NCBI GenBank assembly: GCA_035515795.1 | Contig: DATJAY010000039.1 | Span: 142,964 to 206,963 of the forward strand | Source of the DNA: Candidatus Acidiferrales bacterium | GTDB lineage: Bacteria > Bacteroidota > Ignavibacteria > Kryptoniales > JAKASW01 | DNA: 64,000 bases | Direction: 5' to 3' | Shown here: positions 1 through 64,000 of the stretch, piece by piece | Numbering within the stretch: position 1 is the first letter of the stretch | How the letters are laid out: the number at the start of each line of letters is the position of its first letter | Notes under the pieces: generated by a model | What the model saw: only the letters and a program-made list of their open reading frames with translations | Told to the model about the DNA's origin: nothing | The model's database searches: none | Position numbers and translations under genes: made by a program

Positions 1-302
1 CGGGAGCCCTTTATGAGTTCATATGCGTTGCGTACGCTTCCTGCCGTGCCATAGTCCGCCTCTGCCTTGACATATTGTATTGAAGCTCCGTACTGGCTGC
101 CGTCTTGCAGGAAATTCTTAATTACGTTGGGATAATAGAAAATAAGGACCACTATGTCGCGGATGCCGTGATTTACGAGGAGACGGACGATATGCTCGAT
201 CATCGGTCTGTTCATGATCGGGACCATAGGTTTCGGAATTCTGCAAGTAAGAGGACGAAGTCGCGTACCAAATCCCCCGGCCATAATCACGGCCTTCAGC
301 AT
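1..302 (-). CDS. Sugar-phosphate nucleotidyltransferase (NTP_transferase family), N-terminal ~100 codons; the rest lies left of the window
   Basis: Hand translation of the reverse complement from ATG at 302 gives MLKAVIMAGGFGTRLRPLTCRIPKPMVPIMNRPMIEHIVRLLVNHGIRDIVVLIFYYPNV. This carries the GGxGTRLxPLT nucleotidyltransferase signature. It is missing from the ORF track because the window edge truncates it. Confidence 0.8.
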   Translation of the reverse strand, partial: MLKAVIMAGGFGTRLRPLTCRIPKPMVPIMNRPMIEHIVRLLVNHGIRDIVVLIFYYPNVIKNFLQDGSQYGASIQYVKAEADYGTAGSVRNAYELIKGS

Positions 303-493
303 CAATTGCTCCTTGGTTAAAAAAATCGCTGAAAATATAAACCTCATAGGGGGGAAAATCAAGGAGACGGAGAGGATGCATGTGCCGTAAGTTTGAGTCT
401 TTCAGAAACTTGCGGAGAGTTTGCCGAGAATCTCCGGGAAAATTCATGGTGCACAAAATTTGGAAAATCGTGGCACGATTACTATCTTAAGAA

Positions 494-530
494 AGCCTTT
501 AACTCCATCCGGCGAGGTGGATAAGGACCT
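494..530 (+). promoter_or_regulatory. Candidate PyrR-binding RNA hairpin in the pyrR-pyrB-pyrC leader
   Basis: CCUUUAAC-UCCAUC-[CGGCGA]-GGUGGA-UAAGG. Lower stem CCUU/AAGG, UUUAA motif, upper stem UCCAUC/GGUGGA, and a hexaloop fitting the CNGNGA pattern of PyrR binding loops (B. subtilis CAGAGA). It sits about 75 nt upstream of the pyrR ATG. No strong downstream terminator was seen. Confidence 0.5.
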
Positions 531-602
531 GTCAGCAGATACAACCTTACCCATAAAGGCTCTTTTGCATCAGTAGTTTGTTCAACTCAATCAGGAGTAC
601 GC

Positions 603-1157
603 ATGAGAGTCAAATCTAAGATCGCGGACGTGCAGCAAATGGGCCGGTCCATCACGCGGCTCGCGCACGAAATAATCGAACACAACAAGGGAGCGGCAAA
701 CTTGTGCGTCATCGGCATAAAGACGCGCGGCGATTTTCTTGCCAAAAGAATTGCCGACAAAATCTCGGAAATAGAGAAAGTCAAGGTGCCTCTTGGAACG
801 CTTGACATTACACTCTACCGGGATGACGTCCGGCAAAAGTTGAAACTTCCGGAGCTGAAAAGGACGGAAGTCCACTTCGACATAACCGACAAAAACGTCA
901 TTCTGGTGGACGATGTTCTGTTTACAGGAAGAACAATTCGGTCCGCGCTCGATGCACTAATCGATATCGGAAGGCCGACCACGATACAGCTTGCCGTTCT
1001 TGTGGATCGCGGTCACAGGGAATTGCCGATCAGCGCGGATTATGTCGGGAAAAATCAACCCACGGCGATCAAAGAGTCTATAGTGGTCCACCTTTCGGAA
1101 ATCGACGGAACCGACGAAATACTACTGACGGAGGATGAAGATGGCACAGGGAATTAA
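603..1157 (+). CDS. pyrR: Bifunctional pyr operon regulator / uracil phosphoribosyltransferase PyrR
   Basis: 184 aa. PRPP-binding motif [18 protein letters not shown] and C-terminal [12 protein letters not shown] typical of PyrR. Heads the pyrB-pyrC operon. Confidence 0.93.
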
Positions 1158-2064
1158 AAACCTGCTGGGACTGCGGGATCTCTCACGGGAAGAGATATTG
1201 GAGATACTCGATACTGCCCGGAGTTTTCGAGAGGTACTGGAGAGGCCGATAAAAAAGGTTCCAACTTTGCAGGGAACAACGGTCGTGAATTTGTTTTTTG
1301 AAAGTTCCACACGGACGAGGATTTCATTTGAGCTTGCGGAACGGAGGTTGAGCGCAGATGTCGTTAACTTCGCAGCAAGCGGCAGCAGCGTCTCCAAAGG
1401 CGAAACGTTGAAGGACACCGCAAGGAACATCGAAGCGATGAAAACAGACGTGGTTGTAGTCAGGCATTCATCGACCGGTGCCCCTCACTTTCTCTCGCGT
1501 CTATTGAAATCTCCGGTCATCAATGCCGGAGACGGAATCAACGAACATCCTACTCAAGGGCTTCTTGACATGTTCACCATGCTGGAAAAATTCGGAGACT
1601 TGAAGGGGCTCCGTGTCTGCATCGTAGGCGACATCCAGCACAGCAGAGTGGCGCGGTCAAATATTTTCGGTTTGACAAAATTGGGAGCGGAAGTCGCGGT
1701 GTGCGGACCCAAAACGCTCATCCCGAACTATCTGGAGCAATTTTGCGTGAAGACCTTCTATGATATCGATGAAGCAATAGCCTGGGCAGACGTCTTGAAT
1801 GTTTTGAGGATCCAGCTTGAAAGAGAAGCCGGCGGAGATTTTCCTTCCATCAGAGAGTACAGACTATACTGGGGGATTAACCGCGCGAGATTGGAGAGGG
1901 CAAAAAAGTCGGTCGTGGTAATGCACCCCGGCCCGATCAACCGCGGGGTTGAACTCGATGCGGACGTTGCCGATGGAAAAGCATCCTTGATTCTCGATCA
2001 GGTGACAAACGGAGTGGCCGTGAGAATGGCAGTTTTATATTTAACCGGAGTCAGAAGCTCATGA
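1135..2064 (+). CDS. pyrB: Aspartate carbamoyltransferase catalytic subunit
   Basis: 309 aa. Motifs [11 protein letters not shown] (carbamoyl-phosphate site), HPTQGLLD and HPGPINRG. Overlaps the pyrR end; ATG 1141 is an alternative start. Confidence 0.95.
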
Positions 2065-3347
2065 AAATTTTCCTTAGAAATGCGAGGGTCGTCGATCCGT
2101 CAGGCAAGCATGACGGCATGTTCGACATATTCATTGTCGATGGATTCATACAGGAGATCGGAGGTTCGCTTGGGGGAAACCCTGTGAACCACGAGATAAA
2201 TCTGCGAGGCAAATTTGTCGTACCGGGATTGTTTGACATGCATACCCATCTGAGAGAACCGGGACAGGAATATAAAGAGGACATTTCATCGGGAATAGCG
2301 GCAGCAGCGAACGGAGGCTTCACCGGAATAGCCGCGATGCCGAACACGGATCCGGTTGTGGATTCTGCGGAAGTCGTTAAATATGTTCATGACCGTGCGC
2401 AGCAGTCGGGCTTAGTGACGGTCTATCAAATTGCCGCTATCACGGAAGCAAGAAAAGGCGAACGTCTGTCGGAAATGAAGGACCTCGCTGAGGCAGGTGC
2501 GATTGCGTTCAGTGATGATGGTTCGGCGGTAACGAATTCACATTTGATGAGACTGGCACTTGAATACTCTTCAATGTTGAACAAACCTATCATCCAGCAT
2601 TGCGAAGATCATGATCTTACGAAATCCGGTTCCACAAATGAGAGTCCCGAAACGATCAAATACGGGTTGAAGACCCAGCATCGCGTTTCCGAGGAATTGA
2701 TTCTAAGCCGCGATATAAAGTTGCTCGGAGCATTCAGCGGGAGATATCACGCTACCCATATATCGACGGCAGAGTCAACAGCTTGTATATCCGATGCAAA
2801 AAAGCGCGGTCTGTCCGTGACCTGCGATGTCACTCCTCACCATCTTTTCTTGGACGATAGCTTGTTGTCCACATACGATTCGGATTATAAGGTAAATCCG
2901 CCGCTTCGGACCAAGAAAGACAACGAGGCGCTGATCGCCGCATTGAAAGATGGAACGATCGATGCGATCGCAAGCGATCATGCGCCTCATGCGATACATG
3001 AAAAAGAAGTGGAGTTCGACGCAGCTCCATTCGGAATGATCGGACTTGAGACGACTGTCGGAGCCGTGATGACGAGACTTTATCATGAGAGAGTTTTATC
3101 CTTGCGGCAGATTGTCGATTTACTGTCGGTAAATCCGCGGAAAATACTCGGGCTGCAAGTTCCCACGTTTGAACTTGGTGCCAAAGCGGATATTTCAATA
3201 ATCGATCCGGATTGTGAATGGGTGGTGAACCCCGAAGAATTCAAATCGAAAAGCAGAAACACGGGATTCAAAGGATGGAAATTCAAAGGAAGCGCAGTTG
3301 GAATCATAAACGGAGATAAGTTCTATTTTTCCGAAAGGCTGAAGTAG
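2061..3347 (+). CDS. pyrC: Dihydroorotase
   Basis: 428 aa. Metal-binding [10 protein letters not shown] and ASDHAPH motifs. ATGA overlap with the pyrB stop. Confidence 0.93.
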
Positions 3348-3366
3348 AATCGGACGGCCCAAAGAG

Positions 3367-3975
3367 TCAGCGGCCGAAATTTGTCTTTTTAGCGACCGCC
3401 TTGTGGAGCATTTGAATATATTTTTTCTTTGGGATTTCAATTGCGCCGAACGTTTCCAGATGAGGAGTGGCGTATTGAGTGTCGAGGAGACTGAAACCAT
3501 TTTCCGAAAGATGCGTGATTAGGAAGGCCAGCGCAACCTTTGAAGCTCCGCTCTTCAGACTGAACATAGATTCGCCGAAGAACGCCGTCCCGAGTGCGAC
3601 TCCGTAAAGTCCACCCGCTATCTCGCTGCCATCGATACTCTCAATGCTGTGCGCGAAACCGAGCCGGTGCAGCTCCATGTAGCTTTCAATTATTTCATCG
3701 CTGATCCATGTTTCCTCCCGGTTGGCGCAGCCTTTAATCACCGATTCGAAATTTGTGTCGATGCCAATTTTGAAGATCTGCTTGTTGATCAGTTGCTTTG
3801 TCGACCGAGGTATGTTGAAATTCTCGAGTGGTATGATAGTGCGTGGGTCGGGCGAGTACCATGATATTTTCCCGTCGTCGTCCGCCATTGGAAAATATCC
3901 CATCGAATACGCACCGAGCAAAATGTTCGGGGAGATCATGCGACATATTTTAGGCTTAAAAACGTCGAAAAGCAA
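3367..3975 (-). CDS. aat: Leucyl/phenylalanyl-tRNA--protein transferase
   Basis: 202 aa. Motifs AYSMGYFPM, WISDEIIESYMELHRLGFAHSIE and GGLYGVALGTAFFGESMFS typical of Aat. The start could instead be the internal ATG at 3939. Confidence 0.9.
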   Translation of the reverse strand: MLFDVFKPKICRMISPNILLGAYSMGYFPMADDDGKISWYSPDPRTIIPLENFNIPRSTKQLINKQIFKIGIDTNFESVIKGCANREETWISDEIIESYMELHRLGFAHSIESIDGSEIAGGLYGVALGTAFFGESMFSLKSGASKVALAFLITHLSENGFSLLDTQYATPHLETFGAIEIPKKKYIQMLHKAVAKKTNFGR

Positions 3976-4165
3976 AATCAGCAGCCCCTTATAATTGTGA
4001 GTGGCCCCGGAAGGAGTTCTTTGTAGATCACCGTATTGCGTACCTTGCTTCTTTTGTAAAGCATGGATATATTTTTGATGTAATTTTTAAAATGCCAAAT
4101 AGAAAAGAAAAGTTGCTTATCAGAAAATTTTTAAAGCAAAGTTTCCCGGTCACACAGAGTTTATG

Positions 4166-4202
4166 AAAAGTGTTCCAGCGGTTAGAGGAACACTTTTTTT
4201 TT
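4166..4202 (+). terminator. Intrinsic-terminator-like hairpin (11-bp stem plus U-tract) in the Nif3 leader
   Basis: AAAAGTGTTCC (4166-4176), loop AGCGGTTAGA, GGAACACTTTT (4187-4197), running into T9 (4194-4202). No annotated + strand gene lies upstream of it. Confidence 0.55.
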
Positions 4203-4235
4203 GTCCCTAATAGTTCTAACGGAGCTTTTTTGTCG

Positions 4236-5336
4236 ATGAAGCTTCACGAATTGGTCAAGAGAATTGGTGATGATCTTCCGATTGAATTGGTGTCAGATCA
4301 GGACAATGTCGGATTGATAGTAGGAAATTATGATGATGAATGTGAGAGGATGACGTTAGCTTACGAATTGAACTGCGGCGTTCTTGATGAAGCGTTGAAG
4401 AGTCATTCTAACTTGGTGGTGACATATCACACTCCTCTTTTCCGGCCTAAAAGCTCTTTCACTTCGTCCGTTTCGAAACCTGACCCACTTTTTGAGGCTG
4501 CGCGCAAAAGTATAAACGTGTTTGCAATTCATTCGGCGCTCGACGTGATTAAAGAAGGTTTGAATTTCGACCTAGCGGCTCGACTCGGTTTGAACAAGAT
4601 CAAGTTTCTATCGCCAATGAAGAGCATGCTTTTCAAGATTGTCGTATTTGTGCCGGCATCTCATTCGGACAAAGTGAGGGAAGCAATGGCGAAAGCAGGC
4701 GCAGGGAGAATTGGGAATTATTATGATTGCTCATTCGTAGCAGAGGGGAAAGGAAGTTTTGTCCCGACAGCAGATGCCTTGCCGTATGTCGGACAAACAG
4801 GCAGGTTTGAGCGGGTCGATGAGCATCGGCTTGAGATGATTGTGGAGAAATCTCTCGTTGGGCCGGCGGTGAACGAAATGCTGAAGGTGCATCCGTATGA
4901 AGAGCCGGCCTACGACATCTATCCACTTATGAATAATTCCGCGGAGTATGGATTCGGGGCGATCGGTGAACTCGATGAACCTGTACCCCTAAGGGGATTC
5001 CTTTCCCATGTTAAGAAAATAATTGGAACCGACTTTATAAAAGTGTCCCATTCCCCGGATGTAAATGTAAAGAAGGTCGCTGTATCTGTTGGTTCAGGCG
5101 TTTCATTTTATAAAGAAGCTGTGCATTGTGGTGCGGACATTTTTGTTACCGGAGACGTTAAGCACCATGATTTTCGAGAAGCGCAAAGTCATGGTCCTGT
5201 TTTGGCGGACGCGACGCATCAAGGCACTGAAAGGTTTTTACCTGATGTGATGTTCAAGGTCTTGAAAAAAACGTTTTCCGATTCAGTGGCGATTGAGATA
5301 AGCGAGTTCAAAACAATAAATGCAATTACAATTTAA
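4236..5336 (+). CDS. Nif3-like dinuclear metal centre protein (YbgI / GTP cyclohydrolase 1 type 2 family)
   Basis: N-terminus MKLHELVKRIG, VTYHTPLF, and a C-terminal FVTGDVKHHD...ATHQGTE metal-ligand region. Start set at ATG 4236, because the track start GTG 4170 lies inside the terminator hairpin. Confidence 0.85.
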   Translation: MKLHELVKRIGDDLPIELVSDQDNVGLIVGNYDDECERMTLAYELNCGVLDEALKSHSNLVVTYHTPLFRPKSSFTSSVSKPDPLFEAARKSINVFAIHSALDVIKEGLNFDLAARLGLNKIKFLSPMKSMLFKIVVFVPASHSDKVREAMAKAGAGRIGNYYDCSFVAEGKGSFVPTADALPYVGQTGRFERVDEHRLEMIVEKSLVGPAVNEMLKVHPYEEPAYDIYPLMNNSAEYGFGAIGELDEPVPLRGFLSHVKKIIGTDFIKVSHSPDVNVKKVAVSVGSGVSFYKEAVHCGADIFVTGDVKHHDFREAQSHGPVLADATHQGTERFLPDVMFKVLKKTFSDSVAIEISEFKTINAITI

Positions 5337-5354
5337 AGTATCCAGGAGATCAAA

Positions 5355-6095
5355 GTGGCTGTCAAGGATAAACTGAAAGCGTTGTTTCAACTTCAGCAAG
5401 TCGATTTGAAATTAGACGGATTATTAGAAGAGCGCGGAGATTTACCGGCTGAAGTGGACGAACTTGAGAAGAAGATCACGGATTTGAAGACGCAGATTAA
5501 GGAGAACGATGAATTTTTAAGGAAGGCTGTCGTCAGAAAAAAAGAAATTGAAAAAGAGCTCGATGAACTTAGAAAAAGGATTGACAAATATACCGACATG
5601 CGCGTTAAGGTGAAAACTAACCGCGAGTACGATGCACTGAGCAAACAGATCGACAATTCCAAGGAAAAGGTTCAGGGGCTTCATAAAGAACTTGAAGATA
5701 TACAGTCGAAAGAAACCACGTCGAGCCGGGACGTTGAAAAGCTAAAAAAGGAGTACGAAGGCGAGGAAGAAGCGTATTCTTCGAAGAAAGTTGAGCTTGA
5801 AGAGCTTGTATCCCTGACTCATGATGAAGAAAAGCGTTATATTAAAGAGCGAGAAAAGCATGTACAGAAAATCGATCGCCAGAGCTTTGCCCGTTATGAG
5901 ATGATAAGGAAGGCTACGAAAGGAAAGGCGATTGTGCCGGTGGTGCGCAGGAACGCATGCGGAGGATGCTACAATGTTCTTCCGCCGCAGAGACTTCTTG
6001 ACCTGCGCCAGATGGAGAGAATATTTACCTGCGACCATTGCGGGAGAATTCTTGTCCCCAACGAAATTGTTGAGGAAACTGCCCGTGAGTTATGA
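5355..6095 (+). CDS. Coiled-coil / C4 zinc-ribbon protein (COG1579 / DUF164 family)
   Basis: 246 aa. Long Lys/Glu-rich heptad region followed by CGGCYNVLPP...CDHCGRIL (CxxC..CxxC). GTG start with an AGGAG RBS. Usual partner of Nif3 genes. Confidence 0.8.
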   Translation: MAVKDKLKALFQLQQVDLKLDGLLEERGDLPAEVDELEKKITDLKTQIKENDEFLRKAVVRKKEIEKELDELRKRIDKYTDMRVKVKTNREYDALSKQIDNSKEKVQGLHKELEDIQSKETTSSRDVEKLKKEYEGEEEAYSSKKVELEELVSLTHDEEKRYIKEREKHVQKIDRQSFARYEMIRKATKGKAIVPVVRRNACGGCYNVLPPQRLLDLRQMERIFTCDHCGRILVPNEIVEETAREL

Positions 6096-6499
6096 AGCTG
6101 ATCGCGAACATCGACGGTGCCTCGTTTGGCAATCCGGGAGCCAGCGGCCTCGGCATAGTGCTGTATAATGCAGACGGGAAAGTTGTAAAAGAACACTGGG
6201 AAAATATCGGGTGCGGGACAAACAATCGGGCGGAATACATGGCGCTGCTGAAAAGCATAGACCTTGCGGAGGAACTTGGCGCCGACGAACTTGAAGTGAG
6301 ATCCGACAGCCTTCTAGTAGTCTCCCAAGTGAACGGGTTGTATAAGATCAAGAACTCGACCATAAAAATTCTTGCGAAACAGGTTTATGACAAGATAAAA
6401 GCCGCTAAGATGAAATTTAAAATAATACATATTCCAAGGGAGTTAAATAAAGCTGCGGATAAGTTGTCGAAGAAGGGAGCGAGCTTTGTTAAGGAGTGA
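6092..6499 (+). CDS. RNase H (type 1, short archaeal/actinobacterial-like form)
   Basis: 135 aa. Motifs IDGASFGNPG, NNRAEYMALL, VRSDSLLVV and NKAADKL correspond to the DEDD catalytic residues. ATGA overlap with the upstream gene. Confidence 0.85.
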   Translation: MKLIANIDGASFGNPGASGLGIVLYNADGKVVKEHWENIGCGTNNRAEYMALLKSIDLAEELGADELEVRSDSLLVVSQVNGLYKIKNSTIKILAKQVYDKIKAAKMKFKIIHIPRELNKAADKLSKKGASFVKE

Positions 6500-6892
6500 G
6501 CCAGGCAGCCGTTCAGGGCTCTGCTTTTGCGGAGTCGTGAGAGGAAAGTCCGAACTCCACATGGCAGCAGGCTCCGGTGCTTTTTCGCCCGAGGCGAAGG
6601 TGCATCGGAGGCGGGGCGACCCGACGGAAAGTGCCACAGAAAATATACCGCCCCGGTTCGATTCGTCGAATCGGAGCAAGGGTGAAAAGGCAGGGCAAGA
6701 GCCTACCGTCCTCGATGGTGACATCGTGGTGCACGGCAAACCCCCTGCGGAGCAAGACCAAGTAAGGGAGGAGCGCTCTCGGGCCACGAGGCGGCCAGCC
6801 TCGTCAGACTCTCGGGTAGGTCGCTTAGATAAATGGCTGCCTCCCTTCCGCCTCGGCGGAGGGAAGACAGAATTCGGCTTATCGGCTCACTC
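6493..6892 (+). ncRNA. rnpB: RNase P RNA, bacterial type A
   Basis: Conserved blocks GAGGAAAGUCCGAACUCCAC, GUGCCACAGAAAAUAUACCGCC, GGGUGAAAAGGCAGGGCAAGAGCCUACCG, GGCAAACCCCCUGCGGAGCAAGACCAAGUAGGG and ACAGAAUUCGGCUUAU. P1 pairs GGAGUGAGCC (6493-6502) with GGCUCACUCC (6883-6892). Confidence 0.9.
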
Positions 6893-6964
6893 CAATTGTT
6901 TTGGCAATACAGATCATCTCGGAAGCAAGTCGCACTTCGGCACTACTGAAAGGCTCATGGTACA

Positions 6965-8659
6965 ATGATTTACAAGTGGAAATTGTCCGAGCAGGGAAAC
7001 CATGAGCTGATCAGCGGCCTTGCGGCACAGCTGAAAGTGAAAGAGGTCGTGGCGCGGCTTCTCGTACAGCGAGGGTTCGATTCACCCGACAAGATAAAAT
7101 CTTTTTTCTATTCGAGTCTTCAGGACCAACATGACCCGTTTCTCATGGACGGGATGGATGCAGCAGTCAAGCGTGTGTTTAAAGCATTAGAACGAGATGA
7201 AAAAATTCTGATATACGGTGATTACGATGTTGACGGAACGACGGGTGCCGCATTGCTCTACATGTTTTTCAGGAATTTAGGAGCCGACGTAGAGTATTAT
7301 CTGCCTGATCGGCTGAAAGAAGGTTACGGCATCAGTACGACGGGCATCGAGTTTGCAGAAAAGAACGGTTTCACCCTGTTGATCAGTGTCGATTGCGGGG
7401 TTTCTTCAAGCAGAGAAATTGCTCTGGCATTGTCTAAGGGAATCGAAGCGATCGTTTGCGACCACCATGAAGTTGAACTATGCCCCGAGGCGGTTGCTGT
7501 CCTTGATCCTATCAAACCGGGCTGCGGCTATCCGTTTAAATTTCTATCGGGATGCGGCGTTGCCTACAAATTTGCAAAAGGCGTCTCCACTAAGCTCGAC
7601 AAACCCCAGCTTCCAGATGAGTATATCGACCTTGTCGCAATTGCGGCGGCAGCCGATGTCGTCCCCTTGACAGGAGAGAATAGAGTATTCGTCCGGTCTG
7701 GATTCGACGCCGTCGCGCGCCGTCCTCGTGCGGGAATCAAAGCGCTCTTTCAAAGCTCGCATATCGATCATACGAAATTGACAACGGGTCAGGTCTCGTT
7801 CATCATCGCGCCGAGAATAAATGCCGTCGGAAGACTCGGGGATGCAAAAAGAGCGGTGGAGTTGCTGGTGACCGACGATGAAGATGTCGCTGAGAAGTTT
7901 GCTCAAATTCTCGAGAAAGAAAATTTGCACCGGAAAATGCTCGACGAGCGTACCTTCAATGAAGCGAGAGATATGGCGTCCACGATGTTGTCGAGCAATT
8001 CCCTCGTTCTTCACAAGGACTCCTGGCACGCGGGAGTTCTCGGGATCGTAGCGTCGAGAGTTGTTGAAGCGTTTTATAAACCGACCATCATGCTTACGAC
8101 TGTTGACGGAGTTGTTCGCGGCAGCGCGAGGAGCGTAGTCGGATATGACATTTTTGCTGCAATACGTGAGTGCTCAGATCTGCTTTTTCAATTTGGCGGT
8201 CATAAGTTTGCTGCAGGTCTCGCACTCGGTCCCGGGAATTTGCAGAGGTTTCAAGAAATGTTTGAGCGGGTGGTCGCAAGAACCATCACCGAGGAGATGA
8301 AAACTCCTGTTCTAGCCATCGACGCAGATCTCGAATTGACGGAGTTGAACGACAGCCTCGTGGAGATTTTGAAGATGTTCGAACCCTTCGGGCCACACAA
8401 CACGAAGCCGGTTTTTAGAACGTTCGGCGTACATCTATCCGACGCTCGAATTGTGGGGAGTTCTCATCTTAAGATGAAATTGAAGGCGGGCGGGGTTACT
8501 TTCGATGCCATAAAATTCAGAAATGGAGAGATTACCGTAAAACCCGGCAGCAAATTGGATGTGGTCTACTCGGTAGATGAAAATCATTACGCCGGCAGTG
8601 TATATTATCAATTGCATGTAAAAGATTATAAGAATTCAGAGAAAAGTTTTGGAGGTTGA
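6965..8659 (+). CDS. recJ: Single-stranded-DNA-specific exonuclease RecJ
   Basis: 564 aa. DHH motifs IYGDYDVDGTTG, SVDCGV and VCDHH; DHHA1 GGHKFAAG. Confidence 0.93.
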   Translation: MIYKWKLSEQGNHELISGLAAQLKVKEVVARLLVQRGFDSPDKIKSFFYSSLQDQHDPFLMDGMDAAVKRVFKALERDEKILIYGDYDVDGTTGAALLYMFFRNLGADVEYYLPDRLKEGYGISTTGIEFAEKNGFTLLISVDCGVSSSREIALALSKGIEAIVCDHHEVELCPEAVAVLDPIKPGCGYPFKFLSGCGVAYKFAKGVSTKLDKPQLPDEYIDLVAIAAAADVVPLTGENRVFVRSGFDAVARRPRAGIKALFQSSHIDHTKLTTGQVSFIIAPRINAVGRLGDAKRAVELLVTDDEDVAEKFAQILEKENLHRKMLDERTFNEARDMASTMLSSNSLVLHKDSWHAGVLGIVASRVVEAFYKPTIMLTTVDGVVRGSARSVVGYDIFAAIRECSDLLFQFGGHKFAAGLALGPGNLQRFQEMFERVVARTITEEMKTPVLAIDADLELTELNDSLVEILKMFEPFGPHNTKPVFRTFGVHLSDARIVGSSHLKMKLKAGGVTFDAIKFRNGEITVKPGSKLDVVYSVDENHYAGSVYYQLHVKDYKNSEKSFGG

Positions 8660-8662
8660 TTT

Positions 8663-9418
8663 ATGTCTGGTCACAATAAGTGGGCAAAAATTAAGCACAA
8701 GAAAGCAGGCACCGATGCCGCACGCGGCCGGCTGTTCAGCCGCATCATCAAGGAAATCACAATTGCGGCAAGAAACGGGGGCGGCGACGTAAACAGCAAT
8801 CCCCGTTTGCGCCTCGCGGTTCAGACTGCCAAGGATTCGAATATGCCCGCCGATAACATCAAGCGGGCGATACAACGCGGTACGGGTGAGCTTCCAGGAA
8901 CTGTCTACGAAGAGATCACTTATGAAGGATATGGACCGGCCGGCGTCGCGCTGATGATCGAGCTTGTTACCGACAATAAGAATCGGACTGTGGCTGAACT
9001 CCGTCATATTCTGGACCGCAACAACGGGAAACTTGCAGAAGCCGGATCGGTGGCGTGGATGTTCCAGAAGAAGGGAAGCATCGAAGTCCCGAAATCCGGG
9101 GTCAAGGAGGATGATCTTCTCGGAATTATTCTTGATGCCGGCGCCGATGACATGAAGTCTGAAGAAGACTATTATGATGTCACGACATCCTCGGAAGCTT
9201 TCGATGCGGTTAAGAAGGCGATTGAGGATAAAAAGATTCCGATCAACAACGCTGCTCTGCAGATGCTGCCGCAGAACACTGTCCGGGTCGAGGGAAAGGA
9301 GGCCGAGCAGGTTCTGAAATTGTTGGAAGCTTTAGAAGAACATGACGACGTCCAAAACGTTTACGCAAACTTCGATATCGACGACAGCGTCATGGCACAG
9401 CTCAATCAATCCGCCTGA
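8663..9418 (+). CDS. YebC/PmpR family DNA-binding transcriptional regulator
   Basis: 251 aa. N-terminus MSGHNKWAKIKHKKA..DAARGRLFSRIIKEITIAAR is diagnostic. Precedes ruvC-ruvA as in many bacteria. Confidence 0.93.
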   Translation: MSGHNKWAKIKHKKAGTDAARGRLFSRIIKEITIAARNGGGDVNSNPRLRLAVQTAKDSNMPADNIKRAIQRGTGELPGTVYEEITYEGYGPAGVALMIELVTDNKNRTVAELRHILDRNNGKLAEAGSVAWMFQKKGSIEVPKSGVKEDDLLGIILDAGADDMKSEEDYYDVTTSSEAFDAVKKAIEDKKIPINNAALQMLPQNTVRVEGKEAEQVLKLLEALEEHDDVQNVYANFDIDDSVMAQLNQSA

Positions 9419-9427
9419 GGCGGAGAG

Positions 9428-9991
9428 GTGGTCATCCTCGGCATAGATCCCGGTTCCCGCAAGACAGGTTATGCGGTTCTGAATGCTGAAAAGAACAGGA
9501 GTGAGGTTCTTGAATATGGAACAATCACGCTGACGGACCTGAAATTAATGACGGATAAACTTGTAAGGCTCTTTGAGGAGCTTGGGGAACTGTTTGTTAA
9601 GTATGGGATTCAATCGGTCGCTGTCGAAGCGGGTTTCTATGGAAAGAATGCGCAGAGCGCATATAAACTTGGATACGCACGAAGCGCCGCGGTGTTGGCT
9701 GCGGCGCTGAAAAGAGTGGAAGTCGTGGAATATTCTCCGCGGAAAATCAAACAGGCCGTCACGGGAAACGGCAATGCTTCTAAGAAGCAAGTGAAATACA
9801 TGGTGAGAAATCTCCTTCACATCGATAATAAGGAAAGAATCGGAGAAGATGAGGCAGATGCATGTGCCGCCGCTATTTGCCACTCGCAAAACCATGGCCG
9901 GGGAACCAGGAATTATAAGAGCTGGAAGGAATTTGTCGTAAGAAATAAACATCTCGTCATTCACGAAAGTCTGGGAGAAAGACTGGCGTGA
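9428..9991 (+). CDS. ruvC: Crossover junction endodeoxyribonuclease RuvC
   Basis: 187 aa, GTG start. Motifs ILGIDPGSRKTGYAV and EDEADACAAAICH. Confidence 0.93.
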   Translation: MVILGIDPGSRKTGYAVLNAEKNRSEVLEYGTITLTDLKLMTDKLVRLFEELGELFVKYGIQSVAVEAGFYGKNAQSAYKLGYARSAAVLAAALKRVEVVEYSPRKIKQAVTGNGNASKKQVKYMVRNLLHIDNKERIGEDEADACAAAICHSQNHGRGTRNYKSWKEFVVRNKHLVIHESLGERLA

Positions 9992-10584
9992 TTTATCGAA
10001 TAACCGGGCGTCTTGCGGCGAAGAATCCGACAATGCTGGTCGTCGAGGTAAACGGACTGTCGTATGAAGTCAATGTGCCTTTGTCCACCTACGAACGAGT
10101 CGGCAGGGAAAGCAGCGAAGTCTCACTGTACACAATTCTAGTCGTTCGGGAGGACGACCTCCAATTGTATGGGTTTGCCACCGAGGACGAGAGGAAGTTG
10201 TTCAAACTCTTGACAAGCGTCAGCGGTATCGGTCCGCGTACCGCACTGAGTCTCCTCTCTTCCGCGAATGTGGGCGACATATTTGGGTTCATTGCCAACT
10301 CCAATCTGCAAGCGCTGACGTCAATCCCGGGAATTGGAAAGAAGACGGCCGAGAGGGTCGTGCTTGAGCTTCGTGACAAAGTTTTGAAGCTGGATGTAGG
10401 CGTATTACATGAAGCACTTGAAGGCAAAGAGGAAATTCGATCCGAAGCTGTGGACGCCTTGCTGGCGCTTGGTTATTCGCGAATACAAAGCGAGAAAGCT
10501 GTCAGAGAAGCTCTGAAGAATGATTCGTCAGCAGCCAACTCAGTCGAGGAACTGGTGAGGTCGGCGCTGAAAGAAGTGAAGTAG
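9988..10584 (+). CDS. ruvA: Holliday junction branch migration protein RuvA
   Basis: 198 aa. N-terminus MIYRITGRL, HhH motifs SVSGIGPRTAL and IPGIGKKTAERVVLEL. GTGA overlap with ruvC. Confidence 0.93.
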   Translation: MIYRITGRLAAKNPTMLVVEVNGLSYEVNVPLSTYERVGRESSEVSLYTILVVREDDLQLYGFATEDERKLFKLLTSVSGIGPRTALSLLSSANVGDIFGFIANSNLQALTSIPGIGKKTAERVVLELRDKVLKLDVGVLHEALEGKEEIRSEAVDALLALGYSRIQSEKAVREALKNDSSAANSVEELVRSALKEVK

Positions 10585-10592
10585 GCTGAACT

Positions 10593-11285
10593 TCACCATC
10601 CCACTGTTATTCCTGTAATAATTCCTGCTGAGATGGGCTGCGTCATTGCACCTGCTTGGTCGAAGTTCACTTCCTTTCTCAAGCTGTACATCGCAAGAAC
10701 GCTCACATCAAACCCAACCCTGAAATCTCCAACCTGGTACGCATTGAAAATGATTCCTGCTTCCGCCGGTATGAACGGAACCACTAACCGCTGGGCGGAG
10801 TAAATTGTATCAGGTGGAACGGGGTAAGTCGCCCATTGAGAATAGTCATAACTCTTACCCTCATGCTTAAAGTATGCCACGCCGAACCCGGCGGAAACAT
10901 ACGGCCGGAAGATCCCTGAGTCAATTGGTGAAAAACTGAGTTTCAAGTATGAGCCGTATGATTCAGTGAGAAAAGAGTTCATAGGTATTGACGATTCCAC
11001 AGACTGAAACAATACCGCTTGGGCGATGCTTGCAGTCGCTTTTGTGTAGGAAAAGGAAATTGAAGCATCGAAATGCTCACCCAATTTTCTTGTCAGGTCG
11101 ATGCCTATGAAAGTGTTAAAAGAATAATTATGAACCCAGCTGCCTTCATTAATTTTTATCTGTCCTTGAAACAGGAGTGGCGAAGCATGAACGTTGACCG
11201 ACCAATCAGGTCCAGTCTCCTGGGCTTCAGACTCTAATGATGGAACGGCAATTATCAGCACTGCATATAACATAAACGTCTTCAT
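10593..11285 (-). CDS. Outer-membrane beta-barrel (porin-family) protein
   Basis: 230 aa. Signal peptide MKTFMLYAVLIIAVPSLESEA, alternating amphipathic strands, C-terminal ..GITVGW aromatic terminus. Confidence 0.6.
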   Translation of the reverse strand: MKTFMLYAVLIIAVPSLESEAQETGPDWSVNVHASPLLFQGQIKINEGSWVHNYSFNTFIGIDLTRKLGEHFDASISFSYTKATASIAQAVLFQSVESSIPMNSFLTESYGSYLKLSFSPIDSGIFRPYVSAGFGVAYFKHEGKSYDYSQWATYPVPPDTIYSAQRLVVPFIPAEAGIIFNAYQVGDFRVGFDVSVLAMYSLRKEVNFDQAGAMTQPISAGIITGITVGW

Positions 11286-11414
11286 AACCCATCTCCCAAA
11301 AGACTAAATTAGAGAAACATTCGTACCATTACACTAAAATTATATCCACAGGAAACGGGCAAATCAAGGGCCGATTACCTTTGAAAAATTTTAGCAGGCT
11401 CATTATATTTTTGA

Positions 11415-12533
11415 ATGAGAGCCACGCGGGCTGAAGTCGACCTTTCAGCGATTCGATACAACATAAAACAGGTTGTCCGGAAAGTTGGGAATGTGCGTGT
11501 TCTTGGGGTGATGAAAGCAAACGCCTACGGACATGGGATTGTCGAGGCTTCTAAAGCTGCACTGGAGTCGGGCGCAAGCTACCTTGGCGTCGCGCTGGCG
11601 GAAGAGGGCATTGAACTGCGACGGCACACCGGCGCACCCATACTGGTTTTCTCACCGCCGTTTGATGAATCGTTTGAGGATTATGTCGGGTTTGATCTGG
11701 AAGCGACCATAACTTCCGTAGACTCTGCTCGGGCATTGAATTCCGTATCGAAGGTGGCGGGAAAAAAAACAAAAGTGCAGATTAAGATCGATACCGGAAT
11801 GGGACGGATCGGTTTTTTCCCGGAAGTTGCCGTCGAAGCGATCAGAGCGATTGCCGATCTCGATTCGCTTTCCATCGCCGGCATTTATTCGCATTTTGCC
11901 ACTTCCGACGAATCGAACAAAGAATTCGCGCGGCATCAGTTGTCGGCCTTTAAGAATATCGTTACTGCGGCCAAAGATATCGGCCTGGATTGCATTTTCC
12001 ACATTGCCAATAGCGGCGCTATCATGGATATCCCGGGCAGCTACTTTGATATGGTCAGGCCCGGCATAATGACATATGGTTATTATCCGTCTCTTGAAAC
12101 TTCCGAGTCCATCGACATAAAGCCCGCACTGTCCCTGAAGTCAAACGTGGTACAGATAAAAACTTTCAAGGGGGGAATGAGCGTAAGTTATGGAAGAAAA
12201 TATTTCACGAAGGGGCCGACACGCATCGCGGTAGTGCCGATAGGCTACGGAGACGGATTCACGAGACTATTGTCGGGAAAAGCATCGGTCCTCATAAATG
12301 GGAAGATGTATCGGATAGTCGGGACCATCACCATGGATCACTTGATGGTCGATTTGGAGAACGATCCGAAAGTACAGGTCGGAGACGGAGTAACTTTGAT
12401 AGGAAAGGACTGCGGTCTGGGAATTTCCGCATGGGATATTGCGTCGAAATTGGGAACTATTCCTTATGAGGTATTGTGTATGATTAATAATCGTGTGCCA
12501 CGATTGTACCATAATGAATCAAACATGGACTGA
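11415..12533 (+). CDS. alr: Alanine racemase
   Basis: 372 aa. PLP-lysine motif GVMKANAYGHG, plus VSYG and PIGYGDG motifs. Confidence 0.93.
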   Translation: MRATRAEVDLSAIRYNIKQVVRKVGNVRVLGVMKANAYGHGIVEASKAALESGASYLGVALAEEGIELRRHTGAPILVFSPPFDESFEDYVGFDLEATITSVDSARALNSVSKVAGKKTKVQIKIDTGMGRIGFFPEVAVEAIRAIADLDSLSIAGIYSHFATSDESNKEFARHQLSAFKNIVTAAKDIGLDCIFHIANSGAIMDIPGSYFDMVRPGIMTYGYYPSLETSESIDIKPALSLKSNVVQIKTFKGGMSVSYGRKYFTKGPTRIAVVPIGYGDGFTRLLSGKASVLINGKMYRIVGTITMDHLMVDLENDPKVQVGDGVTLIGKDCGLGISAWDIASKLGTIPYEVLCMINNRVPRLYHNESNMD

Positions 12534-12541
12534 AGAGGAAC

Positions 12542-13624
12542 ATGAAAGTCTTTGCACTGATAATGGCCGGAGGCATTGGGTCGCGAATTTGGCCGAAAAG
12601 CAGGGAAGCGACGCCTAAACAATTCCAAAACATCTTCGGAAGTCGAACATTATACCAGCGCGCATATGATAGAATTTCCAAGATCGTGCCGCCGCAGAAT
12701 ATTTTTGTGGTCACGAATCAAATTCATTGCTCGGTGGCCGCGGAACAAATTACCGAGATTCCGAAACGAAATATTATCGGAGAGCCGGTCGGGCGCAGCA
12801 CCGCTCCCTGCATAGCTGCAGCCGCGTCTGCGATTTCATCCATAACCGATAATGCGGTCATGGTCGTCCTTCCTTCCGATCATTTGATCTCTCAAGAAGA
12901 AAATTATATAAACCAGATGAAGGAAGCGATTCGTCTGGCTGAAAAACATCGGGCACTTGTCACGATAGGAATAAGGCCGACATATCCTGAAACCGGTTAT
13001 GGTTATATTCAGTTCAATAAAAACGAAGAGAACAGCGACATTACGGTGCATGGGGGGCACAGGGTAATCGCATTCAAAGAAAAGCCTGACAGTGCCACGG
13101 CGGTAAAATTTCTTGAAAGCGGCGACTACCTATGGAACAGCGGAATGTTCATCTGGCGTATCGACGTGATCCTAGAGGAGCTGAAAAAGAACCTGGAACA
13201 TTTTTCTGATTTCGACCCTCAGATGAAGGAGAGTTATGGGCAAGCCAGTTTTGCAGCCGTTGTAAACGATTTTTATTCGCGTGTTAAATCAATCTCAATC
13301 GACTATGCTGTCATGGAAAAATCCGATAACGTTCTGACGATCCCGAGTAATTTCTCATGGAGCGACGTCGGATCATGGGATGAAATCTACAGGTTGAGCG
13401 ACGTGGACAGCAGCGGTAATGCATTCAAAGGAAATGTTGTAAGTGTTCGAAGCAGAAACAATCTTGTCTGGGCTGATGATAAGGTCGTAACGATCGTCGA
13501 GGCGGAAGATTTAGTTGTCGTGGAGACTAAGGATTCGATTCTGATATGTAAAAAAGGGAAGTCGCAGAGTGTAAAGGACGTCGTCGATATATTGAGAAAG
13601 CAAGGGAGGCAGGATCTGCTGTGA
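12542..13624 (+). CDS. Mannose-1-phosphate guanylyltransferase (nucleotidyltransferase-only form)
   Basis: 360 aa. Motifs ALIMAGGIGSRIWPKSR, YGYIQ and YLWNSGMFIW typical of ManC-type GMP. Confidence 0.85.
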   Translation: MKVFALIMAGGIGSRIWPKSREATPKQFQNIFGSRTLYQRAYDRISKIVPPQNIFVVTNQIHCSVAAEQITEIPKRNIIGEPVGRSTAPCIAAAASAISSITDNAVMVVLPSDHLISQEENYINQMKEAIRLAEKHRALVTIGIRPTYPETGYGYIQFNKNEENSDITVHGGHRVIAFKEKPDSATAVKFLESGDYLWNSGMFIWRIDVILEELKKNLEHFSDFDPQMKESYGQASFAAVVNDFYSRVKSISIDYAVMEKSDNVLTIPSNFSWSDVGSWDEIYRLSDVDSSGNAFKGNVVSVRSRNNLVWADDKVVTIVEAEDLVVVETKDSILICKKGKSQSVKDVVDILRKQGRQDLL

Positions 13625-14088
13625 CTAGGGCAGTTAACTGTGTCGTGCTCATGTCAGTACTATATTTTGTCGGCTGCTCTGCGGCGGCACGCTTTACGAA
13701 TACTGGAAAAGAAAACGGTACATCGACCGAAAACATTTCGAAATCCACGTCTACTTCGATCGCGCCAGGGAAAGCGCTGCTGACCGTCGAAGGGGTGGCA
13801 TCTTTCTATTCTTATGGTTTCGATAAGAAGAAGACCGCAAGCGGAGAAATTTTTGACAAAGATGGGTTGACTGCTGCTCACCGTGAATTCCCTTTTGGAA
13901 CAATTCTACGTGTGACTAATTTGACCAATGGGAAGGATGTCACGGTTACAGTCAACGATCGGGGGCCCTTTGACAAATCGAGAATCATCGATCTATCCGA
14001 AGGGGCGGCGAGGGAAATTGGGATGATACAAGATGGCACAACGAAAGTGAAGATTGAAGTTTTGAAGTGGGGACAAAGCCCGAAATGA
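13621..14088 (+). CDS. rlpA: Septal-ring lytic transglycosylase RlpA family lipoprotein (DPBB domain)
   Basis: 155 aa. Lipobox YFVGC, GVASFYSYGFDKKKTASGE, and VTVNDRGPF..RIIDLS. GTGA overlap with the upstream gene. Confidence 0.85.
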   Translation: MTRAVNCVVLMSVLYFVGCSAAARFTNTGKENGTSTENISKSTSTSIAPGKALLTVEGVASFYSYGFDKKKTASGEIFDKDGLTAAHREFPFGTILRVTNLTNGKDVTVTVNDRGPFDKSRIIDLSEGAAREIGMIQDGTTKVKIEVLKWGQSPK

Positions 14089-14102
14089 TATTCGATTAAG
14101 AA

Positions 14103-14993
14103 TTGACCGATCCGTCTCCCAAAAATCGTTTCAGCGGTTATCTAAACATTTTTGCTGCCGCTTCGCTATGGGGTTCTTCAGCAACTGTGGCGAAGTCTTT
14201 GTTTCAACAAAACATCTCGCCGCTTCTCGTAGTAGAATCGAGAGTCATAATAGCGGCAATAGTCCTTACTTTTGTTCTTCTTTGTACTCGCCCGCAATTG
14301 CTGAAAGTGAAATCTGCAGATCTTAATGACTTTGCACTTCTTGGAATAATTGGTGTCGCAGGCTCTAACTACACATATTATGCTGCGATAAAGGAGACGA
14401 GCGTTGCGGCTGCAATTCTGATGCAATATACAGCTCCGGTTCTGGTAGCGCTTTATGCGGTTGTGACCAAGCATGAGAAAATCAGCGGAATCAAAACGGC
14501 GGCAATCATCCTCTCATTCACCGGCTGTGCCATCATGCTCGGTCTAATAAGGCATGATGTGAGAATAACTGTCCTCGGAATTTGTTTCGGCATCCTGTCG
14601 GCATTCTGTTTTGCATTTTTCAACATATATGCAAAAATTGCGAACAAACATTATTCAGTTTGGACTGTGTTGACCTACACCGTGATCAGCGCGAGCGTGT
14701 TCTGGATTGTCCTGGATGTCTTTGCCAATCCCGGAATACGAATTCCCGGCGTGAACATGGCCATGACGTTGATTGCGTTCTCTTTTGTATCAGCACTTCT
14801 TCCTTATATTTTTTATTTCAGAGGTTTGAGACGGCTCAGACCTTCGACCGCAATTATCGTTTCTACATTGGAGCCGGTGATCGCAATCGGGACGGCGTTT
14901 GCCTTTCTAGGGGAGAGCCTCCATTGGATGCAGATTGCCGGGGGAGTTCTGGTGGTGGCTGCAGTTATATTGTTGGAGGCATACAAAGAGTGA
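14103..14993 (+). CDS. EamA/DMT family transporter
   Basis: 296 aa, about 10 predicted TM helices in two EamA-like halves. TTG start. Confidence 0.85.
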   Translation: MTDPSPKNRFSGYLNIFAAASLWGSSATVAKSLFQQNISPLLVVESRVIIAAIVLTFVLLCTRPQLLKVKSADLNDFALLGIIGVAGSNYTYYAAIKETSVAAAILMQYTAPVLVALYAVVTKHEKISGIKTAAIILSFTGCAIMLGLIRHDVRITVLGICFGILSAFCFAFFNIYAKIANKHYSVWTVLTYTVISASVFWIVLDVFANPGIRIPGVNMAMTLIAFSFVSALLPYIFYFRGLRRLRPSTAIIVSTLEPVIAIGTAFAFLGESLHWMQIAGGVLVVAAVILLEAYKE

Positions 14994-15598
14994 GGACGCA
15001 GCGGCGTATCGACAGGCTTTCCATGGCGCTGAAACATACTCAACCCGATCTGACCATAGTGCTTGAGAACATCCATGACCCGCATAATGTGAGCGCGATC
15101 ATGAGGACATGTGATGCCGTCGGAATCAGACGTGTAAATCTTCTCTATACTGAAGAGAAATTTCCAAAGATCGGGAAAAAGAGTTCGGCGAGCGCCCACA
15201 AATGGGTTGAAAACCAGAAGTTCAGGTCGGTCCAGGATTGCTATGGCTACCTAAAAGGGAATGGCTTTCTTGTAGCAGCGAGCGTCGTGGATATCGGACC
15301 CAGGCTTGCACGCTCCGGGTCAGGCTCGATCTCTCTTTATGAACTGGATTTGCGAAAACAAATCGCTTTAGTTTTCGGCAATGAGCACCGTGGAGTATCA
15401 GAGGAAGCGGCTTCATCCGCTGACATTCGCTTTCAAGTACCGATGTTCGGAATGGTGCAAAGCTTAAATGTCTCGGTTGCGTGTGCGATAACCATTTATG
15501 AAGCGCTCAGACAAAGGATGGAGTCTGGAGATTTCGGAAAGCAAAAGATAGGAGATGTCGAGTTCAAGAAGCGTTTGGATGATTGGGCAAAAAAATAA
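14990..15598 (+). CDS. SpoU/TrmH family RNA 2'-O-methyltransferase
   Basis: RIDRLSMALKHTQPDLTIVLENIHDPHNVSAIMRTCDAVG aligns with the TrmH N-terminus; also LVFGNEHRGVS and QSLNVSVA motifs. Start set at GTG 14990 (GTGA overlap with the EamA stop). The longer track ORF from 14582 runs through the EamA gene. Confidence 0.85.
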   Translation: MRTQRRIDRLSMALKHTQPDLTIVLENIHDPHNVSAIMRTCDAVGIRRVNLLYTEEKFPKIGKKSSASAHKWVENQKFRSVQDCYGYLKGNGFLVAASVVDIGPRLARSGSGSISLYELDLRKQIALVFGNEHRGVSEEAASSADIRFQVPMFGMVQSLNVSVACAITIYEALRQRMESGDFGKQKIGDVEFKKRLDDWAKK

Positions 15599-15685
15599 CA
15601 CGGAGACATTCGCGTTGCAAATAGCTTGCATCGCGACTTTTCAACTCTTACTTTATGCCGACATATTTGTGAAAGGAGGCTTTAC

Positions 15686-16258
15686 ATGTTTGTTGTTTAT
15701 ATTCTCGTTGCCATTATAATTCTCATCCCCTTGTGGGCGATAGCGAAATACAACGGACTCGTTACGCTCCGCAACCAGGTCACCAACGGCTGGAAGCAGA
15801 TCGATGTCCAGTTGAAGCGAAGACATGACTTGATTCCTAATTTAGTACAGTCGGTCAAAGGAGAAATGGAATTCGAGCAGGATACACTCCAGAAAGTAAT
15901 CGAAGCGCGTAATGCTGCCGCCTCCGCAAAGGGAATTGCCGACTCGGCAGGAAAAGAGGACATACTTTCAGGCGCCCTGAACAAATTGTTTGCACTCGTA
16001 GAGAACTATCCTAATTTGAAAGCCAACGAGAACGTGAAGCAGCTTCAGGAGGAGCTGACCAGTACGGAGAACAAGATTTCTTTCGCCAGACAATTCTACA
16101 ACGATATTGCGACGAAGTTCAACATAGCAGAGCAGGTTTTCCCGGGAAGTATCATCGCATCGATTTTTAATTTTACAGCTGCGGAACTTTTTGAGATCAA
16201 GGAAGTAACCGAACGCGAGACTCCGAAAGTCGATCTGTCGTTGAGGAAACAGTCCTGA
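15686..16258 (+). CDS. LemA family membrane protein
   Basis: N-terminal TM helix then YNGLVTLRNQV..WKQIDVQLKRRHDLIPNLV and FARQFYND. ATG 15686 is preceded by AGGAGG. Confidence 0.88.
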   Translation: MFVVYILVAIIILIPLWAIAKYNGLVTLRNQVTNGWKQIDVQLKRRHDLIPNLVQSVKGEMEFEQDTLQKVIEARNAAASAKGIADSAGKEDILSGALNKLFALVENYPNLKANENVKQLQEELTSTENKISFARQFYNDIATKFNIAEQVFPGSIIASIFNFTAAELFEIKEVTERETPKVDLSLRKQS

Positions 16259-16282
16259 GCCAAGAGCCTTCTGACATTTGTC

Positions 16283-17266
16283 GTGGAAGACTTTAGAAAC
16301 ATTTACGAACAACAGGCGCACAACAAGCATGTAACGCTTGCTCTGATGGTCTGTTTCATACTGTTCCTCGGGTTCCTCGGATTCGGCTTCGATGCTTTTT
16401 ACCTTGGAACGATAGACAGCGAGTTTTTTCTTCCCATCGGTACTGTCATCGCTCTCGGTTTTGGATCGTTCTCGGCCGTTTGGAGTCTTAAGGGGGGCTC
16501 AAGCGCTGTGTTGAGATCCACTAATGCAGTTCCCGCGGATCCGAACAATCCCGCACAGAAGCAACTTCTGAATATAGTGGAGGAAATGAGTATTGCCGCG
16601 GGACTGCCGCGTCCACAGGTTTTCATTGTGCCCGATTCTGATCCGAATGCATTCGCGACCGGCAAAGATCCGCAGAACAGCGCGATCGCAGTCACGCAGG
16701 GGCTTCTCGATACATTAAATCGGGACGAGCTTCAAGGTGTAATTGCTCACGAGATGAGTCACATCCGGAATTATGATGTCAGGTTAATGACCGTGATTGC
16801 GGCAATGATAGGTGCGATCCTTTTGCTTTCCGATTGGGCAAGACGCGGAATGTTTTGGGGAGGCGGTCGTCGCCGTTCACGCAGCTCCGGCGGGAGTGCG
16901 GGCGGGGCAATTGCATTGATCTTGATCGTACTGTGGCTTGTCGGTGTAATCCTTGCGCCGCTCATCAGTCAGATCATGGCCATGGCTGTTTCACGAAAGC
17001 GTGAGTATTTTGCGGACGCGTCGGGCGCAGAGCTGACGCGAAATCCACTTGCACTGGCGAGTGCCCTGCAGAAATTGGAGGATGCTTCAGCTCCGACTGA
17101 ATCGATCAAGCACGGAGCCGCCCACCTTTGTATTGTGGATCCGCTGGGAAGGAAAATGAATGCGAAGGAAGGACGTGCTGCAGATTTGTTTGCCAGCCAT
17201 CCTCCGATAAGCAAGCGGATCATGTGGCTGAAGGCGATGTCTTACGAGATTAAGCCGGCGGTGTGA
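16283..17266 (+). CDS. M48 family (HtpX-like) membrane zinc metallopeptidase
   Basis: 327 aa. HEMSHIRNYD (HExxH), downstream REYFADASGAELT, TM helices, Gly/Arg/Ser-rich loop GGGRRRSRSSGGSAGG. GTG start. Confidence 0.85.
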   Translation: MEDFRNIYEQQAHNKHVTLALMVCFILFLGFLGFGFDAFYLGTIDSEFFLPIGTVIALGFGSFSAVWSLKGGSSAVLRSTNAVPADPNNPAQKQLLNIVEEMSIAAGLPRPQVFIVPDSDPNAFATGKDPQNSAIAVTQGLLDTLNRDELQGVIAHEMSHIRNYDVRLMTVIAAMIGAILLLSDWARRGMFWGGGRRRSRSSGGSAGGAIALILIVLWLVGVILAPLISQIMAMAVSRKREYFADASGAELTRNPLALASALQKLEDASAPTESIKHGAAHLCIVDPLGRKMNAKEGRAADLFASHPPISKRIMWLKAMSYEIKPAV

Positions 17267-17328
17267 GCTGAGGATTGTGCAGGCGGATATTCGCTTGCGA
17301 TAAACGCTGAATTATCTTATCATAGACT

Positions 17329-17904
17329 ATGTCATGGAAGGAAAAAGCCGCGCCCCAGAGGTGGGTCGAGAATTTCTCCGATTCTTTGTTTAGGTATGCA
17401 ATCGTCAGGGTGAACGACAGGGAGACTGCTAGAGACCTAGTCCAGGATACGTTACTTTCAGGTCTTCAAAACGTCTCCTCGTTCAGAGGCGACAGTGCCG
17501 AGAAAACCTGGCTCTTCACCATATTGAAGAATAAAATCATCGACCATTATCGTAGGTCATCAACGGATAAAATCGTTTCGTTTGAGGATCTGGATGAATC
17601 GTTCAATCTCGGTGACTACTTCGACAAGGAAGGCGAATGGAACGAGTCGGCAAGACCGATAAGCTGGACCGGAAGCGGTCACGACGACTATGGATCGAAG
17701 GAATTTCATGAGATACTGCAGCGTTGTCTGGTGAGGCTCACCGTACAGTGTCGCGCTGTGTTTTCGATGAAGTATCTGGAGGAGCTTGAGTCCGATGAGA
17801 TTTGTAAGAGATTATCTGTTTCTGCGTCTAACTATTGGGTGATCATGCACAGAGCGAAACTTATGCTGAGACGCTGTATCGAAAAGAACTGGATCGAGTC
17901 CTGA
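17329..17904 (+). CDS. ECF-type RNA polymerase sigma-70 family factor
   Basis: 191 aa. Region 2 ARDLVQDTLLS..WLFTILKNKIIDHYRR and region 4 EICKRLSVSASNYWVIMHRAKLMLRR, with a roughly 45-aa linker insertion. Confidence 0.88.
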   Translation: MSWKEKAAPQRWVENFSDSLFRYAIVRVNDRETARDLVQDTLLSGLQNVSSFRGDSAEKTWLFTILKNKIIDHYRRSSTDKIVSFEDLDESFNLGDYFDKEGEWNESARPISWTGSGHDDYGSKEFHEILQRCLVRLTVQCRAVFSMKYLEELESDEICKRLSVSASNYWVIMHRAKLMLRRCIEKNWIES

Positions 17905-17912
17905 AGGCAACT

Positions 17913-18167
17913 ATGGAAATCATTCCCTGCACACAGGCGACATATTTGATTTCCAAGCGTGAGGAGCGTGCACTGACTCTAAGCGAGAGGATCCAATTGT
18001 TTGTTCACCTGATTATATGCGAGTTTTGCCGACGGTTCCTTGAGCAAACCAAAATTATTTCGAAGGAAGCAAGGAGACTCGTATCTGAGGAGAGCTTAAC
18101 GGAAGAAGAAAAACGGAAGATTCAAGAAGAGCTTGACGCCATAGGGTTAAATCGTCGAAACGAGTAG
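17913..18167 (+). CDS. Small soluble zinc-binding anti-sigma factor (ZAS, RsrA-like ligand spacing)
   Basis: 84 aa from ATG 17913. Ligands C6..H32-x3-C36-x2-C39 (HLIICEFC). No TM segment, highly charged C-terminus. Lies 8 nt after the sigma stop. Confidence 0.6.
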   Translation: MEIIPCTQATYLISKREERALTLSERIQLFVHLIICEFCRRFLEQTKIISKEARRLVSEESLTEEEKRKIQEELDAIGLNRRNE

Positions 18168-18179
18168 ACGATGTGCTTT

Positions 18180-19379
18180 TTATTTGTTTGCTTCCGTCAT
18201 CTTGTTGTTTTCTTCATCAAGGGAGTATTCCTTGCTGGAGGATGTCCCATTATCACTGTAGGTCAGTATAATTGAAGGATTATGAGGCACGTCGCCGGCG
18301 TCACAGCGCATGGCCGCCCACCCAGTATCTTTTTTCTTCAGCATCTCTTTCGGGTAATACTCGATCGATGTGATCTGCGGCGAGCTTATTCCGACATTTT
18401 TGATCTCATCACCCTCGTTTACAAAATAAATAGAAAGGTCCTTTTGATTTCTGTGCGCGCGGAGTAATCTCAGTTTTGGAACGACGGGAACATTTAGTGC
18501 CGGACCTGCAGAAGAATTCTCGCGGGTTGGGATCGTACCTTTATTTTCGTATGATTTGACCGACTCAGGATTGTCGACCCGATCGGGTTGAGATTGTGGA
18601 TCTAACGGAATTCCTTTTTCGTATGCCTTCACAAGATAATCCAGCTGAGTGTCGTCCTTGTCTGAAATCCGATTCTCTCTGTAGTCGTTCCGCTTGTCAA
18701 ACTCATATTTCACAGGTGAATTCAATTTTCTCTTCCGTCTGTTCCATAAATCCACTATTGAAGAATCATAGCTGGCTACTTTTTGGAACCGCAACAACAG
18801 GAAACCGAGTCCCACACCTGCGAAGAATCCGCCGAGATGTGCCCAATGTGCTATGTGGTCGCCGCCCGCCGCAACTCCGATGAAGTCAAAGACAAGCCAC
18901 ATCAGGATTGTCCAAAAACTTCGCGGCGACAATCTGATGGGTGCTAGCCAAACAAAGAGCAGAATTTTCAGTGGAACTCCCGGAAAAAGTACCAGCGACA
19001 TTCCTACGATGCCATTAATCGCCCCGCTCGCACCCACGGCGCTTCCGTCGCTGAGAGCAAGGTGTGCCATGGATGCGGCAATGCCGAGTCCGACATAGAT
19101 CACCGGATACCATTTGTTGCCCACGACGGAATTAACTGCATTCCCAAACACCCAGAGGACCAGCATGTTTCCGATCAGGTGAAGCCAGCTGGCATGCAGA
19201 AGGAGATTTCCGATCAGTCCCATCGGGTTCATATCCCGCAGCACCATCTCGTTGAATACGGAATAGGGAAGAGCGCCCGTAATTTCAAAAATGAAGAATG
19301 TGATGGTAATCCCGATGATGATGGCGTTTGCTACCGGCGCGAAGACGTACTTGAAATCCAATCTGGTGGGAATAATCAT
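18180..19379 (-). CDS. Rhomboid family intramembrane serine protease with a ~200-aa C-terminal extension
   Basis: 399 aa. Motifs HASWLHLIGNMLVLWVFG, GASGAINGIVG (catalytic GxSG) and HWAHLGGFFAG (catalytic His). Residues ~200-399 match no family I recognise. Confidence 0.85.
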   Translation of the reverse strand: MIIPTRLDFKYVFAPVANAIIIGITITFFIFEITGALPYSVFNEMVLRDMNPMGLIGNLLLHASWLHLIGNMLVLWVFGNAVNSVVGNKWYPVIYVGLGIAASMAHLALSDGSAVGASGAINGIVGMSLVLFPGVPLKILLFVWLAPIRLSPRSFWTILMWLVFDFIGVAAGGDHIAHWAHLGGFFAGVGLGFLLLRFQKVASYDSSIVDLWNRRKRKLNSPVKYEFDKRNDYRENRISDKDDTQLDYLVKAYEKGIPLDPQSQPDRVDNPESVKSYENKGTIPTRENSSAGPALNVPVVPKLRLLRAHRNQKDLSIYFVNEGDEIKNVGISSPQITSIEYYPKEMLKKKDTGWAAMRCDAGDVPHNPSIILTYSDNGTSSSKEYSLDEENNKMTEANK

Positions 19380-19655
19380 TTAGTTTTCCGCATGTCTAAT
19401 CTAAGCTGTCTTGAGATTGAGCCACCTTGTTGAAAATAATTTAAAATCGTCATATCAAAAAAACAAAGAGAATTAGTGTTGGTAGGATGCCTGCCAAAGT
19501 GAATTCTCGATATGAAAATCGCGGCCTTTTTCGGAAAAATATCTTTGGTTTTTCCGGCAACGATTTCGTGTAAGGTTTTGTTTTATTCTACGTCAAATCC
19601 TATGCAGTCAATGATTTCGTTCAATGATACAGAATTATAAAGATGAGGATACAAA

Positions 19656-21419
19656 ATGCTTGTACTACTTGGATTCGCGTTTCTTGCCGGACTCGTGACA
19701 ATTCTTGCGCCGTGTATCTGGCCGATCCTACCCATAGTCCTTTCGTCGTCTATCGCAGGTGAGGGGCATCGGAAGCCTCTTGGCATCACGCTCGGCATTA
19801 TGCTTAGCTTTGCTTTCTTCACACTTGCTATTTCCTATTTGGTGAAAGCGTTTCATTTCGACCCGGACTTCCTGCGATTTGTCGCGATCATAATTATCGG
19901 AATTTTAGGATTGTCGATGGTAATCCCGGCGCTGTCAAGGTTTGTGGAAGGTCTCATCAGCAGGATCAGCGGATTGCTCGGACAAGGGTCGAGGCAGGGG
20001 AGCGGATTTGTGGCGGGCTTCATCGCCGGGATGTCACTTGGGGTTGTTTGGTCGCCGTGCGCAGGGCCAATTCTAGCAGCAATTGCAGCGCTCGCGGCCA
20101 CGGGAAAGGTAACCATCAGCGTTGTACTTGTCACTCTCGCTTATGTCGCTGGCGTGGGGATCCCTCTGTTCATTTTTGCCTATGGTGGACGACAAGTGGT
20201 TACGCGGACGCGTTTTCTTTCTCGCTACACGGGCAGGATACAACAGCTGTTCGGTATAGTGATGATTCTCACTGCGGTTGGAATTTATACGAATTACGAC
20301 AGGCTGATCGAAACAAAACTCTTGAATGAATTCCCACAAATTGGCGCAGCCCTAAACCAATTCGAGAGCAGCAAAACGGTTTCTGATCAGCTCGACCTCC
20401 TGAAAGGGAACAAATCGGCAAACGACGATCCTGCTTCGGCGGCACCAGTCCGCTCAACCGAGAACGCATCTTATTTCAACGCAAACACTCCGGCCCCGGA
20501 TTTTGTCGGCATTACAGGATGGCTGAACACAGATTCGCCATTATCGATAAAGGACCTGAAGGGCAAAGTAGTCCTCGTCGATTTCTGGACATACACCTGT
20601 ATCAACTGCATCCGCACCCTTCCGCACGTGATATCATGGTACGATAAATATAAAGACAGAGGGTTCGTCGTTGTCGGAGTACATACGCCCGAGTTCCAGT
20701 TCGAGCACAATACGAACAACGTCCAGGATGCGATAAAGATGTACAATATTCATTATCCCGTCGCACAGGATAACGATTACTCAACCTGGAACAACTATAA
20801 CAACGAATATTGGCCCGCCGAGTACCTTGTCGATGCCTCTGGAAATATCAGGAGGACACATTTCGGTGAAGGTCAGTACGATGAAATGGAGATGGCGATA
20901 AGAACGCTCTTGAAGGAGAACGGTCAACCCATTTCAGAAACTACGGACGATCTGCCAGACCAAACCCCGACGGGCGTCCAGTCACCGGAAACCTATTTGG
21001 GCGCTGGACGAATGGAGTATTACTATGATGGTGGGAATACCGGTACCGTAGATAAGAAGTTTACGCTGGCAGATAATCTACGCCGAGATTCTTTCAGCTT
21101 CGGAGGGAACTGGAACGTCGAGAAAGAATTTGCGGTCGCAGGAAAGGATGCGGTGCTCGATTATGATTTCTTCGCCGACAAGGTATTTCTTGTCCTTCGT
21201 CCAGGAAACGCAGGTTCCATGGCGAGAGTTAAGGTGTTATTGGACGGTAGACCGGTCGACGATTCGAATGCCGGCGCAGATACTAATGATGGAGAAGTAA
21301 CGGTAGACGCCGACAGACTCTACAACTTGATAAACCTTAGAGGAAAGGCGGGCCATCATGTCCTCCATCTCCGGTTCGAGACGCCGGGAATCGAAGCATT
21401 CGCATTTACATTTGGGTGA
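19656..21419 (+). CDS. CcdA/DsbD-like thiol:disulfide electron transporter fused to an exported thioredoxin-like domain (DipZ-type)
   Basis: 587 aa. Membrane Cys motifs LAPCIWPILP and WSPCAGPIL, periplasmic redoxin motif DFWTYTCINCIRTLPH, and a C-terminal ~200-aa DipZ-like domain. Confidence 0.88.
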   Translation: MLVLLGFAFLAGLVTILAPCIWPILPIVLSSSIAGEGHRKPLGITLGIMLSFAFFTLAISYLVKAFHFDPDFLRFVAIIIIGILGLSMVIPALSRFVEGLISRISGLLGQGSRQGSGFVAGFIAGMSLGVVWSPCAGPILAAIAALAATGKVTISVVLVTLAYVAGVGIPLFIFAYGGRQVVTRTRFLSRYTGRIQQLFGIVMILTAVGIYTNYDRLIETKLLNEFPQIGAALNQFESSKTVSDQLDLLKGNKSANDDPASAAPVRSTENASYFNANTPAPDFVGITGWLNTDSPLSIKDLKGKVVLVDFWTYTCINCIRTLPHVISWYDKYKDRGFVVVGVHTPEFQFEHNTNNVQDAIKMYNIHYPVAQDNDYSTWNNYNNEYWPAEYLVDASGNIRRTHFGEGQYDEMEMAIRTLLKENGQPISETTDDLPDQTPTGVQSPETYLGAGRMEYYYDGGNTGTVDKKFTLADNLRRDSFSFGGNWNVEKEFAVAGKDAVLDYDFFADKVFLVLRPGNAGSMARVKVLLDGRPVDDSNAGADTNDGEVTVDADRLYNLINLRGKAGHHVLHLRFETPGIEAFAFTFG

Positions 21420-21436
21420 AAATGAGGAGAGAAAAT

Positions 21437-21970
21437 ATGAAAAAGAAGTTGCCGTTTGCATCACTGGTTGTGGTTCTTGGAGTACTTGGAATAATGCTGT
21501 ACCGTCATCCACACACCTCTGAGTCAGGTCCGGTTTCGGGTAACGGAAGAATCCTTTCGGGATCCTTCGACAGCACGAAGTTCAAGACAGATTCGCAATG
21601 GAAGAAGATCCTTACTCCTGTGCAGTACTACATTTTGAGAGAAGCCGGCACGGAGGCTCCCTTCACGGGAGCTCTGGATCACGAGTTTGGCAAAGGAATC
21701 TATCTCAGTGGTGCGACGCGCGAACCCGTGTTCAACTCAAATCAGAAGTTTAATTCCGGCACGGGATGGCCGAGCTTCTGGGCACCTATCAAACCGGACG
21801 CTGTTGTTCTTCGGTGGGATTACAGCCTTCCCGGAGAACCGCGAATTGAAGTGTTAGACAAGAGTGGAAGTCATCTCGGTCACGTGTTCGATGATGGTCC
21901 ACCACCGACAGGAAAGCGTTACTGCATAAACTCGGCCGCATTGATATTCGTGCCGGATACTACGAAATGA
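21437..21970 (+). CDS. msrB: Exported peptide-methionine (R)-S-oxide reductase MsrB (zinc-less, single-Cys form)
   Basis: Motifs REAGTEAPFTG, GTGWPSF, HLGHVFDDGPPPTGKRYCINS. N-terminal signal/anchor MKKKLPFASLVVVLGVLGIML. ATG 21437 with a GGAGAG RBS (track start GTG 21416). Confidence 0.9.
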   Translation: MKKKLPFASLVVVLGVLGIMLYRHPHTSESGPVSGNGRILSGSFDSTKFKTDSQWKKILTPVQYYILREAGTEAPFTGALDHEFGKGIYLSGATREPVFNSNQKFNSGTGWPSFWAPIKPDAVVLRWDYSLPGEPRIEVLDKSGSHLGHVFDDGPPPTGKRYCINSAALIFVPDTTK

Positions 21971-22005
21971 ATTTTACCGAATAAAAACAAAAGAGGAGAT
22001 ACAAA

Positions 22006-22272
22006 ATGAAAAAGATAGGCGCGTTCATTCTGGCAGTGTTGGTCATGATGACCGGGACAACGCTCGCGCAGGAGATGAAGCAAATGAAACCTGCAATGAC
22101 AAAATCGGATACTTCGATGATGAACAAGAGCATGAAGAAATCATCGATGAAGAGAATGAAGATGAAGAAGTCTTCAAAGAACATGAAGATGAAATCTTCG
22201 AAAAAGGATTCGACCATGATGAACAAGAAGATGATGATGAAGGGGAAGAATCCAAAGCCTTCAATGGATTAA
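22006..22272 (+). CDS. Secreted methionine/lysine-rich peptide (MXKDX-repeat-like)
   Basis: 88 aa. Signal peptide MKKIGAFILAVLVMMTGTTLA. The predicted 67-aa mature part has 17 Met and 20 Lys (hand count) and no Cys or aromatics. AGGAGA RBS; lies 35 nt after msrB. Confidence 0.7.
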   Translation: MKKIGAFILAVLVMMTGTTLAQEMKQMKPAMTKSDTSMMNKSMKKSSMKRMKMKKSSKNMKMKSSKKDSTMMNKKMMMKGKNPKPSMD

Positions 22273-22297
22273 GCAAGAAAACCTAGCTCACTCTGCG

Positions 22298-22321
22298 TCC
22301 CTCTCCTTCACGGGAGAGGGA
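22298..22321 (+). terminator. 9-bp GC-rich hairpin after the Met-rich peptide gene (possible terminator, no U-tract)
   Basis: TCCCTCTCC-ttcacg-GGAGAGGGA, 26 nt after the stop codon. Followed by ATGGGGGCG rather than a T-run. Confidence 0.3.
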
Positions 22322-22360
22322 ATGGGGGCGATGTTCTCTAAAGGTTCCCCACCGTCAGCT

Positions 22361-22387
22361 TGTCAATTTCCATACATAACTCACGTC
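22361..22387 (+). promoter_or_regulatory. Speculative ECF-type promoter (TGTCAA-N17-CGTC)
   Basis: Resembles the TGTCGA / CGTC -35/-10 pattern I recall for DGPF-associated ECF42 sigma factors. It is ~265 nt upstream of the first YciI gene. Single occurrence, so weak. Confidence 0.2.
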
Positions 22388-22652
22388 TCCAGCGGAGAAT
22401 CGTCCTCTATATATTCATCTCTCTAAATTTCTCCAGATTTGAACCGAAATTATGCAGCTCTACTATTTATTGTGTTGGACAATGAGATTTCTATGTACGG
22501 CAGGCAAAAAGTTTTTGAATTTACACGTCCAAATTTCCTGAGTCCATTCGTTGTTATGGTAGAGTTCGGAAAATATACGGAGCGCCTTCCACAAAAACTC
22601 GTAATTGGAGCCGCAGGCGTTTAAGATTGAATTAGAGAAAAGAGGAAACAAG

Positions 22653-22991
22653 ATGAAGGATTATTTGTTGCTATTTAGAAGCGGAATTGACCTCAAGTCA
22701 GTATCACCTGAACAACTTCAAAATCAGATGATGAAATGGCAGAGATGGCTTGGCGGGCTCGAAAAGGAGAAAAGGCTTGTCACCGGTCAGCGCCTGACGC
22801 CCGGAGGCAGGGTGCTCACCAGCGCAAAAAAGGAAGCCATTGACGGTCCGTATTCCGAAGGAAAAGAAGTCATCGGCGGATACCAGATGATTAAAGCCAA
22901 AAGTCTTGATGATGCTGTTGAGCTCGCGAGAGGCTGTCCGATTTTTGATCTCGGCGGAAGCGTCGAAGTCAGAGAAACAATGGTTAACTAG
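22653..22991 (+). CDS. YciI/DGPF family protein, paralog 1
   Basis: 112 aa from ATG 22653. Motifs MKDYLLLFR, DGPYSEGKEVIGGY, GCPIF and VEVRE shared with the other two paralogs. Confidence 0.85.
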   Translation: MKDYLLLFRSGIDLKSVSPEQLQNQMMKWQRWLGGLEKEKRLVTGQRLTPGGRVLTSAKKEAIDGPYSEGKEVIGGYQMIKAKSLDDAVELARGCPIFDLGGSVEVRETMVN

Positions 22992-23034
22992 ACAAACCAG
23001 TCAAGGTTAGTAACAAAATATCAGAGGTGACATT

Positions 23035-23652
23035 ATGAATACGCAAATAGCAAATAGTTATCTAAAGAAAGTAAACACCGTTAGCGCGGATGAACCGTTT
23101 CTCCTTCCAGTGGAGAAGCCTAAGAATATACTCATGAAGATGGTGTATTACTTCACTCGGAAACAATTTGGTAAAGTCATGACACCACTCAGCGTAGGTT
23201 CCGTCCGATTGCCTATTGCGTTTGGGATGTTCTATGGAAAGGTATCGAAGTTGGACAAGAAGCTGGCCCTGCCTGAAGAGACCGCTATGCTTATACGCCA
23301 ACAAGTGGCAAGAATCAACGTCTGCCTTTTCTGCATGGACATCAGCCGATATTACATGATTCAGAAATCGATGAACATAGAGAAGTTCGACGCCCTGGAC
23401 GAATACAAGACGAGCTCGCTCTTCACCGACGCGGAGCGAGCTACGCTGGATTACGTGACCGAGCTGACAAAGAACAAGAATGCCGATCCGGAACTCTTTG
23501 CTCGTATGGCAAAATATTATTCGGAACGAGAGATCTGCGAAATCATGTGGCTCGTCGCAAGCGAGCATCTCTACAACCTGACCAACATCGGCCTGAACAT
23601 ACATTCAGACATGCTTTGTGACATCTCAAAAAAGAAAAAGGCGGACAGATGA
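23035..23652 (+). CDS. Carboxymuconolactone decarboxylase / AhpD-like family protein
   Basis: 205 aa. RINVCLFCMDISRYY (CxxC in the AhpD-like helix) and ERATLDYVTELT, typical of CMD-domain proteins. Confidence 0.8.
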   Translation: MNTQIANSYLKKVNTVSADEPFLLPVEKPKNILMKMVYYFTRKQFGKVMTPLSVGSVRLPIAFGMFYGKVSKLDKKLALPEETAMLIRQQVARINVCLFCMDISRYYMIQKSMNIEKFDALDEYKTSSLFTDAERATLDYVTELTKNKNADPELFARMAKYYSEREICEIMWLVASEHLYNLTNIGLNIHSDMLCDISKKKKADR

Positions 23653-23837
23653 GAGCGAAGATCGTAAGCCATTGGGCAACCACGATACTTCTTATCGCCG
23701 TCATCATGCTCATTTCATGGGCACTTCGCCCGCGAAGCCGTACGCTTGGGGTCCTATTTCCTACGGCAAAAGGCGAATTAGGCAACACTATGAATAGTAT
23801 GAGTACAATGAAATTAAAGGAGGACTTAGGAGGATGA
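23649..23837 (+). CDS. Small single-pass membrane protein (62 aa), translationally coupled on both sides
   Basis: ATGA overlap with the upstream stop (23649-23652) and ATGA overlap with the downstream start (23834-23837). TM helix WATTILLIAVIMLISWAL flanked by K and RPRSR. Confidence 0.5.
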   Translation: MRAKIVSHWATTILLIAVIMLISWALRPRSRTLGVLFPTAKGELGNTMNSMSTMKLKEDLGG

Positions 23838-24199
23838 GCAAGGCATCGACCAGAAAAACCGTCACGAGGTATTACGACGGCGTCAAGAAGAAAAACGGGT
23901 GGGAGTCAGTAATCTCCGATGATATGCTGTTCACCATGGGGAAGCAGACGACAAAGGACAAATCGAGCTACGTGGAAATTACCGGCAGGTTTCTTCGTGC
24001 CGTCACCGATTCAAATGTGAAAGAGATGATCATTGATGGAGACAAGGCTTGCGTGGTGGTCGCGTACGATCTTATGTCACCAAAGGGGAACACTTCGACC
24101 AAGGACGTTGTTGAAATCTTGAAGATCGACGGCGACAAGATCGCCGCCTCAACAATATTTTTCGATACCGAGGATTTCAAAATGTTCATGGCTGATTAA
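23834..24199 (+). CDS. SnoaL-like / NTF2-fold protein
   Basis: 121 aa. Size and alpha+beta cone pattern (VTRYYDGVKKKN..., ..GDKIAASTIFFD) typical of the ketosteroid-isomerase-like fold. Family-level call only. Confidence 0.7.
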   Translation: MSKASTRKTVTRYYDGVKKKNGWESVISDDMLFTMGKQTTKDKSSYVEITGRFLRAVTDSNVKEMIIDGDKACVVVAYDLMSPKGNTSTKDVVEILKIDGDKIAASTIFFDTEDFKMFMAD

Positions 24200-24210
24200 C
24201 GGGAGTAACC

Positions 24211-24558
24211 GTGGCATGTAATGAAGAGCTTACTATGCGTGTTAGAGAAGCGCTGGCACACGTGAGAAAAGTTGAAGAGAAGAGAATGTTTCGCGGAGTC
24301 ACCTTCATGGTTAACGGCAAGATGTGCGTGAGCGCTGGCGACAATAAGATAATGTGCCGTATAGATCCGTCAGTTTATGAGTCAGTGCTTAGAAGGAGTG
24401 GATGTAGTCCCGTCATTATGAAAGGGCGTGAGTATAGGGGATTCGTTTACGTCGATGAAGATGCGATAAAAAGTAAGAGAGACTTCGACTATTGGATAGG
24501 CCTCGCGCTCGAATTCAATAAGAGGGCGAAAGCGTCCAGGAACAATAGAAAGAGATAG
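24211..24558 (+). CDS. TfoX N-terminal domain protein
   Basis: 115 aa. MRVREALAHV..EKRMFRGVTFMVNGKMCV pattern of TfoX_N. GTG start (alternative ATG 24235). Confidence 0.8.
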   Translation: MACNEELTMRVREALAHVRKVEEKRMFRGVTFMVNGKMCVSAGDNKIMCRIDPSVYESVLRRSGCSPVIMKGREYRGFVYVDEDAIKSKRDFDYWIGLALEFNKRAKASRNNRKR

Positions 24559-24589
24559 TCAGCCATGATAGGAGAATTGTGAGGAAAAG

Positions 24590-24976
24590 ATGAAAGAATA
24601 CCTTTTGTTGTTTAGAGGCGGATACGACAGAATCGTTCAGCAGTCTCCGAAGGAGTTTTTAAGTCACATGGAAAAGTGGAAAAAATGGATGAAGGATTTG
24701 GAGTCGAAAGAAAACTTTGTAATTGCACAACCGCTGACTCAAGGTGGGAAAAAGGTTGCAGGAAAGAACAAGGCGGTGACGGATGGACCGTTCATGGAAG
24801 GCAAAGAAATTGTCGGTGGTTATCTTATCTGTAAAGCATATACATACGAAGGCGCAATTCAGATAGCTAATGGATGCCCAGTACTTGAGATTGGAGGCAT
24901 CGTCGAGGTCAGGGAAATTACAAAAATGGATTCGATAACGGCAACATACATGGCACAAAATGACACGACGCATTGA
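24590..24976 (+). CDS. YciI/DGPF family protein, paralog 2 (with ~14-aa C-terminal extension)
   Basis: 128 aa. Motifs MKEYLLLFR, DGPFMEGKEIVGGY, GCPVL and VEVRE, followed by an extra KMDSITATYMAQNDTTH tail. Confidence 0.85.
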   Translation: MKEYLLLFRGGYDRIVQQSPKEFLSHMEKWKKWMKDLESKENFVIAQPLTQGGKKVAGKNKAVTDGPFMEGKEIVGGYLICKAYTYEGAIQIANGCPVLEIGGIVEVREITKMDSITATYMAQNDTTH

Positions 24977-25649
24977 TTACTCCGGCGGCACCGCAGTCTC
25001 CTTACGTCAACGAAAAGGAAACCCGCGGCATACGCACCACCCCGATTGGAACGACAGTTACGCTCAAGACTTTGTGCCATGGGACACCGGCAAGCCGGAT
25101 CCACTCTTGACGTCGTTTGTAGAGTCCGGGCGTGTCAGACCCGGGCTAACGCTCGAGGTAGGATGTGGAACGGGGACCAACGCCCTGTGGCTGGCAGGAC
25201 GCAGGTTCGATGTCCTCGGCATAGACGTGGCGCCGCTTGCCGTGGATAAGGCACGCGCCAAACAGGGCAGGACGATGGGATGTCGGTTCGAGACCATGGA
25301 CTTTCTCGCCGCGCCGCCGCAGGGACAGTTTGATTTCGTTTTCGACCGCGGCTGCTTCCACACCTTCGACGAAGCCGAAGATCGCACTCGCTTCGCCGCG
25401 CACGTAGCCGGTCTGCTTAAGCCGGAAGGAATGTGGCTGAGTCTCATCGGAAGCACTGAAGGCCCGGCGCGCGAAGTGGGCCCGCGCCGACGCAGTGCTC
25501 TTGAGGTGGTGGCGGCAATCGAGCCGGTGCTGGAGATCGTCGAACTCCGCGCCGACGCTTTCCACACGCGAGGTGAGTCGCCCAAGGCGTGGTTCTGCCT
25601 CTCGCGCCAGCGTAGAATGCCGGCGCAGCCGTCGACCCGCCACGATTGA
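24960..25649 (+). CDS. Class I SAM-dependent methyltransferase (TPMT/TehB-like), GC-rich
   Basis: 229 aa. Motif I LEVGCGTGTNALWLA and post-I VLGIDVAPLAV. Sample lines hand-counted at about 57-65% GC versus 40-50% in the flanks. Overlaps the YciI-2 end by 17 nt. Confidence 0.8.
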   Translation: MTRRIDYSGGTAVSLRQRKGNPRHTHHPDWNDSYAQDFVPWDTGKPDPLLTSFVESGRVRPGLTLEVGCGTGTNALWLAGRRFDVLGIDVAPLAVDKARAKQGRTMGCRFETMDFLAAPPQGQFDFVFDRGCFHTFDEAEDRTRFAAHVAGLLKPEGMWLSLIGSTEGPAREVGPRRRSALEVVAAIEPVLEIVELRADAFHTRGESPKAWFCLSRQRRMPAQPSTRHD

Positions 25650-25793
25650 GCAACACTGGCCAACTGACACAAAGCCTGCTCATGAGCATAGCGATTGGAT
25701 CGATTTTGGGCGTGAAGTGATTTGCACGAGCGTAGGTGCCACTTTGCGGGCATATACGTAATTTGAAACATTAAATCATATGAGGAGATTTAC

Positions 25794-26252
25794 ATGACCC
25801 CCAGTAATGAAAAGCTGAAGTCAACAAAAAAGAAGTCCAAGGGATTTTCTGACGAGGAACGAGCCGCAATGAAGGCTCGTGCCAAAGAGCTCAAAGCGGA
25901 AGCGCGCGCGAATAAGGATAGGGAGGAAGGGGAGAGCGCCGCACTCACGGCGATTGGAAAGATGAAGGAACCCGACCGTACCATGGCGAAGCGACTCCAT
26001 GCAATCATCAAAGCCAGCGGCCTATCTGCGAAAACATGGTACGGAATGCCCGCTTACACCAACGGGGACGGAAAGATCATCTGCTACTTCCGCGACCGGC
26101 AGAAGTTCAAAGAAAGGTACGCGATGTTCGGCTTCAACGACTCAGCGAGCTTGGACCAGGGTTCAATGTGGCCTGTCGCCTACGCTCTGCCCGAGTTGAT
26201 CTCCGAAGACGAGGCTCGGATCGCCTCGCTCGTGAAGAAGGCGGTGGGTTGA
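25794..26252 (+). CDS. DUF1801 (YdhG-like) domain protein, copy 1
   Basis: 152 aa. [20 protein letters not shown] core. Lys/Glu-rich N-terminal segment. Confidence 0.8.
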   Translation: MTPSNEKLKSTKKKSKGFSDEERAAMKARAKELKAEARANKDREEGESAALTAIGKMKEPDRTMAKRLHAIIKASGLSAKTWYGMPAYTNGDGKIICYFRDRQKFKERYAMFGFNDSASLDQGSMWPVAYALPELISEDEARIASLVKKAVG

Positions 26253-26383
26253 TTTTGAAAGTCCGAATGTCCGCAAGGAATCACAACTGCGCCGTGAAGG
26301 GGTTCCAATCCTGAACGGCATCACTTCGGGAGTACAACTCCATCTCGGCGTTGAGAGCTTTGAGTTATTATGAGGAGATTTCT

Positions 26384-26860
26384 ATGAGCCCAGAAAAGAA
26401 AGCACAAAAGTCAGCCAAACGCACCATTGCAAGCGGCAAGGCCTACGAGGGATTATCGTCTGAAGAAATTGCGGTCATGAAGGAGACCCTCAAAGAAAGA
26501 AAGGCGGCTGCGAGCAAGGAAGAGGCGGAAAAAGCCGTGCTTGAGAAGATCGCCGAGATGAAGGGGTCGGATCATATCTTGGCAAAACGCATCCACGCAA
26601 TCATCAAAGAAAGCGCGCCGGTTCTTTCGGCGAAAACCTGGTATGGGATGCCCGCCTATGCCAACGCGGACGGAAAAGTCATTTGCTTCTTTCAAGCTGC
26701 AAGTAAGTTTAACGCGAGATATGCAACGTTCGGCTTTCTACCCGATGCTAAACTTGACGAAGGCAATATGTGGACGACCTCCTTTGCAATGATCAAGTTG
26801 ACCGCTACCGAAGAGGCAAAGATCGCCGCGCTCGTGAAGAAAGCAGTAGGCTCGATGTGA
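26384..26860 (+). CDS. DUF1801 (YdhG-like) domain protein, copy 2
   Basis: 158 aa from ATG 26384. [20 protein letters not shown]. Same RBS context (TATGAGGAGATTTnnATG) as copy 1. Confidence 0.8.
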
Positions 26861-27306
26861 AAACAAGTACTAGTCTTTCCACGAAAGAGAAGTCTGCATC
26901 TCAACAGATAGATGCTATAATCAAAGAGCCGGGTGACTGGCGGGGGAAGAAGCTGTCGCAGCTGCGGGCTTTGATCAAAAAGGCAGACTCTGCCATCGTA
27001 GAAGAGGTGAAGTGGAAAAAACCATCCAAACCTTCTGGTATACCTGTTTGGTCTCATGACGGAATAATATGCGTAGCAGACACGCTCAAGAACGCCGTGA
27101 GATTGACATTTCCCAAAGGTGCTCAGGTGAAGGATCCGAAGAAGCTTTTCAATACTCGTCTGGAAAGCAAAACGGTCCGTGCCATCGACTTTCACGAAGG
27201 TGACACGGTGGATGAGGAAGCGCTGAAGGGACTCATTCTCGATGCCGTGGCGGTGAACAGATCAAAAAGCGCGAGCGATAAAATGAATAAACGATTAAGA
27301 CAGTAA
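26857..27306 (+). CDS. DUF1801 domain protein, divergent copy 3
   Basis: 149 aa from GTG 26857 (GTGA overlap with the copy 2 stop). Motifs [27 protein letters not shown]...PVWSH.GIIC...K..V.LTF.KG. Confidence 0.75.
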
Positions 27307-27319
27307 AGGAGAACAATAT

Positions 27320-27697
27320 ATGCAATTAGTCAATAAACTCATGATGCTTGCCGTGGCTGTCAGCGACATGCCGAAGGCAAAAGCCTTTTATGCGGACAAA
27401 CTTGGTTTGAAGGTCACGACAGACTACCGCCAGGATGATGACCACTGGTGGGTATCCCTTGCTCTCCCCGAAGACGGAGTTGCCATAACCCTAACCACCT
27501 TTCACGGAAATGCGAAGCCCGGCGCGATGACGCTGTGGTTCGCGACTTCAGACATTGCTGCGGCCCACAAGGATCTCAGCGCCAAAGGAGTCAAAGTCAG
27601 CGAAATCGGTGACGACTTGCACGGTCCAGGGTCAGGCATAAAGTGGTTTAATTTCAAGGACCCTGACGGTAACATGGTTCACCTCGAACAGGCGTAA
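27320..27697 (+). CDS. VOC (glyoxalase/bleomycin-resistance/dioxygenase) family protein
   Basis: 125 aa. Motifs AKAFYADKLGLKV and F.DPDGNMVHLEQ typical of the VOC fold. Confidence 0.85.
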   Translation: MQLVNKLMMLAVAVSDMPKAKAFYADKLGLKVTTDYRQDDDHWWVSLALPEDGVAITLTTFHGNAKPGAMTLWFATSDIAAAHKDLSAKGVKVSEIGDDLHGPGSGIKWFNFKDPDGNMVHLEQA

Positions 27698-27840
27698 GGT
27701 GATGGGCACATTAAAGGAAAGTAGAAAAAAATGTTTAACAAAGAGGGGCAAACACTTGAACATTCTACAAAGTTGAAAAATATATGCGGCAAATTCTCGA
27801 TCGAAAGGGATTAAACAATTAGTAAGAGGACAAATTAGAC

Positions 27841-28185
27841 ATGAAAGATTTCATGTTCCTTTTCAGGTTCAAAGATGGATTCGATTACAAAACCGCTTCG
27901 CGTGAAGAATTTCAGAAAGAGGCGATGAAATGGCAGACATGGACTGAAAATCTTCTGAAGGAAGGAAGACTTACTCCAGGCAATCGTTTGGTCCAATCTG
28001 GAAAAGTAGTCAAAGGAAAGAGCAAGCAAGTGCACGATGGGCCATTTGCCGAAGGGAAAGAAGTCGTCGGGAGTTTCTGCACTGTCAAAGCACGAAACAT
28101 TGACGAGGCTCTCGAGGTCGCGAAAGGATGCCCTATCCTCGACCAGGATGGCAGTGTCGAGGTAAGAGAGATCAAGGTTTACTAA
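27841..28185 (+). CDS. YciI/DGPF family protein, paralog 3 (immediately upstream of the sigma factor)
   Basis: 114 aa. Motifs DGPFAEGKEVVGSF, GCPIL and VEVRE. Lies 13 nt upstream of the ECF sigma gene. Confidence 0.85.
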   Translation: MKDFMFLFRFKDGFDYKTASREEFQKEAMKWQTWTENLLKEGRLTPGNRLVQSGKVVKGKSKQVHDGPFAEGKEVVGSFCTVKARNIDEALEVAKGCPILDQDGSVEVREIKVY

Positions 28186-28198
28186 AAGGGGGCTGGCG

Positions 28199-29488
28199 AT
28201 GGAAGACAACAACGTCGATAAGCTTGTCGATCACCTTTTCCGCCATGAATCGGGGAAGATGGTTTCCGTGCTGACGCGGACTTTCGGGACAGAAAATCTC
28301 GAAATAGTTGAAGACGTTGTGCAAGATGCTCTTCTGCAGGCAACTCAGCTCTGGCCGGTAAATGGAATACCGAACAATCCATCCGCGTGGTTGTATCAAG
28401 CCGCGCGAAACAAAGCGATCGATGTATTAAGACGAAACAACCATTCGGTCAGGTTGGAGACAGAGGAGGAATCCAGTCTTCCTGATGCGGACTCGTTATT
28501 ACCGGGAATGATCGACGAGGCGGGACAGGAAGAGATTGTGAAAGACGATATGCTTCGCATGATGTTTGTTTGCTGCCATCCTGCAATCCCGGAGGAAAAT
28601 CAGATCACACTTATTCTGAAAGTGCTTTGCGGATTCAGCACGGCCGAAATCGCCAGGGCATTCCTGACTTCCGAGGACACGATTTCTAAAAGATTATACC
28701 GGACGAAAGAATTTTTCCGGTCGCACAAGATTGAATTTGCCGTCCCTCTGCCGAATAAACTGAAAAGCAGAATAGATGGAGTGCTGAACTCGATCTATCT
28801 CCTGTTCAATGAAGGATATAACTCGACTGACTCCGAAGAGTTGATACGGAAAGACCTGATGGAAGAGGCGATACTACTTTGCAAGATGCTTACCGAGAAT
28901 CCTCTCACGTCACAGCCGGAAACTTTTGCGCTGATGGCATTGATGTGTTTCCAGTCGTCGCGCAACGACAGCCGCCTTACACCCGAGGGAGAAATAATCT
29001 TGCTGCCGGACCAGGACAGAAGCAAATGGGATTTTGAATTGATCGCGGCGGGGAACGAATTTATGAACAAAGCGGCGTATGGAGATTCGGTGAGCAAGTA
29101 CCATCTCGAAGCCGCGATCGCGTTCGAACATTGCACTGCGGAGAGTTTTGACAGGACGAACTGGGCAAGGATACTAGAGCTGTACGAATGGCTCTGCCGT
29201 GTTTCGTCGTCGCCGGTTCTGGAATTGAATAAAGCTGTCGCGACGATGCAGGTTCATGGAGCCGCAGAAGCATTGAGGTTGTTAGTGAACATCCGGGACA
29301 AGAAAAAAATTGAGACTTACCACATTTACCACAGCCTGTTGGGAGAAATCTATTGTCGCCTGGACAGGAAGGGGGACGCCCGTGAGGAATTTGAAATTGC
29401 AGAAAGGCTGACCGGGTCAGAAACGGAGAGAAGGCTGATGAGGGAGAAAATTTCCGCGATTGCACGCCTTGAGGCGGCCGCAGGATAA
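28199..29488 (+). CDS. ECF sigma factor with long C-terminal extension (ECF42-like, DGPF-associated)
   Basis: 429 aa. Region 2 VQDALLQA..NPSAWLYQAARNKAIDVLRR, region 4 GFSTAEIARAFLTSEDTISKRLYRTK, then YLLFNEGY and a ~230-aa helical-repeat tail. No adjacent anti-sigma gene. Confidence 0.88.
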   Translation: MEDNNVDKLVDHLFRHESGKMVSVLTRTFGTENLEIVEDVVQDALLQATQLWPVNGIPNNPSAWLYQAARNKAIDVLRRNNHSVRLETEEESSLPDADSLLPGMIDEAGQEEIVKDDMLRMMFVCCHPAIPEENQITLILKVLCGFSTAEIARAFLTSEDTISKRLYRTKEFFRSHKIEFAVPLPNKLKSRIDGVLNSIYLLFNEGYNSTDSEELIRKDLMEEAILLCKMLTENPLTSQPETFALMALMCFQSSRNDSRLTPEGEIILLPDQDRSKWDFELIAAGNEFMNKAAYGDSVSKYHLEAAIAFEHCTAESFDRTNWARILELYEWLCRVSSSPVLELNKAVATMQVHGAAEALRLLVNIRDKKKIETYHIYHSLLGEIYCRLDRKGDAREEFEIAERLTGSETERRLMREKISAIARLEAAAG

Positions 29489-29536
29489 AGTTTTCTATTT
29501 CTTCGTCGTTTCTCTCATTGAAGCAGGCTGGTCCCG

Positions 29537-29983
29537 TTATGTTCCGGCGGGTGTTTCGGTCCCCATGTAAATCAGTTCCACGCCTGCTTCTTCCGCATAT
29601 TTCTTTATCCTCTCGTCGCGGTAGAATTCTTTATAATAGATTGAGTTGATACCCGAGTTCGCGATTAGTTTGAAACAGTTCAGGCAGGGCGACGCGGTGA
29701 CGTAGATCTCCGAGTTGTTGATATTCACGCCGTTTTTCGCCGCCTGCGCGACGGCGTTGGCTTCTGCATGGACGGTGCGAACGCAATGCCCGTTGTCCAT
29801 GTCGTGTCCGACGTCATCGCAATGCGGTGCGCCGCGGAGACTCCCGTTATATCCTGTTGAAAGTATTACCTTGTCGCGCACGATGACGGCGCCGACATGT
29901 CTGCGGTCGCATGTGCTGCGCGTTGACACCTGCTCGGCTATTGCCATAAAATATTCAAACCAATCGGCTCTCGTTTTTGCCAT
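29537..29983 (-). CDS. Deoxycytidylate (dCMP) deaminase
   Basis: 148 aa. Zinc motifs VHAEANA and SPCLNC; STRSTCDRRHVGAVIV. Confidence 0.9.
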   Translation of the reverse strand: MAKTRADWFEYFMAIAEQVSTRSTCDRRHVGAVIVRDKVILSTGYNGSLRGAPHCDDVGHDMDNGHCVRTVHAEANAVAQAAKNGVNINNSEIYVTASPCLNCFKLIANSGINSIYYKEFYRDERIKKYAEEAGVELIYMGTETPAGT

Positions 29984-30094
29984 GTCTTTTTTCCTTTAAT
30001 GATCCAAAATAATATCTAACGGGAGTTCAAAATACAAATCTACATCTTAATGACAATCGGACGAGATCGCTTATATTTCAAATAAAATAAGATT

Positions 30095-30598
30095 ATGATC
30101 GACCCGACCATAAACATCGTGCCGGCTGCCGAAAGAGATGTCCCTTTGATTCTTTCTTTCATAAAGGGACTTGCTGAATACGAGCGTCTGCTCGGCCAGG
30201 TCGTCGCAACTGAAGATGCATTGCGGGAGACGCTCTTCGGACCAAAGAAGTTTGCTGAAGTCGTCATCGCACGTTACGGGGATGAGCCTGCCGGCTTCGC
30301 GCTCTTCTTTCATAATTACTCCACATTTCTCGGACAGCCCGGAATTTATTTGGAGGATCTTTTTGTATTGCCGGAGTTTCGCAAGAAGGGAGTAGGCAAG
30401 GCATTGTTAACGTATCTCTCGCGCGTTGCCGTCGAAAGAAAATGTGGAAGACTCGAATGGGCTGTGCTCGACTGGAATAAACCGGTGATAGAATTTTATG
30501 AAAAGATGGGGGCTGTCTGCCTCGATGACTGGAGGATATGCCGGCTTACAGGCATGGCGTTAAAGAAGCTCGGATCGAATTCCGGAGAACCGAAGTAG
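30095..30598 (+). CDS. GNAT family N-acetyltransferase
   Basis: 167 aa. Acetyl-CoA motif EFRKKGVGKALLTYL; diamine-acetyltransferase-like layout. Confidence 0.85.
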   Translation: MIDPTINIVPAAERDVPLILSFIKGLAEYERLLGQVVATEDALRETLFGPKKFAEVVIARYGDEPAGFALFFHNYSTFLGQPGIYLEDLFVLPEFRKKGVGKALLTYLSRVAVERKCGRLEWAVLDWNKPVIEFYEKMGAVCLDDWRICRLTGMALKKLGSNSGEPK

Positions 30599-30622
30599 TC
30601 GAAATTTAAGAGATCGCCTTAC

Positions 30623-31840
30623 TCAATAAGACCCCGTTGTGAAGGTTGAAGTATAAGTCTGAGGCAGGGGTGTTCCATCATACGCCTTTAACGTTGTCGA
30701 GATAGTTACCGTGTATTTCGTATTGGCAGAGAAGCTGGTAGAGTTCGTCGGGTAAAAAGAGAAATATGGGCTATAGTTGGAGTTACCGAAAAACTGGAGT
30801 GAGCCGCTGACGCTTGGACTGATACTGAAAGCCGAGCGCACGGTTGATGTATCATATTGGGCGTCGCAGTAAACTTCGATGGAAGTCCCCCTGCTTACTC
30901 CGGTGCTGCCGTCTGTAGGAGAAATCGAAACACGAAATGGGACGGTAGAGAATGAAAAAGTGTAAGGAGAAGAAAGATTACCTCCGCCCAGAGATTTCAT
31001 CGCAGTCGAGATCACCACACTGTAAGTGGTGCCCAGCTTAAACCCATTATTCGGGGTGAATGTAAACTCAGGTGAGCCGGAATAATTGTAAAAACTAAAA
31101 TATCCTGAGGTATTTGGATTTATGCTAAAAGCAGCTCGTGCACTCGCCGTGTCGATGAGGGTATTAAAATAGACGGATATTGGAGAATAATTCAGCGGCC
31201 AGTCCGATGTCCCATTTGACGGGCTGCAGCTTGTTATCTGGAACGGCTGAGTAGAAAAGGAAAATGTGTAATCCGATGGGAGCGGGGTTGCATTTAATGC
31301 CTTCAATGCCGTCGAGATGGAAACGGTGTAGTTCGTCCCCATGCTAAATCCATTATACGGAGTGAACTCAAAATAGTCGGAGCCGTAGTAGTCTGTAAAA
31401 TACCCCGCTATGTTCGGACTGATGCTGAACGCGGATCTAACGGTTGACGTATCGATTGGACCGTTTAAATAAACATAGATATTCTGGGAAGAAGGGACGT
31501 TGATAGACCCGTCGCTCGGAGAAGTTGATGTCACTTGAAATGCCTGCGTCGTGAATGAGGCACTGAAAGGAGCGGAGAGATACGTTCCGTCGGTCGCTCT
31601 TAATGCGGTCGACAGCGTCAGGGTATATTTTGTATTAAAGGCGAAACCCGGGGCCGGCATGAAATAAAAATCTGTAGGACCATTGCCGGAGTAATACAGC
31701 GTACCCGTCGTACTTGGGCTGATCGTGAATGCAGAGCGAATCGTGCTCGTGTCGATTCCGCCCGTCATGGAGAAATAAACCTCAGTGGTCGAAGATACGT
31801 TAGTGCTGCCGTCCGTTGGGCTCACGGACTGCACCTGAAA
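30623..31840 (-). repeat. Four clear tandem coding repeats of ~300 nt (99-104 codons each) inside the Big_5 lipoprotein gene
   Basis: Unit boundaries from the protein repeat register: 31840-31541, 31540-31244, 31243-30938, 30937-30626. Two more divergent units lie upstream (to about 32140 and beyond). Confidence 0.75.
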
Positions 31841-32755
31841 CGGCGTAGTCGTGAAACCTGATGAATAATTACTTACCAATTGATGTCCGTAATTGTCACC
31901 GACTCCCGCTGGAATGGCTATGGAGTATGCCGTATTGTACTTCATTGCGTCAATAGAGGAGAAAGAGGCAACAGTGGAGTCGCCGTTGTAAAAGCTCCAT
32001 TTGCCCTTCAAAGTCGGCGTGATAGTGATCTGGGATAGAGCGCTCGCCTGGAGTGGGCTGTTGAACATTACTTCCATGTACTGTCCGTTTAGGATATTGA
32101 CGTTCGTCTGACCTGCTGCCGGAAATGAATATATCACGCGGAAATTAGGTTCAGGCGTAAAAGAGAATGTATAAGAAGTCTGAAGATGGTTCCCGTTGAT
32201 GTCTTCAAGTGAGGTATCGATAGTAACGGTGTAAGTCTTGCCGACAGCATACCGCATTTGAACGCCGCCGTAGCCGGTCTCATAGGTTAAGGAGTCGAAA
32301 ATGTCGAATTCCAGTACGTCGTCATAACTTTCCGGTTTGTTCGAACGATGCTGTGTGTCCACGCTTTCGGTAGTGCCTGTACGGTTAGCAGATTGCGCCT
32401 TATCGTATATGACAGGGATAGAGGTCAAGTGAAGTATTACTACGACCGGTCTGTCAAAGCCTTTGCATGTTATCGCTCCCACTTTTAGCGAGTACGTGCT
32501 CATAAGCTTGTTAAACTGCAAGACGAACGAAGGTCTGCTCGATCCTGACCCTGGATTGTAAATGTCGAAGGGGCCGACGCTCTTATCGGCCGGAAGTGTA
32601 AATATGACTTTCGGCTTTATCGAGGAATCGGAAAGACTCCCTTGATCTCCTGTGGGGTTGGAATTTTTGGTGCAGCCCGAGAGCAAAAGGAAAACGATTA
32701 ATAGGCATGATAACTTGAGAGCCCTAGAAGATTTTAGAATGAAATAGAACTTCAT
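30623..32755 (-). CDS. Surface lipoprotein made of about six tandem SbsA/Big_5-type Ig-like domains
   Basis: Start set at ATG 32755 (MKFYFILK...LLLSGC lipobox). Repeated units F(Q/R)V.S.SP.DG..NV....I.V.F...ID..T.RSAF.I.P...G......F.F.P...F...T.YTV.IST.L....G..L...Y..SF.T. Confidence 0.75.
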   Translation of the reverse strand: MKFYFILKSSRALKLSCLLIVFLLLSGCTKNSNPTGDQGSLSDSSIKPKVIFTLPADKSVGPFDIYNPGSGSSRPSFVLQFNKLMSTYSLKVGAITCKGFDRPVVVILHLTSIPVIYDKAQSANRTGTTESVDTQHRSNKPESYDDVLEFDIFDSLTYETGYGGVQMRYAVGKTYTVTIDTSLEDINGNHLQTSYTFSFTPEPNFRVIYSFPAAGQTNVNILNGQYMEVMFNSPLQASALSQITITPTLKGKWSFYNGDSTVASFSSIDAMKYNTAYSIAIPAGVGDNYGHQLVSNYSSGFTTTPFQVQSVSPTDGSTNVSSTTEVYFSMTGGIDTSTIRSAFTISPSTTGTLYYSGNGPTDFYFMPAPGFAFNTKYTLTLSTALRATDGTYLSAPFSASFTTQAFQVTSTSPSDGSINVPSSQNIYVYLNGPIDTSTVRSAFSISPNIAGYFTDYYGSDYFEFTPYNGFSMGTNYTVSISTALKALNATPLPSDYTFSFSTQPFQITSCSPSNGTSDWPLNYSPISVYFNTLIDTASARAAFSINPNTSGYFSFYNYSGSPEFTFTPNNGFKLGTTYSVVISTAMKSLGGGNLSSPYTFSFSTVPFRVSISPTDGSTGVSRGTSIEVYCDAQYDTSTVRSAFSISPSVSGSLQFFGNSNYSPYFSFYPTNSTSFSANTKYTVTISTTLKAYDGTPLPQTYTSTFTTGSY

Positions 32756-33049
32756 GACACAGCCTCCGTTCAGTTTGATTGGAGATTCAAACAGTTGCAT
32801 ATGACTGCACGTAATCTAAATGCTGCAAAAGAGAAATACAACTGTCAGATAGTATTCGTACGATGAGATATCAAGGGGAAACGACATTTAAAGTAGCTTG
32901 AACGGAGGTGAAGCCTGCGAGGATGGGGATGTCGGTCAATGATAGGAAACGTGGTGACTTCGCCACCATGTTGCGAACGCCCTTGCATCGTTCCATGACG
33001 TTGACTAATCTACTCCTGTGAGAGTCGGAAATTTGATAGAAGGGCAATC

Positions 33050-33604
33050 ATGGAAACTCAAGGAATTGTTTCGATTTGTTTTGCTGGAATATTGCTGATG
33101 CTTTCGAGTAGCGGCGCCGATAGCCAAACTCCACCTGCAGAGGTGACGACCGTCAAGCACGTCGACCTCAAAAGATACATTGGGACGTGGTACGAAATAG
33201 CAAAAATACCCAACTCTTTTCAGAAGCAATGTTCCTGCAACACGGCAGCGAGCTACGCGCTCCGCGATGACGGAAAGATCGAAGTAATAAACAGGTGTAC
33301 CAAAAACGATGGTTCCGCAGATGAGGCGAAGGGAATTGCGCGGGTTGTCGACACCACGACGAATGCAAAGTTGGAAGTGAGCTTCGTCAGAATTCTCGGC
33401 ATCCAGTTATTCTGGGGAGATTACTGGATCATCGGGCTCGACGACAATTACAATTATGCTGTTGTTGGAACTCCTTCGCGGAAATACGGCTGGGTGTTAA
33501 GTCGGACCCCGGTACTTTCACCGGAAGACATGAGGGCGGCATTTGAAATTCTGAAAACTCAAGGATACAATCTGAACGATTTTGTGAAGACCGAGCAGAA
33601 GTAA
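33050..33604 (+). CDS. blc: Bacterial lipocalin (Blc-like outer-membrane lipoprotein)
   Basis: 184 aa. VDLKRYIGTWYEIAKIPNSFQ (lipocalin SCR1 GxWYEIA) and YWIIGLDDNYNYAVVGTP..YGWVLSRTP. Confidence 0.88.
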   Translation: METQGIVSICFAGILLMLSSSGADSQTPPAEVTTVKHVDLKRYIGTWYEIAKIPNSFQKQCSCNTAASYALRDDGKIEVINRCTKNDGSADEAKGIARVVDTTTNAKLEVSFVRILGIQLFWGDYWIIGLDDNYNYAVVGTPSRKYGWVLSRTPVLSPEDMRAAFEILKTQGYNLNDFVKTEQK

Positions 33605-33618
33605 GTCGAGACTGGGGA

Positions 33619-36297
33619 TTATTTCGAACTTACGATGTAATATCCCTGCTCGACATTCCAACCCTTGATTGAAACGACACCATTCATTGTCTCATCAGAT
33701 TTCGTATCGATGAAGATTGTCTTTGCTTCGCCGGGTAATATCGAGATATAATTGTCGCTGTAAAACACGGGCAGAATACGTTTTTTTGTTGAGGAGTGAA
33801 CCAGCGAGATACGATTGAAAAATGCGACGGGTCCACCTGCGGGATCGGAGATTGTAACTTCAATCTTCAGCGGGCTTATTACTCTTGCCGTCACCGACAC
33901 ATTTGCCTTCGGCATTTGCTGCAATCCGGTGTAATTGCCTGTGGAATCGGGAAGCCAGTAAAAATTGTCGCTTAACATTTTGCGGTCAGTGTCGAGCAAA
34001 CGCAATGAGAGGAAACCTCCGTGAGCTGTAAACAGGGTGTCCAATATCTTCTTGACAGGCTCGATTCTCTGAACGGAAGTCGGACTCATTTGGATGAGCA
34101 CTTGCATGACGAGCGAATCTTTGCCCGCGATATCGTATGCGGTTGCCTGCAGCATGATATCGTGGTACGGACGAAAAGTCTCGTTCACAACCGTCGTCAT
34201 TCCGTCTATCGGGTTATACATGACGTGGAGAGGTTCGCCTGCGTGGTGCAAACCATATAGACCTCCGTTCGGATCGAGATAGTGATCGTACATTTGACCG
34301 CGCAGGGCCGTCCATGGATTCTGAGTTTTCCAGATGATGACGCCGGTATACCAGTCCCACATGTGCGCCAGGTGACCTTCGATCAACCCACGATACTCGT
34401 CGTAGTTGACAAGTTGCGCCTTGTCGGCATAGTCTTTGACGTCCATCGGTTTTCCGTAGGCATCGATGAAGCTGCCGTACCAACCTGGTTCGTGGTACCC
34501 CCACACTGAATCCATGTTTTTCCAGGCCGGGCCTGGAAGGGTCATGTCCTGTTGTGGTATGAAACGCTCCAGCGATTCGTAATCTCCCATCCCTACAGAT
34601 CCAATTTCAGAGTTGAAGGGGAAGAAACGGTTTTCCCAGAAGAACCTCACAGGCTCAAGCCAATATGGTCCGTCTCCCGTGCGGCCGATAAAGTTGTACG
34701 ACATGCTATCGACATTTGAATACTCGAAGAAATAACGCGTAGTGTCCAATTCTGGCAGCAGGGAATCTTGGATTGAAGCAAGGATATCTTCGGGTGGAGC
34801 AATTTCGTTCCCGCCACAGTAGAAAGCGAGAGAGGGATGGTTGCGGATCATTTTGACCTGGTCGGCGACGGATTCCAGGAAGAGCAGGTGGTCGTCGGGA
34901 TAATTACGCCTGGTCCACTGATCTTCTTTTTTCTTCGGATCGGTCCACTTGCCGTTGCAGTCGCCTGACATCCAGAAATCCTGAAAGACGAGTATTCCAT
35001 ATTTGTCGCACGCGTCGTAGAACTCCGGCCGCTCAGTAATACCTCCACCCCACACGCGGATCAGGTTGAGATTCATGTCTCGGTGAAAGCGGAGTTCGGC
35101 ATCGTACCGTTCGGGCGAGAAGCGGAGCATGGCATCCGACGTAATCCAGTCGCCGCCTTTTATGAATATCTTCTGTCCGTTTACAAGCACCTGACGGCTG
35201 CGTGTGTGGTCGTTCCATTGTGTCTGTATTTCACGGATGCCTGTCGTAATAATCTTCTCGTCAAGTATTTGATTGTCATCATTCAGGAATTGAAAATCGA
35301 ATCTATACAAAGCTTGCCTGCCGTAGCCGTTTGGCCACCATAGCTTCGGATTCTTCATTGTGTAATCCGGTAATTGCACCATTGTTGTTGTATCCGGTTG
35401 AAGGACCACTTCCTTCTTTACGACAACGCTATCGAGAATATATTCAAGTGCACCATGAACCTCCTTATCTGTCGGATTGTAAATCTCCGCGCTTGCCTTG
35501 ATGATCACTGGTGCTTGTGGCGCTTCAGGAAATCTCTTGCCGGGAACCACAGTGACGACATGCGGATTCTGCTGACGAATTGAAAATGTTCTTTCAATAA
35601 TCACCTTGTCCCAGATTCCCGTGTTCCGGTCGTGGATGGGCTGGATCCAATCCCAGCCAGCAGTGTACTGGCTCGACACATTTCGTGCGATTGTTCCATC
35701 GCCGCCCTGTCCGCCATTTGGGTTGCCGACAGGATCGGGAGGAAAAACCAAGACGGCAAGCCGGTTGTCTCCGTCCTGCGGGATGAAGGAGGTGATGTCA
35801 TAAGTCTGTCGCAGGAACATTCCGTAATGTGTTTGCTTGTTCAGTCTATGGCCGTTCAGGTAGATGTCACACCCGTAATTGATGCCTCGGAAATGGAGCC
35901 AGACCCGTTGGTTGTCGACAGGCGGTTGCTCGTGGAAATTGTTTGCAAACCAGTAGGTATAATATTTGCGCCCGGCGTCGTAGATGTCTGGTATCTTCTT
36001 ATTGTTCATCCCATAATATGGATCAGGGATCAAGCTGTCGTTCAATAGTGTCGTCAGGACAGTTCCAGGCACTGTAGCACGCATCCATCCGGACAAAGGA
36101 TAAGATGGAGTGGACAATTCTTCTCCGGTCGATTTCAGGTCCCCGATATTCATACATACCCAGCCTGAATCTAACTCCCGGAGGTTCACGGGGTAATTGA
36201 GAACGTTGCGCCGCATCGGGATATTTAAGGATGCACATCCGATTATCGTCGATGAGACAATAAGGAAGATGGATGCTGTGGTAATTCTTTTGCACAT
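33619..36297 (-). CDS. Glycoside hydrolase family 2 protein (exo-beta-glucosaminidase / beta-mannosidase-like)
   Basis: 892 aa. Lipoprotein signal ..STIIGC. GH2 sugar-binding, Ig and TIM regions with LWWPNGYG, NLIRVWGGG and YCGGNEI (acid/base Glu). Confidence 0.85.
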   Translation of the reverse strand: MCKRITTASIFLIVSSTIIGCASLNIPMRRNVLNYPVNLRELDSGWVCMNIGDLKSTGEELSTPSYPLSGWMRATVPGTVLTTLLNDSLIPDPYYGMNNKKIPDIYDAGRKYYTYWFANNFHEQPPVDNQRVWLHFRGINYGCDIYLNGHRLNKQTHYGMFLRQTYDITSFIPQDGDNRLAVLVFPPDPVGNPNGGQGGDGTIARNVSSQYTAGWDWIQPIHDRNTGIWDKVIIERTFSIRQQNPHVVTVVPGKRFPEAPQAPVIIKASAEIYNPTDKEVHGALEYILDSVVVKKEVVLQPDTTTMVQLPDYTMKNPKLWWPNGYGRQALYRFDFQFLNDDNQILDEKIITTGIREIQTQWNDHTRSRQVLVNGQKIFIKGGDWITSDAMLRFSPERYDAELRFHRDMNLNLIRVWGGGITERPEFYDACDKYGILVFQDFWMSGDCNGKWTDPKKKEDQWTRRNYPDDHLLFLESVADQVKMIRNHPSLAFYCGGNEIAPPEDILASIQDSLLPELDTTRYFFEYSNVDSMSYNFIGRTGDGPYWLEPVRFFWENRFFPFNSEIGSVGMGDYESLERFIPQQDMTLPGPAWKNMDSVWGYHEPGWYGSFIDAYGKPMDVKDYADKAQLVNYDEYRGLIEGHLAHMWDWYTGVIIWKTQNPWTALRGQMYDHYLDPNGGLYGLHHAGEPLHVMYNPIDGMTTVVNETFRPYHDIMLQATAYDIAGKDSLVMQVLIQMSPTSVQRIEPVKKILDTLFTAHGGFLSLRLLDTDRKMLSDNFYWLPDSTGNYTGLQQMPKANVSVTARVISPLKIEVTISDPAGGPVAFFNRISLVHSSTKKRILPVFYSDNYISILPGEAKTIFIDTKSDETMNGVVSIKGWNVEQGYYIVSSK

Positions 36298-36522
36298 GGT
36301 AGAATTTTCTTTTAATTGTCAATCGTTCATAACGAATCGGAGACAAGATAGCATTTGAGGAATTCAAATACCTGAGAAAGGATAATTGTTTCTTCTAACC
36401 AATCGATCTAAATTAATCTGAAAATGATTTCTGAGTGTGCTTCAAGAACGACTTAACTTTCTAAATACAGTTTTCTGTAGCAATTACTGAAAGGAGGCAA
36501 AACGAAATTAGTTTTATTTCTT

Positions 36523-37086
36523 TTGTTGCTTGGCTCTGCAATATTCATGCTTTCATCCTGCAAGAAGAGTAATCTGGTTGGTGCGTCAAGCGATCAACAA
36601 ATTTGGCCGCTTAAAACGGGTGACCTCTGGGATTATCAAGTGGCATCCTATGATACTGCAGGAATCGTTAATGGGGGAGGAACACTTTCGCTTTCAATTA
36701 CATCAGACACCGTCGTCGCCGGCGAGACGTGGTATCGCCTTTCAGGGGACACGGGGAATTTCTTCTACACGGAAAGATCTAACGGATTTTGGATAATGTC
36801 GAACGGTTCCCAGGCTCTTTTTCTCAAATATCCGGGGAGTGCTGGCGAGAGTTGGAATTGCTATTCGGATTCGGTGTCTGTTCAATCGACGGACACCTCG
36901 GTGAGCGTTCCGCTAGGTACTTATAATTGTTACATGTATCGCCTATTTTATAGTTCAAAACCGGTAGAAGATTATTATCTATCTATAGGTGTAGGAATGG
37001 TGGCCGAGGATGACTACTCAGTGACAAGCTCAGGGCAGGTCTATAAAGCTTATGCTTTCAGTCTCACTTATGCCAGTCTTAAATAG
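36523..37086 (+). CDS. Hypothetical lipoprotein
   Basis: 187 aa. Lipobox FMLSSC. TTG start uncertain (AGGAGG at 36492-36497 sits further upstream than expected). No family recognised. Confidence 0.5.
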   Translation: MLLGSAIFMLSSCKKSNLVGASSDQQIWPLKTGDLWDYQVASYDTAGIVNGGGTLSLSITSDTVVAGETWYRLSGDTGNFFYTERSNGFWIMSNGSQALFLKYPGSAGESWNCYSDSVSVQSTDTSVSVPLGTYNCYMYRLFYSSKPVEDYYLSIGVGMVAEDDYSVTSSGQVYKAYAFSLTYASLK

Positions 37087-37144
37087 AAGATGTTCACTTT
37101 GTTTTGCTTCACGCAATCGATGTTAGTTTAAGGAGTCTATCCAC

Positions 37145-39958
37145 ATGAAGATGCTTCGTTCTTTCGTATATGGGTTGTCATTTCTGCTCTCAGTTGTTGT
37201 TACGCAAACTCAAGCCCAGCAAATATTCAAGCTAGACCAGTCACTTGCGACTGATTCAAGCGCCACCATCGGCAAACTGGATAACGGTCTGACTTATTAC
37301 ATCAAGGAAAACAGGAAGCCTGAAAAACGCGCCGACCTGCGGCTTGTCGTGAAAGCCGGGTCGGTCCTTGAAGACGACGACCAGCAAGGGCTCGCGCATT
37401 TCGTGGAACACATGGCATTCCATGGCACGAAGAGTTTTCCGAAACACGAGCTGGCGAATTTCCTGGAAAAGTCAGGTATCAGGTTTGGGCCAGAAGTAAA
37501 CGCCTACACAGACTTTGACGAGACATGGTACATCCTTCAGGTGCCGACGGACTCGCCGGCTGTCATGAAAACCGGATTCCAGATACTGGAAGAATGGGCT
37601 CATGCCGTAACATTCAATGATTCGGATATTGAAAAAGAGCGCGGTGTAGTCAGGGAAGAATGGCGGCTCGGAAGAGGCGCCGATGAGCGCATCTTCAGAC
37701 AGCAGTGTCCGTATTTATTCTACAAGTCCCGTTATGCCGAGCGGATTCCGATCGGAAAGATAGGGATCATAGACTCGTGTCCACACGATGCCATCCGACG
37801 TTTTTATCGTGACTGGTATAGACCGGATCTGATGGCAGTGATCGCTGTCGGAGATTTCAACAAGGGTGAGATCGAACAACTTATTAAAGACCATTTCTCA
37901 AGCCTGAAGAACCCGCCGAATGAGCGGGAGCGAGCAAAATATTCCATCCCAGATCACAAGGATACTCTGGTCTCGATTGCCACGGATAAAGAATTGTCCC
38001 GGACTTCAATTAGCGTAACGTTTCTGCGAAATGCTCACGGGAGCCGGACCGTATCCGACTATCGCAATGACATCATAAGTGGTCTCTATGATCGGATGTT
38101 CAATGCGCGCCTCAGTGAAATTGTTCTTAAGCCGAACCCGGCTTTCATCTATGCCTATGGTGGCGACGGGAGATTCCTCGCGGACAGACAAGCTTATAGT
38201 TTGGGTGCGGGTGTCGCGGACACGACGATCGTAAGGGGACTTCAGGCTGTCATGGTTGAAGCCAATCGAGTGAGGGAATACGGTTTCACCTCTTCTGAGC
38301 TCGAGCGTCAAAAGAATGAAAGTTTGAGATGGATGCAGAAAGCATACGATGAGCGCGACAAAACAGAATCGAGCCGGTATGTTAACGAGTACCAGCGGAA
38401 TTTCATAAATGATGAACCGATTCCGGGAATCGCAGCAGAGCTCGCTCTGTACAAACAATTACTGCCTGGTATTACGGCAGAGGAAGTAAACGATCTTGCA
38501 TCAGAAAGAATGAGGCCCGGTAATTCAACCATTCTCGTCGCGGCACCTGAGAAAGACAGTGTCAGACTTCCGTCGGAGAATGAAGTGCTGGCTGTTGTAA
38601 GTGCGGCGGGAGCCTTGAAACTCGAGCCGTACGTTGATCGTGTGAGCTCCGAGCCGCTGATTGCAAAGCTGCCGGTTCCTGGAAAAATTGTCGCAGAGAA
38701 AAAGATACCTTCGATTGGGATCACTGAATGGAGACTTTCAAATGGGGCAAGAGTTGTGTTGAAGCCCACCGATTTCAAGAACGATGAGATTCTTTTCTCT
38801 TCTTACGCTCCCGGCGGCTCGTCGCTCGTCGATGACAGCGATTACCTTTCAGCAATTGCCGCCACCGGCATTATCGCTCAAGCCGGGATCGGAGATTTTG
38901 ATGCCGTTACACTCAACAAGAAACTGGCGGGCAAAGTCGTATCTGTCAGCCCGATGATCTCTGAAATCTACGAAGGTCTCCGAGGTAATTCATCGCCGAA
39001 AGATATTGAGACATTGTTCCAACTTGTATATCTCTACTCGACTTCACCAAGAAGGGACACGGCTGCGTTCTCGGCCTACATGACGCGATGGAAAGAGTCT
39101 TTGCAGAATGTGAGTGCTAACCCGCAGGCGGTGTTCAATGACACGATCCGAGTGACGATGTCAAATTATCATTTTAGAGGACGTCCCATAACGACAGGCT
39201 TGCTGGATGAAGTCAGGTTGGACGAAGCTCTCTCCATTTACAAGTCACGGTTTGCGGACTTCAGCAGTTCCACTTTCTTCTTTGTAGGATCGTTCCAGGT
39301 TGACAGCTTAAAGCCCTTCGCTGAGCAGTATCTTGCTTCTTTACCCTCTTTGAACCGTGGTGAAAAGTGGAAGGACATAGGGATGGAACCACCCAAAGGT
39401 GTCATAGCCAAGGAAGTGCGAAAAGGTGTCGAGCCAAAGAGCCTGGTCAATCTCACATTCACCGGACCATTTGTGTGGTCGCAACAAAACCGGTACGATT
39501 TTGAAGCTATGATGGGCATCCTCAACATCAGGCTCCGCGAGGTACTGAGGGAAGATAAAGGTGCGACTTACGGAGTTAGAGTAAACGGCAATTCACATTC
39601 CATCCCGAAACCGGAATACAGCATCACGATTTCATGGGGATGCAGTCCCGACCGCGTGGATGAGCTTGTGAAGCAGGTGCTGATTCAAATAGACAGCCTG
39701 AAACTCAAAGGACCGGATTCGGTTTACATCCAGAAGGAAAAGGAGTTGGAGCGCCGCTCCCTCGAAGTAAATTTGAAACAAAACGGTTATTGGATGTCGA
39801 GATTGTACGGGTGCTATCTTGACAACGAAGATCCAGAGGTGATTCTGAACTATCCTAAACTTATCGACGGGCTTACGGAAGGTGCCATTCAGTCGGCGGC
39901 GAAGGAGTATTTCAGCATGGATAATTATGTGAAGGTTGTGCTTTATCCGGAAAAATGA
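37145..39958 (+). CDS. M16 family zinc peptidase, fused double-module (PqqL-like) form
   Basis: 937 aa. Signal peptide, inverted zinc motif HFVEHMAFHG (HxxEH) and downstream EREVV..E. Confidence 0.88.
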   Translation: MKMLRSFVYGLSFLLSVVVTQTQAQQIFKLDQSLATDSSATIGKLDNGLTYYIKENRKPEKRADLRLVVKAGSVLEDDDQQGLAHFVEHMAFHGTKSFPKHELANFLEKSGIRFGPEVNAYTDFDETWYILQVPTDSPAVMKTGFQILEEWAHAVTFNDSDIEKERGVVREEWRLGRGADERIFRQQCPYLFYKSRYAERIPIGKIGIIDSCPHDAIRRFYRDWYRPDLMAVIAVGDFNKGEIEQLIKDHFSSLKNPPNERERAKYSIPDHKDTLVSIATDKELSRTSISVTFLRNAHGSRTVSDYRNDIISGLYDRMFNARLSEIVLKPNPAFIYAYGGDGRFLADRQAYSLGAGVADTTIVRGLQAVMVEANRVREYGFTSSELERQKNESLRWMQKAYDERDKTESSRYVNEYQRNFINDEPIPGIAAELALYKQLLPGITAEEVNDLASERMRPGNSTILVAAPEKDSVRLPSENEVLAVVSAAGALKLEPYVDRVSSEPLIAKLPVPGKIVAEKKIPSIGITEWRLSNGARVVLKPTDFKNDEILFSSYAPGGSSLVDDSDYLSAIAATGIIAQAGIGDFDAVTLNKKLAGKVVSVSPMISEIYEGLRGNSSPKDIETLFQLVYLYSTSPRRDTAAFSAYMTRWKESLQNVSANPQAVFNDTIRVTMSNYHFRGRPITTGLLDEVRLDEALSIYKSRFADFSSSTFFFVGSFQVDSLKPFAEQYLASLPSLNRGEKWKDIGMEPPKGVIAKEVRKGVEPKSLVNLTFTGPFVWSQQNRYDFEAMMGILNIRLREVLREDKGATYGVRVNGNSHSIPKPEYSITISWGCSPDRVDELVKQVLIQIDSLKLKGPDSVYIQKEKELERRSLEVNLKQNGYWMSRLYGCYLDNEDPEVILNYPKLIDGLTEGAIQSAAKEYFSMDNYVKVVLYPEK

Positions 39959-40002
39959 ATTAAGACATCTTAAGAAGTGCTCTGATTTCAAGAGAGGCAA
40001 GA

Positions 40003-40368
40003 ATGCAGATCAGCAGAGAAGATTTTGAGGCGGTCAAGGAACTTGAAGAATCGATGTGGCGCTCCGAAACGCGATTCGACAGGGACTATATGGAACGTGT
40101 ATTGTCGCCGGACTTCTTCGAGTTTGGGCGTTCAGGTCGCGTCTACAAGAGAGAGGATACGCTCGCTGCGCCCGCACAGAAAATCAATGCGAAGCTCCCG
40201 CTGAAAGATTTTAGAATCCATCCGATTACTGAAGATGTTGTGTTGGTAACTTACATCACTGAAGTGATCGGAAATAAGCTGGAGATGGGGAACAGGAGCT
40301 CAATTTGGATTAGAACTCCGAAAGGGTGGCGGCTGAGGTTTCATCAGGGAACGCCGGTCAACTCATAG
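40003..40368 (+). CDS. NTF2-fold (DUF4440/SnoaL-like) protein
   Basis: 121 aa. Motifs FDRDYMERVLSPDFFEFGRSGRVY and WRLRFHQGTPV typical of DUF4440-like proteins. Confidence 0.65.
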   Translation: MQISREDFEAVKELEESMWRSETRFDRDYMERVLSPDFFEFGRSGRVYKREDTLAAPAQKINAKLPLKDFRIHPITEDVVLVTYITEVIGNKLEMGNRSSIWIRTPKGWRLRFHQGTPVNS

Positions 40369-40444
40369 AGATCCGAAGAAGAAGGTAGCACACACTGTCA
40401 GTTCTCGAATAAAGGCACAGTCCCAACTCCAGTCATTCCCTTAC

Positions 40445-40900
40445 TCACTCCCACTTCTGCAACTCTACGATATTTCCTTCCGGATCGCTGGCATAGACGA
40501 ACTCTATTTTACCTGCACCTTTGATTTCTGTAGAGACTCGATCTCCGACTTTACCTCCTCCATTACGGATAACCTTTTCGAGCATTTGCTGAACATTTCC
40601 GACAGCGAAAGCTATGTGGCCAAAACCAGGCCGATTAATTTTGTGTGCCACACCCCTGGTCATGCTGGAGTATTGGAAAATTTCTGAAGTGGGTCCATCC
40701 TCTCCATAACCGGGAAGTTGGAGGTGAATTCCTCGGATACGGGCATCGTGAAGTGATGTTGCGTCGACCAGCCATTTTCCCTTCAGATCTCGTTCGGGGG
40801 GTTTAAGTGTGCATCCAAAGACATCTATGTAAAACTGGGCGAGCGACTTCCAATCTCTTGCCACTAAATTTGTATGCACATACCTTATCGGGCGGGCCAC
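40445..40900 (-). CDS. VOC (glyoxalase) family protein
   Basis: 151 aa. Motifs FYIDVFGC, GFGHIAFAV and DPEGNIVELQ. Confidence 0.8.
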   Translation of the reverse strand: MARPIRYVHTNLVARDWKSLAQFYIDVFGCTLKPPERDLKGKWLVDATSLHDARIRGIHLQLPGYGEDGPTSEIFQYSSMTRGVAHKINRPGFGHIAFAVGNVQQMLEKVIRNGGGKVGDRVSTEIKGAGKIEFVYASDPEGNIVELQKWE

Positions 40901-40958
40901 AATTAATTTCTTATCAGGTTGTCGAATTTGTCAAATGCCATGTAAGCATAAGTTTAGT

Positions 40959-41459
40959 TCAGGAAGAAATTACGTTTTTCAAATTTATATTCCTGTTTCT
41001 CAAATCGACGCCGCCTTCAAGTACGGATTTCAGATTTGCAAGATAAAATGCCCATCCTTTCGTACAGCCGAGATGAAAACTTATTTTTGATTCTTCATCG
41101 GCAGGAATATCTTCCTGCTGAAGTTCTACAAGAGTATATCCGGATTCAGTTTTTATCTTTACACTGACTATTCCAGCTTTGCCGAACACAAACCTCAGAG
41201 AGTCTTTACCGTCTGCCTCCAGAATTGTTCCTCTTTCGACAGTTCCATCGTCATAGCCATGCCACAACCATTCGTAAGTATCGCCTTTTTTGATGTGATC
41301 ATTGGGAGGTCTCGGTGATTTGTCTGGCTTTGAAAACGCCGCCCTTCTTAGAAACCACCGTTCGAGATCGGTTTGGGTCGTCCACGAGTCGTAGATTTCT
41401 CGCACCTCAGAATTGATCGGGATCCTTAACACAAATCTGCTCCAGTCGTATCGTTTCAT
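40959..41459 (-). CDS. SRPBCC (Aha1/START-like) domain protein
   Basis: 166 aa. IYDSWTTQTDLERWFLR and a ..GWAFYLANLKSVLEGG tail typical of AHSA1-type SRPBCC proteins. Confidence 0.75.
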   Translation of the reverse strand: MKRYDWSRFVLRIPINSEVREIYDSWTTQTDLERWFLRRAAFSKPDKSPRPPNDHIKKGDTYEWLWHGYDDGTVERGTILEADGKDSLRFVFGKAGIVSVKIKTESGYTLVELQQEDIPADEESKISFHLGCTKGWAFYLANLKSVLEGGVDLRNRNINLKNVISS

Positions 41460-41660
41460 AACCTATCCTCCTCCTTTTCAATCGTCAAATGAAATTGGGA
41501 AACGGAATGAAGTTAATCAAGTAAATCAGAAGTTCCTCGAGATAAGCGATGTCCACAGGTTGACTTTCTCCATTTTAAAGCGTAAACTTCTGTGAGTCGG
41601 TTGATAATTCCCCATGGATTTTTCGATCCAGGGGCACGGACAACTCGTTGAGAGAAAGCT

Positions 41661-42716
41661 ATGGCTGAGACTTTAACTCTTAAAAGCGTTTTGCAGGACC
41701 ACACCGCCGAGGGTGAGCTTTACACCAAACTTGAGAATGATTGGGTTTTGTGTTACGCGTGCGGCCATCGGTGCAAGATCAAACCCGGACGCGACGGGAT
41801 TTGCAAGGTGCGGTTTAATAAAGACGGAAAACTTTTTGTGCCGCGGGGATATGCTGCCGGGATTCAGCTCGACCCTATTGAGAAGAAACCGTTCTTCCAT
41901 GCATTCCCCGGGAGAAGCGCGGTAAGCTTCGGAATGCTGGGATGTGATTACCATTGTTCTTATTGTCAGAATTGGATTACGAGCCAGGCGATCCGAGATC
42001 CGTCCGCCGCCGCACAGCCGGAAGTAATCGAACCTGAAAAAATAGTCGAGCTCGCATTGCTCTATAAATCTCCGGTCTTGGTTTCAACATACAATGAGCC
42101 GCTCATCACGAGTGAATGGGCCGCAGAGATCTTCAAGCTGGCCAAGCCCTACGGGATTCGCGGCGCATACGTATCCAACGGCAACGCGACGCCGGAAGTG
42201 ATAGATTACATAACTCCTTATGTAGATCTGTATAAAGTCGACTTGAAAGGATTTGACGATAAAAGGTACAGGCAGCTTGGCGGAAGATTGGAAGTGGTTC
42301 TAAATGCCATCCATCTTCTGAAAGAAAAAGGACTCTGGGTGGAAATCGTGACGCTGTTGGTGCCGGGATTCAATGACGGCATAGAGGAATTGAAAGGCAT
42401 AGCTAAATTTATTGCGTCGGTCTCTCCGGAGATTCCATGGCACATCACGGCGTTTCATCAGGACTACAAGATGCTGGATAGGGAAAGCACCGATGCAAAG
42501 ATGCTGATGAACGCCGCAAGAATTGGAAAAGAAACGGGACTATATTTTGTATATGCCGGCAATTTGCCCGGCATGGTTGAAAACCTTGAAAATACCAACT
42601 GCCACAGATGTGGAGAGCTGCTCGTGGAACGAAGCGGATTCAGAGTGTTGAGGAATAATCTGATTGACGGTTCATGCAGAAAGTGCAAAGCAAGGATCCC
42701 TGGAGTATGGAAGTAA
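41661..42716 (+). CDS. amrS: AmmeMemoRadiSam system radical SAM enzyme
   Basis: 351 aa. N-terminal Cys cluster CYACGHRC..C, radical SAM motif GCDYHCSYCQNW, C-terminal CHRCG...C..C. Followed by AMMECR1 and MEMO genes. Confidence 0.88.
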   Translation: MAETLTLKSVLQDHTAEGELYTKLENDWVLCYACGHRCKIKPGRDGICKVRFNKDGKLFVPRGYAAGIQLDPIEKKPFFHAFPGRSAVSFGMLGCDYHCSYCQNWITSQAIRDPSAAAQPEVIEPEKIVELALLYKSPVLVSTYNEPLITSEWAAEIFKLAKPYGIRGAYVSNGNATPEVIDYITPYVDLYKVDLKGFDDKRYRQLGGRLEVVLNAIHLLKEKGLWVEIVTLLVPGFNDGIEELKGIAKFIASVSPEIPWHITAFHQDYKMLDRESTDAKMLMNAARIGKETGLYFVYAGNLPGMVENLENTNCHRCGELLVERSGFRVLRNNLIDGSCRKCKARIPGVWK

Positions 42717-43327
42717 ATCCAAACTGTTCTGAGATGGGATATGCTCTGACAAGCGAAGAGAAATCATATCTTCTTCGTGTCGCGCGCGGCTCCATAGAAG
42801 CGGCGGTGAAAAGAAAAGTCTATTCTCCGATCAAACCAGCTGATCAGAATTTGGCAAGGGCAGCGGGCGTTTTTGTTACGATTAAGAAGAACGGCGAGCT
42901 GCGAGGTTGTATCGGCTTAATTGAGCCTGAGTTCCCGTTATACCAGATCGTATCGAAAATGGCGGTGAGAGCCGCTACGTGTGACCCGCGATTCGAATCG
43001 GTTCGAGAAGATGAATTGAAGGATTTACGGATAGAAATTTCCATACTCTCTCCTTTGAAAAAACTCAGCACCATAGAGGAAATTGAGATCGGACGCCATG
43101 GTCTTATCATCGAGAGGGGAATTCACCGCGGCTTACTGTTACCTCAGGTGGCAACCGAAAACAATTGGAACAGGGAAGAATTCTTGGAATATACATGCGT
43201 AAAAGCCGGACTGGACACGGAAGATTACAAGAGTCCGGATGCGAGGCTGTATATTTTTTCCGCCGAGATCTTCGGCGAAAAGGAATTGGGAATTCCTTCA
43301 GAGGATAATTTTGCAGAACGAAAATGA
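42707..43327 (+). CDS. amrA: AmmeMemoRadiSam system protein A (AMMECR1 domain)
   Basis: Motifs GVFVTIKKNGELRGCIG, DPRF and GLLLPQV. ATG 42707 overlaps the amrS end by 10 nt. Confidence 0.85.
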   Translation: MEVNPNCSEMGYALTSEEKSYLLRVARGSIEAAVKRKVYSPIKPADQNLARAAGVFVTIKKNGELRGCIGLIEPEFPLYQIVSKMAVRAATCDPRFESVREDELKDLRIEISILSPLKKLSTIEEIEIGRHGLIIERGIHRGLLLPQVATENNWNREEFLEYTCVKAGLDTEDYKSPDARLYIFSAEIFGEKELGIPSEDNFAERK

Positions 43328-44153
43328 GTCAGTACGCCCGCCCGCCGTTGCGGGGTTATTCTATCCTGTCGGGAAGGATAGCCTGGCAAAAACGGTTAAG
43401 AAATTACTTGGTGAGGCAAGGGAAAACATTACGGGCGACGTTCCTAAGAGAATTTCGGGAATCATTTCACCACACGCGGGGTATTTGTATAGCGGATATA
43501 CAGCGGCGCATGCATATTCTCTTTTGCATAGAAATCAGTTCGCCACTGTAGCTATTATTTCTCCAAGTCACCATGAATATTTTGACGGCGTATCTGTCTT
43601 TTCTGGTAAAGCTTATTCGACCCCTCTGGGTGAGATAAAAATAAATTGTGAAACCAGGGAAAAATTTCTGGGACTTGCAGGCGATGTTGCGGTTAAATCT
43701 ACGCTTGGACATGGAGCAGAGCACGCCATAGAAGTACAGTTGCCATTTCTTCAATCGACCCTCGGAGATTTCGAACTCCTTCCAATCGTGATGGGCGACC
43801 AGAAGCGTGAATATTGCAGGGTGGTAGGCGGAGCGCTGGGCAATATTGCGTCTGGCTCCGACGTCTTGATTGTAGCTAGCTCCGATTTGTCTCACTACTA
43901 TGACTATGATACGGCTAACGACATGGATAAAGTATGCATAAATGATATAATGAGCCTGGACCCGGAAATTTTATTAAGCGATATCGAGAATCGCAGATGT
44001 GAGGCGTGCGGCGGTGGACCGATCGCCTCCTCCTTGTACGCTTCAAAGAATCTAGGGCTGAATAAAGTTTCACTTTTGAACCACTGCAATTCAGGCGATA
44101 CATCCGGTGATAAGTCGGCAGTCGTCGGATACTTATCAGCGATTATCTCATGA
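43311..44153 (+). CDS. amrB: AmmeMemoRadiSam system protein B (MEMO1 family)
   Basis: Motifs RPPAVAGLFYP, ISPHAGYLYSG, EHAIEVQLPFLQ and SSDLSHY. The start is uncertain: TTG 43311 is the only in-frame candidate near the conserved N-terminus. Confidence 0.8.
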   Translation: MQNENESVRPPAVAGLFYPVGKDSLAKTVKKLLGEARENITGDVPKRISGIISPHAGYLYSGYTAAHAYSLLHRNQFATVAIISPSHHEYFDGVSVFSGKAYSTPLGEIKINCETREKFLGLAGDVAVKSTLGHGAEHAIEVQLPFLQSTLGDFELLPIVMGDQKREYCRVVGGALGNIASGSDVLIVASSDLSHYYDYDTANDMDKVCINDIMSLDPEILLSDIENRRCEACGGGPIASSLYASKNLGLNKVSLLNHCNSGDTSGDKSAVVGYLSAIIS

Positions 44154-45034
44154 TAAGACCGCTACGTCCTTTTTCCTTGGTCGGACCAGGAAGGGTGGGG
44201 TCCAGTTTGGCAATGGCGCTTGAGGGAAAGGGGTGGGAATGCAGGCACATTCTCCCAAAAGACAGGAGTGAATCGCAACGCAGGAAATTAAGCTCAGTAT
44301 TTCCTGCTGCAGACATCGTAGAACGTGCATCGTCTCTGGCCGACGATTTTGAAATTCTGTTTATAGCCGTACAGGACGATGAGATCGAGAATGTGGTTGA
44401 CGGACTCTTGGCTGTAAATAATATCTCCTGGAAATCAAAAGTTGTGCTCCACACGAGCGGTGTCAAAAGCGTTGGGCTCCTTCAGCCGCTCAGGGGCCGT
44501 GGTGCATCGGTCGGCGCGCTTCACCCGATTGCGGCATTTGCAAATCGGTATCAACCGCGGTCGGCAAGTGAAATCTATTATGATTTTTTCGGTGATAAGA
44601 AAGCTCAATCAGTTGCACGACGGATTGCAGGGTTGTTAAACTCAAAGTTAATCATACTAAAGAACGAAAGACAAAGAATGCTGCTCCATATTGCTAGTGC
44701 GATTGCTTCCAACTCGACCGTCGTTGCCATTAGGAGCGCGGAAGAACTCGTATCCGGTTTTATCCATCCCCGGGACGCGAAGGCGTTGATGACAGCGCTG
44801 CTGTCATCAACGGTCAGTAATTTATCCGAAAACGAAGGGATGAAGTCTCTGACAGGTCCGTTGGCGCGGGCGGATATCGAAGTGATCTCGGATCACATAA
44901 AGGCGCTTGAAAGCAAGAAAACGCTGTTGCAGTTTTATAAGTCATGGTCGCTGCTCGGAATTGACTCGCTTCTTAGAGACGGGCATGACAGGAAATCTCG
45001 CTTGAAAAAAATAAAAGATATTTTGTCCCGGTAG
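44150..45034 (+). CDS. Rossmann-fold / DUF2520 domain protein (ProC/F420-oxidoreductase-like)
   Basis: 294 aa. FSLVGPGRVGSSLAMAL dinucleotide-binding loop and a C-terminal DUF2520-like helical half. ATGA overlap with the amrB stop. Confidence 0.75.
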   Translation: MIRPLRPFSLVGPGRVGSSLAMALEGKGWECRHILPKDRSESQRRKLSSVFPAADIVERASSLADDFEILFIAVQDDEIENVVDGLLAVNNISWKSKVVLHTSGVKSVGLLQPLRGRGASVGALHPIAAFANRYQPRSASEIYYDFFGDKKAQSVARRIAGLLNSKLIILKNERQRMLLHIASAIASNSTVVAIRSAEELVSGFIHPRDAKALMTALLSSTVSNLSENEGMKSLTGPLARADIEVISDHIKALESKKTLLQFYKSWSLLGIDSLLRDGHDRKSRLKKIKDILSR

Positions 45035-45060
45035 CCGGGGCTCTCTCAGAGGAGGAAAAA

Positions 45061-46137
45061 GTGAAATTCAAAGCATTGATCGCAAGTGGAGGAAGAGGAA
45101 CGCGGCTTCGACCGATAACTCACACACAGAATAAACACCTCATTCCAATTGCGAACAAACCGATACTGCATTACGCCATAGAAGCGGCGTTGTCGGCAGG
45201 AATAACCGAGATCGGGATCGTCACGAATGCGGACAGCAGCGAGGTCCCTCGTGCCATCGGCGATGGTTCGAAATGGGGAGCCAGGATAACCTACATTCCC
45301 CAGGAAGCACCTCTTGGACTTGCTCACGTCGTGAAAATCTCTCGAGACTTCATCGGTACCGACAATTTCATTTTCTATCTCGGCGACAACATGGTGGTGG
45401 GCGGAGTGAAGCGATACCTTGAAGAATTTGAGAAGAGCAAGGCGAATTGCTTTCTCACCCTTGCGAAAGTCAAAGACCCAGAAAGGTTCGGAGTTCCGCA
45501 GATAAAAAATAGAATGATCGTGAGAGTCGAAGAGAAGCCGAAGCGTCCGAAGAGCAGTTATGCCGTGGCAGGAATTTATATTTATGATCGGCACATTTTC
45601 GATGCCGTGAATAAAATAAAGCCGAGTGCGCGCGGGGAATTAGAAATATCGGATGCACATCAATATTTAATCGACCATGGTTACAAGGTCGGGTACGCTG
45701 AGATAACAGGATGGTGGAAGGACACGGGTAAGCCGGCCGATCTCCTCGAAGCCAACAGACTTGTACTTGAGAACAGCGAGCCGTCTATCGAAGCGGGCGT
45801 AGAAGTAGACTCACACAGCGACATCGCCGGAAGAGTGATTTTGCAGAAAGGATGCAAGATTTCAGGGAGCAAAATTCGAGGACCTGTAATCATTGGCGAA
45901 AATGCCGTTATTGAAAATAGTTATATCGGTCCTTTTACCTCTGTAGGAGCGCGCTCCCAGGTAAAGAACAGCGAAGTGGAGTATAGCATAGTTCTGAAGG
46001 AGTGCAAGATTTTGGATGCCGGCATGCGCATCGAGGGGAGTCTTCTCGGAAACGGTGTGGAGATCGTCAGGGCTGACGGCAAACCGCGCGTGCAGCGCTT
46101 CATGATCGGTGATCAGAGCAGGGTGGAAGTACCGTGA
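45061..46137 (+). CDS. Glucose-1-phosphate thymidylyltransferase-like sugar nucleotidyltransferase (long form with left-handed beta-helix tail)
   Basis: 358 aa, GTG start. ALIASGGRGTRLRPITHTQNKHLIPIANKPIL and a hexapeptide-repeat C-terminus. Confidence 0.85.
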   Translation: MKFKALIASGGRGTRLRPITHTQNKHLIPIANKPILHYAIEAALSAGITEIGIVTNADSSEVPRAIGDGSKWGARITYIPQEAPLGLAHVVKISRDFIGTDNFIFYLGDNMVVGGVKRYLEEFEKSKANCFLTLAKVKDPERFGVPQIKNRMIVRVEEKPKRPKSSYAVAGIYIYDRHIFDAVNKIKPSARGELEISDAHQYLIDHGYKVGYAEITGWWKDTGKPADLLEANRLVLENSEPSIEAGVEVDSHSDIAGRVILQKGCKISGSKIRGPVIIGENAVIENSYIGPFTSVGARSQVKNSEVEYSIVLKECKILDAGMRIEGSLLGNGVEIVRADGKPRVQRFMIGDQSRVEVP

Positions 46138-46330
46138 AGTTCTTGGCTGTGCCGTCTGGGGTCTTCCTGACGAATAGGGATTTACGAGTTTATCTCGTTT
46201 AGACAGATACTCAAGCATAGTTCGTAACTGTGAAATGCTTCAGGATATACCCCCTTTTCTGTCATTCGATGTGACGGCGATATCAATCACTCTTTCATAA
46301 CCCAAGTATTTTCTTTAAATTATTTCTATT

Positions 46331-47437
46331 ATGGAGAGCAAGGTCAACAAGCCCCGCGTTATCGCAGCCATGAGTGGAGGAGTAGACTCTTCACTTGCCG
46401 CGGTTCTCATGATGGAACAAGGATACGACGTCATAGGCGTGACGATCAAAACGTATAACTATGAGGATGTGGGAGGAAACAGCGATTCCACCTGCTGCTC
46501 GATTGACGGAATCAATATGGCAAGGAGCATCGCGGAGAAATTTGGTTTCCCTCATTATGTTTTCGATTTCAGCGAGAGGTTTAGAAAGGAAGTTATCGAC
46601 GGCTTTGTCGAAGAATATCTTTCCGGGAGAACCCCGAACCCTTGCGTCGTCTGCAATCAAAAAATCAAATGGGCGTATCTTATCGAGAAAGCAACCAGCC
46701 TCTGCGCCGACTACATTTGCACCGGCCATTATGCAAAAGTTCGATTTGATAAAGGCGCACGTAGATTCGTCATATCGAAAGGCAGCGATGCTGCGAAAGA
46801 CCAATCCTATGCCCTCTACGGAATTAGCCAGGACAACTTGAGCAAAACAATTTTTCCGCTGGCCGGGCTCACCAAACCTCAGGTTCGCGAACTCGCATTG
46901 AAGTACGGATTGGCAAGTTATAACAAACCCGAGAGCTATGAAATATGCTTCGTCTCAGATAACAACTACATGCGATTTCTGAAGGAAGTGGTTCCGGGAT
47001 TAGAAACCCGTATCTCCAACGGCGAAATTCTTTTCGAAGGGAAGCCGATCGGGAAACATCATGGGTATCCTTTTTACACGATCGGGCAGAGAAAGGGACT
47101 CGGCATTAGTCACAGTGAAGCATTGTACGTCAGGAATATCGATGCGAAAACCAACACAATCGAAGTGGATATTGACGAGAGACTGTTTGCAAGAAGACTC
47201 GTCGCCAATCACATAAATTTTGTGAAATACCCGGCATTGAGCGACGGGAAAATATATAACGGGAAAATCAGATATAAAGATAACGGAGCCGATTGCATTG
47301 CAAAACAGACTGACAATGACGAAATTACAGTTGAATTCACAAATCCTCGGAGGGCAATGACACCCGGGCAAAGTGTAGTACTTTACGAAGATGAAGATGT
47401 GGTAGCAGGTGGAATTATATTGAAAGTGTTAGGCTAA
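46331..47437 (+). CDS. mnmA: tRNA 2-thiouridine(34) synthase MnmA
   Basis: 368 aa. PP-loop AMSGGVDSS, NPCVVCNQKIKW, TGHYA and DQSYAL. Confidence 0.93.
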   Translation: MESKVNKPRVIAAMSGGVDSSLAAVLMMEQGYDVIGVTIKTYNYEDVGGNSDSTCCSIDGINMARSIAEKFGFPHYVFDFSERFRKEVIDGFVEEYLSGRTPNPCVVCNQKIKWAYLIEKATSLCADYICTGHYAKVRFDKGARRFVISKGSDAAKDQSYALYGISQDNLSKTIFPLAGLTKPQVRELALKYGLASYNKPESYEICFVSDNNYMRFLKEVVPGLETRISNGEILFEGKPIGKHHGYPFYTIGQRKGLGISHSEALYVRNIDAKTNTIEVDIDERLFARRLVANHINFVKYPALSDGKIYNGKIRYKDNGADCIAKQTDNDEITVEFTNPRRAMTPGQSVVLYEDEDVVAGGIILKVLG

Positions 47438-47438
47438 A

Positions 47439-47846
47439 ATGGCAAAGTATTCGATCCTAATCGCCGATGATGACGATTCGCAGCGCAACGTTCAAAAGTT
47501 GATCTTGGATGAAGTTGCGAAAGCTCTGAAGTCGGAATTCAAAATCGACGAGGCAGCGGACAGTCTTGAGACGAGAAGATGTCTTAGCACAAATGTTTAC
47601 GACCTGATCATACTTGACAACGAATTCATGGATGATCTAAAGCCGGGACATTTGCCGGGGATCGCTATTCTGCAGCTCATGAGAAAAGCGGGGCCTAACA
47701 TGGGGTCGCCCACCGTTTTTTGTACGGCAGATCCGTACAACACGCTAAGGCCGATGGTGGAAAAGTATGGCGCCATTTATTATCCAAAAGCAAAAGCGGA
47801 CGCGGAAGAGATGACTCGAATGTACTCGAAACTGTTGCTGGAGTAA
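47439..47846 (+). CDS. Stand-alone response-regulator receiver domain
   Basis: 135 aa. ILIADDDDSQ acidic pocket, LIILDNEF phospho-acceptor Asp region, no output domain. Starts 1 nt after the mnmA stop. Confidence 0.8.
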   Translation: MAKYSILIADDDDSQRNVQKLILDEVAKALKSEFKIDEAADSLETRRCLSTNVYDLIILDNEFMDDLKPGHLPGIAILQLMRKAGPNMGSPTVFCTADPYNTLRPMVEKYGAIYYPKAKADAEEMTRMYSKLLLE

Positions 47847-47847
47847 T

Positions 47848-48537
47848 CTACTTTTCCAGGACCACGACGATGTGATCCGATTTATCGAGGAATTTTGTCA
47901 GAGGGTAGTCGATTGATCTCCATATCCAGAGCGGTAGCTTGTAAAACAAGCGGGGTGCCCGCAGAAGCACAAGAAGTTTGCTTCCGAAAAGGTAGGATCT
48001 TTTCTCAACGTCGGGGAAGAATGAAAGCAATGTCTTTCTATCAAACGTGTGAAGGTGGGCATTGACCGGCGTAGCCTGGTTGCAGTGAATGCAAAGCGTG
48101 TAGCGTAGCCTTTCTCTGTAGGGGGTGGATACGATTGCCTTACCTCCTTTTCCCAGGACTCTCCATATTTCCTCTGCGGCGGATCCGGGTGAGTTGAGGT
48201 GTTCCATGATCTCGGACGCTATCACCAGACTCAAGCTTCCCGTTTTGAACGGAAGGAGGCAGGCGTCCGCCAAAACTGCGCCGCTTGAATTTGGCCTCAA
48301 GACCTGCAGATTCTTATGAGAAAGGTCTACGAAGAAAATTTGTTCGTGAGCAATCTCTCCTGTCCATCCGCTCCCGCTTCCTACGTCTAGTATGCTGTTT
48401 GTTTTTCCTGCGAGCCTTTTAATGAACTTCCTGAAGATTACTTCGTACGCACGGCCTGTTTCATCGAGGTTGTTAAAATAGTCGAAAAGTTCAGCATCGG
48501 CTTCGTAGTGCGCGATATGGTCGGAGCAGCGATTCAC
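47848..48537 (-). CDS. Class I SAM-dependent methyltransferase
   Basis: 229 aa. Motif I ILDVGSGSG, and VIASEIMEHL (Methyltransf_11-like) with a CIHCNQ insertion. GTGA overlap with the macro gene stop. Confidence 0.8.
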   Translation of the reverse strand: MNRCSDHIAHYEADAELFDYFNNLDETGRAYEVIFRKFIKRLAGKTNSILDVGSGSGWTGEIAHEQIFFVDLSHKNLQVLRPNSSGAVLADACLLPFKTGSLSLVIASEIMEHLNSPGSAAEEIWRVLGKGGKAIVSTPYRERLRYTLCIHCNQATPVNAHLHTFDRKTLLSFFPDVEKRSYLFGSKLLVLLRAPRLFYKLPLWIWRSIDYPLTKFLDKSDHIVVVLEK

Positions 48538-49082
48538 TTCTCTTTGCCTGGATCCCTTCGAGACAGGTCCTGAATTTCATTTGAGAAACTTTCGTAAGCT
48601 TCATGGTCGTACAAAACGAAAGTGATCGCCTCCAGATGTTTTGCCTTCATAAGAAAAACAGCAGCTTCTTTAGTCATTATTTTTGCGGCCTCGGAAAGCG
48701 GAAAACCTCCGACACCTGTTCCCAGGGCGGGAAAGGCTAACGATATGATTCCGTTCGACTCGGCAAGTTCTAATGCTGACCTGGTTGCAGATGCGATCTT
48801 GGAGGAGTCGGTCTGCAAATCCTGTCCCATGACCGCTGCATGAATCACGTATTTTGCATTCAACGCACCGGCACCCGTCATCACCGCTCGTCCGACAGGT
48901 TTCGGACCCTGTCGCATCGCTTCCTGCTCTATGACAGCTCCACCTTTCTGTTTGATCGCCCCAGCGACGCCGCCTCCCATCCAGAAATAGTTGTTGGCGG
49001 CATTCACGACCGCGTCCCCTTCATAATCGGTTATATCTCCCTGAATTGCCTCGAGTATCTTTCCGTCGATCTCTACTCTCAT
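48534..49082 (-). CDS. Macro domain protein (ADP-ribose binding / O-acetyl-ADP-ribose deacetylase-like)
   Basis: Motifs GDITDYEGDAVVNAANN, GGGVAGAI, VIHAA and FPALGTGVGG. ATG 49082 lies 2 nt after the kinase stop. The track start TTG 49088 would overlap it by 4 nt. Confidence 0.88.
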   Translation of the reverse strand: MRVEIDGKILEAIQGDITDYEGDAVVNAANNYFWMGGGVAGAIKQKGGAVIEQEAMRQGPKPVGRAVMTGAGALNAKYVIHAAVMGQDLQTDSSKIASATRSALELAESNGIISLAFPALGTGVGGFPLSEAAKIMTKEAAVFLMKAKHLEAITFVLYDHEAYESFSNEIQDLSRRDPGKEK

Positions 49083-49084
49083 CT

Positions 49085-50695
49085 TCAATTCGGCTGGATC
49101 AATGGAAGCCTGATGGTCATCTTCGTTCCAATGCCGATCCGACTTTCTATCTTGATCTCTCCGTGATGGTCGTCGATAATTTTTTTGACGATCGCCATTC
49201 CCAGTCCTGTCCCGTGCTTTTTTCCGTACGTGACGAAGGGTTCAAATATTGTCTTTCGAATTTCTTCCGGCATTCCGCTGCCCGTGTCCTGCAATTCGAT
49301 TACGAGGCAATCTGCATCTGAGCGAGAGCGCACCGAGAAACTTCCGCCGTCGGGCATCGCGTCAGCTGCATTGCCGGCAATATTCAAGATGACGCGCGTC
49401 ATTTTATCGGGATCGATCTCGATGTCGCCGGCATAAGAGCTTTCGTTCACCAGATTGATTTTTCTATATTCGAAATCACTTTTCAAAAACCATAGTACCC
49501 CCTTGAGAAAGTCGTTGAACTTCACGCGCTGTATGTTCATTTGAGAGACGCCCCGCGAAAAATCGAGCACCTCCTGTGCCATCTTGACGAGCCGGTCTAT
49601 CTGAGTTGTTATCTCGTCCACGAGATTTGCCGACTCTTCGTCATGTGCTTTTTTCTTAAGGACTTGTGCGTAGAGCTTAATCGCCGACATCGGGTTTTTT
49701 ATATCGTGGATTACCGAACCTGCCATTTTTCCGACGGCTGACAGACGTTCGGCTTTCACCATTTCCGAGGCAAGACGTGAATTCTCAATTGCAATGGAGG
49801 CGTGAATAGAAAAAGCCTTCAAAAATCTTTCATCGTCGGTGTCAAATTCTTCGCCCCGCTTGTTGAGAAGCTGGAAGACGCCGATGATCTTGTTATCCCT
49901 GTTCCGCATAGGAACGCACAGCATGTTTGTTGTCTTGAACCCTGTGCGTCTGTCAAATTCGGGGTTGAATCGCAGATCGTTATAAGCATCTTTGATGCTT
50001 ACGGATTCTCCGGTTTCGGCGACATACCCCGAGATGCCTTTTCCGATCGGCTGGCGAACTTCACTTAGTTCTCCGCCGACCAAAATCTTCGACCATATCT
50101 CCTTGGCATTTTCATCTACGAGGTATATCGTGCCGCGCTCGGCTTCCGTTATTCGAATTGCCTCATCGAGTATCATCTGCAACACTTTATCAAGCTCGAG
50201 CGACGAGTTTACAGTCTGGGTCGCTTCGATGAGAGCGTTTAGTTTCGTGATTTCCTTTTTGGAGATTTGATGGTGAGATTCTATTTGCTTTTTCAGAGTG
50301 TTGTTGGATGCTGAAAGCCTGTCGGACAACGCTCTGGCCATGTTCCATGTTATTCTTGGGAATCTTTGCATCAGCGATAGAAAAGTTTTCTTACTGAATT
50401 GGAGAACAACCGAACTTTCTGCAGCGGTCACGGAAGCGCTCGCACGAAGCTCATTCTTTCCATCGGCAACTGAGCTTTCGCCGAAGAAGTCGCCGTTACC
50501 GAGTACGCAAATCATTTCCTCTTTTTCATCGATGAGTTTTGCTACCTGAACGCTGCCGGATTTCAGTACGTACAGCGATTGAACGATTTCACCTTCTTTG
50601 ATGACGGTCAGTCCGGCGTCCATTTTTTCTTCGCTCGCTGATGTTAATAGTTCCTTGACTTCAGCATCTTTTAGACCATCAAACAAAGAGTACAT
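49085..50695 (-). CDS. Sensor histidine kinase with N-terminal cNMP-binding and GAF domains (soluble)
   Basis: 536 aa. CAP_ED-like GDFFGESS...RSASV, a GAF region, H-box SVIHDIKNPMS, N/G boxes NIAGNAADAM, DTGSGMP and GTGLGMAI. No TM segments. Confidence 0.88.
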   Translation of the reverse strand: MYSLFDGLKDAEVKELLTSASEEKMDAGLTVIKEGEIVQSLYVLKSGSVQVAKLIDEKEEMICVLGNGDFFGESSVADGKNELRASASVTAAESSVVLQFSKKTFLSLMQRFPRITWNMARALSDRLSASNNTLKKQIESHHQISKKEITKLNALIEATQTVNSSLELDKVLQMILDEAIRITEAERGTIYLVDENAKEIWSKILVGGELSEVRQPIGKGISGYVAETGESVSIKDAYNDLRFNPEFDRRTGFKTTNMLCVPMRNRDNKIIGVFQLLNKRGEEFDTDDERFLKAFSIHASIAIENSRLASEMVKAERLSAVGKMAGSVIHDIKNPMSAIKLYAQVLKKKAHDEESANLVDEITTQIDRLVKMAQEVLDFSRGVSQMNIQRVKFNDFLKGVLWFLKSDFEYRKINLVNESSYAGDIEIDPDKMTRVILNIAGNAADAMPDGGSFSVRSRSDADCLVIELQDTGSGMPEEIRKTIFEPFVTYGKKHGTGLGMAIVKKIIDDHHGEIKIESRIGIGTKMTIRLPLIQPN

Positions 50696-50864
50696 GATTC
50701 GTCTTATTCTTGTGGTTGGTTTAATGTAAGTTAACTCAATGTGGATAGAATCGCAATCCTAGAACAGACGACGTTTTTCACTGATTGAGGAAAAACACAG
50801 CAGTATCCGCAATACCAGCCTTGATTTTGACTTTGGCAAGAGACTATTTTACCCTGTAAGCTCA

Positions 50865-52928
50865 GTGCAAACAAAATTTAAATTCCTTGTTTTTCTTATT
50901 GCCGCCTGTGCAACAGCGTACAGTGGCTGTTTCCTGTGGACCCCCGTAAAAGACGAATGGCAGGACTTCACCGCCTATTTCAACACTTATTATAACGGCG
51001 AACACGCCTTCGACGAAGCCATGCTCGATGTAAAAAGCTCTCTCAAAGAATACAATATCAGTCTACTGTCGGGTCAGCAGACAACTCCATTTGTCATCAG
51101 CTCGAATGCGAAACAGGATTTTGACATCGCAATCGAAAAGGCATCAAAGGTGCTCCAGTTTTATCCGAACTCCGGCTACACCGAAGACTGCCTCTTCATG
51201 ATCGGAATAGGCTATTATTATGAGGCCGATAATATCCGAGCGGGCAGAAAATTCATAGAAGAACAATCAAAGTATCCGGACAGCAGAAGGTTTTGCGAGG
51301 CGCAGATGTACTACGGCGAGATCGAAGTGAAAAATCGAAATTACCGAGATGGATATGACGACCTCCTGAAGGCCTTGGTACAAGCCGAAAAACAAGACAA
51401 TTCCGATGTCGCCGCCGGAACTGCGGGCGATCTTGCCGAATATTTTTTGATGCAGACGGACACGGTAACAGCGGCAGCATATCTGGACACCGCCGCCGCA
51501 TTTTCGAAGAACGACGAAGCTGCGGTCTATTCCTGTAAAGCAGGGGACCTCTTTGAGAGTCTCGGAAATCTTAAAGACGCGCGACGCGAATATGAAGCCG
51601 CATGGGGTGATGCGCGAGATATAAGACTCCGGTTTTATTCCAGGTACTTCCTGGCACGCGCCGAAAGACGCAACAAACAATTCTACTCTTCTCTGAGTGA
51701 CCTTAAATATCTCAGAAGCGACGACAAATATTTTCAATACTTTCCTTTGATCGAATATCAACGGACGGAAGCCCTTTACGATTCTGGAGAGGTTTCCTCA
51801 GCGTTCTCGGAGTTTCAGAGAATCGATACGGCTTATTCGGCAAGTGAAGCCGCTACCCGAAGTGCATTTAGATTGGCAAACATGTATCTCTACAAAGTCG
51901 GTGATTACCAGAATGCTTTGAAGTATTACCAGAAAGCCGCATCTCACGTTGCAGTCCCGGTAATTTCCGAAAGGTCACGACAAATGTCCACCACTTTGCA
52001 GGAATATTCGGTGGATGCCTACAAACTCCATCTTGCGGACAGCATGTACCAGCGGGCGTTGAGTGCCGCATCAAGGAACGACTCGACGATCAAGCATTCG
52101 CAGGACGAGATAGATACTTTGTATGAACATGCGGCTCTGGCTCAGCAGGTCCTGGGAGGTTTCTTCTTGTTCAGGCTCCAGTTTTCCGATTCAGCAATCA
52201 GCCATTACCTGGCAATTGTTTCGCAATTTTCAAAATCAAAAGTTTATCCGTCGGCATTGTATACGCTCGGTGAATACTATTTTTCATCGGGTGACACCGC
52301 AAATGCTAAGAATTACCTGATCAAGCTGATAAATGAACTCCCGGAATCCGGATATACGGTTTCGGCGAGATCCCTTCTTGGAATGGAGCAGACAGTTTTT
52401 GAGGACTCATCGCAAGCAGGTTACGACCGTGCCATGAATTTAGAAAATGGAAATTTTCATGATTCGGCCGTCGCCGTCTTGAAGGGATTGTTGAAAGGAA
52501 AGAAGTCTTCTCTCGCCCCGCAGATTCTTTACGCGATTGGGTGGATCTACGAAAATGATCTCAACGTCTCGGATTCTGCATTCGTTTATTACAAAAAGCT
52601 TGCGACCCAATATCCCGTAAGCGACTATAGTGCTAATGTGAATCCGACAATTGCAGGATATGAGCAGGCACAGCGTGACAGTGCTCTGGCGCGTAAACAT
52701 GTTGAGGATTCCATCGCCAATGTTTCCAAGTCAATCGCGAGTGATTCGGCAAAAGAAAGCGCTCTAACCCGGCCACACTTGAAGACCGCTTCGGAGGACT
52801 CGACAAATCAAAGGGGACGCACGATGGATGCGGGTCAGTTCCCAAAGCCTGATTCTCTCGAAGCGGTTCGTCCATCGAAACCGGTGACGGATTCGGTCGC
52901 ATTGCGTCGAAGACAGATCGGTAAATGA
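50865..52928 (+). CDS. Tetratricopeptide-repeat lipoprotein
   Basis: 687 aa, GTG start. Lipobox AYSGC, multiple TPR-like A..Y......G.Y..A units, Ser/Asp-rich C-terminal tail. Confidence 0.7.
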   Translation: MQTKFKFLVFLIAACATAYSGCFLWTPVKDEWQDFTAYFNTYYNGEHAFDEAMLDVKSSLKEYNISLLSGQQTTPFVISSNAKQDFDIAIEKASKVLQFYPNSGYTEDCLFMIGIGYYYEADNIRAGRKFIEEQSKYPDSRRFCEAQMYYGEIEVKNRNYRDGYDDLLKALVQAEKQDNSDVAAGTAGDLAEYFLMQTDTVTAAAYLDTAAAFSKNDEAAVYSCKAGDLFESLGNLKDARREYEAAWGDARDIRLRFYSRYFLARAERRNKQFYSSLSDLKYLRSDDKYFQYFPLIEYQRTEALYDSGEVSSAFSEFQRIDTAYSASEAATRSAFRLANMYLYKVGDYQNALKYYQKAASHVAVPVISERSRQMSTTLQEYSVDAYKLHLADSMYQRALSAASRNDSTIKHSQDEIDTLYEHAALAQQVLGGFFLFRLQFSDSAISHYLAIVSQFSKSKVYPSALYTLGEYYFSSGDTANAKNYLIKLINELPESGYTVSARSLLGMEQTVFEDSSQAGYDRAMNLENGNFHDSAVAVLKGLLKGKKSSLAPQILYAIGWIYENDLNVSDSAFVYYKKLATQYPVSDYSANVNPTIAGYEQAQRDSALARKHVEDSIANVSKSIASDSAKESALTRPHLKTASEDSTNQRGRTMDAGQFPKPDSLEAVRPSKPVTDSVALRRRQIGK

Positions 52929-52948
52929 AGGGAGCTTGAAAGACAAAT

Positions 52949-53752
52949 TTGTCTAAACAGATCTTGACCGGACCTGTCCGGCCGGAGCATGAAGTCCGTG
53001 CAATCGAAACAGCAACAGTCGTTAATAATCATGAGGTTGCCGAGGAGGTTTTCATTACAAAGTTTCATTCACCTGTAATTGCTCGATTAGTAAAAGCGGG
53101 GCAATTTGTGATGGTCTCTTTTCCCGGTTGTTTCGATCCACTTCTTGCAAGGGCCTTTTCCGTCAGTGATGTTCAAGGGAAAAACTTATCTCTATTTTAT
53201 TCCGCTGTCGGAAAGGGAACGAGGCGACTCTCCAAACTCAGGAAGGGGGATGCAGTGACAATAAACGGTCCTTTGGGAAATGGTTTCCCAAAGTTATCAA
53301 AAGGAGAAAGAGTCTACGTCGTTCTCGGAGGGTCCGGCGCTGCACTAGTCCCTATACTCTGCAGGTCGGCAAAGCGGTCCGGCGCCAAAATGACGGTTTT
53401 CTATGGTGCGAGGACAAAACGTCATCTGGTTGCTTTTAAGAATCATAAGATTCATCATGCGACCGACGATGGATCAAAAGGATATCATGGTACAGTGATA
53501 AATCTCCTCAGGGAGCATTTCGAGGAAGAAAGACCCGACAAAATTTTTGGATGCGGGCCAACACCGATGCTTGCTGCTTTACAGCGTGATTTCGATGGTG
53601 ATCTCCCCGTATACATCTCTGTTGAAACACCGATGGCTTGCGGAATGGGATTCTGCCAGGGATGTCCTGTAAAAATCTATGACGGCCGGGGTTATTTTCT
53701 CGCGTGCAAAGACGGACCGGTTTTCAATGCTAAGGAAATTGAGCTGGAATGA
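52949..53752 (+). CDS. pyrK: Dihydroorotate dehydrogenase (class 1B) electron-transfer subunit
   Basis: 267 aa. FAD/NAD-binding RAFSV and GPLGNGF, C-terminal 2Fe-2S motif MACGMGFCQGCPV...C. TTG start. Confidence 0.88.
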   Translation: MSKQILTGPVRPEHEVRAIETATVVNNHEVAEEVFITKFHSPVIARLVKAGQFVMVSFPGCFDPLLARAFSVSDVQGKNLSLFYSAVGKGTRRLSKLRKGDAVTINGPLGNGFPKLSKGERVYVVLGGSGAALVPILCRSAKRSGAKMTVFYGARTKRHLVAFKNHKIHHATDDGSKGYHGTVINLLREHFEEERPDKIFGCGPTPMLAALQRDFDGDLPVYISVETPMACGMGFCQGCPVKIYDGRGYFLACKDGPVFNAKEIELE

Positions 53753-53759
53753 TTTTTAG

Positions 53760-54707
53760 ATGAAACCTGCTCTTAAAGTAAAGATAGGAAATCTGGAGCT
53801 GAAAAATCCATTGATGACAGCTTCCGGTACCTGTGGGTACGGCGACGAGCTCAATCAATATTTTGACATATCTACGCTCGGGGCGGTTGTCACAAAATCG
53901 TTGACTCTAAGACCGAAGATCGGTAACGAACCTCAGCGCATCACCGAGGTCCCATCGGGTATGATAAACTCTATCGGCCTTGCAAACATCGGGATTGAAA
54001 AATTCATCGGGGAGAAGCTGCCGAGGCTGCGGAAGTCGGGTGCGGTGATAATTGCAAACATTGCCGCCAAGAGAGTGGAAGACTACGTTTCGCTTGCCGA
54101 GCAGCTTTCGGTTTTTGATGACATAAAGGGACTTGAGCTGAATTTGTCGTGTCCGAATGTTAAGGAGGGTGGAATCGAATTTGGAACCGACCGAAGGATT
54201 TTAGCGTCAATAGTAAAACAAGTCAGAAAAGTTTTTCCGCGAACCATGATTGTCAAGCTTACGCCGAACGTTACCCGGATCAGTGACTTTGCAGAGGCAT
54301 CTGAAGCCGAAGGAGCAGACGCGGTTACGGTTGCGAATACTTACGTCGGAATGGCCATCGACATTTACAAACGGGCACCGAAAATTCACACCGTCACCGG
54401 CGGCTATTCCGGTCCCGCTATAAAACCGTTGACGCTGGCAAAAGTGTTTCACGTTTATAACGCGGTCAAGATTCCGATAATTGCAAGCGGCGGAATTTTC
54501 GTTTGGCAGGATGTGATCGAATATCTCCTGGCAGGTGCGGCGGCGGTCGAGGTGGGAACCGTTTTGTTCACGAAACCCGACGTCACCGATGAATTTCTGA
54601 ACGAGATAGAATCTTACCTTTCAGCCATGAAGATATCCACGATCACCGAACTCGTCGGGAGCTTGAGCGTCAACATAAGCGATGCCCCGCATTTGAGGGC
54701 CATTTAG
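53760..54707 (+). CDS. pyrD: Dihydroorotate dehydrogenase catalytic subunit (class 1B)
   Basis: 315 aa. Motifs NPLMTASGT, GLELNLSCPNV, VKLTPNV and GGYSGPAIKP. Confidence 0.92.
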   Translation: MKPALKVKIGNLELKNPLMTASGTCGYGDELNQYFDISTLGAVVTKSLTLRPKIGNEPQRITEVPSGMINSIGLANIGIEKFIGEKLPRLRKSGAVIIANIAAKRVEDYVSLAEQLSVFDDIKGLELNLSCPNVKEGGIEFGTDRRILASIVKQVRKVFPRTMIVKLTPNVTRISDFAEASEAEGADAVTVANTYVGMAIDIYKRAPKIHTVTGGYSGPAIKPLTLAKVFHVYNAVKIPIIASGGIFVWQDVIEYLLAGAAAVEVGTVLFTKPDVTDEFLNEIESYLSAMKISTITELVGSLSVNISDAPHLRAI

Positions 54708-54847
54708 TCCAACGGTGGGTTTTATTAGGATTGGGACGACAGCCTTGTGCCTGGAAATACCGAGCAGACAAAGATGTGCGGAATCAAATTTATCCTGGGA
54801 TACTTCCCATTGTTCGAGTGTTTCCTGTCAAATGTTTCTTGAACTCG

Positions 54848-56203
54848 ATGACCAGAATAGATGTTAAATACCAAGGAGCGATTTTGACAACAGAAGGTAC
54901 CATAAAATTCCTTTTCGATCTTGAAAAGTTCGGTATGAAAATGGACCTGCAAAACATCAGGAGGCTGATGGAGTTCGCCGGAGATCCTGACAAGAGACTT
55001 AAGGTGGTACACGTGGCCGGAACTAATGGCAAAGGAAGCACCTGCGCGGCAATCGCAAGCGTTTTGACATCGATGAAATATAAAGTCGGGTTATACACCT
55101 CGCCGCATATTGTCGATTTCTCTGAGCGGATCAGGATCGACGGCACGCAAATTTCTGATCCAGACATTGCTGGACTTGTAGAGTATTTTGAGCCGGAAAT
55201 TATTAACACGCGTGCGACCTTTTTTGAAGCATCCACCGCAATGATGTTCAAGTATTTTGCCGATAATCGCGTCGACTACGCCGTAATAGAAACGGGACTT
55301 GGCGGGAGACTAGACTCAACTAATATCGTCGATCCCTTGGTTTCTATCATAACAAATATTGGTCTCGATCATACACAGATCCTGGGCGATACCTTAGAAA
55401 AGATTGCCCGTGAAAAGGCGGGTATAATCAAACAGGACAGGCCTGCGATCGTAAATGTCGGAACGGATTCAGTTAAAGAAGTGTTTTATTCAATAGCAGG
55501 AAAAAACAGTTCCGAATTGTTCTTCGTTGATGAAGTTGCTCAATACGAAAATCCCACCATGGATCTACATAGCTCAACTATTGATGTTGAAGTTTTGGGG
55601 AACCACTATCCCGGCCTGAAAATCGGGTTGAGCGGTGAGCATCAAGTTCAAAATGCTCTGACGGCACTGACGGCACTCCAGGTTATGAGGCAGCACGGAA
55701 TTACCATAAACAGGGAAAAGGTCTACGAAGGGTTTGAGTTTATATCTGACAATACGGGTCACAGAGGAAGGCTCGAGATCATCAGCAATGATCCTCTGGT
55801 GATTCTTGATGTAGCACACAACCCCGACGGAGTTCGCTCGCTCATGGACAGCCTCGGCCCTCTCGGCGGAAAGAAGGGGATACTCCTGTTTGCCGCAATG
55901 AAGGACAAAGACGTAAAATCTATGCTGAGCTTGTTGCAACAAAGGTTTGGGAGCGTTATCTTAACACAGCTTCGGACTTCGCGTTCTTTAACCGTTTCAG
56001 AGTTGAAGAAGTTGTCTGAAGATATTAAATTACAATCGCAGATTTTTGATAATTCCTCGGAAGCATTAAGAGCCGCCTTAACTCAAATCAATAATGATGG
56101 ATTTCTATTAGTGACGGGTTCCCATTACTTGGGAGGTGAAATCTTGCCGTTGATTGAAAAGACGAGCTTAAATATTCAGTGCCTGACGTCGGGACAGGCG
56201 TGA
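54848..56203 (+). CDS. folC: Bifunctional folylpolyglutamate synthase / dihydrofolate synthase
   Basis: P-loop HVAGTNGKGST; ETGLGGRLDSTN; DVAHNPDG. Start trimmed to ATG 54848, since the 39 upstream codons of the track ORF look non-coding. Confidence 0.88.
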   Translation: MTRIDVKYQGAILTTEGTIKFLFDLEKFGMKMDLQNIRRLMEFAGDPDKRLKVVHVAGTNGKGSTCAAIASVLTSMKYKVGLYTSPHIVDFSERIRIDGTQISDPDIAGLVEYFEPEIINTRATFFEASTAMMFKYFADNRVDYAVIETGLGGRLDSTNIVDPLVSIITNIGLDHTQILGDTLEKIAREKAGIIKQDRPAIVNVGTDSVKEVFYSIAGKNSSELFFVDEVAQYENPTMDLHSSTIDVEVLGNHYPGLKIGLSGEHQVQNALTALTALQVMRQHGITINREKVYEGFEFISDNTGHRGRLEIISNDPLVILDVAHNPDGVRSLMDSLGPLGGKKGILLFAAMKDKDVKSMLSLLQQRFGSVILTQLRTSRSLTVSELKKLSEDIKLQSQIFDNSSEALRAALTQINNDGFLLVTGSHYLGGEILPLIEKTSLNIQCLTSGQA

Positions 56204-56383
56204 GTTTTATATTGGAAATGGATTTATTTATTCCGTTCTTTTTGTCAGAGTGACCCCATTGGGGAATTCCAGCCGAACAATGGATTTAAAAGAGATAAAT
56301 CACGAGTAGGATCGTGGCTTTAGTCTGTCGGGAAATTTCTTCAAATGATAATTTGTAACAAAACCTTTAGGAGGTAGTTTTCA

Positions 56384-57679
56384 ATGAGTGTAGATCTTGC
56401 AGAGTTGCAGGGAATGAAAGTAGCTCAGTTGCAGAAACTAGCAAGGGATCTGGATATCCCTGGGTACAGCGGATTAAGAAAGGAAGAGGTCATCTTCAAG
56501 ATAATGGAGAAACAAAGCACCATCGTGGCAAAAGAGGCGCCTAAGAGTGAAGCGGCGCCGGAATTTCCCGGTATCTCCGTCAGCGCCGGCGTCTTAGACG
56601 TTCACGGCGACGGATATGGATTCTTGCGATCTCCGAAATATAACTACCTTCCTTCGCCTGATGATATCTATGTTTCGCCTTCGCAGATAAAAAAGTTCGG
56701 CCTGATGACCGGGGATACGGTGAGCGGACAAATTCGCCCGCCGAAGGAAGGTGAGAAATTCTTTGCGCTGCTTCGGGTCGAACGAGTAAACTTCCGCGAT
56801 CCCGAGTATGTCCGCGAGCGAATCATGTTCGACAACTTGACGCCGCTTTATCCGAACAAGAAGCTGCACCTTGAGAGTGCTCCGGGCGAATATTCGATGA
56901 GAATCATAGATCTTCTCGCACCGATCGGGGCGGGACAGCGTGGTATGATTGTGTCTCCGCCTAAGGCAGGGAAAACCATCTTCCTGCAAAAAATCGCGAA
57001 CAGCATCACGAGAAATCACCCCGATGTCCGCTTGATCGTCCTCCTCATCGATGAACGTCCCGAAGAAGTTACCGACATGGAACGGTCTGTTAACGCGGAG
57101 GTCGTAAGCTCCACGTTTGACGAGGAACCTCAGCGTCATACCCAGGTAGCCGAAATGGTTCTCGAGAAAGCGCGAAGACTGGTCGAAGCAAAGAACGATG
57201 TTGTAATTCTGTTGGACAGCATTACTCGTCTGGCAAGGGCCTATAACGCAACTGTCCCTCACAGCGGAAAGATCCTTTCCGGCGGCATAGATTCGAACGC
57301 GCTCATCAAACCGAAACGATTTTTCGGCGCCGCCAGAAATATCGAAGAGGGTGGCAGCCTGACCATTATCGGAACGGCATTGATCGAAACCGGAAGCAGA
57401 ATGGATGAAGTAATATTTGAAGAGTTCAAGGGAACAGGTAACATGGAGGTGGTTTTGACTCGTGAGCTCTCCGACAAGAGGGTGTTTCCTGCTATTGATG
57501 TCAACAAGAGCTCGACCAGGCATGAAGAGCTTCTTCTTTCACCCGATGAACTCAATAGGATTTGGGTTCTGAGAAAGATACTCAGCGATTATTCTCCCAT
57601 CGACGCAATGGAATTCTTGCTGGACAAAATGCGCGGAACAAAAAGCAACAAAGAATTTTTAAAGGCAATGAACAGCTAA
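56384..57679 (+). CDS. rho: Transcription termination factor Rho
   Basis: 431 aa. N-terminal [13 protein letters not shown]-binding GYGFLR, Walker [29 protein letters not shown]. Confidence 0.95.
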
Positions 57680-57692
57680 AAGGGAGGTCCCT

Positions 57693-58862
57693 ATGAGACA
57701 GGTCGTCATAGCCAGCGCCTGTCGAACTCCGATTGGATCGTTTCAGGGGACTTTGAGCGGGGTTACTGCACCACGGTTAGGATCGATTGTAATCAGAGAT
57801 GCCGTCAGCCGTGCGGGAATTTCTCCAAAACAAGTGGATGAGGTTTTCATGGGCTGTGCCTTAGCTGCGGGGGTCGGGCAAGCACCTGCGAGACAGGCGG
57901 CAATTTTTGCGGGAATTCCAAATTCTGTTCCATGCACCACGATAAACAAAGTCTGCGGATCCGGGCTGAAATCCGTGATGCTCGGTGCGTTGACGATAAT
58001 GGCCGGAGAAGCCGACATCGTTGTAGCCGGCGGAATGGAGAGCATGTCCAATGCACCCTATTTGCTTGAAAAAGCGAGAACGGGGTACAAAATGGGCGAC
58101 GGAAAGATAGTTGATTCCATGGTGAAGGACGGATTGTGGGACGTTTACAACAATTTTCATATGGGCAACGCGGCAGAATTATGCGCGCGTGAATGCAACA
58201 TTCCACGCGGCGCGCAGGACGAATTTGCCGCATTGAGTTATCGCCGAGCATTGAAGGCGATGGACAATGGATATTTCAAGAACGAAATCGTCCCCGTGCC
58301 TGTTGATACAAAGGACGGTGGCTTCGTCGAGGAGGATGAAGAACCACGCAGGGTAAAATTCGACAAGATGGTACAACTGAAGCCGGCGTTCGAGAAGGAC
58401 GGGACCGTGACTGCTGCCAACGCAAGCAAACTCAACGACGGTGCGGCGGCCGTCGTTCTTATGGCCGAGGAAACTGCGCGCGAATTGCTGATCGAGCCGC
58501 TCGCAAGGATCGTGTCACAGGCTTCGCACGCACAGGCGCCTGAGCAGTTTACTACGGCGCCCGTTTCCGTCATCCAAAAACTACTGAAGAAATCCGGTCT
58601 GAAAAAAGAAGACATAGATTTATTTGAGATCAATGAAGCCTTTGCCGTTGTTTTGCTGGCGGCAAAACAAACGCTCGATCTGGATATTGACAGGGTAAAT
58701 ATTCATGGCGGTGCGGTAGCGCTTGGGCACCCAATCGGCGCGAGCGGGACGAGAATATTAACGACACTTATTTACGCGATGCGGAGAAAAGACTCTCACA
58801 AAGGTCTTGCCGCGATCTGCATCGGAGGAGGAGAAGCGGCAGGAATCATAATTGAAAGGTGA
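57693..58862 (+). CDS. Acetyl-CoA C-acetyltransferase (thiolase II)
   Basis: 389 aa. Active-site NKVCGSGLKS, NIHGGAVALGHPIGASG, CIGGGEA. Confidence 0.93.
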   Translation: MRQVVIASACRTPIGSFQGTLSGVTAPRLGSIVIRDAVSRAGISPKQVDEVFMGCALAAGVGQAPARQAAIFAGIPNSVPCTTINKVCGSGLKSVMLGALTIMAGEADIVVAGGMESMSNAPYLLEKARTGYKMGDGKIVDSMVKDGLWDVYNNFHMGNAAELCARECNIPRGAQDEFAALSYRRALKAMDNGYFKNEIVPVPVDTKDGGFVEEDEEPRRVKFDKMVQLKPAFEKDGTVTAANASKLNDGAAAVVLMAEETARELLIEPLARIVSQASHAQAPEQFTTAPVSVIQKLLKKSGLKKEDIDLFEINEAFAVVLLAAKQTLDLDIDRVNIHGGAVALGHPIGASGTRILTTLIYAMRRKDSHKGLAAICIGGGEAAGIIIER

Positions 58863-58865
58863 AGA

Positions 58866-59738
58866 ATGGAAGTATGTAACGTAGGGGTGGTTGGTGCGGG
58901 AACAATGGGCAACGGGATTGCCCATATTTTAGCACTGTGCAAATTCAACGTCAACTTGATTGATGTTAGACGTGATGCGGTTGAAAGAGGGATGAACTAC
59001 ATACGCCTCAATATGGATAGGCAGGTTGCAAAAGGGCTGATTTCCGTAAATCAGAAAGATGAAGCGTTAAGTAAGATTACTCCGTCGACCTCCCTCGAAA
59101 TCGGTGCGCGCGACATGGATTTTGTAATTGAAGCGGCAACGGAAAACATCAAGGTGAAAAAAGATTTGTTTCATACGCTCAGCGATGTTTGCAAGCCGGA
59201 GACTGTCCTCGCGAGCAATACCTCGTCGATTTCGATCACAGATCTTGCATCCGCAACGTTGAAACCCGACAAAGTTATCGGCATGCATTTTTTTAATCCG
59301 GTGCCCGTCATGAAACTTATCGAAATCATCAAGGGACTAACTACATCAAACGAGACCTTCGAGACAACCAGAAATCTTTCCTACAAATTAGAAAAGGTAC
59401 CCGTGGAGGTTAATGACTATCCGGGCTTCGTTTCGAACCGTATTCTCATGCCGATGATAAACGAGGGGATCTATTGTGTAATGGAAAGCGTCGCCACAGC
59501 GGAGGCGGTCGACACAATAATGAAACTCGGAATGAATCACCCGATGGGGCCGCTGGCACTCGCAGACCTCATCGGATTAGACGTATGTCTGGATATCATG
59601 AACGTTTTGTTTCACGGAACGGGCGATCCAAAATACAGACCATGTCCGTTGCTGAAGAAAATGGTAGCTGCCGGATATCTGGGGAGGAAGAGCGGAAAGG
59701 GGTTTTATACCTACGAGCAGAAACCAGCGCAAAACTAA
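58866..59738 (+). CDS. hbd: 3-hydroxybutyryl-CoA dehydrogenase
   Basis: 290 aa. [42 protein letters not shown]. Confidence 0.92.
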
Positions 59739-59769
59739 CCGGTGTCGTATCTCCTTTCGGGCAAGTTGA

Positions 59770-60918
59770 ATGATTGATTTTGATCTGACTGAGGAGCAGC
59801 TTCAAATCAAAGAAGCCGCCAGAGATTTTGCGGATAGGGAACTGGCAGGCGGGGCGGCAGAGCGCGATGAGAAGGAGGAATTTCCGTTTGAACAAGTAAA
59901 GAAGATGGGTGAACTTGGCTTCATGGGTATGATGGTCTCGACTGAACATGGCGGCGCTGGTCTCGACACCGTCGGCTATGTTTTGGCGCTGGAAGAAATC
60001 AGCCGGGCGGATGCTTCTGCCGGAGTGATAATGAGCGTAAACAACTCCCTCGTTTGCTGGGGAATGGAAAAGTTCGGAAGCGAAAATCAGAAAAAGAAAT
60101 ACCTTACGCCGCTTGCGTCCGGCAAAATCCTCGGAGCCTTCTGTCTTTCGGAGCCTGAAGCGGGGAGCGACGCTGCTAACCAGCATACGACCGCGAGGCG
60201 CGAAGGAGACTTCTATGTGCTTAACGGTACGAAGAATTTTATAACAAATGGCGTAAATGCGGACACACTTTTGGTAATGGCGGCGACGGATAAAACAAAA
60301 GGCGCCCACGGCATCAGCACCTTCATCGTCGAAAAGAAATTTCCGGGAGTAAGTATTTCGAAGAAAGAACGAAAGCTGGGAATAAGGAGCTCTGACACAG
60401 CGCAGATTACATTCCAGGACTGCAGAGTTCCCGTCGAGAACCGGGTCGGCGAAGAAGGTTTCGGGTTCAGGTTTGCGATGATGACCCTCGACGGCGGCAG
60501 GATCGGCATTGCCGCGCAGGCAGTCGGTATCGCAATGGCGGCGCTCGATGCATCGGTCAAATATGTCAAGGAGAGAAAAGTTTTCGACAAACTTCTTTAC
60601 GAGCTCCAGGCGATTCAGTTTAAACTTGCAGACATGCACACGAACATTGAAGCCGCCCAGCTTTTGGTTTTGAACGCGGCTTTGAAGAAAGATGGGGGGG
60701 AAAGTTTTACGAAGGAAGCCGCTATGGCGAAATTGTCTGCGTCCAAGGTCGCTGTCGAATGCGCCCTGGAGGCGATTCAAATCCATGGCGGTTATGGATA
60801 CATCAAGGATTTTCCTGTCGAGCGATATCTCCGCGATGCAAAGATAACTGAAATTTACGAAGGCACCTCGGAAATTCAACACCTTGTTATTGCAAGGGAA
60901 GTACTGGATTTGAAATAG
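59770..60918 (+). CDS. Acyl-CoA dehydrogenase (short/butyryl-chain type)
   Basis: 382 aa. GAFCLSEPEAGSD, QIHGGYGY, and YEGTSEIQ with the catalytic Glu near the C-terminus. Confidence 0.93.
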   Translation: MIDFDLTEEQLQIKEAARDFADRELAGGAAERDEKEEFPFEQVKKMGELGFMGMMVSTEHGGAGLDTVGYVLALEEISRADASAGVIMSVNNSLVCWGMEKFGSENQKKKYLTPLASGKILGAFCLSEPEAGSDAANQHTTARREGDFYVLNGTKNFITNGVNADTLLVMAATDKTKGAHGISTFIVEKKFPGVSISKKERKLGIRSSDTAQITFQDCRVPVENRVGEEGFGFRFAMMTLDGGRIGIAAQAVGIAMAALDASVKYVKERKVFDKLLYELQAIQFKLADMHTNIEAAQLLVLNAALKKDGGESFTKEAAMAKLSASKVAVECALEAIQIHGGYGYIKDFPVERYLRDAKITEIYEGTSEIQHLVIAREVLDLK

Positions 60919-60979
60919 TCGATTACTCTGAAAACCGTTCCGGCTTACTTTCAAAAGCTCATTTATGGAATTATAAGGA

Positions 60980-63457
60980 ATGAAAAACTTTGTCGTTGCC
61001 GGCATTTTATTTATATCCCTCTTGCCGCAAATGCTTTCTGCCGAAGTTCACGTCCTGCCCACGCCGAAATTCGTCGATGAGAGTGGCAATGCCGTTAAAT
61101 TCGGAAAAATTTCGGTTTCCTTCGATGGTCCGGCGAGCGACAGCGCATCTTTGATCGAACTAAAGAATTATTTCGGCAATGATTTGTTACGCCAGGAGAA
61201 GACAGACCGCGCACTTGTTGTCTACGCTCATCTCATTAACCCAGGCGAGCTCAAGTCCAAAACCATGCTTGATGGAACGGACCGCCGTATTCCCGCCGCT
61301 GCCCGGGACAGCGTACTAAATTCCGAAGATGGATATGTTCTTTCTTCGGGCGACAATCATATCCAGATCTTCGCGAATAAAAAGACGGGAGTCTTCTACG
61401 CCGTAGCGACTCTTCTCCAACTTGCGCAAAAAGAAACGGAAGGGTATAGCTTCCCGAAGATAACGATCGCCGATTACCCGTCAATGAAGATGCGGGGAAT
61501 AAGCGACGATATCAGCCGCGGCCAGGTTTCAACCATAGCGAATTTCAAGAAGATCATCCGCTTTCTTGCAATGTACAAGATGAACGTCTACATGCCTTAC
61601 ATAGAGAACGTTTTTGAATTCAAAGTTTATCCGGAATTCAGCAGAGGCCGTGCGCCTCTCACTGCACAGGAGGTCGCGCAACTCGATTCGTTCGCAAGGC
61701 TGTACCATGTTGAGATGATACCCATCTTTGAGACTCTCGGACACATGGAGGATGTCCTGCAAAAGCCGGAATTTGAGAAGTATGCGGAATTTCCCGGGGC
61801 CATGTCTGTAAACATCGCGAACGATTCGACATATTTGTTTATGAAAAATTTGTTGTCGGAGATCGCTCCTGCGTTCTCAAGCAAATACTTCAACATGGCG
61901 GCTGACGAAAGTTTTGACGTCGGACTCGGTGCCAGCAAGGGCTTGGTAGACTCCGTCGGAATAGATCAGGCGCATGCGCAGTATTACAGGAAGATCTATG
62001 ATGTGCTGAAGTCGCTGGGCAAAGAGGTACTGATGTACGGAGATATTGTTTTGAAAAACCCCGCCATCCTTTCGGAAATTCCCAGAGACATCACAATAGT
62101 GGATTGGGAATACGGGGCGTCGTTCGATTATCCGAGCATTGAGAAATTAAAAAATCCTGGTTTCAGCTTCATTGTTTCGCCCGCGCTTTGGAATTTCACC
62201 GGACCGTTCCCCAACTTTTATAATAGCTACGCGAACATCGAGTACTTCACGCGTGATGGATACGAAGCCGGTGCGGCGGGAGTTATCGTTTCAACCTGGA
62301 ACGATAACGGTGCGGCCGAACTTCGTGAACTGAACTATCCCGGTTATGCGTGGAGTGCGGAGTGTGCCTGGAATCCTGAAACCTCCTCGCCCGCCAATTT
62401 TGAAAACAGTTTTTTCCGACGGTACTTCAGAACTGAATCGGACCTGCCCCGGATAATTTATGAACTCCTAAGCTCCACGAGCAATCAAATATCCTGGTAC
62501 GAGTTCTGGCGAGCGCCGTTTATTGATAAGTTTGACTGGAACACGCCGGTGAGAGCGGCGAGCATTGAGTCTTGCATGCCTGAGGTGTTGTCGCTCATAA
62601 AGGATGCGAGAAAGAATGTCGGGGCGAATAAAGACATGCTGGATTTATACGAGCTTGCTGCAAGGATCAACAAGTACTGGGCAGACAAAGTCTCGGCCGT
62701 CACGGAGATTCAGAGTATTGCCACCGACAGCACCATGGCACCCCGAGACAAAAAGGAAAAAGTATCCTCTATTACCGATTCGCTTCTTGCATCGCTGTCA
62801 AGGTTGAAGAAAGATTATGCGGCTTTGTATTTGAGAACGAACCGGCATCCAATGCTCCAACTCATCGAATGGAGGTTTGACGATCAGATGAAGGAGTTGA
62901 CCGCTGGTGCCGGGGCAATTCTATCCGGCGATTCTACGTTCAATCAAGTGCTGGCGTCAAAATTCATTTATTATCCGGGCAGCCGTCCTTACTCGAATGG
63001 TTTGTTCAAGATCGATTCGGCGACATTCGTGAAGACGATCGATCTTTCGAAAGTTCCTGATATCGATACGATTCAGTTAATCGGCGACACATATTGCAAA
63101 CTCTTCATCAACGGCGTTAATGCCGGAGAGGTGCGGGCGAGAAGGACATTGACATGGGACGTCGAGAAAGAACGAGTGAGAGTGTTCGACATTTCGAGCT
63201 ATCTGCATATCGGAGCGAATACTATCATGGTACAGGCGATAAACTATGATCGCAACGGTTCCGCCGGCTGCAACATCTTTGGGCAAATCGGGGACGACAC
63301 TCTGGAAACTGACAGCACCTGGAAGGTTGCGAGAGGAATTGTTTCTCCCGATGGTCTGAGCGCCGCTAAATTTCTCGACGCAGCACCTTATGACAACGGC
63401 TGGCTTATTTCGGCTCCGAAGTTTTCGATCGGACTTAAGTCATGGATCGAAAGATAA
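60980..63457 (+). CDS. Glycoside hydrolase family 20-like enzyme with C-terminal beta-sandwich domain
   Basis: 825 aa. Signal peptide, GH20-like TIM barrel (MRGISDDISRG, VEMIPIFETLGHME, FNMAADESFDVG with the D-E pair), and a C-terminal ~150 aa resembling rhamnosidase-N/galactose-binding-like folds. Confidence 0.8.
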   Translation: MKNFVVAGILFISLLPQMLSAEVHVLPTPKFVDESGNAVKFGKISVSFDGPASDSASLIELKNYFGNDLLRQEKTDRALVVYAHLINPGELKSKTMLDGTDRRIPAAARDSVLNSEDGYVLSSGDNHIQIFANKKTGVFYAVATLLQLAQKETEGYSFPKITIADYPSMKMRGISDDISRGQVSTIANFKKIIRFLAMYKMNVYMPYIENVFEFKVYPEFSRGRAPLTAQEVAQLDSFARLYHVEMIPIFETLGHMEDVLQKPEFEKYAEFPGAMSVNIANDSTYLFMKNLLSEIAPAFSSKYFNMAADESFDVGLGASKGLVDSVGIDQAHAQYYRKIYDVLKSLGKEVLMYGDIVLKNPAILSEIPRDITIVDWEYGASFDYPSIEKLKNPGFSFIVSPALWNFTGPFPNFYNSYANIEYFTRDGYEAGAAGVIVSTWNDNGAAELRELNYPGYAWSAECAWNPETSSPANFENSFFRRYFRTESDLPRIIYELLSSTSNQISWYEFWRAPFIDKFDWNTPVRAASIESCMPEVLSLIKDARKNVGANKDMLDLYELAARINKYWADKVSAVTEIQSIATDSTMAPRDKKEKVSSITDSLLASLSRLKKDYAALYLRTNRHPMLQLIEWRFDDQMKELTAGAGAILSGDSTFNQVLASKFIYYPGSRPYSNGLFKIDSATFVKTIDLSKVPDIDTIQLIGDTYCKLFINGVNAGEVRARRTLTWDVEKERVRVFDISSYLHIGANTIMVQAINYDRNGSAGCNIFGQIGDDTLETDSTWKVARGIVSPDGLSAAKFLDAAPYDNGWLISAPKFSIGLKSWIER

Positions 63458-63636
63458 AATCGATATGTACTTCATTCGTGCACGCAAGCACCGAGGAGCA
63501 TACCGTTCACTAAAAAGGGAACGAACAGCGATCCCTCTCTTCGCAGGAGAAGGTCATGCGTCCTTCGCAATTTTCATAAGCGGGGGCAATGTCGGTAAAT
63601 GAAAAAGATCTGACCACTAAAATTCTAGAAAGAAGC

Positions 63637-64000
63637 ATGGCGAATCTATTCAAAAACATAACACCTGAGTTCATAAATAGCCTCAGCAAAGGCACCATGG
63701 CCGAGAGAATCGGAATCGAGATAACAGAAATCGGAGGCGATTACATAAAGGGGAAGATGCCTGTCGACAGCAGGACAGTCCAGACATACGGCATTCTGCA
63801 TGGCGGTGCATCGGCGGCGCTCGCAGAAACGCTCGGCAGTGTCGCGGGGATGATAACCCTGGATCATGAGAAGGAATTCTGTGTCGGCCTGGAAATCAAT
63901 GCAAACCATATACGAAGCGTCAGACACGGATATGTCACAGGTACGGCTCGACCGCTTCACATCGGAAGCAGGACGCAGGTCTGGGAAATAAAAATTGAAA
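63637..64000 (+). CDS. PaaI/YdiI-type hotdog-fold thioesterase, truncated by the right window edge
   Basis: From ATG 63637: MANLFKNITPEFINSLSKGTMAERIGIEITEIGGDYIKGKMPVD..TYGILHGGASAALAETLGS..GLEINANH, the typical PaaI-family core. Confidence 0.8.
   Translation, partial: MANLFKNITPEFINSLSKGTMAERIGIEITEIGGDYIKGKMPVDSRTVQTYGILHGGASAALAETLGSVAGMITLDHEKEFCVGLEINANHIRSVRHGYVTGTARPLHIGSRTQVWEIKIE

Follow-up and report, generated by a model that had tools for sequence, protein, structure and literature searches.

We describe a three-gene operon, predicted from sequence in an uncultured wetland member of the Bacteroidota, that on balance we favour as a stress-induced, ECF-controlled defence of the cell envelope against methionine oxidation. 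The genes lie on the forward strand of a 64,000-nucleotide stretch (the window) from a genome of 4.08 Mb, in the order dipZ-like, msrB and Met-rich peptide gene, and the coordinates and compositions given for all three in a preliminary description of this DNA hold in every case. The best reading of the module is that of a convergent, thiol-driven analogue of MrpX-MsrPQ. To our knowledge, the only methionine-sponge systems described by experiment come from Proteobacteria and consist of an MXKDX peptide and the molybdenum enzyme MsrP. On our reading the sponge logic recurs in another phylum with components of separate origin: the peptide family is new, the reductase is an MsrB of the 1-Cys type fed by a DipZ fusion, and the anti-sigma candidate is of the ZAS type.

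In the mechanism that we propose, thiol-oxidising stress in the cytoplasm would inactivate a zinc/thiol-type (HxxxCxxC) anti-sigma factor, and the freed sigma factor would transcribe the operon. The peptide would leave the cytoplasm through Sec and lose its signal sequence behind TLA, yielding a disordered, strongly cationic chain (+17) with 17 thioethers that, by analogy with MrpX, may react with HOCl, chloramines or peroxides ahead of essential envelope proteins. The anchored 1-Cys MsrB would repair Met-R-sulfoxide in the peptide as well as in further envelope proteins. The DipZ-like protein would then reduce the MsrB sulfenate with its C315xxC318 thioredoxin domain, and that domain would be recharged from cytoplasmic thioredoxin via C20 and C135 of the CcdA domain. 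The domains and cysteines are observed, while the electron path is modelled on the precedents of DsbD/CcdA and Etrx-MsrAB2. That DipZ and MsrB form a relay for repair of Met-R-sulfoxide in the envelope is very probable; whether the peptide acts as an oxidant sink, which is argued by analogy, we judge to be evenly balanced.

A predicted DipZ-type electron importer and an anchored 1-Cys MsrB

The first gene (19656..21419, forward strand) encodes a 587-residue protein in which Pfam recognises DsbD_TM at residues 2-210 (PF02683, 3e-13), an AhpC/TlpA-like thioredoxin domain at residues 276-406 (PF00578/PF13905/PF08534) and a C-terminal Thioredoxin_10 domain at residues 443-587 (PF17991, 4.5e-32), in agreement with its first description as a CcdA/DsbD-type transporter fused to an exported CxxC thioredoxin. 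There are exactly four cysteines: C20 and C135 in the membrane domain, whose CcdA part has six transmembrane segments, and C315 and C318, which form the CxxC of the thioredoxin domain (C315-I-N-C318). The best solved relative is Mycobacterium tuberculosis DipZ (Rv2874; 2HYX/5CYY, E 3.6e-70 over residues 268-543), which shares the three-part CcdA / TlpA-like CxxC / Thioredoxin_10 architecture; the PDB comparison also returned the CcdA structure 5VKV. The protein therefore has the features that define DipZ, namely DsbD_TM with two membrane cysteines, a TlpA-like CxxC thioredoxin and PF17991.

For the msrB gene (21437..21970, forward strand) there are two candidate starts, a GTG at 21416 that overlaps the dipZ stop and the ATG at 21437, the latter being more likely given a GAGGAG Shine-Dalgarno sequence and its match to ortholog starts. 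The product scores 2.5e-38 against SelR and 149 bits against TIGR00357, above the cut-off of 113. The chain opens with MKKK and then a hydrophobic stretch of 17 residues; as this lacks an AxA site we read it as a signal anchor, and the catalytic domain is predicted to face the envelope. Profile scores, starts and hydrophobic stretch all fit the original proposal of an MsrB with an N-terminal signal or anchor, overlapping or nearly overlapping dipZ. The sole cysteine, C163, lies within GKRYCINS. Zinc CxxC pairs and a resolving cysteine are absent, the resolving position reading SGTGWPSF in all orthologs, and the enzyme is predicted to be a 1-Cys, zinc-less form that still falls inside the MsrB family rather than a canonical 2-Cys one. 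The proposed electron relay is minimal, with five cysteines, and suited to in vitro reconstitution.

The genome carries a single copy of MsrA, which has no signal peptide (MNNKEVATLGGGCFWC) and is cytoplasmic, leaving no exported MsrA in the genome; a search of the full genome (100% complete) found no PF00174, and hence no MsrP. A second MsrB locus is present (C12). As MsrP is missing and MsrA is cytoplasmic, the window MsrB is the sole envelope Msr among the enzymes whose N-termini were read. MsrB acts on the R epimer only and HOCl yields both epimers, which rules out a closed catalytic cycle in this system. In the absence of an exported MsrA or MsrP, recycling would be confined to the R epimer, and a sink would be at best half-rechargeable and in part consumable. 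The stereochemical caveat attached to the module from the outset, that MsrB handles just this epimer, hence stands, and it raises the question of how useful a sink recyclable for one sulfoxide epimer can be.

Operon linkage of dipZ and msrB across the genus suggests that MsrB is a physiological client of DipZ. A full-text literature search turned up one text that names both DipZ and Msr, and no functional link between the two in any other. Exported thiol Msr enzymes fed via CcdA/DsbD and an exported thioredoxin are known from CcdA1/2-Etrx1/2-MsrAB2 of Streptococcus pneumoniae and from Neisseria PilB (Trx-MsrA-MsrB), which works with DsbD and is controlled by an ECF sigma factor (PMC13488963), and Haemophilus and Fusobacterium have Trx/CcdA-MsrAB systems (reviewed in PMC13488963). 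The same flow of electrons is predicted here, and Neisseria msrAB shares the ECF control that we propose; however, in our operon CcdA and thioredoxin form one polypeptide, MsrB comes without MsrA, and a gene is dedicated to a Met-rich peptide.

The methionine-rich peptide and its family

The peptide ORF (22006..22272, forward strand) begins 35 nt past the MsrB stop, behind a Shine-Dalgarno sequence GAGGAG at 21993-21998. It encodes an 88-residue precursor whose signal sequence, MKKIGAFILAVLVMMTGTTLA, is followed by QE at the site TLA-QE. Our recount of the 67-residue mature part agrees with the first count of 17 Met (25%) and 20 Lys; with 1 Arg (31% Lys/Arg) and 4 Asp/Glu the net charge is +17, and cysteine, histidine and aromatic residues are absent. 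Leaving out the initiator, the ORF has a Met content of 21.8%, the highest among 12,806 genomic ORFs that start with ATG and code for 50 aa or more (mean 2.0% Met, sd 1.7%); the runner-up has 12.2%, and the content exceeds chance. We are confident that the gene is real and its product secreted. A GC-rich 10-bp hairpin follows the stop codon (22298..22321, forward strand; -28.2 kcal/mol and z -2.25 for a 78-nt region); it has no U tract and is probably the operon end or a transcript-stabilising element. No transcripts were found at the locus: the five wetland runs that contain it are listed as "DNA?" (probably DNA), and no RNA run was found.

The mature peptide has a repeat of about nine residues (SMKMKKSSK) and many MKM and MxM motifs. 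Cu(I) binding by Met-only motifs is known from CusF, Ctr1 and CopC-type proteins, and CusF is repaired by MsrP under copper stress. By this precedent the peptide could be a periplasmic Cu(I)/Ag(I) buffer whose thioether ligands are kept reduced by MsrB. We regard such a role as quite unlikely: the conserved neighbourhood (LemA, M48 peptidase, sigma, anti-sigma, DipZ, MsrB, peptide) has no copper or silver genes (CopA, Cus, multicopper oxidase), a chain that carries +15 to +26 net charge and offers no His, Cys or Asp ligands is poorly suited to binding cations, and the candidate regulator is a thiol/zinc-type anti-sigma factor, not a metal sensor.

An HMM search of 1.84 billion representative proteins recovered about 10 clusters of the family. 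Carriers are 9 of the 26 genomes of one genus, forming a single clade on the DipZ tree, and an HMM search of 175 further genera from the class found none. At least 10 congeners retain DipZ-MsrB and lack the peptide, which is therefore dispensable. The HMM searches were more informative than a pattern-based locus search with the peptide profile, in which 3 of 274 genome matches and 1 of 498 metagenome matches were confirmed, a low yield that probably reflects poor handling of low-complexity sequence by tblastn.

So narrow a spread, together with the long open frames that the repeat region leaves on the opposite strand too, would suit a young, lineage-specific, low-complexity ORF with no selected function, carried as a 3' passenger of the dipZ-msrB transcript. 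Conservation makes this very improbable. The ORF is intact in 17/17 loci, and orthologs whose DipZ is only 72-80% identical keep the frame, the start codon, the signal peptide, the DTSMM and KSSKKDSTMM boxes and the composition. Indels are in frame, altering the number of repeats between orthologs, and composition persists across DipZ divergence of up to ~0.5 substitutions/site; a Shine-Dalgarno sequence was read both in the window and in genome G021.

Linkage points the same way as our preferred reading of a dedicated operon, with one qualification. Across the 17 loci with readable context the peptide gene lies directly 3' of DipZ-MsrB or DipZ in 16: 13 have the order (DipZ-)MsrB-peptide and three DipZ-peptide, and the single unlinked family member (P0006) has 15% Met. 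Adjacency, on which the initial proposal depended, is thus conserved, but not adjacency to MsrB at each locus; in three (G021, L076 and L077) no MsrB lies between the two genes, and the tightest link of the peptide is to dipZ and its promoter. In G021 the MsrB at the operon position is truly lost, leaving a short remnant ORF, and a 74%-identical exported MsrB sits on a separate small contig, for which a binning issue is possible. An apparent MsrB loss in G013 was rejected as an effect of ORF filtering, tblastn having found the gene intact.

Across the family the peptides have 19-26% Met, 26-31% Lys/Arg, a net charge of +15 to +26 and no Cys. The genus also encodes paralogs outside Msr contexts that are basic and secreted, with 5-15% Met against a genome mean of 2%, and that adjoin a two-component system. 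Met richness is therefore partly a family trait, and the idea that Met enrichment is exclusive to the Msr-linked copy is weakened. These paralogs share the signal peptide and the K/S/T-rich design, are encoded behind a response regulator and a histidine kinase, and have no Msr link. They bring to mind Escherichia coli Asr, which is likewise small, Sec-exported, Lys-rich, repetitive, disordered and periplasmic. Asr is under two-component control, resembling the setting of the Met-poorer paralogs. The peptide might accordingly be an Asr-like disordered polycation that coats or chaperones the envelope, its Met merely making it a frequent MsrB client and its protection owing nothing to scavenging; weak matches to the Asr repetitive basic protein by one family member and by a synthetic MxKDx control fit this, as does the finding that Spy, a periplasmic chaperone, requires repair by MsrP (PMC12503329). 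We nevertheless consider it unlikely. The family has no significant HMM match to Asr (E 0.44, one family member), which is neither Met-rich nor Msr-linked; Met reaches 19-26% in the Msr-linked copies and 5-15% in the remaining ones; hydrophobic or aromatic residues from which client-binding surfaces might form are missing from the Msr-linked copies; and the two groups of peptides are only weakly homologous (E 6.5e-5 to 6.5e-4).

An evolutionary scenario that would combine these observations is offered tentatively and is itself doubtful. An Asr-like basic secreted family in one genus may have produced a Met-enriched copy (from 5-15% to 19-26%) that was captured behind an ECF-controlled DipZ-MsrB pair, giving an independently evolved, thiol-powered, R-only Met shield in which the polycation would hold sacrificial thioethers on anionic membrane/LPS surfaces beside the anchored MsrB. 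Were this true, modules that join a Met sink to a reductase would represent a convergent design principle rather than one proteobacterial family.

An ECF sigma factor and a candidate promoter

Upstream of the operon, on the same strand, lies a gene for an ECF sigma factor (17329..17904; Sigma70_r2 and Sigma70_r4_2 matches), which we propose as its dedicated regulator and which is found directly 5' of DipZ in 10 genus loci and in L081. It is followed by a gene (17913..18167, forward strand) for a small soluble anti-sigma candidate of 84 aa, with no hydrophobic segment and no Pfam match. This protein carries a C-x25-H-x3-C-x2-C motif, that is, the H-x3-C-x2-C and upstream Cys of ZAS-type (RsrA-like) factors, and its C6, H32, C36 and C39 show no change across 10 orthologs.

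A candidate ECF-type promoter (19569..19597, forward strand) lies 58 nt before the dipZ ATG, with TGTAAGGTTT as the -35 and ACGTCAAA as the -10 element, and predicts a transcription start at about 19602-19606. The motif, with the consensus TGTAAGGTTT-N11/12-ACG(A/T)CAA, is kept in all 10 sigma-linked loci and L081, is missing from the sigma-less loci, and has a single strict match in the 4.08 Mb of the genome. We regard control of the operon by the ECF pair as likely, the assignment of this sigma factor to this promoter being correlative only, and a one-promoter ECF regulon would make a compact candidate for an oxidant-sensing switch. Two looser matches (C23:104439 and C35:185280) have no convincing promoter position and were excluded from the regulon. 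The motif was not found at the sigma gene as a sign of autoregulation; that gene has a conserved sigma-70-like promoter, TTGCGA-N17-TATCAT. The preliminary description had left the sigma/anti-sigma pair unconnected to the module, and the unique conserved promoter links them.

Comparison with MrpX and BcrX systems

MrpX of Azospira suillum PS has a signal peptide, 20% Met and 44% charged residues, is oxidised by HOCl and then re-reduced in vivo, and is under SigF/NrsF (ECF) control (PMC4436054). Brucella melitensis BcrX is an MXKDX protein described as an MrpX homologue, and the BcrS/AbcS-bcrXQP operon contributes to HOCl resistance (PMC8315932), which contradicts the earlier statement that the MXKDX family is uncharacterised. 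In composition our peptide is MrpX-like, an exported small protein with ~20% Met and many charged residues. A comparison with the MXKDX profile had been suggested, and it speaks against kinship: the window peptide gave no match to TIGR02953 at E<=1, and 0/10 family members matched at E<=10, while a synthetic MxKDx repeat used as positive control scored 5.4e-35 (119 bits). Membership of the MXKDX/MrpX family is ruled out. The first proposal, an MrpX/MsrP-like logic with MsrB in place of MsrP, survives in the conserved unit and the parallel ECF-linked architecture, and is to be corrected as regards kinship with MXKDX peptides and the three loci in which no MsrB precedes the peptide gene.

The differences from MrpX-MsrPQ and BcrX-BcrQP extend to most components. 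The peptide is non-homologous, with a ~9-residue repeat instead of the MxKDx pentapeptide and almost no acidic residues. MsrP and MsrQ are not its partners; in place of the molybdenum MsrP and quinol-linked MsrQ, the operon supplies an R-specific 1-Cys thiol MsrB and a CcdA-thioredoxin fusion. The anti-sigma candidate is a small soluble HxxxCxxC protein whereas NrsF is a membrane protein, and the host belongs to an uncultured Bacteroidota lineage rather than to the Proteobacteria. What is shared is a small Sec-exported peptide with ~20-25% Met and many charges, a peptide gene placed with envelope Msr genes (here in a predicted operon), and an adjacent ECF sigma/anti-sigma pair, for which a very small regulon is predicted in our case. 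The -35 elements are also alike, TGTAAC at the BcrS targets and TGTAAG here.

The predicted electron importer and the exported MsrB

The preliminary description proposed three consecutive ORFs forming an envelope methionine-repair module, and all three were recovered with the same boundaries. The first (19656-21419, +) encodes a 587-aa DipZ-type fusion that matches DsbD_TM, a TlpA/AhpC-like thioredoxin and a Thioredoxin_10 C-terminal domain, and its nearest solved structures are Mycobacterium tuberculosis DipZ (2HYX/5CYY, E 3.6e-70) and CcdA (5VKV). It contains exactly four cysteines, with C20 and C135 within APC/SPC membrane motifs and C315-I-N-C318 within the thioredoxin domain, in agreement with the proposed fusion of a CcdA/DsbD-type transporter to a CxxC thioredoxin.

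For the thioredoxin domain (residues 278-429), plant SOQ1 and human NHLRC2 rank next among solved structures (E 1e-26 to 1e-28). SOQ1 was reportedly put forward in a 2024 preprint as a methionine sulfoxide reductase of the lumen, which makes an intriguing parallel with the linkage of the DipZ-type protein to an Msr. At a metagenomic locus (L081:1713-3454) the annotation divides the fusion into two overlapping genes encoding CcdA (257 aa) and Trx-Thioredoxin_10 (323 aa) proteins, which could be a genuine gene split or the product of a frameshift or an assembly error. Separately, a CcdA-less paralog of ∼400 aa, corresponding to the thioredoxin and Thioredoxin_10 part, is encoded in genus genome G000 (G000:C4:227342-228331) and at homologous places throughout the class, where it is widespread (28-43% identity).

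The second gene (21437-21970, +) encodes an MsrB that scores above the TIGR00357 cut-off and carries the expected N-terminal anchor, an uncleaved signal anchor. Its start is most likely the ATG at 21437, where a GAGGAG Shine-Dalgarno sequence is present and ortholog starts concur. The catalytic C163, in the motif RYCINS, is the only cysteine, making this a zinc-less 1-Cys form. Because a genome-wide check found no MsrP and the single MsrA is cytoplasmic, the operon MsrB appears to be the sole envelope methionine sulfoxide reductase. In relative G021 only a remnant ORF of ∼28 codons separates dipZ from the peptide gene where msrB would be expected (L059:9189-9300), and another contig, of 3.4 kb (L071), encodes an exported MsrB (74% identical).

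A secreted methionine-rich peptide and its relatives

The third gene (22006-22272, +) starts 35 nt past the msrB stop and is followed by a 10-bp GC hairpin (22298-22321). Its 88-aa precursor has a classical Sec signal peptide, with the site between TLA and QE. Of its 67 mature residues, 17 are Met, 20 Lys, one Arg and four acidic (net charge +17), and none is Cys, His or aromatic; the Met and Lys counts agree with those described earlier. With 21.8% Met, the ORF ranks first of the 12,806 ATG-ORFs in the whole 4.08-Mb genome that are 50 aa or longer (runner-up 12.2%, mean 2.0%). Membership of the MXKDX family, which had been put forward for checking, was ruled out: none of 10 peptide family members matched TIGR02953, while a synthetic MxKDx control scored 5.4e-35.

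Across 10 aligned orthologs the signal peptide and two boxes, DTSMM and KSSKKDSTMM, are conserved, whereas SMKMKKSSK-like units vary in number. Mature length ranges from 58 to 108 residues, yet composition is kept within narrow limits (19-26% Met, 26-31% Lys/Arg, 21-37% Ser/Thr; net charge +15 to +26). Since the start, signal peptide and boxes are all conserved, it is highly improbable that the ORF is young and functionless. A role as a Cu(I)/Ag(I) buffer is conceivable given the MxM motifs, but it lacks genomic support and is disfavoured by the peptide charge, and we consider it distinctly unlikely.

The source genome is a wetland-metagenome assembly, and its relatives on record are uncultured Bacteroidetes MAGs. 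While the complete DipZ fusion with msrB downstream is found genus-wide (68-80% identity), the peptide profile matched 9 of the 26 genomes of the genus and none of 401 sampled genomes from 175 other genera of the class; the family comprises ∼10 clusters among 1.84 billion representative proteins. The proposed adjacency to MsrB holds at 13 loci with the arrangement (DipZ-)MsrB-peptide. It is not strict: at three loci (G021, L076, L077) the peptide follows DipZ without MsrB between, and one family member (P0006) is unlinked and has lower Met (15%). The genomes with the peptide are monophyletic in a DipZ phylogeny, which fits a single gain, and the co-occurrence counts are therefore not phylogenetically independent.

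Further secreted peptides of the genus, basic and rich in K/S/T, are encoded 3' of a two-component system, and Met makes up 5-15% of their mature parts. In G000, outside the window, an OmpR-type response regulator and a 499-aa histidine kinase precede a 79-aa secreted peptide (G000:C35:54766-57306; peptide at L083:1501-1740) that is K/S/T-rich, with 5% Met and 33% Lys in its mature part. It has matches in five more genus genomes (G016, G001, G021, G024, G018), and the four with a readable ORF reach 10-15% Met. Met richness is thus partly a family trait, and two of these peptides match the Met-rich peptide profile, weakly. The 79-aa peptide is possibly an Asr-like stress peptide of the periplasm, related or ancestral to the Met-rich one. 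The Msr-linked peptide may in turn be a Met-enriched derivative of such a protein, a reading we consider unlikely.

Promoter and sigma factor linkage

Relative to the preliminary description, the linkage to a promoter and sigma factor is new. An ECF sigma gene (17329-17904, +) and a small ORF (17913-18167, +; 75-84 aa among relatives) have counterparts directly upstream in every peptide-bearing genome. The small ORF contains invariant C6, H32, C36 and C39 (C-x25-H-x3-C-x2-C) and no membrane segment, making it a ZAS-type anti-sigma candidate. In the window, the anti-sigma gene is separated from the operon promoter by a gene for a rhomboid protease that carries a long C-terminal extension (18180-19379, -); this gene was found at that position in none of the relatives examined and thus looks like a recent insertion or rearrangement.

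Aligned regions upstream of dipZ share a single strongly conserved block, TGTAAGGTTT-N11/12-ACG(A/T)CAA, which marks a candidate ECF-type promoter at 19569-19597, 58 nt 5' of the dipZ ATG. Its geometry is of the ECF type, with a 16-nt gap from AAG to CGTC. Across 17 genus loci (16 from relatives plus the window), the motif was present at all 10 sigma-linked loci and at none of the seven without the sigma pair; it also occurs at L081. The strict motif has one copy in the whole source genome, and these patterns suggest an ECF regulon of one operon, controlled by a thiol/zinc switch in the cytoplasm.

Upstream of the sigma gene lies a different promoter, conserved and sigma-70-like (17295-17328; TTGCGA-N17-TATCAT). 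It ends 5 nt from the ATG, suggesting a transcript with little or no leader. The ECF-type motif is absent there, so the gene lacks obvious autoregulation. Among sigma-less loci, four of those scanned and two others carry a divergent Cys-rich MerR-like regulator. Such MerR-family genes, divergent to dipZ-msrB (L063:6181-6651, L065:3533-4006, L066:3647-4117, L068:3754-4224), belong to sister-clade genomes with neither the ECF pair nor the peptide. These regulators have a Cys-rich C-terminal domain (CWSHIQCPEEQRKKCPAF...CWTY...C..LDCR.CKVY) and may serve the DipZ-MsrB relay as an alternative sensor of redox state or metals.

A proposed repair cycle and known systems

The domain and cysteine inventory supports a predicted relay from cytoplasmic reductant through CcdA C20/C135 and C315xxC318 to the MsrB C163 sulfenate. 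The precedents of MrpX (PMC4436054) and BcrX (PMC8315932) suggest by analogy that the exported Met-rich chain would be oxidised instead of essential proteins and re-reduced afterwards. As MsrB acts on the R epimer only, the peptide would be recyclable at most partly; spent peptide would then have to be made anew, as an inducible sigma factor would allow. We speculate that the peptide, being strongly positively charged, binds anionic surfaces of the membrane or LPS close to the anchored MsrB. Our confidence in the overall mechanism is moderate: the original methionine-sink reading is partly supported and gains strength from the promoter and sigma linkage, while its account of family membership, strict MsrB adjacency and paralogs needed correcting.

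In the full-text literature, where co-mentions were covered in part, we found no report of a Met-rich peptide paired with MsrB/CcdA or of a functional DipZ-Msr link. The proteobacterial MrpX/BcrX-MsrPQ-ECF systems follow the same logic, in which an exported peptide rich in Met accompanies an envelope Msr and an adjacent ECF pair, and the operon appears to be a variant built with MsrB and a DipZ-type fusion. Unlike the MrpX-type systems, the source genome has no MsrP and its anti-sigma candidate is not NrsF-like. The electron-supply side resembles that of the CcdA-Etrx-MsrAB2 and PilB type (reviewed in PMC13488963), but here the supply is fused, as in DipZ, and the Msr is MsrB alone.

Follow-up and report, generated by a model that had tools for sequence, protein, structure and literature searches.

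Thirteen co-oriented genes on the + strand, the last of them encoding an ECF sigma factor, fill ~7 kb (positions 22653–29488) of the 64-kb window, by which we mean the whole stretch of 64,000 nucleotides that was analysed. The run of + strand genes itself begins earlier than the block, at 19656. Nine of the 12 junctions are overlapping or at most 43 nt long (four overlaps, of 4–17 nt), and the other three are gaps of 131–144 nt (25650–25793, 26253–26383 and 27698–27840), located upstream of the genes that start at 25794, 26384 and 27841. A preliminary description of this DNA had the co-orientation, order and coordinates right but counted 14 consecutive genes, many of them said to overlap or to lie less than 40 nt apart.

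The sigma gene (28199–29488) encodes a protein of 429 residues that matches Sigma70_r2, Sigma70_r4_2 and DUF6596 (Pfam, NCBIfam). The sigma2 (residues 13–81) and sigma4 (121–171) domains are followed by a helical, TPR-like C-terminal extension of ~250 residues, comprising DUF6596 (191–293), with the motif YLLFNEGY at residues 200–207, and TPR-like helices to residue 428. In the AF2 model (pLDDT 84, pTM 0.82), residues 185–428 are all-helical and TPR proteins are the best Foldseek matches; some of the 7941 sigma homologues found at E ≤ 1e-10 have TPR matches in Pfam. A DGPF/YCII gene ends 13 nt upstream of the sigma gene, and a domain search of the block products detected no anti-sigma domain in any neighbour. 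Because the sigma2/sigma4 core, the TPR-like extension, the adjoining DGPF gene, the lack of a detectable anti-sigma domain and the promoter at the block head (see below) all agree, the protein is regarded as an ECF42-type sigma factor; it shows the features of that group wherever they could be examined. This is in accordance with the preliminary description, which had proposed an ECF42-type sigma without an anti-sigma factor.

Three DGPF/YCII paralogs (Pfam cut-off for YCII, 24 bits) are distributed along the block: type 1 at its head (22653–22991; E=2.2e-12, 47.7 bits), type 2 (24590–24976; E=1.7e-12) and type 3, next to the sigma gene (27841–28185; E=1.6e-13), for which the nearest solved structure is PA1349 (1S7I). 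All three have the motifs DGP(F/Y)xEGKE, GCP and VEVRE in common, as described previously, but the (V/I)xGG continuation of the first motif is incomplete in type 3, which reads EGKEVVGS without the final GG. Orthologues of type 1 (74–77% identical) head the block in the related loci L001, L003 and L005, and those of type 3 (79–88% identical) are found in L001, L002 and L003. Type 2 is 85–89% identical to the copies in L003, L004 and L005 and 50–60% identical to the sigma-adjacent YCII proteins of several loci elsewhere, mostly from Bacteroidota (L008, L009, L011, L016, L028, L032 and L059), and is the paralog with the clearest sigma-adjacent orthologues in that phylum. Judged by these sequence comparisons, the copies are old paralogs at fixed positions, rather than recent repeats. 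The scaffold DGPF1...DGPF2...DGPF3-sigma is common to close relatives, whose sigmas are 79–82% identical, whereas cargo and flanking genes differ (DoxX_2 occurs in L001, and the methyltransferase in the window only); the universally conserved gene order that the preliminary description had set against its own reading is thus not what the relatives display. It had also proposed to see whether DGPF copy number covaries with cargo; the correlation of copy number with cargo length is lost when loci of the window's own clade are left out (rho 0.21, p=0.15).

The functions of the cargo genes are assigned at the level of fold only. The first (23035–23652; 205 residues) contains the CxxC sequence CLFC and was previously called an AhpD-like CMD protein, which holds for the motif and for the AhpD/CMD-fold structures it matches (Bmp8 debrominase 6OHI, E=1e-7; PA0269; CMD-family 7XW1) but not for Pfam, where it has no match; its NCBIfam match to a YciW-related family (E=8.6e-18, 64.7 bits) is below cut-off, and orthologues occur in L001 and L003. 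Next comes an ORF of 62 codons (23649–23837) with one hydrophobic, single transmembrane segment and 4-nt start/stop overlaps at either end, whose core SWALRPxSRxLGxLFP is kept in L001 and L002, elsewhere in their blocks; it is probably a real small membrane protein. The stretch before the transmembrane segment is too short for an anti-sigma domain. The SnoaL/NTF2-like gene (23834–24199) falls just under the SnoaL_2 cut-off (E=3.5e-5; 24.8 versus 27 bits) and has orthologues in L003 and L005, the latter with a Pfam hit. The TfoX_N-domain gene (24211–24558; E=6.8e-16) also has orthologues in L005 and L003, the L003 copy lying inside a 241-aa ORF (7021–7746) that matches both SnoaL and TfoX_N, and the domain is present in the ECF42 operon of L051 too.

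The TPMT-like SAM methyltransferase gene (24960–25649; Pfam TPMT, E=4e-18) has a GC fraction of 0.628, versus 0.481 for the window, and is not present in L001–L006. Its nearest homologues are acidobacterial 'methyl halide transferase'/SAM methyltransferases of ~205 residues (65–77% identical), the two best of which carry a fused glyoxalase domain; the gene was probably acquired by horizontal transfer, and its annotated start may be ~24 codons too early. The three following genes had all been described as DUF1801. Only c (26857–27306; E=8e-19, 68 bits) passes the Pfam cut-off, whereas a (25794–26252; Lys/Glu-rich N-terminus, GC 0.553) and b (26384–26860) score 17 and 20.8 bits, below it; a and b are 51% identical to one another and unrelated to c at the BLAST level. 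Open reading frames of the a/b family are found in L001, L003 and L005, and by best phmmer match the L005/L006 copy alone is nearest to b, those of L001, L002, L003 and L004 being nearest to a. The likely start of c is the GTG at 26857, which overlaps the preceding stop as GTGA and gives a protein of 149 residues, as long as the L004 orthologue. The last cargo gene encodes a VOC/glyoxalase/bleomycin-resistance fold (27320–27697; Pfam Glyoxalase, E=1.2e-18), with an orthologue in L003.

A candidate ECF42-type promoter, CGTCCA-N17-CGTT, lies on the + strand ~100 nt upstream of DGPF type 1, with the −35 element at 22526–22531 and the −10 element at 22549–22552; transcription is expected to start a few bases downstream of 22552. 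The site aligns with TGTCCAAATT...ATTCGTT in L001 and L003 and with AGTCCAAATT...GTTCGTC in L005, and these counterparts score 22.8–27.0 with a position weight matrix (PWM) built from 38 independent ECF42 loci (consensus TGTCCgGA...TTCGTCaTaa). Across both strands of the window, the top PWM match (22523–22562) scores 16.5 and the next 12.6; with a gapped PWM, the head site scores 18.0 and is the sole site of at least 14. Since the best matches in 30 shuffled windows (mean 11.6, maximum 17.9) include 16.5 in their range, the weight of the head site rests on its position and its conservation in relatives. Two informative positions differ from the ECF42 consensus: the −35 element begins with C instead of T, and the −10 element reads CGTT instead of CGTC. 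In 52 of 73 loci, the ~250 nt preceding the first YCII gene contain the pattern NGTCNN-N16-18-CGT[CT] (expected chance rate, 0.117 per 330 nt), and the mapped RpoE10 promoters of S. meliloti have the same layout as the head site, TGTCGG-N17-CGTC (PMC6180224). With sequences from that source, the PWM gives 11.4–17.2 for three mapped RpoE10 (ECF42) promoters and −24 to +6 for promoters of other ECF groups. Motif search had been suggested upstream of 22653, 25794, 26384 and 27841, and the first of these alone has a conserved ECF42-type site: none was found in six scanned gaps of the block, including all three of 131–144 nt, where scores are at most 0.3. The idea that each DGPF gene heads its own sub-cluster is therefore not borne out at the level of transcription units. 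Alignment with relatives shows partial sequence conservation of the ~100-nt leader (22553–22652; TAGAGTTCGGAAAAT, GCAGGCGTT), with no conserved fold detected by RNAalifold (−0.81 kcal/mol, 6 weak pairs) and no Rfam match.

Most ECF42 loci are without cargo. The promoter is 5673 nt from the sigma gene here, whereas the median distance over 55 loci is 519 nt. Where other phyla do have genes between promoter and sigma, they encode VOC/Ble-like (the commonest family, 11 of 52 ORFs), AHSA1/SRPBCC, DinB, PhnB-like, DUF899, Tag and AlkZ proteins; folds of the same class recur in independent ECF42 operons of Verrucomicrobiota and Bacteroidota, and are matched by the experimentally defined RpoE10 regulon, with its glyoxalase-like and hydrophobic-ligand-binding proteins. 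The group to which this large system belongs is widespread and has been described before.

Because there is a single head promoter, with no internal ECF42-type sites and no terminator-like site found on the + strand of the block, we consider it likely that the block is transcribed as one operon under positive autoregulation by its ECF42-group sigma. RNA polymerase with the 429-residue sigma would recognize the head promoter and transcribe, in order, DGPF1, the AhpD-like gene, the 62-codon ORF, the SnoaL and TfoX_N genes, DGPF2 and the methyltransferase, continuing through the three DUF1801-like genes, VOC and DGPF3 to the sigma gene itself, so that all 13 genes would share a single transcript. 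In place of an anti-sigma factor, the sigma's own TPR-like extension would set its activity, as shown for other ECF42 members, with the DGPF proteins as candidates for its partner or signal. The cargo would consist of small proteins that bind ligands or detoxify, in a combination that varies with lineage, and the system most likely serves to protect the cell from small molecules that are reactive or toxic, such as antibiotics, electrophiles and halogenated or alkylating compounds. The earlier proposal of a regulon assembled in cis around an ECF42 sigma fits the head promoter, the kept scaffold and the cargo turnover in relatives. Autoregulation is not a feature of every ECF42 member, since overexpressed RpoE10 gave no rise in expression of its YCII-sigma operon in S. 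meliloti.

That result would also suit a block made up of several small transcription units in a row. The ECF42-type promoter would then drive only DGPF1 and possibly a few genes after it, housekeeping-sigma promoters in the three long gaps would drive DUF1801/VOC and DGPF3-sigma, and most cargo would be independent of the sigma. The long gaps themselves and a gap of ~100–115 nt before the sigma gene in L001 and L005 are consistent with such units, as is the segment with the methyltransferase and DUF1801-like a, which looks as if it had been inserted later together with the spacer downstream of it. We nevertheless regard this arrangement as unlikely: the block has no terminator-like site on its strand, no sigma-70 consensus promoter was found upstream of its genes (by a consensus scan that could miss housekeeping-type, especially Bacteroidota-like, promoters), the gap upstream of DGPF3 has no strongly conserved motif in the window, L001 and L003, and the scaffold order is kept as a unit although the flanks differ. 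That the DGPF-sigma pair alone is functional and its unrelated neighbours entered a permissive insertion site would accommodate the variable cargo, the compositionally deviant methyltransferase with its acidobacterial relatives and the cargo-free majority of ECF42 loci, but is very improbable given that the cargo is always enclosed by promoter and sigma gene, is co-oriented with them and has tight or overlapping junctions, that a narrow fold class recurs in independent operons and the RpoE10 regulon, and that no cassette-type or insertion-type repeats were found flanking the block genes.

With its 13 genes and 7 kb, the block is unusually long for a switch of this known but functionally unsolved kind, and is a useful rather than a new example; new here, on the sequence comparisons above, is the single conserved ECF42-type promoter that heads it. 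Studied members are S. venezuelae SVEN_0747/4377/7131, S. meliloti RpoE10 and P. putida ECF-10 (Liu et al. 2018 and Wu et al. 2019, cited in PMC8999054; PMC6180224). The block resembles known ECF42 systems in the sigma2/sigma4 core with a TPR-like extension of ~200 residues or more and no anti-sigma, the co-oriented YCII/DGPF gene immediately before the sigma gene, the TGTC..-N17-CGTC-type promoter upstream of a DGPF gene, and the glyoxalase-like and small-ligand-binding folds among regulon members. It differs in the length between promoter and sigma gene, in its three old DGPF paralogs, interspersed among nine cargo genes that all share one orientation with them, partly in its cargo (AhpD-like, TfoX_N, DUF1801 and TPMT-like methyltransferase), and in its host, an uncultured FCB-like bacterium rather than one of the Actinobacteria or Proteobacteria.

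The long ECF42 operons of other phyla (L034, Chthoniobacter MAG; L041 and L011, Chitinophagaceae/Phnomibacter MAGs; L075, Verrucomicrobiae MAG) likewise have, on one strand, an ECF42-type promoter, YCII gene(s), small detoxification or ligand-binding cargo and then the sigma. Unlike in the window, their cargo comprises PhnB/VOC, FMN reductase, Tag and AlkZ DNA glycosylases, DUF6157, AHSA1, DinB_2, Polyketide_cyc2 and DUF899, and their YCII copies, one to three per locus, mostly stand in tandem instead of being spread among other genes; the scaffold with three DGPF positions that the window's clade has occurs in none of them. The ECF41 group (SigJ type), with its fused SnoaL_2 extension and neighbouring CMD/oxidoreductase gene, is similar in that a C-terminal extension regulates the sigma in place of an anti-sigma factor, in its related promoter (TGTCACA...CGTC) and in its small CMD-type and SnoaL-type neighbours. 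However, the extension in the window consists of DUF6596 and TPR-like helices, without an NTF2/SnoaL fold, SnoaL is a separate gene, and the S. meliloti ECF41 promoter scores 6.1 with the PWM, versus 11–17 for ECF42 promoters.

The block (22653-29488) is, by the features tested, an expanded member of the known ECF42 group, in which 13 co-oriented + strand genes, and not the 14 of the preliminary description, end with a gene for a 429-aa sigma factor. The gene order proposed earlier is borne out by the ORF listing and profile searches. YCII-1 (22653-22991), with a Pfam YCII domain, stands at the head and is followed by a 205-aa protein (23035-23652), a 62-aa ORF with one hydrophobic segment (23649-23837), a SnoaL_2-like protein (23834-24199), a TfoX_N protein (24211-24558), YCII-2 (24590-24976; Pfam YCII) and a TPMT-like SAM methyltransferase (24960-25649). 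Three genes, DUF1801-like a (25794-26252), DUF1801-like b (26384-26860) and DUF1801 c (~26857-27306), a VOC/glyoxalase protein (27320-27697), YCII-3 (27841-28185; Pfam YCII) and the sigma factor (28199-29488) complete the run on the same strand. The junctions measure -17 to +43 nt, four of them being overlaps, bar three gaps of 144, 131 and 143 nt. The profiled ORFs of the window include the housekeeping proteins RecJ, PyrC, Alr, Rho and FolC.

Two of the earlier domain assignments stand in part. The 205-aa protein, described as an AhpD-like CMD gene, carries the CLFC (CxxC) motif and finds AhpD/CMD-fold proteins in the PDB (Bmp8, E = 1e-7; PA0269; a CMD-family protein; range 1e-7 to 5e-5), and it matches neither Pfam CMD nor any other Pfam family. 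Its score against the NCBIfam YciW-related model (64.7 bits) lies far below the equivalog cut-off of 310. Bmp8 is a thiol-dependent debrominase. At the level of fold, the 205-aa protein is likely a member of the AhpD/CMD superfamily. Of the three genes taken to be DUF1801, only c (68.3 bits) exceeds the gathering cut-off of PF08818 (27.2 bits), with a (17.1) and b (20.8) remaining weak matches below it; a and b are paralogs, 51% identical, neither is similar to c by BLAST, and a PDB search with b matched nothing.

The sigma factor comprises regions 2 and 4 only (Pfam Sigma70_r2, residues 13-81; Sigma70_r4_2, residues 121-171), scores 58.5 bits against the NCBIfam sigma70-ECF model TIGR02937 (cut-off 42.9), and by sequence matches ECF sigmas only in the PDB. 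Beyond sigma4, an extension of ~250 aa (residues 177-429) matches DUF6596 (E = 4.5e-34). In the AF2 model (pLDDT 84, pTM 0.82), residues 185-428 are all-helical and form stacked helical hairpins; each of the top Foldseek matches to the model in the PDB is a TPR protein (a designed CTPR, Tom70 or an APC/C subunit), with a probability of ~1.0 yet weak E-values of 3e-3 or higher. Some homologues of the sigma carry TPR Pfam matches, and a search of the PDB for a solved ECF42 structure returned none. The sigma gene starts 13 nt after the end of YCII-3; among the fetched loci carrying the same sigma family, 67 of 80 have a YCII gene on the sigma's strand, mostly directly upstream of it. Pfam and NCBIfam profiles, which a novel type could escape, detected no anti-sigma domain in any of the block's 13 genes or in those flanking it. 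The gene downstream of the sigma encodes a convergent dCMP deaminase, and only ~10 residues precede the transmembrane segment of the 62-aa ORF. By every feature that could be tested, that is, the core, the TPR-like extension, the DGPF neighbour, the lack of an anti-sigma domain and the promoter described below, the protein is an ECF42-type sigma factor, as the preliminary description had held.

ECF42 is among the most widespread ECF sigma groups, and the search with the block sigma found at least 7941 homologues (E <= 1e-10) in many phyla, the best 120 of which are each at least 61% identical, with sources that include Bacteroidota, Ignavibacteria and Kryptobacter. According to reviews, the TPR extension of the group is essential for activity, the YCII neighbour is conserved, and the partner and signal are unidentified (PMC8999054, PMC7826278); the S. 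venezuelae members depend on their C-terminal extension for activity (review PMC8999054). By analogy, we infer that the block sigma would be controlled via its TPR-like extension instead of an anti-sigma factor.

The mapped promoters of RpoE10, the ECF42 sigma of S. meliloti, read TGTCGG-N17-CGTC (PMC6180224). Alignment of the YCII-1 upstream region with its counterparts in three related loci (L001, L003 and L005, whose sigmas are 79-82% identical) reveals a conserved block, (T/A/C)GTCCAAATT-N12-TTCGT(T/C), both elements and the spacing of which match the RpoE10 promoters. The candidate promoter within it, CGTCCA-N17-CGTT (22526-22552), lies ~100 nt 5' of the YCII-1 ATG and is kept in all three relatives. 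More broadly, NGTCNN-N16-18-CGT[CT] occurs within ~250 nt 5' of the first YCII gene in 52 of 73 loci, where the background would give 0.117 occurrences per 330 nt. A promoter matrix (PWM) built from 38 loci outside the window's own clade, with the consensus TGTCCgGA...TTCGTCaTaa, has its top match over both strands of the entire window at 22523-22562 (score 16.5; next 12.6; best matches in shuffled windows averaging 11.6 and reaching 17.9). When spacers of 16-18 nt are allowed, the candidate promoter scores 18.0 and is the sole site in the window at 14 or more. The same matrix gives 11.4-17.2 for three mapped RpoE10 promoters and -24 to +6 for promoters of other S. meliloti ECF groups. The candidate departs from consensus at two bases, the first of the -35 element (C for T) and the last of the -10 element (T for C), and the sites of the relatives score higher (22.8-27.0). 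A predicted target promoter of the ECF42 type, TGTC(G/C)G-N17-CGTC, is thus present at the head of the block, with two deviations.

Other candidate sites fare less well. An exact TGTCAA-N17-CGTC match at 22361-22387 has no counterpart in the upstream alignment with L001, L003 and L005, and the S. meliloti pattern shows no enrichment across the window (14 matches versus 10.9 expected); this match is ascribed to chance. The remaining PWM matches of 12-13, one on the - strand (32089-32128) and two on the + strand (41223-41262 and 41318-41357), are all within coding sequence and score within the shuffle range. The leader has no Rfam match and no conserved structure.

A motif search had been proposed upstream of 25794, 26384 and 27841; there, as upstream of the sigma gene, and in all six gaps scanned within the block, the PWM scores 0.3 or less. 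No sigma-70 consensus promoter was found 5' of any block gene, the terminator scan gave no + strand terminator-like site within the block, and alignment of the DGPF3 (YCII-3) and sigma upstream regions with those of relatives revealed no conserved motif. The simplest reading would be one transcript, starting at ~22555 and closing with the sigma gene at 29488, which would create a positive feedback loop. Since the three gaps of 131-144 nt could house housekeeping promoters, full co-transcription is only slightly favoured; confidence in the promoter and in the ECF42 assignment is higher. The multi-promoter layout once imagined for the window does exist in other lineages. In several loci labelled Verrucomicrobiota or Dormibacterota (L064, 10285-12543; L072, 9117-10957; L083, 10373-14404) the layout is inverted, with the ECF42 sigma first and then three separate, high-scoring ECF42-type promoters (scores 26-32), each followed by a short unit made up of VOC, YCII or further small genes.

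Close relatives carry a similar block in which the cargo, that is, the genes other than the DGPF copies and the sigma, and the flanking genes differ; a universally conserved gene order, which would have spoken against the earlier proposal, is not what the relatives show. L001 has DGPF1, AhpD-like, DoxX_2, DUF1801-like, the 62-aa ORF, DGPF3 and sigma; L003 and L004 have DGPF1, AhpD-like, SnoaL plus TfoX, DGPF2, DUF1801-like, DUF1801, VOC, DGPF3 and sigma; and L005 and L006 have DGPF1, SnoaL, TfoX_N, DGPF2, two DUF1801-like genes and sigma. The methyltransferase is present in the window block and absent from those of the close relatives. Its gene is a compositional outlier (GC 0.628 versus 0.481 for the window), and the ORF as listed, which overlaps YCII-2 by 17 nt, probably includes ~24 excess codons at its 5' end. 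Its nearest homologues (65-77% identical, ~205 aa; JGI name, methyl halide transferase) come from Acidobacteriota, and the two closest (P0122 and P0123, 332 aa) are methyltransferase-glyoxalase fusions, which indicates by sequence comparison a recent acquisition of the same functional class as the other cargo. An integron-like cassette array or mobile island is rejected, as no repeated intergenic elements were found between the cargo genes, the only repeats being the DUF1801 a/b paralogy.

Among the 55 related loci with a recognizable promoter, the median promoter-to-sigma distance is 519 nt, equal to one DGPF gene, and the 5673 nt of the window stand at the top of the range with L034 (5687) and L051 (5519). 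L034, from Chthoniobacter, encodes YCII, PhnB/VOC, an unassigned ORF, FMN_red, Tag, AlkZ, DUF6157 and sigma, and L041 encodes AHSA1, YCII, YCII, DinB_2, AHSA1 and sigma. For other phyla, 52 non-YCII ORFs situated behind ECF42-type promoters were surveyed with Pfam; this census counted Glyoxalase (11), Ble-like (7), AHSA1 (6), DinB_2 (6), Polyketide_cyc2 (4), DUF899 (3), DUF1428 (3) and PhnB-like (3) domains, together with Tag, AlkZ, GFA, GyrI-like and FMN reductase, and the experimentally defined RpoE10 regulon contains glyoxalase-like and hydrophobic-ligand-binding proteins. The distance range, the census and this regulon make the window block a large example of a general ECF42 habit rather than a different system. 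The earlier overall reading of the block was essentially right; what the present analysis adds is the single conserved head promoter, a scaffold of three DGPF orthogroups with cargo turnover, and the cross-phylum cargo census.

The three DGPF proteins score 47.7, 48.0 and 51.4 bits for the YCII domain (PF03795; cut-off 24 bits) and retain the family-wide invariants W32, L48, D64, E69, K71, A88, P96 and R107. DGPY or DGPF followed by EGKE, as well as GCP and VEVRE, recur in all three, as first described; the (V/I)xGG ending also ascribed to them fails in the third, which reads EGKEVVGS. In this type-3 protein (27841-28185) and its L001 and L003 orthologues, Ser replaces the near-invariant G76 (Gly in 88 of 91 sequences), suggesting functional divergence of the copy beside the sigma. 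The copies fall into three orthologous types, 74-89% identical within and 44-52% between types, each in a fixed position (head, middle or adjoining the sigma), and are therefore old paralogs and not recent repeats. In Bacteroidota, orthologues of type 2 can be recognized next to the sigma gene (50-60% identical), whereas types 1 and 3 are specific to the window's clade. A thiol-based mechanism was considered for the DGPF proteins, as the Cys of GCP is invariant among 11 aligned copies, those of the window plus its closest relatives; across 91 DGPF proteins this Cys is not kept, whereas the charged residues D64, E69, K71 and R107 are, a pattern that suits a ligand-binding or catalytic site better than a universal thiol switch.

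Across 51 loci, DGPF copy number correlates with cargo length (Spearman rho 0.39, p = 0.005), but the value falls to rho 0.21 (p = 0.15) once the window's own clade is removed, so that the correlation has no independent support.

The DGPF paralogs might, rather than being cargo, act as ligand-specific adaptors that dock on the sigma through its TPR-like extension and gate it. The operon would then be a multi-input sensor, each DGPF reporting its own class of toxic small molecule and being followed by the detoxification genes that match it. If true, this would reveal the partner and the signalling route long sought for ECF42; we consider it improbable.

Reviews describe the ECF42 inducing signal, the DGPF role and the physiological output as still open (PMC8999054, PMC8103513). 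The cargo folds of the block (VOC, AhpD/Bmp8-like CxxC, TPMT-like methyltransferase, SnoaL and DUF1801) point to an output that neutralizes or binds reactive or toxic small molecules. With a single recognizable promoter ahead of three DGPF paralogs and nine cargo genes, the block is an unusually rich cis-regulon for inferring function and a good handle on what ECF42 senses, if unsurprising to specialists. The locus and the cross-phylum census (VOC/bleomycin-resistance, SRPBCC, DinB, Tag and AlkZ) together lead to a group-wide hypothesis of defence against reactive or genotoxic small molecules, and the PWM can be used for ECF42 regulon prediction in genomes of Bacteroidota, Verrucomicrobiota and Acidobacteriota.

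Directly 5' of the block, and 5' of the ECF42-type promoter, lies a three-gene + strand unit (19656-22272) that is unlinked to the block in relatives. It encodes a 587-aa CcdA/DsbD_TM-thioredoxin(TlpA-like)-Thioredoxin_10 fusion, a 184-aa MsrB that begins with a membrane anchor or signal sequence and whose gene overlaps that of the fusion by 4 nt, and a secreted peptide of 88 aa. Of the 66 residues in the mature part of this peptide, 17 are Met (26%) and 20 are Lys (30%). In Azospira, a periplasmic methionine-rich peptide and a methionine sulfoxide reductase scavenge hypochlorite (PMC4436054). The two systems are alike in these components and differ in that the upstream unit has MsrB with a CcdA-thioredoxin electron supply, whereas Azospira has MsrP/YedY. 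A GC-rich hairpin, CCCTCTCC-TTCAC-GGGAGAGGG (22300-22322), lies just 3' of the Met-rich peptide gene; it lacks a T tract, was not flagged by the terminator scan, and may end the upstream unit.

A second small cluster (40003-41459) has, by eye, the same fold classes as the block: a 121-aa SnoaL/DUF4440-like ORF (+), a 151-aa VOC-like ORF (-) and a 166-aa AHSA1/SRPBCC-like ORF (-). No ECF42-type promoter was found 5' of this cluster, and the 166-aa gene contains, on its opposite strand, two PWM matches of ~12.5 that look like chance. NCBI assigns the source contig to a MAG labelled 'Candidatus Acidoferrales/Acidiferrales bacterium' (Acidobacteriota). Yet one gene of the window (50865-52928, +) encodes a type IX secretion lipoprotein resembling PorW/SprE (E = 3.6e-35, under the cut-off), the sigma has its nearest relatives in Kryptobacter, Ignavibacteria and Bacteroidia, and the related locus L005 has a Por_Secre_tail protein. 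These three features render the label doubtful and suggest a host from the FCB group.

Follow-up and report, generated by a model that had tools for sequence, protein, structure and literature searches.

To our knowledge, AmmeMemoRadiSam is among the most widespread conserved gene sets that lack a known chemistry. It consists of the proteins modelled in NCBIfam as AmrA (TIGR04335), AmrB (TIGR04336) and the radical SAM enzyme AmrS (TIGR04337), and its proteins have the eukaryotic relatives MEMO1 and AMMECR1. Because the system is so widespread, unexplained in its chemistry and related to these eukaryotic proteins, a true extra partner would be valuable. The initial annotation of the locus described here suggested such a partner: a DUF2520 protein with a Rossmann domain, encoded directly behind amrB, was proposed as a fourth, reductase-like component that would be a clue to the chemistry, for example a redox step.

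The second described system to be considered is PanG. PMC11626117 (citing Pepi 2022) presents Rv3603c as PanG, the only enzyme that reduces ketopantoate in M. tuberculosis, and PMC4572677 and PMC4684696 describe a DUF2520 protein as a homologue of the Francisella PanG, FTT1388. JGI names homologues of the protein of our locus as the DUF2520/COG5495 family, and this family is that of the PanG-type ketopantoate reductases, represented by FTT1388 of Francisella tularensis and Rv3603c of M. tuberculosis. We believe, with a probability of about 0.7, that the gene behind amrB is a PanG-type housekeeping gene, encoding the vitamin-B5 enzyme of the cell, in a lineage-specific operon and not a part of AmmeMemoRadiSam.

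Layout of the locus

The window is a stretch of 64,000 nucleotides of contig DATJAY010000039.1, and all genes of the locus lie on its forward strand. The first, amrS (41661..42716), encodes the radical SAM enzyme of 351 aa, which matches TIGR04337 at 257.4 bits (cut-off 220) as well as PF04055. Its translation contains the CX3CX2C motif CDYHCSYC, within CDYHCSYCQNW, together with the additional Cys clusters that had been noticed at both ends of the protein: CxxCxxxC...C in the N-terminal part and CxxC...CxxC in the C-terminal part. It is followed by the AMMECR1-family gene amrA (42707..43327; TIGR04335 at 186.6 bits, cut-off 99; PF01871 at 190.7 bits) and the MEMO1-family gene amrB (43311..44153; TIGR04336 at 269 bits, cut-off 26; PF01875 at 205.5 bits). 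All three products score above the curated cut-offs, and the three genes are encoded together, adjacent, co-oriented and overlapping. The trio itself shows no departure from the known system; these genes are an ordinary AmmeMemoRadiSam system.

The next gene (44150..45034) encodes a protein of 294 aa with a Rossmann and a DUF2520 domain (COG5495), matched by PF10727 at 51.2 bits and by PF10728 at 74.2 bits, both above the cut-offs; it is probably a PanG-type NADPH ketopantoate reductase. Residues 12-24 of the protein are GPGRVGSSLAMAL. Downstream of it, after 26 nt and on the same strand, starts rmlA_long (45061..46137), the gene of a long-form glucose-1-phosphate thymidylyltransferase (TIGR01208, 448 bits), which is probably on the same transcript.

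The co-orientation of the trio and the DUF2520 gene and their overlaps of 10, 17 and 4 nt are as initially described, and agree with both the sequence and the profile matches. The ATG of amrA at 42707 overlaps the end of amrS by 10 nt, a second in-frame ATG at 42674 being a possible start. The TTG start of amrB at 43311 gives an overlap of 17 nt with amrA, whose stop ends at 43327; the longest amrB reading frame begins with an ATG at 43239, and the HMM match starts at residue 33 of this long frame. Finally, the amrB stop and the ATG of the DUF2520 gene share the 4 nt ATGA at 44150-44153. A promoter and terminator scan returned site counts at or under the shuffle expectation, with no terminator-like site between the operon genes. 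We infer that amrS, amrA, amrB, the DUF2520 gene and rmlA form one co-transcribed and translationally coupled string.

Conservation of the amrB-DUF2520 adjacency

The adjacency was surveyed in 121 sampled genomes of the same class as the source genome, 61 of which have both amrB and DUF2520. Since amrB is directly followed by DUF2520 in 53 of these 61 (16 of 18 families), the adjacency is more than chance. The gap between the two genes is close to zero in 46 of these cases, and the order is kept across genomes whose DUF2520 proteins are as little as 22-30% identical. Linkage of amrS to amrA-amrB is found only in families f1 and f59, the two lying apart in most other families of the class; in this class the adjacency of amrB and DUF2520 is thus better conserved than that of amrS and amrAB. 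The same neighbours occur outside the class in G002, which belongs to another class of Bacteroidota, and in two Neomarinimicrobiota, one of which has the rearranged order amrB-amrA-DUF2520.

These observations, together with the ATGA overlap, are what speaks for DUF2520 as a genuine fourth component in Ignavibacteria/Kryptoniota and Marinimicrobia, one that would use NAD(P)H for a redox step on what AmrA, AmrB and AmrS consume or produce: the genes stay together despite deep divergence of DUF2520, more firmly than amrS stays with amrAB, and even after rearrangement. Against this stands the distribution on a larger scale. Of 80 AmrB loci taken across GTDB, the only ones with a DUF2520 gene in the vicinity are those of 10 Bacteroidota and 2 Neomarinimicrobiota; the roughly 65 loci of other phyla and archaea all lack it. 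The initial annotation had named an absence of the adjacency from other AmmeMemoRadiSam loci as evidence against a partnership; within this lineage the adjacency is conserved. Our literature search found no description of the association, and the initial annotation was aware of none either.

We also considered that DUF2520 is truly linked to the sugar-nucleotidyltransferase gene downstream. This was rejected: rmlA_long is present in just 37 of the 121 class genomes, and follows DUF2520 in families f1, f3, f4, f54, f55, f57 and f10. Families f52, f56 and f58 have amrB-DUF2520 without rmlA_long, and the families without the trio never pair DUF2520 with rmlA.

Independent distribution of DUF2520 and the trio

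DUF2520 is found in 109 of the 121 class genomes, with exactly one match in each, the source genome included. If the gene set had four members, DUF2520 and the trio should co-occur across genomes, and this is not what is found. DUF2520 is present in all sampled genomes of families f15 (8/8), f53 (12/12) and f7 (12/12), 32 of 32 together, and neither amrS nor a stand-alone amrB was found in these genomes; a few of those in f53 and f7 have a fused Memo::AMMECR1 reading frame alone. Conversely, most genomes of family f5, 24 genomes from f20 and 4 of the 5 controls have the trio but no DUF2520, and Bacteroides thetaiotaomicron, also used as a control and related to the Bacteroides fragilis from which the DUF2520 structure 3D1L derives, has DUF2520 and no AmrB. 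The two show no shared phyletic pattern; each was lost or kept independently of the other, in both directions.

As a separate observation, the source genome encodes a further system, in which Memo and AMMECR1 are fused in one protein (Memo::AMMECR1). A recurrent neighbour of this fused-type system across phyla is a large spermidine-synthase-like protein, which is a more promising lead than DUF2520.

The DUF2520 proteins themselves give no sign of specialization. In the phylogenetic tree those encoded beside amrB do not form a separate clade, and the residues invariant in the family are the same in the amrB-linked and panB-linked homologues, so that there is neither a distinct subfamily nor a residue change to go with a new partner. 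The deep nodes of the tree lack resolution, and it fits vertical inheritance and transfer of an amrAB-DUF2520 block into G002 and Marinimicrobia alike. Where DUF2520 was found away from amrB (ten class genomes), it stands first in a DUF2520-panB-panC operon in five (G041, G161, G125, G145 and G065), abutting or overlapping the pan genes. Four of these five panB-linked copies form a divergent long-branch clade, and only that of G065 is of the main type. In none of the 109 genomes does one copy stand beside amrB and another beside panB.

The uncoupled phyletic patterns, the single copy that stands beside panB-panC when not beside amrB, the uniform family and the roughly 65 loci without DUF2520 all argue against a fourth component; so does the other function demonstrated for the family. 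We consider such a component unlikely. The same low probability applies to the more general proposal that, in Ignavibacteria/Kryptoniota-type Bacteroidota and Marinimicrobia, DUF2520 works with AmrA and AmrB by reducing a keto intermediate or by tying the system to pantoate- or CoA-related chemistry, although, if true, it would provide the first biochemical handle on AmmeMemoRadiSam.

A probable ketopantoate reductase and its pathway

The protein shares with PanG (FTT1388, Rv3603c; COG5495, PF10727 and PF10728) the two-domain architecture and the invariant residues, namely G12, G14, D76, H101, G104, H125, P126, H180, N188, G236, P237 and R240; this likeness is at the level of family and domain. 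The difference is in the neighbourhood: in the source genome the gene adjoins amrB and no pan gene. Nearly over its full length the protein is also homologous to two structural-genomics entries without an assigned function, 3D1L (Bacteroides fragilis BF3122, a putative NADP oxidoreductase) and 2I76 (a hypothetical protein of Thermotoga maritima), with E-values of 1e-10 and 6e-9 for the single sequence and 1e-35 for the profile. PanE/ApbA (TIGR00745) has the same predicted reaction and an N-terminal Rossmann fold but is a different family; profile matches to 3HWR, 3G17 and 3GHY are weak.

The source genome, which is 100% complete, encodes PanB (343 bits) and PanC (336 bits), both on contigs other than that of DUF2520. 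No protein in it passes the PanE cut-off of 141 bits, the best match reaching 22.6. With panB and panC but no panE, the genome would need a PanG-type enzyme. Throughout the class the picture is similar: PanE is above the cut-off in 17 of the 121 genomes, while panB is found in 116 and DUF2520 in 109. One genome (G073) has PanE and lacks DUF2520, and the three complete genomes without panB are also without DUF2520.

A different assignment would make DUF2520 neither PanG nor a partner of the Amr proteins but another housekeeping reductase, acting on a 2-oxo acid or the like, with IlvC reducing ketopantoate. The source genome does have ilvC (317 bits), whose product could cover this step, and DUF2520 could then be not strictly required for it. 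Moreover, no NCBIfam model names the protein, and in the families without the trio DUF2520 lies among translation-related genes (CysS, Dtd-PrmC, L31) and not among pan genes; the same holds in other phyla. However, ketopantoate reductase activity was shown experimentally for family members, according to the cited papers; five class genomes have the operons with panB and panC, and DUF2520 is missing together with panB from the three complete genomes mentioned. On balance we find this assignment quite improbable.

A further reading combines the two functions: DUF2520 would be a ketopantoate reductase, AmrAB in these lineages would act on something that belongs to, or is fed by, pantoate, pantothenate or CoA metabolism, and the coupling would reflect shared regulation. 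The adjacency data listed for a fourth component would fit this equally. Yet neither panB nor panC was found in any of the 80 AmrB loci of the GTDB survey, panB and panC of the source genome are on other contigs, the archaeal amrB loci have mevalonate-pathway genes alongside instead, and we found no support in the literature. This is the least probable of the explanations, and we regard it as very doubtful.

We therefore return to the PanG-type housekeeping gene. Under this reading the protein would use NADPH to convert 2-dehydropantoate, the product of PanB, into (R)-pantoate and so feed PanC, filling the ketopantoate reductase step in a genome without PanE; the activity is predicted from the family. 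Its place behind amrB would go back to an old grouping of housekeeping genes with constitutive expression, peculiar to Ignavibacteria/Kryptoniota-type Bacteroidota and some Marinimicrobia, and would not imply shared chemistry. The proposal of a redox partner is thus not upheld, considering the family of the protein, the missing panE, the independent loss and retention, the operons with panB and panC and the many loci without DUF2520. We infer the absence of a functional link between DUF2520 and AmmeMemoRadiSam, and leave a small chance that a real one exists.

For the AmmeMemoRadiSam system this means that its DUF2520 neighbour is probably no clue to the chemistry. For the bacteria concerned, the operon amrA-amrB-DUF2520 is a stable marker of the lineage, and the assignment of DUF2520 to PanG, if correct, also closes a pathway gap in their annotation.

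The gene string and its conservation within the class

Five co-oriented genes on the forward strand occupy positions 41661-46137 of the window, and their products are members of known families. The first three encode the AmmeMemoRadiSam radical SAM enzyme (amrS; TIGR04337, 257 bits against a cut-off of 220), protein A/AMMECR1 (amrA; TIGR04335, 187 bits) and protein B/Memo (amrB; TIGR04336, 269 bits). The fourth (44150-45034) encodes a 294-aa protein matching Rossmann-like PF10727 (51 bits) and DUF2520 PF10728 (74 bits), which none of the NCBIfam models names, and the fifth a long-form glucose-1-phosphate thymidylyltransferase (rmlA_long; TIGR01208, 448 bits). The overlaps given in the initial annotation are correct: the ATG of amrA (42707) lies 10 nt within amrS, the TTG of amrB (43311) lies 17 nt within amrA, and amrB meets the DUF2520 gene in the ATGA at 44150-44153. 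rmlA starts 26 nt 3' of the DUF2520 gene and is preceded by GGAGGA; no terminator-like hairpin was found between the five genes, in a scan overall no richer than shuffles.

That annotation suggested that the DUF2520 protein may be a fourth, redox partner of the trio, which would be a clue to its chemistry. The adjacency is real and, in our survey of relatives, strongly conserved within the lineage. The class sample includes 121 genomes, of which 72 encode a high-scoring AmrB that stands alone. DUF2520 is the next gene in 53 of the latter, spanning 16 of the 18 families: its domain starts, on the strand of AmrB, 420-1300 nt past the AmrB match. The two genes lie apart in 8 genomes, and a DUF2520 match is absent in 11. 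The spacing is 420-470 nt in 46/53 linked genomes (444 nt for the overlapping genes of the window). Beyond the window's genus, the linked proteins are 22-32% identical to the window's (tblastn, 30 fetched loci); the gene order has thus persisted while most of the sequence similarity was lost.

amrS and amrB occur in the same set of families, and amrS adjoins amrA-amrB only in the window's family (f1) and f59; in the others the two are on different contigs or separated by megabases. Examples are contig C1 of G097 (amrB at 2.98 Mb, amrS at 0.50 Mb) and of G354 (1.12 Mb vs 4.13 Mb). Since amrS is mostly unlinked, amrA-amrB-DUF2520 forms the core that the class conserves. rmlA_long often comes next, though much less generally (in 37 of 121 genomes, adjacent in about 18). 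At three loci missing DUF2520 (L007 of genome G073, L077 and L078) the long-form rmlA is directly 3' of amrB, so the amrAB-rmlA linkage outlasts the loss of the intervening gene.

Amr loci beyond the class

In the phylum sample, G002 (another class) has DUF2520 27 nt after amrB, the two genes are separated in G243 and G131, and in family f20 AmrB occurs in 24/63 genomes and DUF2520 in 0/63. Scanning the AmrB alignment against all GTDB species genomes gave 80 loci from many phyla and archaea. DUF2520 is the next gene downstream in 10 loci of Ignavibacteria/Kryptoniota-type Bacteroidota and likewise follows the Amr genes in two loci of Candidatus Neomarinimicrobiota with differing order (amrB-DUF2520 in L116, DUF2520 at 5825-6655; amrB-amrA-DUF2520 in L104, 6302-7189). 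It is near AmrB in none of the approximately 65 other loci, which include Zixibacteria, Acidobacteriota, Omnitrophota, Calditrichota, Proteobacteria, Actinomycetota, Planctomycetota, Verrucomicrobiota, Chloroflexota and many archaea. AmrB and AmrS were matched in five control genomes, of which only T. maritima matched DUF2520 too; the control genomes matching DUF2520 were B. thetaiotaomicron and T. maritima, which agrees with the phylum Bacteroidota in GTDB terms. The names given to homologues assign the window's organism to Candidatus Kryptoniota.

Gains and losses of the Amr set and of DUF2520 are independent of one another, and across most of life the system operates without DUF2520, which leaves the proposed fourth functional partner unsupported. 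We consider a true partnership with AmmeMemoRadiSam unlikely; it is kept alive by the persistence and tightness of the amrB-DUF2520 linkage, which is conserved better than that to amrS and is seen again, in another gene order, in Marinimicrobia.

The window's genome (G000) carries a second AmmeMemoRadiSam system on the minus strand (G000:C16:53276-58311; 777-5812 of fetched locus L151). Its amrS2 product (414 aa) scores 371 bits with TIGR04337, above the window copy; the other members are a fused Memo::AMMECR1 (549 aa) and a protein of 787 aa that contains the spermine/spermidine-synthase domain PF01564. At 8 of the 80 AmrB loci (Acidobacteriota, Nitrospiraceae, Verrucomicrobiae, Hebobacteria and others) a homologue of this 787-aa protein is encoded beside a fused Memo::AMMECR1 gene, and as a candidate extra partner we rate this recurrent cross-phylum neighbour above DUF2520.

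A third, weaker Memo-family match (G000:C26:20822-21634, minus strand; 83 bits, in an ORF of some 370 aa) represents a distinct Memo-like paralogue present in many class genomes. Several of the families without high-scoring AmrB (f6, f9, f11, f13) show only weak Memo matches, in ORFs of about 400 aa. Archaeal amrB (L113-L117, L123-L124, L129, L131, L133-L135, L146, L149) has no amrA or amrS nearby and lies within a conserved cluster, as read from translations, with ribosomal protein S2 (13 loci), mevalonate kinase (8), isopentenyl phosphate kinase (11) and type-2 IDI (11).

DUF2520 and the pantothenate pathway

Homologues of the window's DUF2520 protein bear the COG5495 label as their JGI name; the relatives with solved structures, 3D1L and 2I76, come from structural genomics and carry no annotation. 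Rv3603c is called PanG, the exclusive ketopantoate reductase of M. tuberculosis, after Pepi et al. 2022 (PMC11626117). In PMC4572677 a DUF2520 protein is given as a homologue of the PanG enzymes of Miller et al. 2013, namely Francisella FTT1388, Enterococcus EF1861 and a C. difficile protein; PMC4684696 states the same homology for FTT_1388.

The window's genome is 100% complete and encodes panB (343 bits) and panC (336 bits), and its best match to PanE, a separate ketopantoate reductase family, reaches 22.6 bits, where the cut-off is 141. It also has ilvC, which could moonlight, so the PanE gap is suggestive and short of compelling. Class-wide (121 genomes), panB occurs in 116, DUF2520 in 109 and PanE above the cut-off in only 17. 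G073 has lost DUF2520 and has PanE, and its amrB is, owing to that loss, directly followed by rmlA. The three complete genomes without panB (G029, G101, G137) also lack DUF2520 and keep amrB and amrS. Read parsimoniously, DUF2520 would be the PanG-type ketopantoate reductase of these bacteria. We hold a metabolic link of the Amr system to pantoate/CoA to be very improbable; pan genes occur in none of the 80 AmrB loci.

Placement and phylogeny of DUF2520

Comparison of DUF2520 and panB match coordinates, followed by inspection of the DNA, revealed DUF2520-panB-panC strings, their genes overlapping or directly adjoining, in G041, G161 and G125 (f5), G145 (f12) and G065 (f8); Amr genes are entirely absent from G065. 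In families without stand-alone amrB, the neighbours read from translations are family-specific housekeeping genes (PrmC-Dtd in f15 and f59; CysS in f11, f6 and f13; ribosomal protein L31 in f53), and DUF2520 is never paired with rmlA. Three distant DUF2520 genes on metagenome contigs have unrelated housekeeping neighbours (ileS-lspA-lgt-rluD; a glycosyltransferase and M16 peptidases; hrcA-grpE-dnaK). Each of the 109 class genomes with DUF2520 has exactly one match; consequently, amrB-linked and panB-linked copies substitute for each other and do not coexist.

In the maximum-likelihood tree of 50 class/phylum DUF2520 proteins and 3 outgroups, family clades track taxonomy and the amrB-linked label requires 5 changes; the outgroups, taken from other phyla, are placed within the backbone, whose branching lacks resolution. 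Sequences of trio-less f15 and f59 nest next to an amrB-linked f8 sequence. Four short proteins (240-247 aa) heading panB-panC operons (L059, L061, L062, L063 in G041, G161, G125, G145) form a divergent long-branch clade (support 100/100); the G065 protein belongs to the main type. The grouping of G145 (f12) with f5 sequences hints at transfer of an entire panG-panB-panC operon. G12, G14, D76, H101, G104, H125, P126, H180, N188, G236, P237 and R240 (window numbering) are invariant in all three contexts. At the sequence level, there is no evidence that the amrB-linked proteins would be a specialised subfamily.

As the initial annotation supposed, the association appears undescribed: full-text literature searches returned no paper discussing amr-DUF2520. 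We presume that amrA-amrB-panG(-rmlA), in this branch of the FCB group, is an operon of ancient origin that groups constitutive housekeeping genes, and that amrS may have joined its 5' end in the window's family.

Follow-up and report, generated by a model that had tools for sequence, protein, structure and literature searches.

The kinase gene that heads a minus-strand operon in the 64-kb window (the whole stretch of DNA that was analysed, 64,000 nucleotides from a Kryptoniota-like, FCB-group metagenome-assembled genome) encodes a member of an uncharacterised family of orphan histidine kinases with an optional macro-domain partner. The best explanation for the locus as a whole, which we put at slightly better than even, is an operon led by this orphan kinase and carrying an optional macro gene and an inserted methyltransferase gene, next to a receiver gene which belongs to the mnmA operon. 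An earlier note on this DNA had proposed a single system joining the kinase, ADP-ribose processing, methylation and the receiver; this was not supported by comparison with other genomes, where the macro gene is the only one of the three partners that recurs beside the kinase beyond the clade of the window. Since the macro pairing is optional and the methyltransferase and receiver were added locally, the proposed four-gene signalling system appears to be mostly ordinary operon packing.

The positions, domains and 1–4 nt spacings of all four genes were found as first claimed when examined with an ORF map and Pfam (Table 1). Domains, motifs and spacing are direct observations, as is the phyletic pattern of the adjacencies described below.

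Table 1. Features of the locus, with positions counted from the first letter of the window.
Feature	Position (nt)	Strand	Details
mnmA (tRNA 2-thiouridylase)	46331..47437	+	tRNA_Me_trans 1.9e-68, plus M and C domains
Receiver gene	47439-47846	+	135 aa; terminal gene of plus-strand mnmA unit
Methyltransferase gene	47848-48537	-	229 aa; starts with GTG
Macro gene	48534-49082	-	182 aa from ATG at 49082; 184 aa from TTG at 49088
Kinase gene	49085-50695	-	536 aa; ORF map
Transmitter	49100..49732	-	HisKA residues 322-382 and HATPase_c residues 428-532
PDE/CyaB-type GAF	49787..50197	-	residues 167-303
NKFDE signature	49829-49864	-	N278, K279, F284, D288, E289
CAP/CRP-type cyclic-nucleotide-binding domain	50363..50626	-	residues 24-111
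CAP-type phosphate-binding cassette	50417-50494	-	residues 68-93
Divergent intergenic region, 169 nt	50696..50864	.	between kinase and TPR lipoprotein genes; ORF map

The kinase, macro and methyltransferase genes form a compact three-gene operon with the kinase leading. The alternative TTG start of the macro gene overlaps the kinase TGA at 49087-49085, and the GTG start of the methyltransferase lies within a GTGA that it shares with the macro stop. On the plus strand the receiver starts 1 nt downstream of the mnmA stop (47435-47437), and its own stop (47844-47846) is separated by 1 nt from that of the methyltransferase (47848-47850). Such tight spacing is the norm in this genome and not exceptional: a greedy ORF call gave gaps of ≤2 nt in 12 of 36 same-strand neighbour pairs, nine of them 4-nt overlaps, and placed 5 of 13 convergent pairs ≤24 nt apart. 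Promoter-like and terminator-like matches between 46000 and 51200 occurred at the shuffled expectation, and the convergent junction of methyltransferase and receiver was not structured (z = +1.8). The divergent intergenic region is the sole space for a promoter of the kinase operon; no sigma-70-like match was found there, in a scan confined to that promoter type.

The kinase matched cNMP_binding (1.8e-18), GAF (4.6e-20), HisKA (2.4e-13) and HATPase_c (1.5e-25), all above the Pfam cut-offs, and no membrane segment was found (maximum Kyte-Doolittle 19-residue mean of 1.06), so that profile search and hydropathy both bore out the earlier description of a soluble protein with this domain set. Alignment of 18 orthologues showed H330, N438/N442, D470/G472/G474 and G495-G499 to be invariant, together with an H-box reading HDIKNP; with the H-box His, the N, G1 and G2 boxes and both PF00512 and PF02518 above cut-off, the protein is a two-component sensor histidine kinase. 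Its transmitter was closest among NCBIfam models to AtoS (198.9 bits, equivalog cut-off 646) and ZraS (169.4 bits, cut-off 479). The HisKA and HATPase_c core is common to AtoS/ZraS/NtrB-type kinases, whereas the window kinase is soluble, has other sensor domains and belongs to a family which lacks an adjacent NtrC-type regulator in all 80 species-level loci compared. More than 100 clusters share the architecture, and a word-index search, which may include paralogous kinases, returned >1,500 matches at E ≤ 1e-20. No response regulator was co-oriented with the kinase or conserved beside it in the 80 loci, where the sole receiver-containing neighbour was a TPR-REC protein (2/80) and the recurrent neighbours were SQS_PSY, amine oxidase, ABC-F, Kdo transferase, LarC, PriA, HflX, Ham1, DLH and HDAC genes. 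The protein is an orphan histidine kinase, and the missing cognate regulator is compatible with two-component membership. Among the ORFs scanned in the window we found no ADP-ribosyltransferase, sirtuin, cyclase or other regulator. The CAP-type cyclic-nucleotide-binding domain is also found in Pycsar/CBASS-type defence effectors, and the PADLOC TIR effector and PycTIR models matched kinase residues 13-174, but the similarity is at the level of the domain only, with no cyclase and no effector domain here. A known anti-phage defence system, as modelled in PADLOC, was rejected on these partial matches and on the housekeeping context of the locus, which is syntenic across species.

The earlier note had described the kinase as gated by cyclic nucleotides, a claim which is doubtful for the CAP-type domain and better placed on the GAF domain. 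The CAP-type fold itself was detected (PF00027, 66.7 bits; cut-off 27.5), and outside the window clade 67 of the 68 kinases have kept the GE..RSA[RS] cassette. The canonical cassette reads G-E-x(8)-R-[ST]-A with a conserved Arg, whereas the window protein has GE, 10 residues and then R-A-S, with a 3-residue insertion (GESSVADGKNELRASAS), and in its relatives within the clade the canonical Arg column is taken by K, N, A or E. The CAP-type nucleotide pocket appears degenerate in the window clade.

The GAF domain gave as its top PDB matches only cyclic-nucleotide-binding GAFs, the best being CyaB2 (1ykd, 1e-45), PDE5 (3lfv, 4.5e-33), PDE2A (1mc0, 6.7e-33) and PDE10A (2zmf). The NKFDE motif (N-K-Xn-F-X3-D-E) marks cyclic-nucleotide-binding GAFs (PMC4411481, PMC11977230), and all five of its residues were invariant across the 18 aligned orthologues. 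Both motif and sequence relatedness place the domain in the class of PDE2/5/6/10/11 and CyaB1/2. The tandem GAFs of Anabaena adenylyl cyclase CyaB2 and of mammalian PDE2, PDE5 and PDE10 differ from the single GAF of the window kinase, which is preceded by the CAP-type domain and is coupled to a histidine-kinase transmitter where those proteins have a cyclase or phosphodiesterase. An invariant NKFDE on a conserved PDE/CyaB-type GAF makes this domain the better sensor candidate and points to cAMP or cGMP as the likely input; the kinase probably senses a cyclic nucleotide.

The macro protein (PF01661, 3.6e-33, 114.5 bits) had as its best solved relative Thermus TTHA0132 (2dx6, 2.9e-37), to which it is ~55% identical by our own count over the aligned core. 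It shows the features of MacroD-like proteins, with a macro fold, a NAAN motif and two Gly-rich loops for phosphate and ribose, and the earlier idea of an ADP-ribose-processing protein held up at the level of motifs: NAAN, GGGVAGAI and GTGVGG were intact here and invariant across 23 kinase-linked macros, in the stretches VNAANN, NAANN..WMGGGVAGAI and PALGTGVGGF. The catalytic Asp and His of MacroD1/D2 (GGGVDxxIH) were not found, being replaced by Ala and Lys (GGGVAGAIK). Ala at the Asp position is common to the window macro, TTHA0132 and Archaeoglobus Af1521, and the last of these is nevertheless catalytically active (PMC5413906). TTHA0132 also has the same NAANN..G[GA]GVAGAI and GTGVGG loops. 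By sequence the window protein belongs to this Asp-less subgroup of MacroD-like macrodomains, with its predicted ADP-ribose-binding residues intact; its gene lies in a kinase operon, unlike those of TTHA0132 and Af1521. PADLOC gave only a weak DarG match, and DarG identity was rejected, since the score was 27.8 bits (cut-off 250), the 182-aa protein has no additional domain and there is no DarT neighbour. DarTG and SirTM-macro operons are alike in having a macro-domain hydrolase in an operon with a partner enzyme, but their DarT, sirtuin, LplA and GcvH-L neighbours are absent here. The closest macro relatives were fused to NUDIX, ADP-ribosylglycohydrolase, PAP2, GDSL, OCD and PF04199 domains, and no fusion to a kinase was found among them.

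The third gene of the operon encodes a class I SAM-dependent methyltransferase, matching Methyltransf_11 (1.5e-13), Methyltransf_23 and Methyltransf_25, with an LDVGSGSG motif in which G53 and G55 are invariant, a second invariant motif C149-x-H151-C152-N153 ... H161-L-H163, and an AF2 model which agrees with this class (pLDDT 87.7; generic class I structural neighbours only). Named NCBIfam equivalogs were rejected on the curated cut-offs: DVU_1556 scored 39.5 against a cut-off of 155 and BioC 39.1 against 185, and UbiG and UbiE/MenG likewise fell short. The receiver matched PF00072 Response_reg at 30.2 bits, exactly the Pfam cut-off, and gave weak PDB matches (E = 0.02). Twelve orthologues conserved the acidic DDD, an acceptor Asp (LDNEF), a T/S (C[TS][AG]D) and a K (YYxK), so that a CheY-like receiver has all its residues in place, at D10-D13, at D60 and at the T/S and K columns of the alignment.

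When co-occurrence of kinase, macro and methyltransferase was examined, the pair stood and the third gene did not: the macro gene lay directly downstream of the kinase in 22 of the 80 loci, comprising 12/12 close syntenic relatives and 10 distant loci with other flanking genes, and the methyltransferase was absent from every distant pair. The pair was seen again in 13 metagenome loci, one context being kinase-macro-GT9. The adjacency has persisted while both flanks were rearranged, in four or more contexts and between kinases only 47–50% identical, which hints at selection for co-expression and supports a link exceeding simple synteny. Throughout the window clade the kinase stop and macro start overlap or lie ≤2 nt apart. 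A true functional module of kinase and macro, in which the macro protein might strip reversible ADP-ribosylation from the kinase, from its regulator or from some shared target, or might clear a metabolite derived from ADP-ribose that acts back on the nucleotide sensors of the kinase, would account for this retention and coupling and for the intact macro motifs; the divergence of the CAP-type pocket in the clade of tightened coupling is a single lineage and only suggestive. We regard such a module as unlikely, however, because ~70% of kinase orthologues have no adjoining macro gene, 61 of the 74 same-subfamily macro genes in the reverse search have no upstream kinase, and no kinase-macro fusion, ADP-ribosyltransferase or sirtuin was met in the searches described above, nor any link between the two partners in the literature. 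The narrower proposal of a signalling unit where ADP-ribose chemistry meets two-component signalling seems very improbable; here the macro protein might take a regulatory ADP-ribose off the kinase or its partner, or the CAP-type domain, its cassette having diverged in exactly the clade where the two genes became translationally coupled, might now recognise a nucleotide derived from ADP-ribose and broken down by the macro protein. The pairing is old but optional and dispensable, and we infer that co-transcription reflects co-regulation rather than a common biochemical pathway.

The methyltransferase is a clade-specific insert, present in 9 of 12 syntenic relatives, and the triad claimed earlier as a unit does not extend outside the window clade. 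Were the true functional pairing that of macro and methyltransferase, with a small-molecule or glycan-linked substrate in common and the kinase merely upstream, one could explain the 4-nt overlap kept in 9/9 intact relatives, and the macro genes which adjoin or fuse with PAP2 phosphatases or adjoin a GT9 glycosyltransferase. The same two families are also adjacent without a kinase in loci L103 and L104 (and one gene apart in L114), and therefore the methyltransferase may not be a random insert. Against this, L004 and L008 have cleanly lost the gene and the basal L010 does not have it, no macro gene adjoined any of the six other methyltransferase homologues examined, the methyltransferase was present in only 3 of the 61 macro loci without a kinase, and the structure yields no substrate clue; we judge this pairing distinctly unlikely. 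The more distant homologues adjoin PMT_2, Lnt, GT1/GT2/GT9 and PorV-like genes of the cell-envelope glycan type. The 135-aa receiver, for its part, could be the cognate phospho-acceptor of the kinase, as a CheY-like single-domain output or a phosphate sink, with the convergent arrangement functional. Its full D-D-D-T/S-K set and its constant place beside the operon in 12/12 syntenic relatives make it a possible kinase substrate, and no other regulators were found nearby. The receiver is coupled to mnmA, not to the kinase: it lies on the opposite strand, 1 nt from mnmA in 10/11 loci, and the two genes are syntenic in 12/12 close relatives. The convergence of the operon on the receiver, read earlier as a design, did not withstand comparison, since the 1-nt junction occurred in 4 of 11 measurable loci with 24–129 nt in the rest, and receiver homologues of 42–47% identity lie in an unrelated amidohydrolase-REC-MFS context. 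Kinase and receiver were not found near each other outside the window clade, and the receiver family (71 matches at E ≤ 1e-5) is far smaller than that of the kinase, so most kinase-bearing lineages would lack it. A cognate role is for these reasons improbable.

Returning to the orphan-kinase-led operon, its proposed working is, like every functional statement on these four genes, read from sequence. Binding of cAMP or cGMP to the GAF domain would be the likely input, the CAP-type domain presumably providing most family members with a second nucleotide module, its cassette decayed or changed in the window clade. The bound ligand would modulate autophosphorylation of the transmitter at His330, and phosphotransfer would most likely be to a response regulator whose gene lies elsewhere in the genome. 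Judging from characterised relatives, the macro protein may hydrolyse O-acetyl-ADP-ribose, ADP-ribose-1''-phosphate or mono-ADP-ribosylated proteins, and would be carried in the kinase transcript as an old, dispensable partner. The methyltransferase would be a later insertion confined to the clade, from a family whose members are otherwise met among genes for cell-envelope glycans. The receiver gene would close the opposing mnmA operon, and tight packing of the genome would be the only reason why it abuts the kinase operon.

The four genes are not to be passed on as a new system architecture. On present evidence the link between kinase and macro is co-transcription only; if the macro protein were functionally tied to the kinase, ADP-ribose processing would for the first time be connected with two-component signalling. 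To our knowledge cyclic-nucleotide signalling in FCB-group Kryptoniota and Ignavibacteria is essentially unstudied. The analysis defines a widespread family of soluble orphan kinases that combine two different kinds of nucleotide sensor, one a CAP-type domain and the other a PDE-type NKFDE GAF; this makes the family a clean biochemical target.

The kinase, macro protein and methyltransferase of the minus-strand operon and the receiver facing them are not one system, and the kinase–macro pair is the single association among them which outlives synteny, being kept in at least four flank contexts. ORF mapping confirmed every structural claim of the earlier note for the three abutting minus-strand ORFs and their overlaps as well as for the placement of the receiver, and all of the domains assigned were recovered with Pfam. 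No hydrophobic stretch was found in the kinase, in agreement with its description as a protein without a membrane segment.

Features of the operon and the opposing unit (window coordinates), with fused relatives of the macro protein
Feature	Position or id	Strand	Description
Kinase	49085-50695	-	536 aa; cNMP_binding, GAF, HisKA, HATPase_c (Pfam)
CAP-type phosphate-binding cassette	50417-50494	-	kinase residues 68-93
Macro protein	48534-49082	-	Pfam Macro; alternative TTG start at 49088 overlapping the kinase TGA
Methyltransferase	47848-48537	-	229 aa; Pfam Methyltransf_11; GTG start within GTGA overlap with macro stop
Receiver	47439-47846	+	135 aa; begins 1 nt past mnmA and ends 1 nt before the methyltransferase stop
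mnmA + receiver	46331-47846	+	tRNA 2-thiouridylase gene, then single-domain receiver, 1-nt gap
Fused macro relatives	P0352, P0418, P0419, P0340, P0333, P0353, P0453		other organisms

The tight spacing of the four genes is unremarkable for this genome. With ORFs called greedily as the longest ORF, as in all loci, the gap was at most 2 nt in 12 of 36 same-strand neighbour pairs, and convergent pairs lay within 24 nt of each other in 5 of 13 cases. Matches to promoter and terminator consensus sequences in 46000-51200 occurred at the shuffled expectation, in a scan which was limited to the sigma-70 promoter type and hence uninformative. A hidden bidirectional terminator at the convergent junction was rejected as the RNA fold was less stable than shuffles, with no stable structure.

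Kinase orthologues at 47%–77% identity were collected from 80 species-level genome loci (the best 80 of several hundred matches), the window genes were mapped onto these loci, neighbouring ORFs were clustered and the outcome was compared with a kinase neighbour-joining tree without support values. The region was syntenic in the 12 closest relatives (kinase at least 57% identical), in the arrangement pyrD-pyrK-TPR, kinase-macro-(methyltransferase), receiver-mnmA. The macro gene adjoined the kinase in all 12, where its start overlapped the stop of the kinase or was at most 2 nt away from it (ATGA, GTGA, TAATG, TGA-n-ATG). Ten of the 68 more distant kinases were also directly followed by a macro gene in the same orientation, with a spacer of up to approximately 100 nt, and one further distant locus (L027) carried a degraded macro copy. 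The flanks of these ten pairs differed (PriA-LarC-Kdo transferase upstream; small membrane protein, HDAC or aminotransferase downstream) and no methyltransferase, receiver or mnmA was found near any of them. The remaining distant kinases were flanked by housekeeping genes (squalene/phytoene synthases with amine oxidase, ABC-F, HflX, Ham1, dienelactone hydrolase). At one locus from the Microflora Danica (MFD) assembly, L005:11611-13360, the macro gene was truncated and the receiver ORF broken, which resembles assembly indel errors more than true pseudogenes.

The macro protein matched Thermus TTHA0132 at 2.9e-37, and its binding and catalytic motifs, on which the earlier note had made its reading depend, were kept on alignment (NAAN, GGGVAGAI, GTGVGG). 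As in TTHA0132 and Af1521, an Ala stands where MacroD has its catalytic Asp, a substitution with which Af1521 is still active (PMC5413906). TTHA0132, the closest solved homologue, has a weak site for the CRP-family regulator TTHB099 (KD ~2e-7 M) and is mildly up-regulated in a TTHB099 mutant (logFC 0.87) (PMC7662524). This is the second time that a CRP-type module turns up with this macro subfamily, a very weak coincidence which we regard as a curiosity. A metagenome scan with the macro alignment gave several hundred matches, of which the best 80 were used as loci, with macros 53%–73% identical to the query from locus L059; in the 74 with enough upstream sequence, a kinase was immediately upstream in 13 and absent in 61. 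The others were in unrelated contexts that recurred: GroES-GroEL next to XRE-HTH-macro-DUF2851, PAP2-macro, and kinase-macro-GT9, the last with a GT9 heptosyltransferase in metagenome loci L094 and L097-L100. The slot behind the macro gene tends toward cell-envelope glycan genes, and relatives of the methyltransferase lie beside GT9, GT1, GT2, PMT_2 and PorV-like genes. A full-library search yielded 14,200 macro relatives; single-macro fusion proteins were checked within the top 150, and no kinase-macro or methyltransferase-macro fusion was found in this set. The partners observed were NUDIX, ADP-ribosylglycohydrolase (ADP_ribosyl_GH), PAP2 phosphatase, GDSL esterase, an ornithine cyclodeaminase-like (OCD) domain and PF04199, the first two being consistent with ADP-ribose metabolite processing.

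In the kinase, H330 and the N, G1 and G2 boxes were invariant in the orthologue alignment, and the transmitter best matched AtoS/ZraS-like NCBIfam models, far under their equivalog cut-offs. PADLOC defence models gave domain-level matches only, and a defence-system identity was rejected on that account. The proposal of a cNMP-gated kinase stood in part: the CAP-type domain is present but its cassette, canonical (GE..RSA[RS]) in 67 of the 68 kinases outside the window clade (the window kinase and its 12 closest relatives), is degenerate within that clade (RNSAS, KNSAS, KNYAS, AAAYT, RAETM). The window kinase and its three nearest relatives share a 3-residue insertion in the cassette, and R or K occupies its key position. 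Decay and insertion fall in the same lineage as the kinase/macro gene overlap and the addition of the methyltransferase. No part of the kinase family is more conserved than the GAF domain, whose best solved relatives are all cyclic-nucleotide-binding GAFs (CyaB2, 1e-45; PDE5, 4.5e-33; PDE2A, 6.7e-33; PDE10A). Its signature N278-K279-x4-F284-x3-D288-E289, invariant in the aligned orthologues, is the NKFDE motif, taken as a mark of cNMP-binding GAF domains (PMC4411481, PMC11977230). Should this kinase respond to a cyclic nucleotide, its GAF domain would be a better candidate sensor than the CAP-type domain.

The receiver scored exactly at the Pfam gathering threshold and is divergent, with weak and generic PDB matches. 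A degenerate receiver was rejected since the acidic pocket, acceptor Asp, Thr/Ser and Lys are all conserved. Its homologues at 42%–47% identity sit in an amidohydrolase-REC-MFS-...-PrmC-Dtd context, with no mnmA, kinase or macro gene nearby. No recurrent response regulator was found beside the kinase among the 80 loci. A search for hidden receivers in small recurrent neighbours of distant kinases (cupredoxin, MOSC, VKOR, LarA, RuvB and others) gave only ORF cluster C110, a 434-aa TPR protein with a C-terminal receiver encoded two genes upstream of the kinase on the opposite strand in two related loci (L045, L067), the sole receiver-containing gene near kinase orthologues beyond the window clade in these loci.

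Taking these comparisons together, we lean toward co-transcription of a housekeeping-type ADP-ribose hydrolase, the macro protein, with an orphan kinase whose input would probably be cAMP or cGMP, because the pairing is absent in most kinase orthologues and in most macros of the subfamily and is unsupported by fusions in the set searched. The same three observations weigh against a genuine functional link of kinase and macro, which we think unlikely even with the adjacency kept in diverse flanks. The convergence on an orphan receiver, read in the earlier note as design, did not hold: the receiver, found in all 12 closest relatives, is tied to mnmA, starting 1 nt from its stop in 10 of 11 measurable loci, and the distance separating it from the convergent minus-strand operon is 1 nt in only four loci and 24–129 nt in the others. 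The receiver is part of the mnmA transcription unit and abuts the operon only via genome compaction, which makes it improbable as the cognate acceptor of the kinase. Such translational coupling between a receiver and a gene for tRNA modification is unusual.

Nor did kinase, macro and methyltransferase prove to be a unit, the methyltransferase being found in 9 of the 12 closest relatives (missing from the basal L010, L004 and L008) and in no distant kinase-macro pair. Its 4-nt overlap with the macro gene is constant wherever it is intact in the window clade, to which orthologues of at least 58% identity are restricted. The enzyme belongs to class I and has an invariant Cys/His cluster; its PDB sequence matches were weak and generic, and substrate inference from its confident AF2 model (pLDDT 87.7) was abandoned as Foldseek returned only generic class I small-molecule/lipid methyltransferases (TM-score ≤0.68). 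Six homologues at 38%–42% identity adjoin PMT_2, Lnt, an unannotated 588-aa protein or PorV-like/GT1/GT2/GT9 genes. The methyltransferase thus appears, from its sequence relatives, to be a clade-specific insertion out of an envelope-associated family. None of the six has a macro gene beside it, and we hold a real macro–methyltransferase functional pair to be quite improbable, even though three metagenome loci hint at an independent association: in L103:6001-7283 and L104:193-1475 a methyltransferase of the same family (42% identity, CIHCN...NAHLHSFD motif) lies right behind the macro gene with no kinase, and in L114:463-2171 the two, again with no kinase, are parted by a Planctomycete-type cytochrome c gene. 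These three lower-probability explanations are not mutually exclusive.

The ORFs scanned across the 64-kb window, together with the annotated genes of the kinase-bearing locus L001, comprised pyrimidine biosynthesis, RuvABC, RecJ, alanine racemase, ECF sigma factors, an AmmeMemoRadiSam cluster, fatty-acid oxidation and similar functions, with no cyclase, ADP-ribosyltransferase, sirtuin or further regulator among them. The AmmeMemoRadiSam trio (radical SAM - AMMECR1 - Memo; window ~41661-44153, plus strand) lies just upstream of the DUF2520 / NTP-transferase / mnmA / receiver run. The kinase is encoded on a 529-kb ENA contig, and the source contig of the window is ERZ27256514 k141_4580839. The NCBI label of the MAG is an Acidobacteriota order (Candidatus Acidoferrales/Acidiferrales). 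Most likely, the DNA comes from a Kryptoniota-like organism within the FCB group, because the kinase, the receiver and the methyltransferase have all their close relatives in Kryptoniota, Ignavibacteria or 'Bacteroidetes' MAGs, and the taxonomic label or binning of the MAG is probably wrong.

Literature searches on macro domains with histidine kinases, on macro–methyltransferase neighbourhoods and on cNMP/GAF kinases returned nothing relevant in the library searched, neither a link of macro domains to histidine kinases nor a description of this kinase family. The components belong to known kinds and their combination should be no great surprise to specialists; what is noteworthy is that one soluble kinase combines a CAP-type domain with an NKFDE GAF domain and has an optional macro partner.
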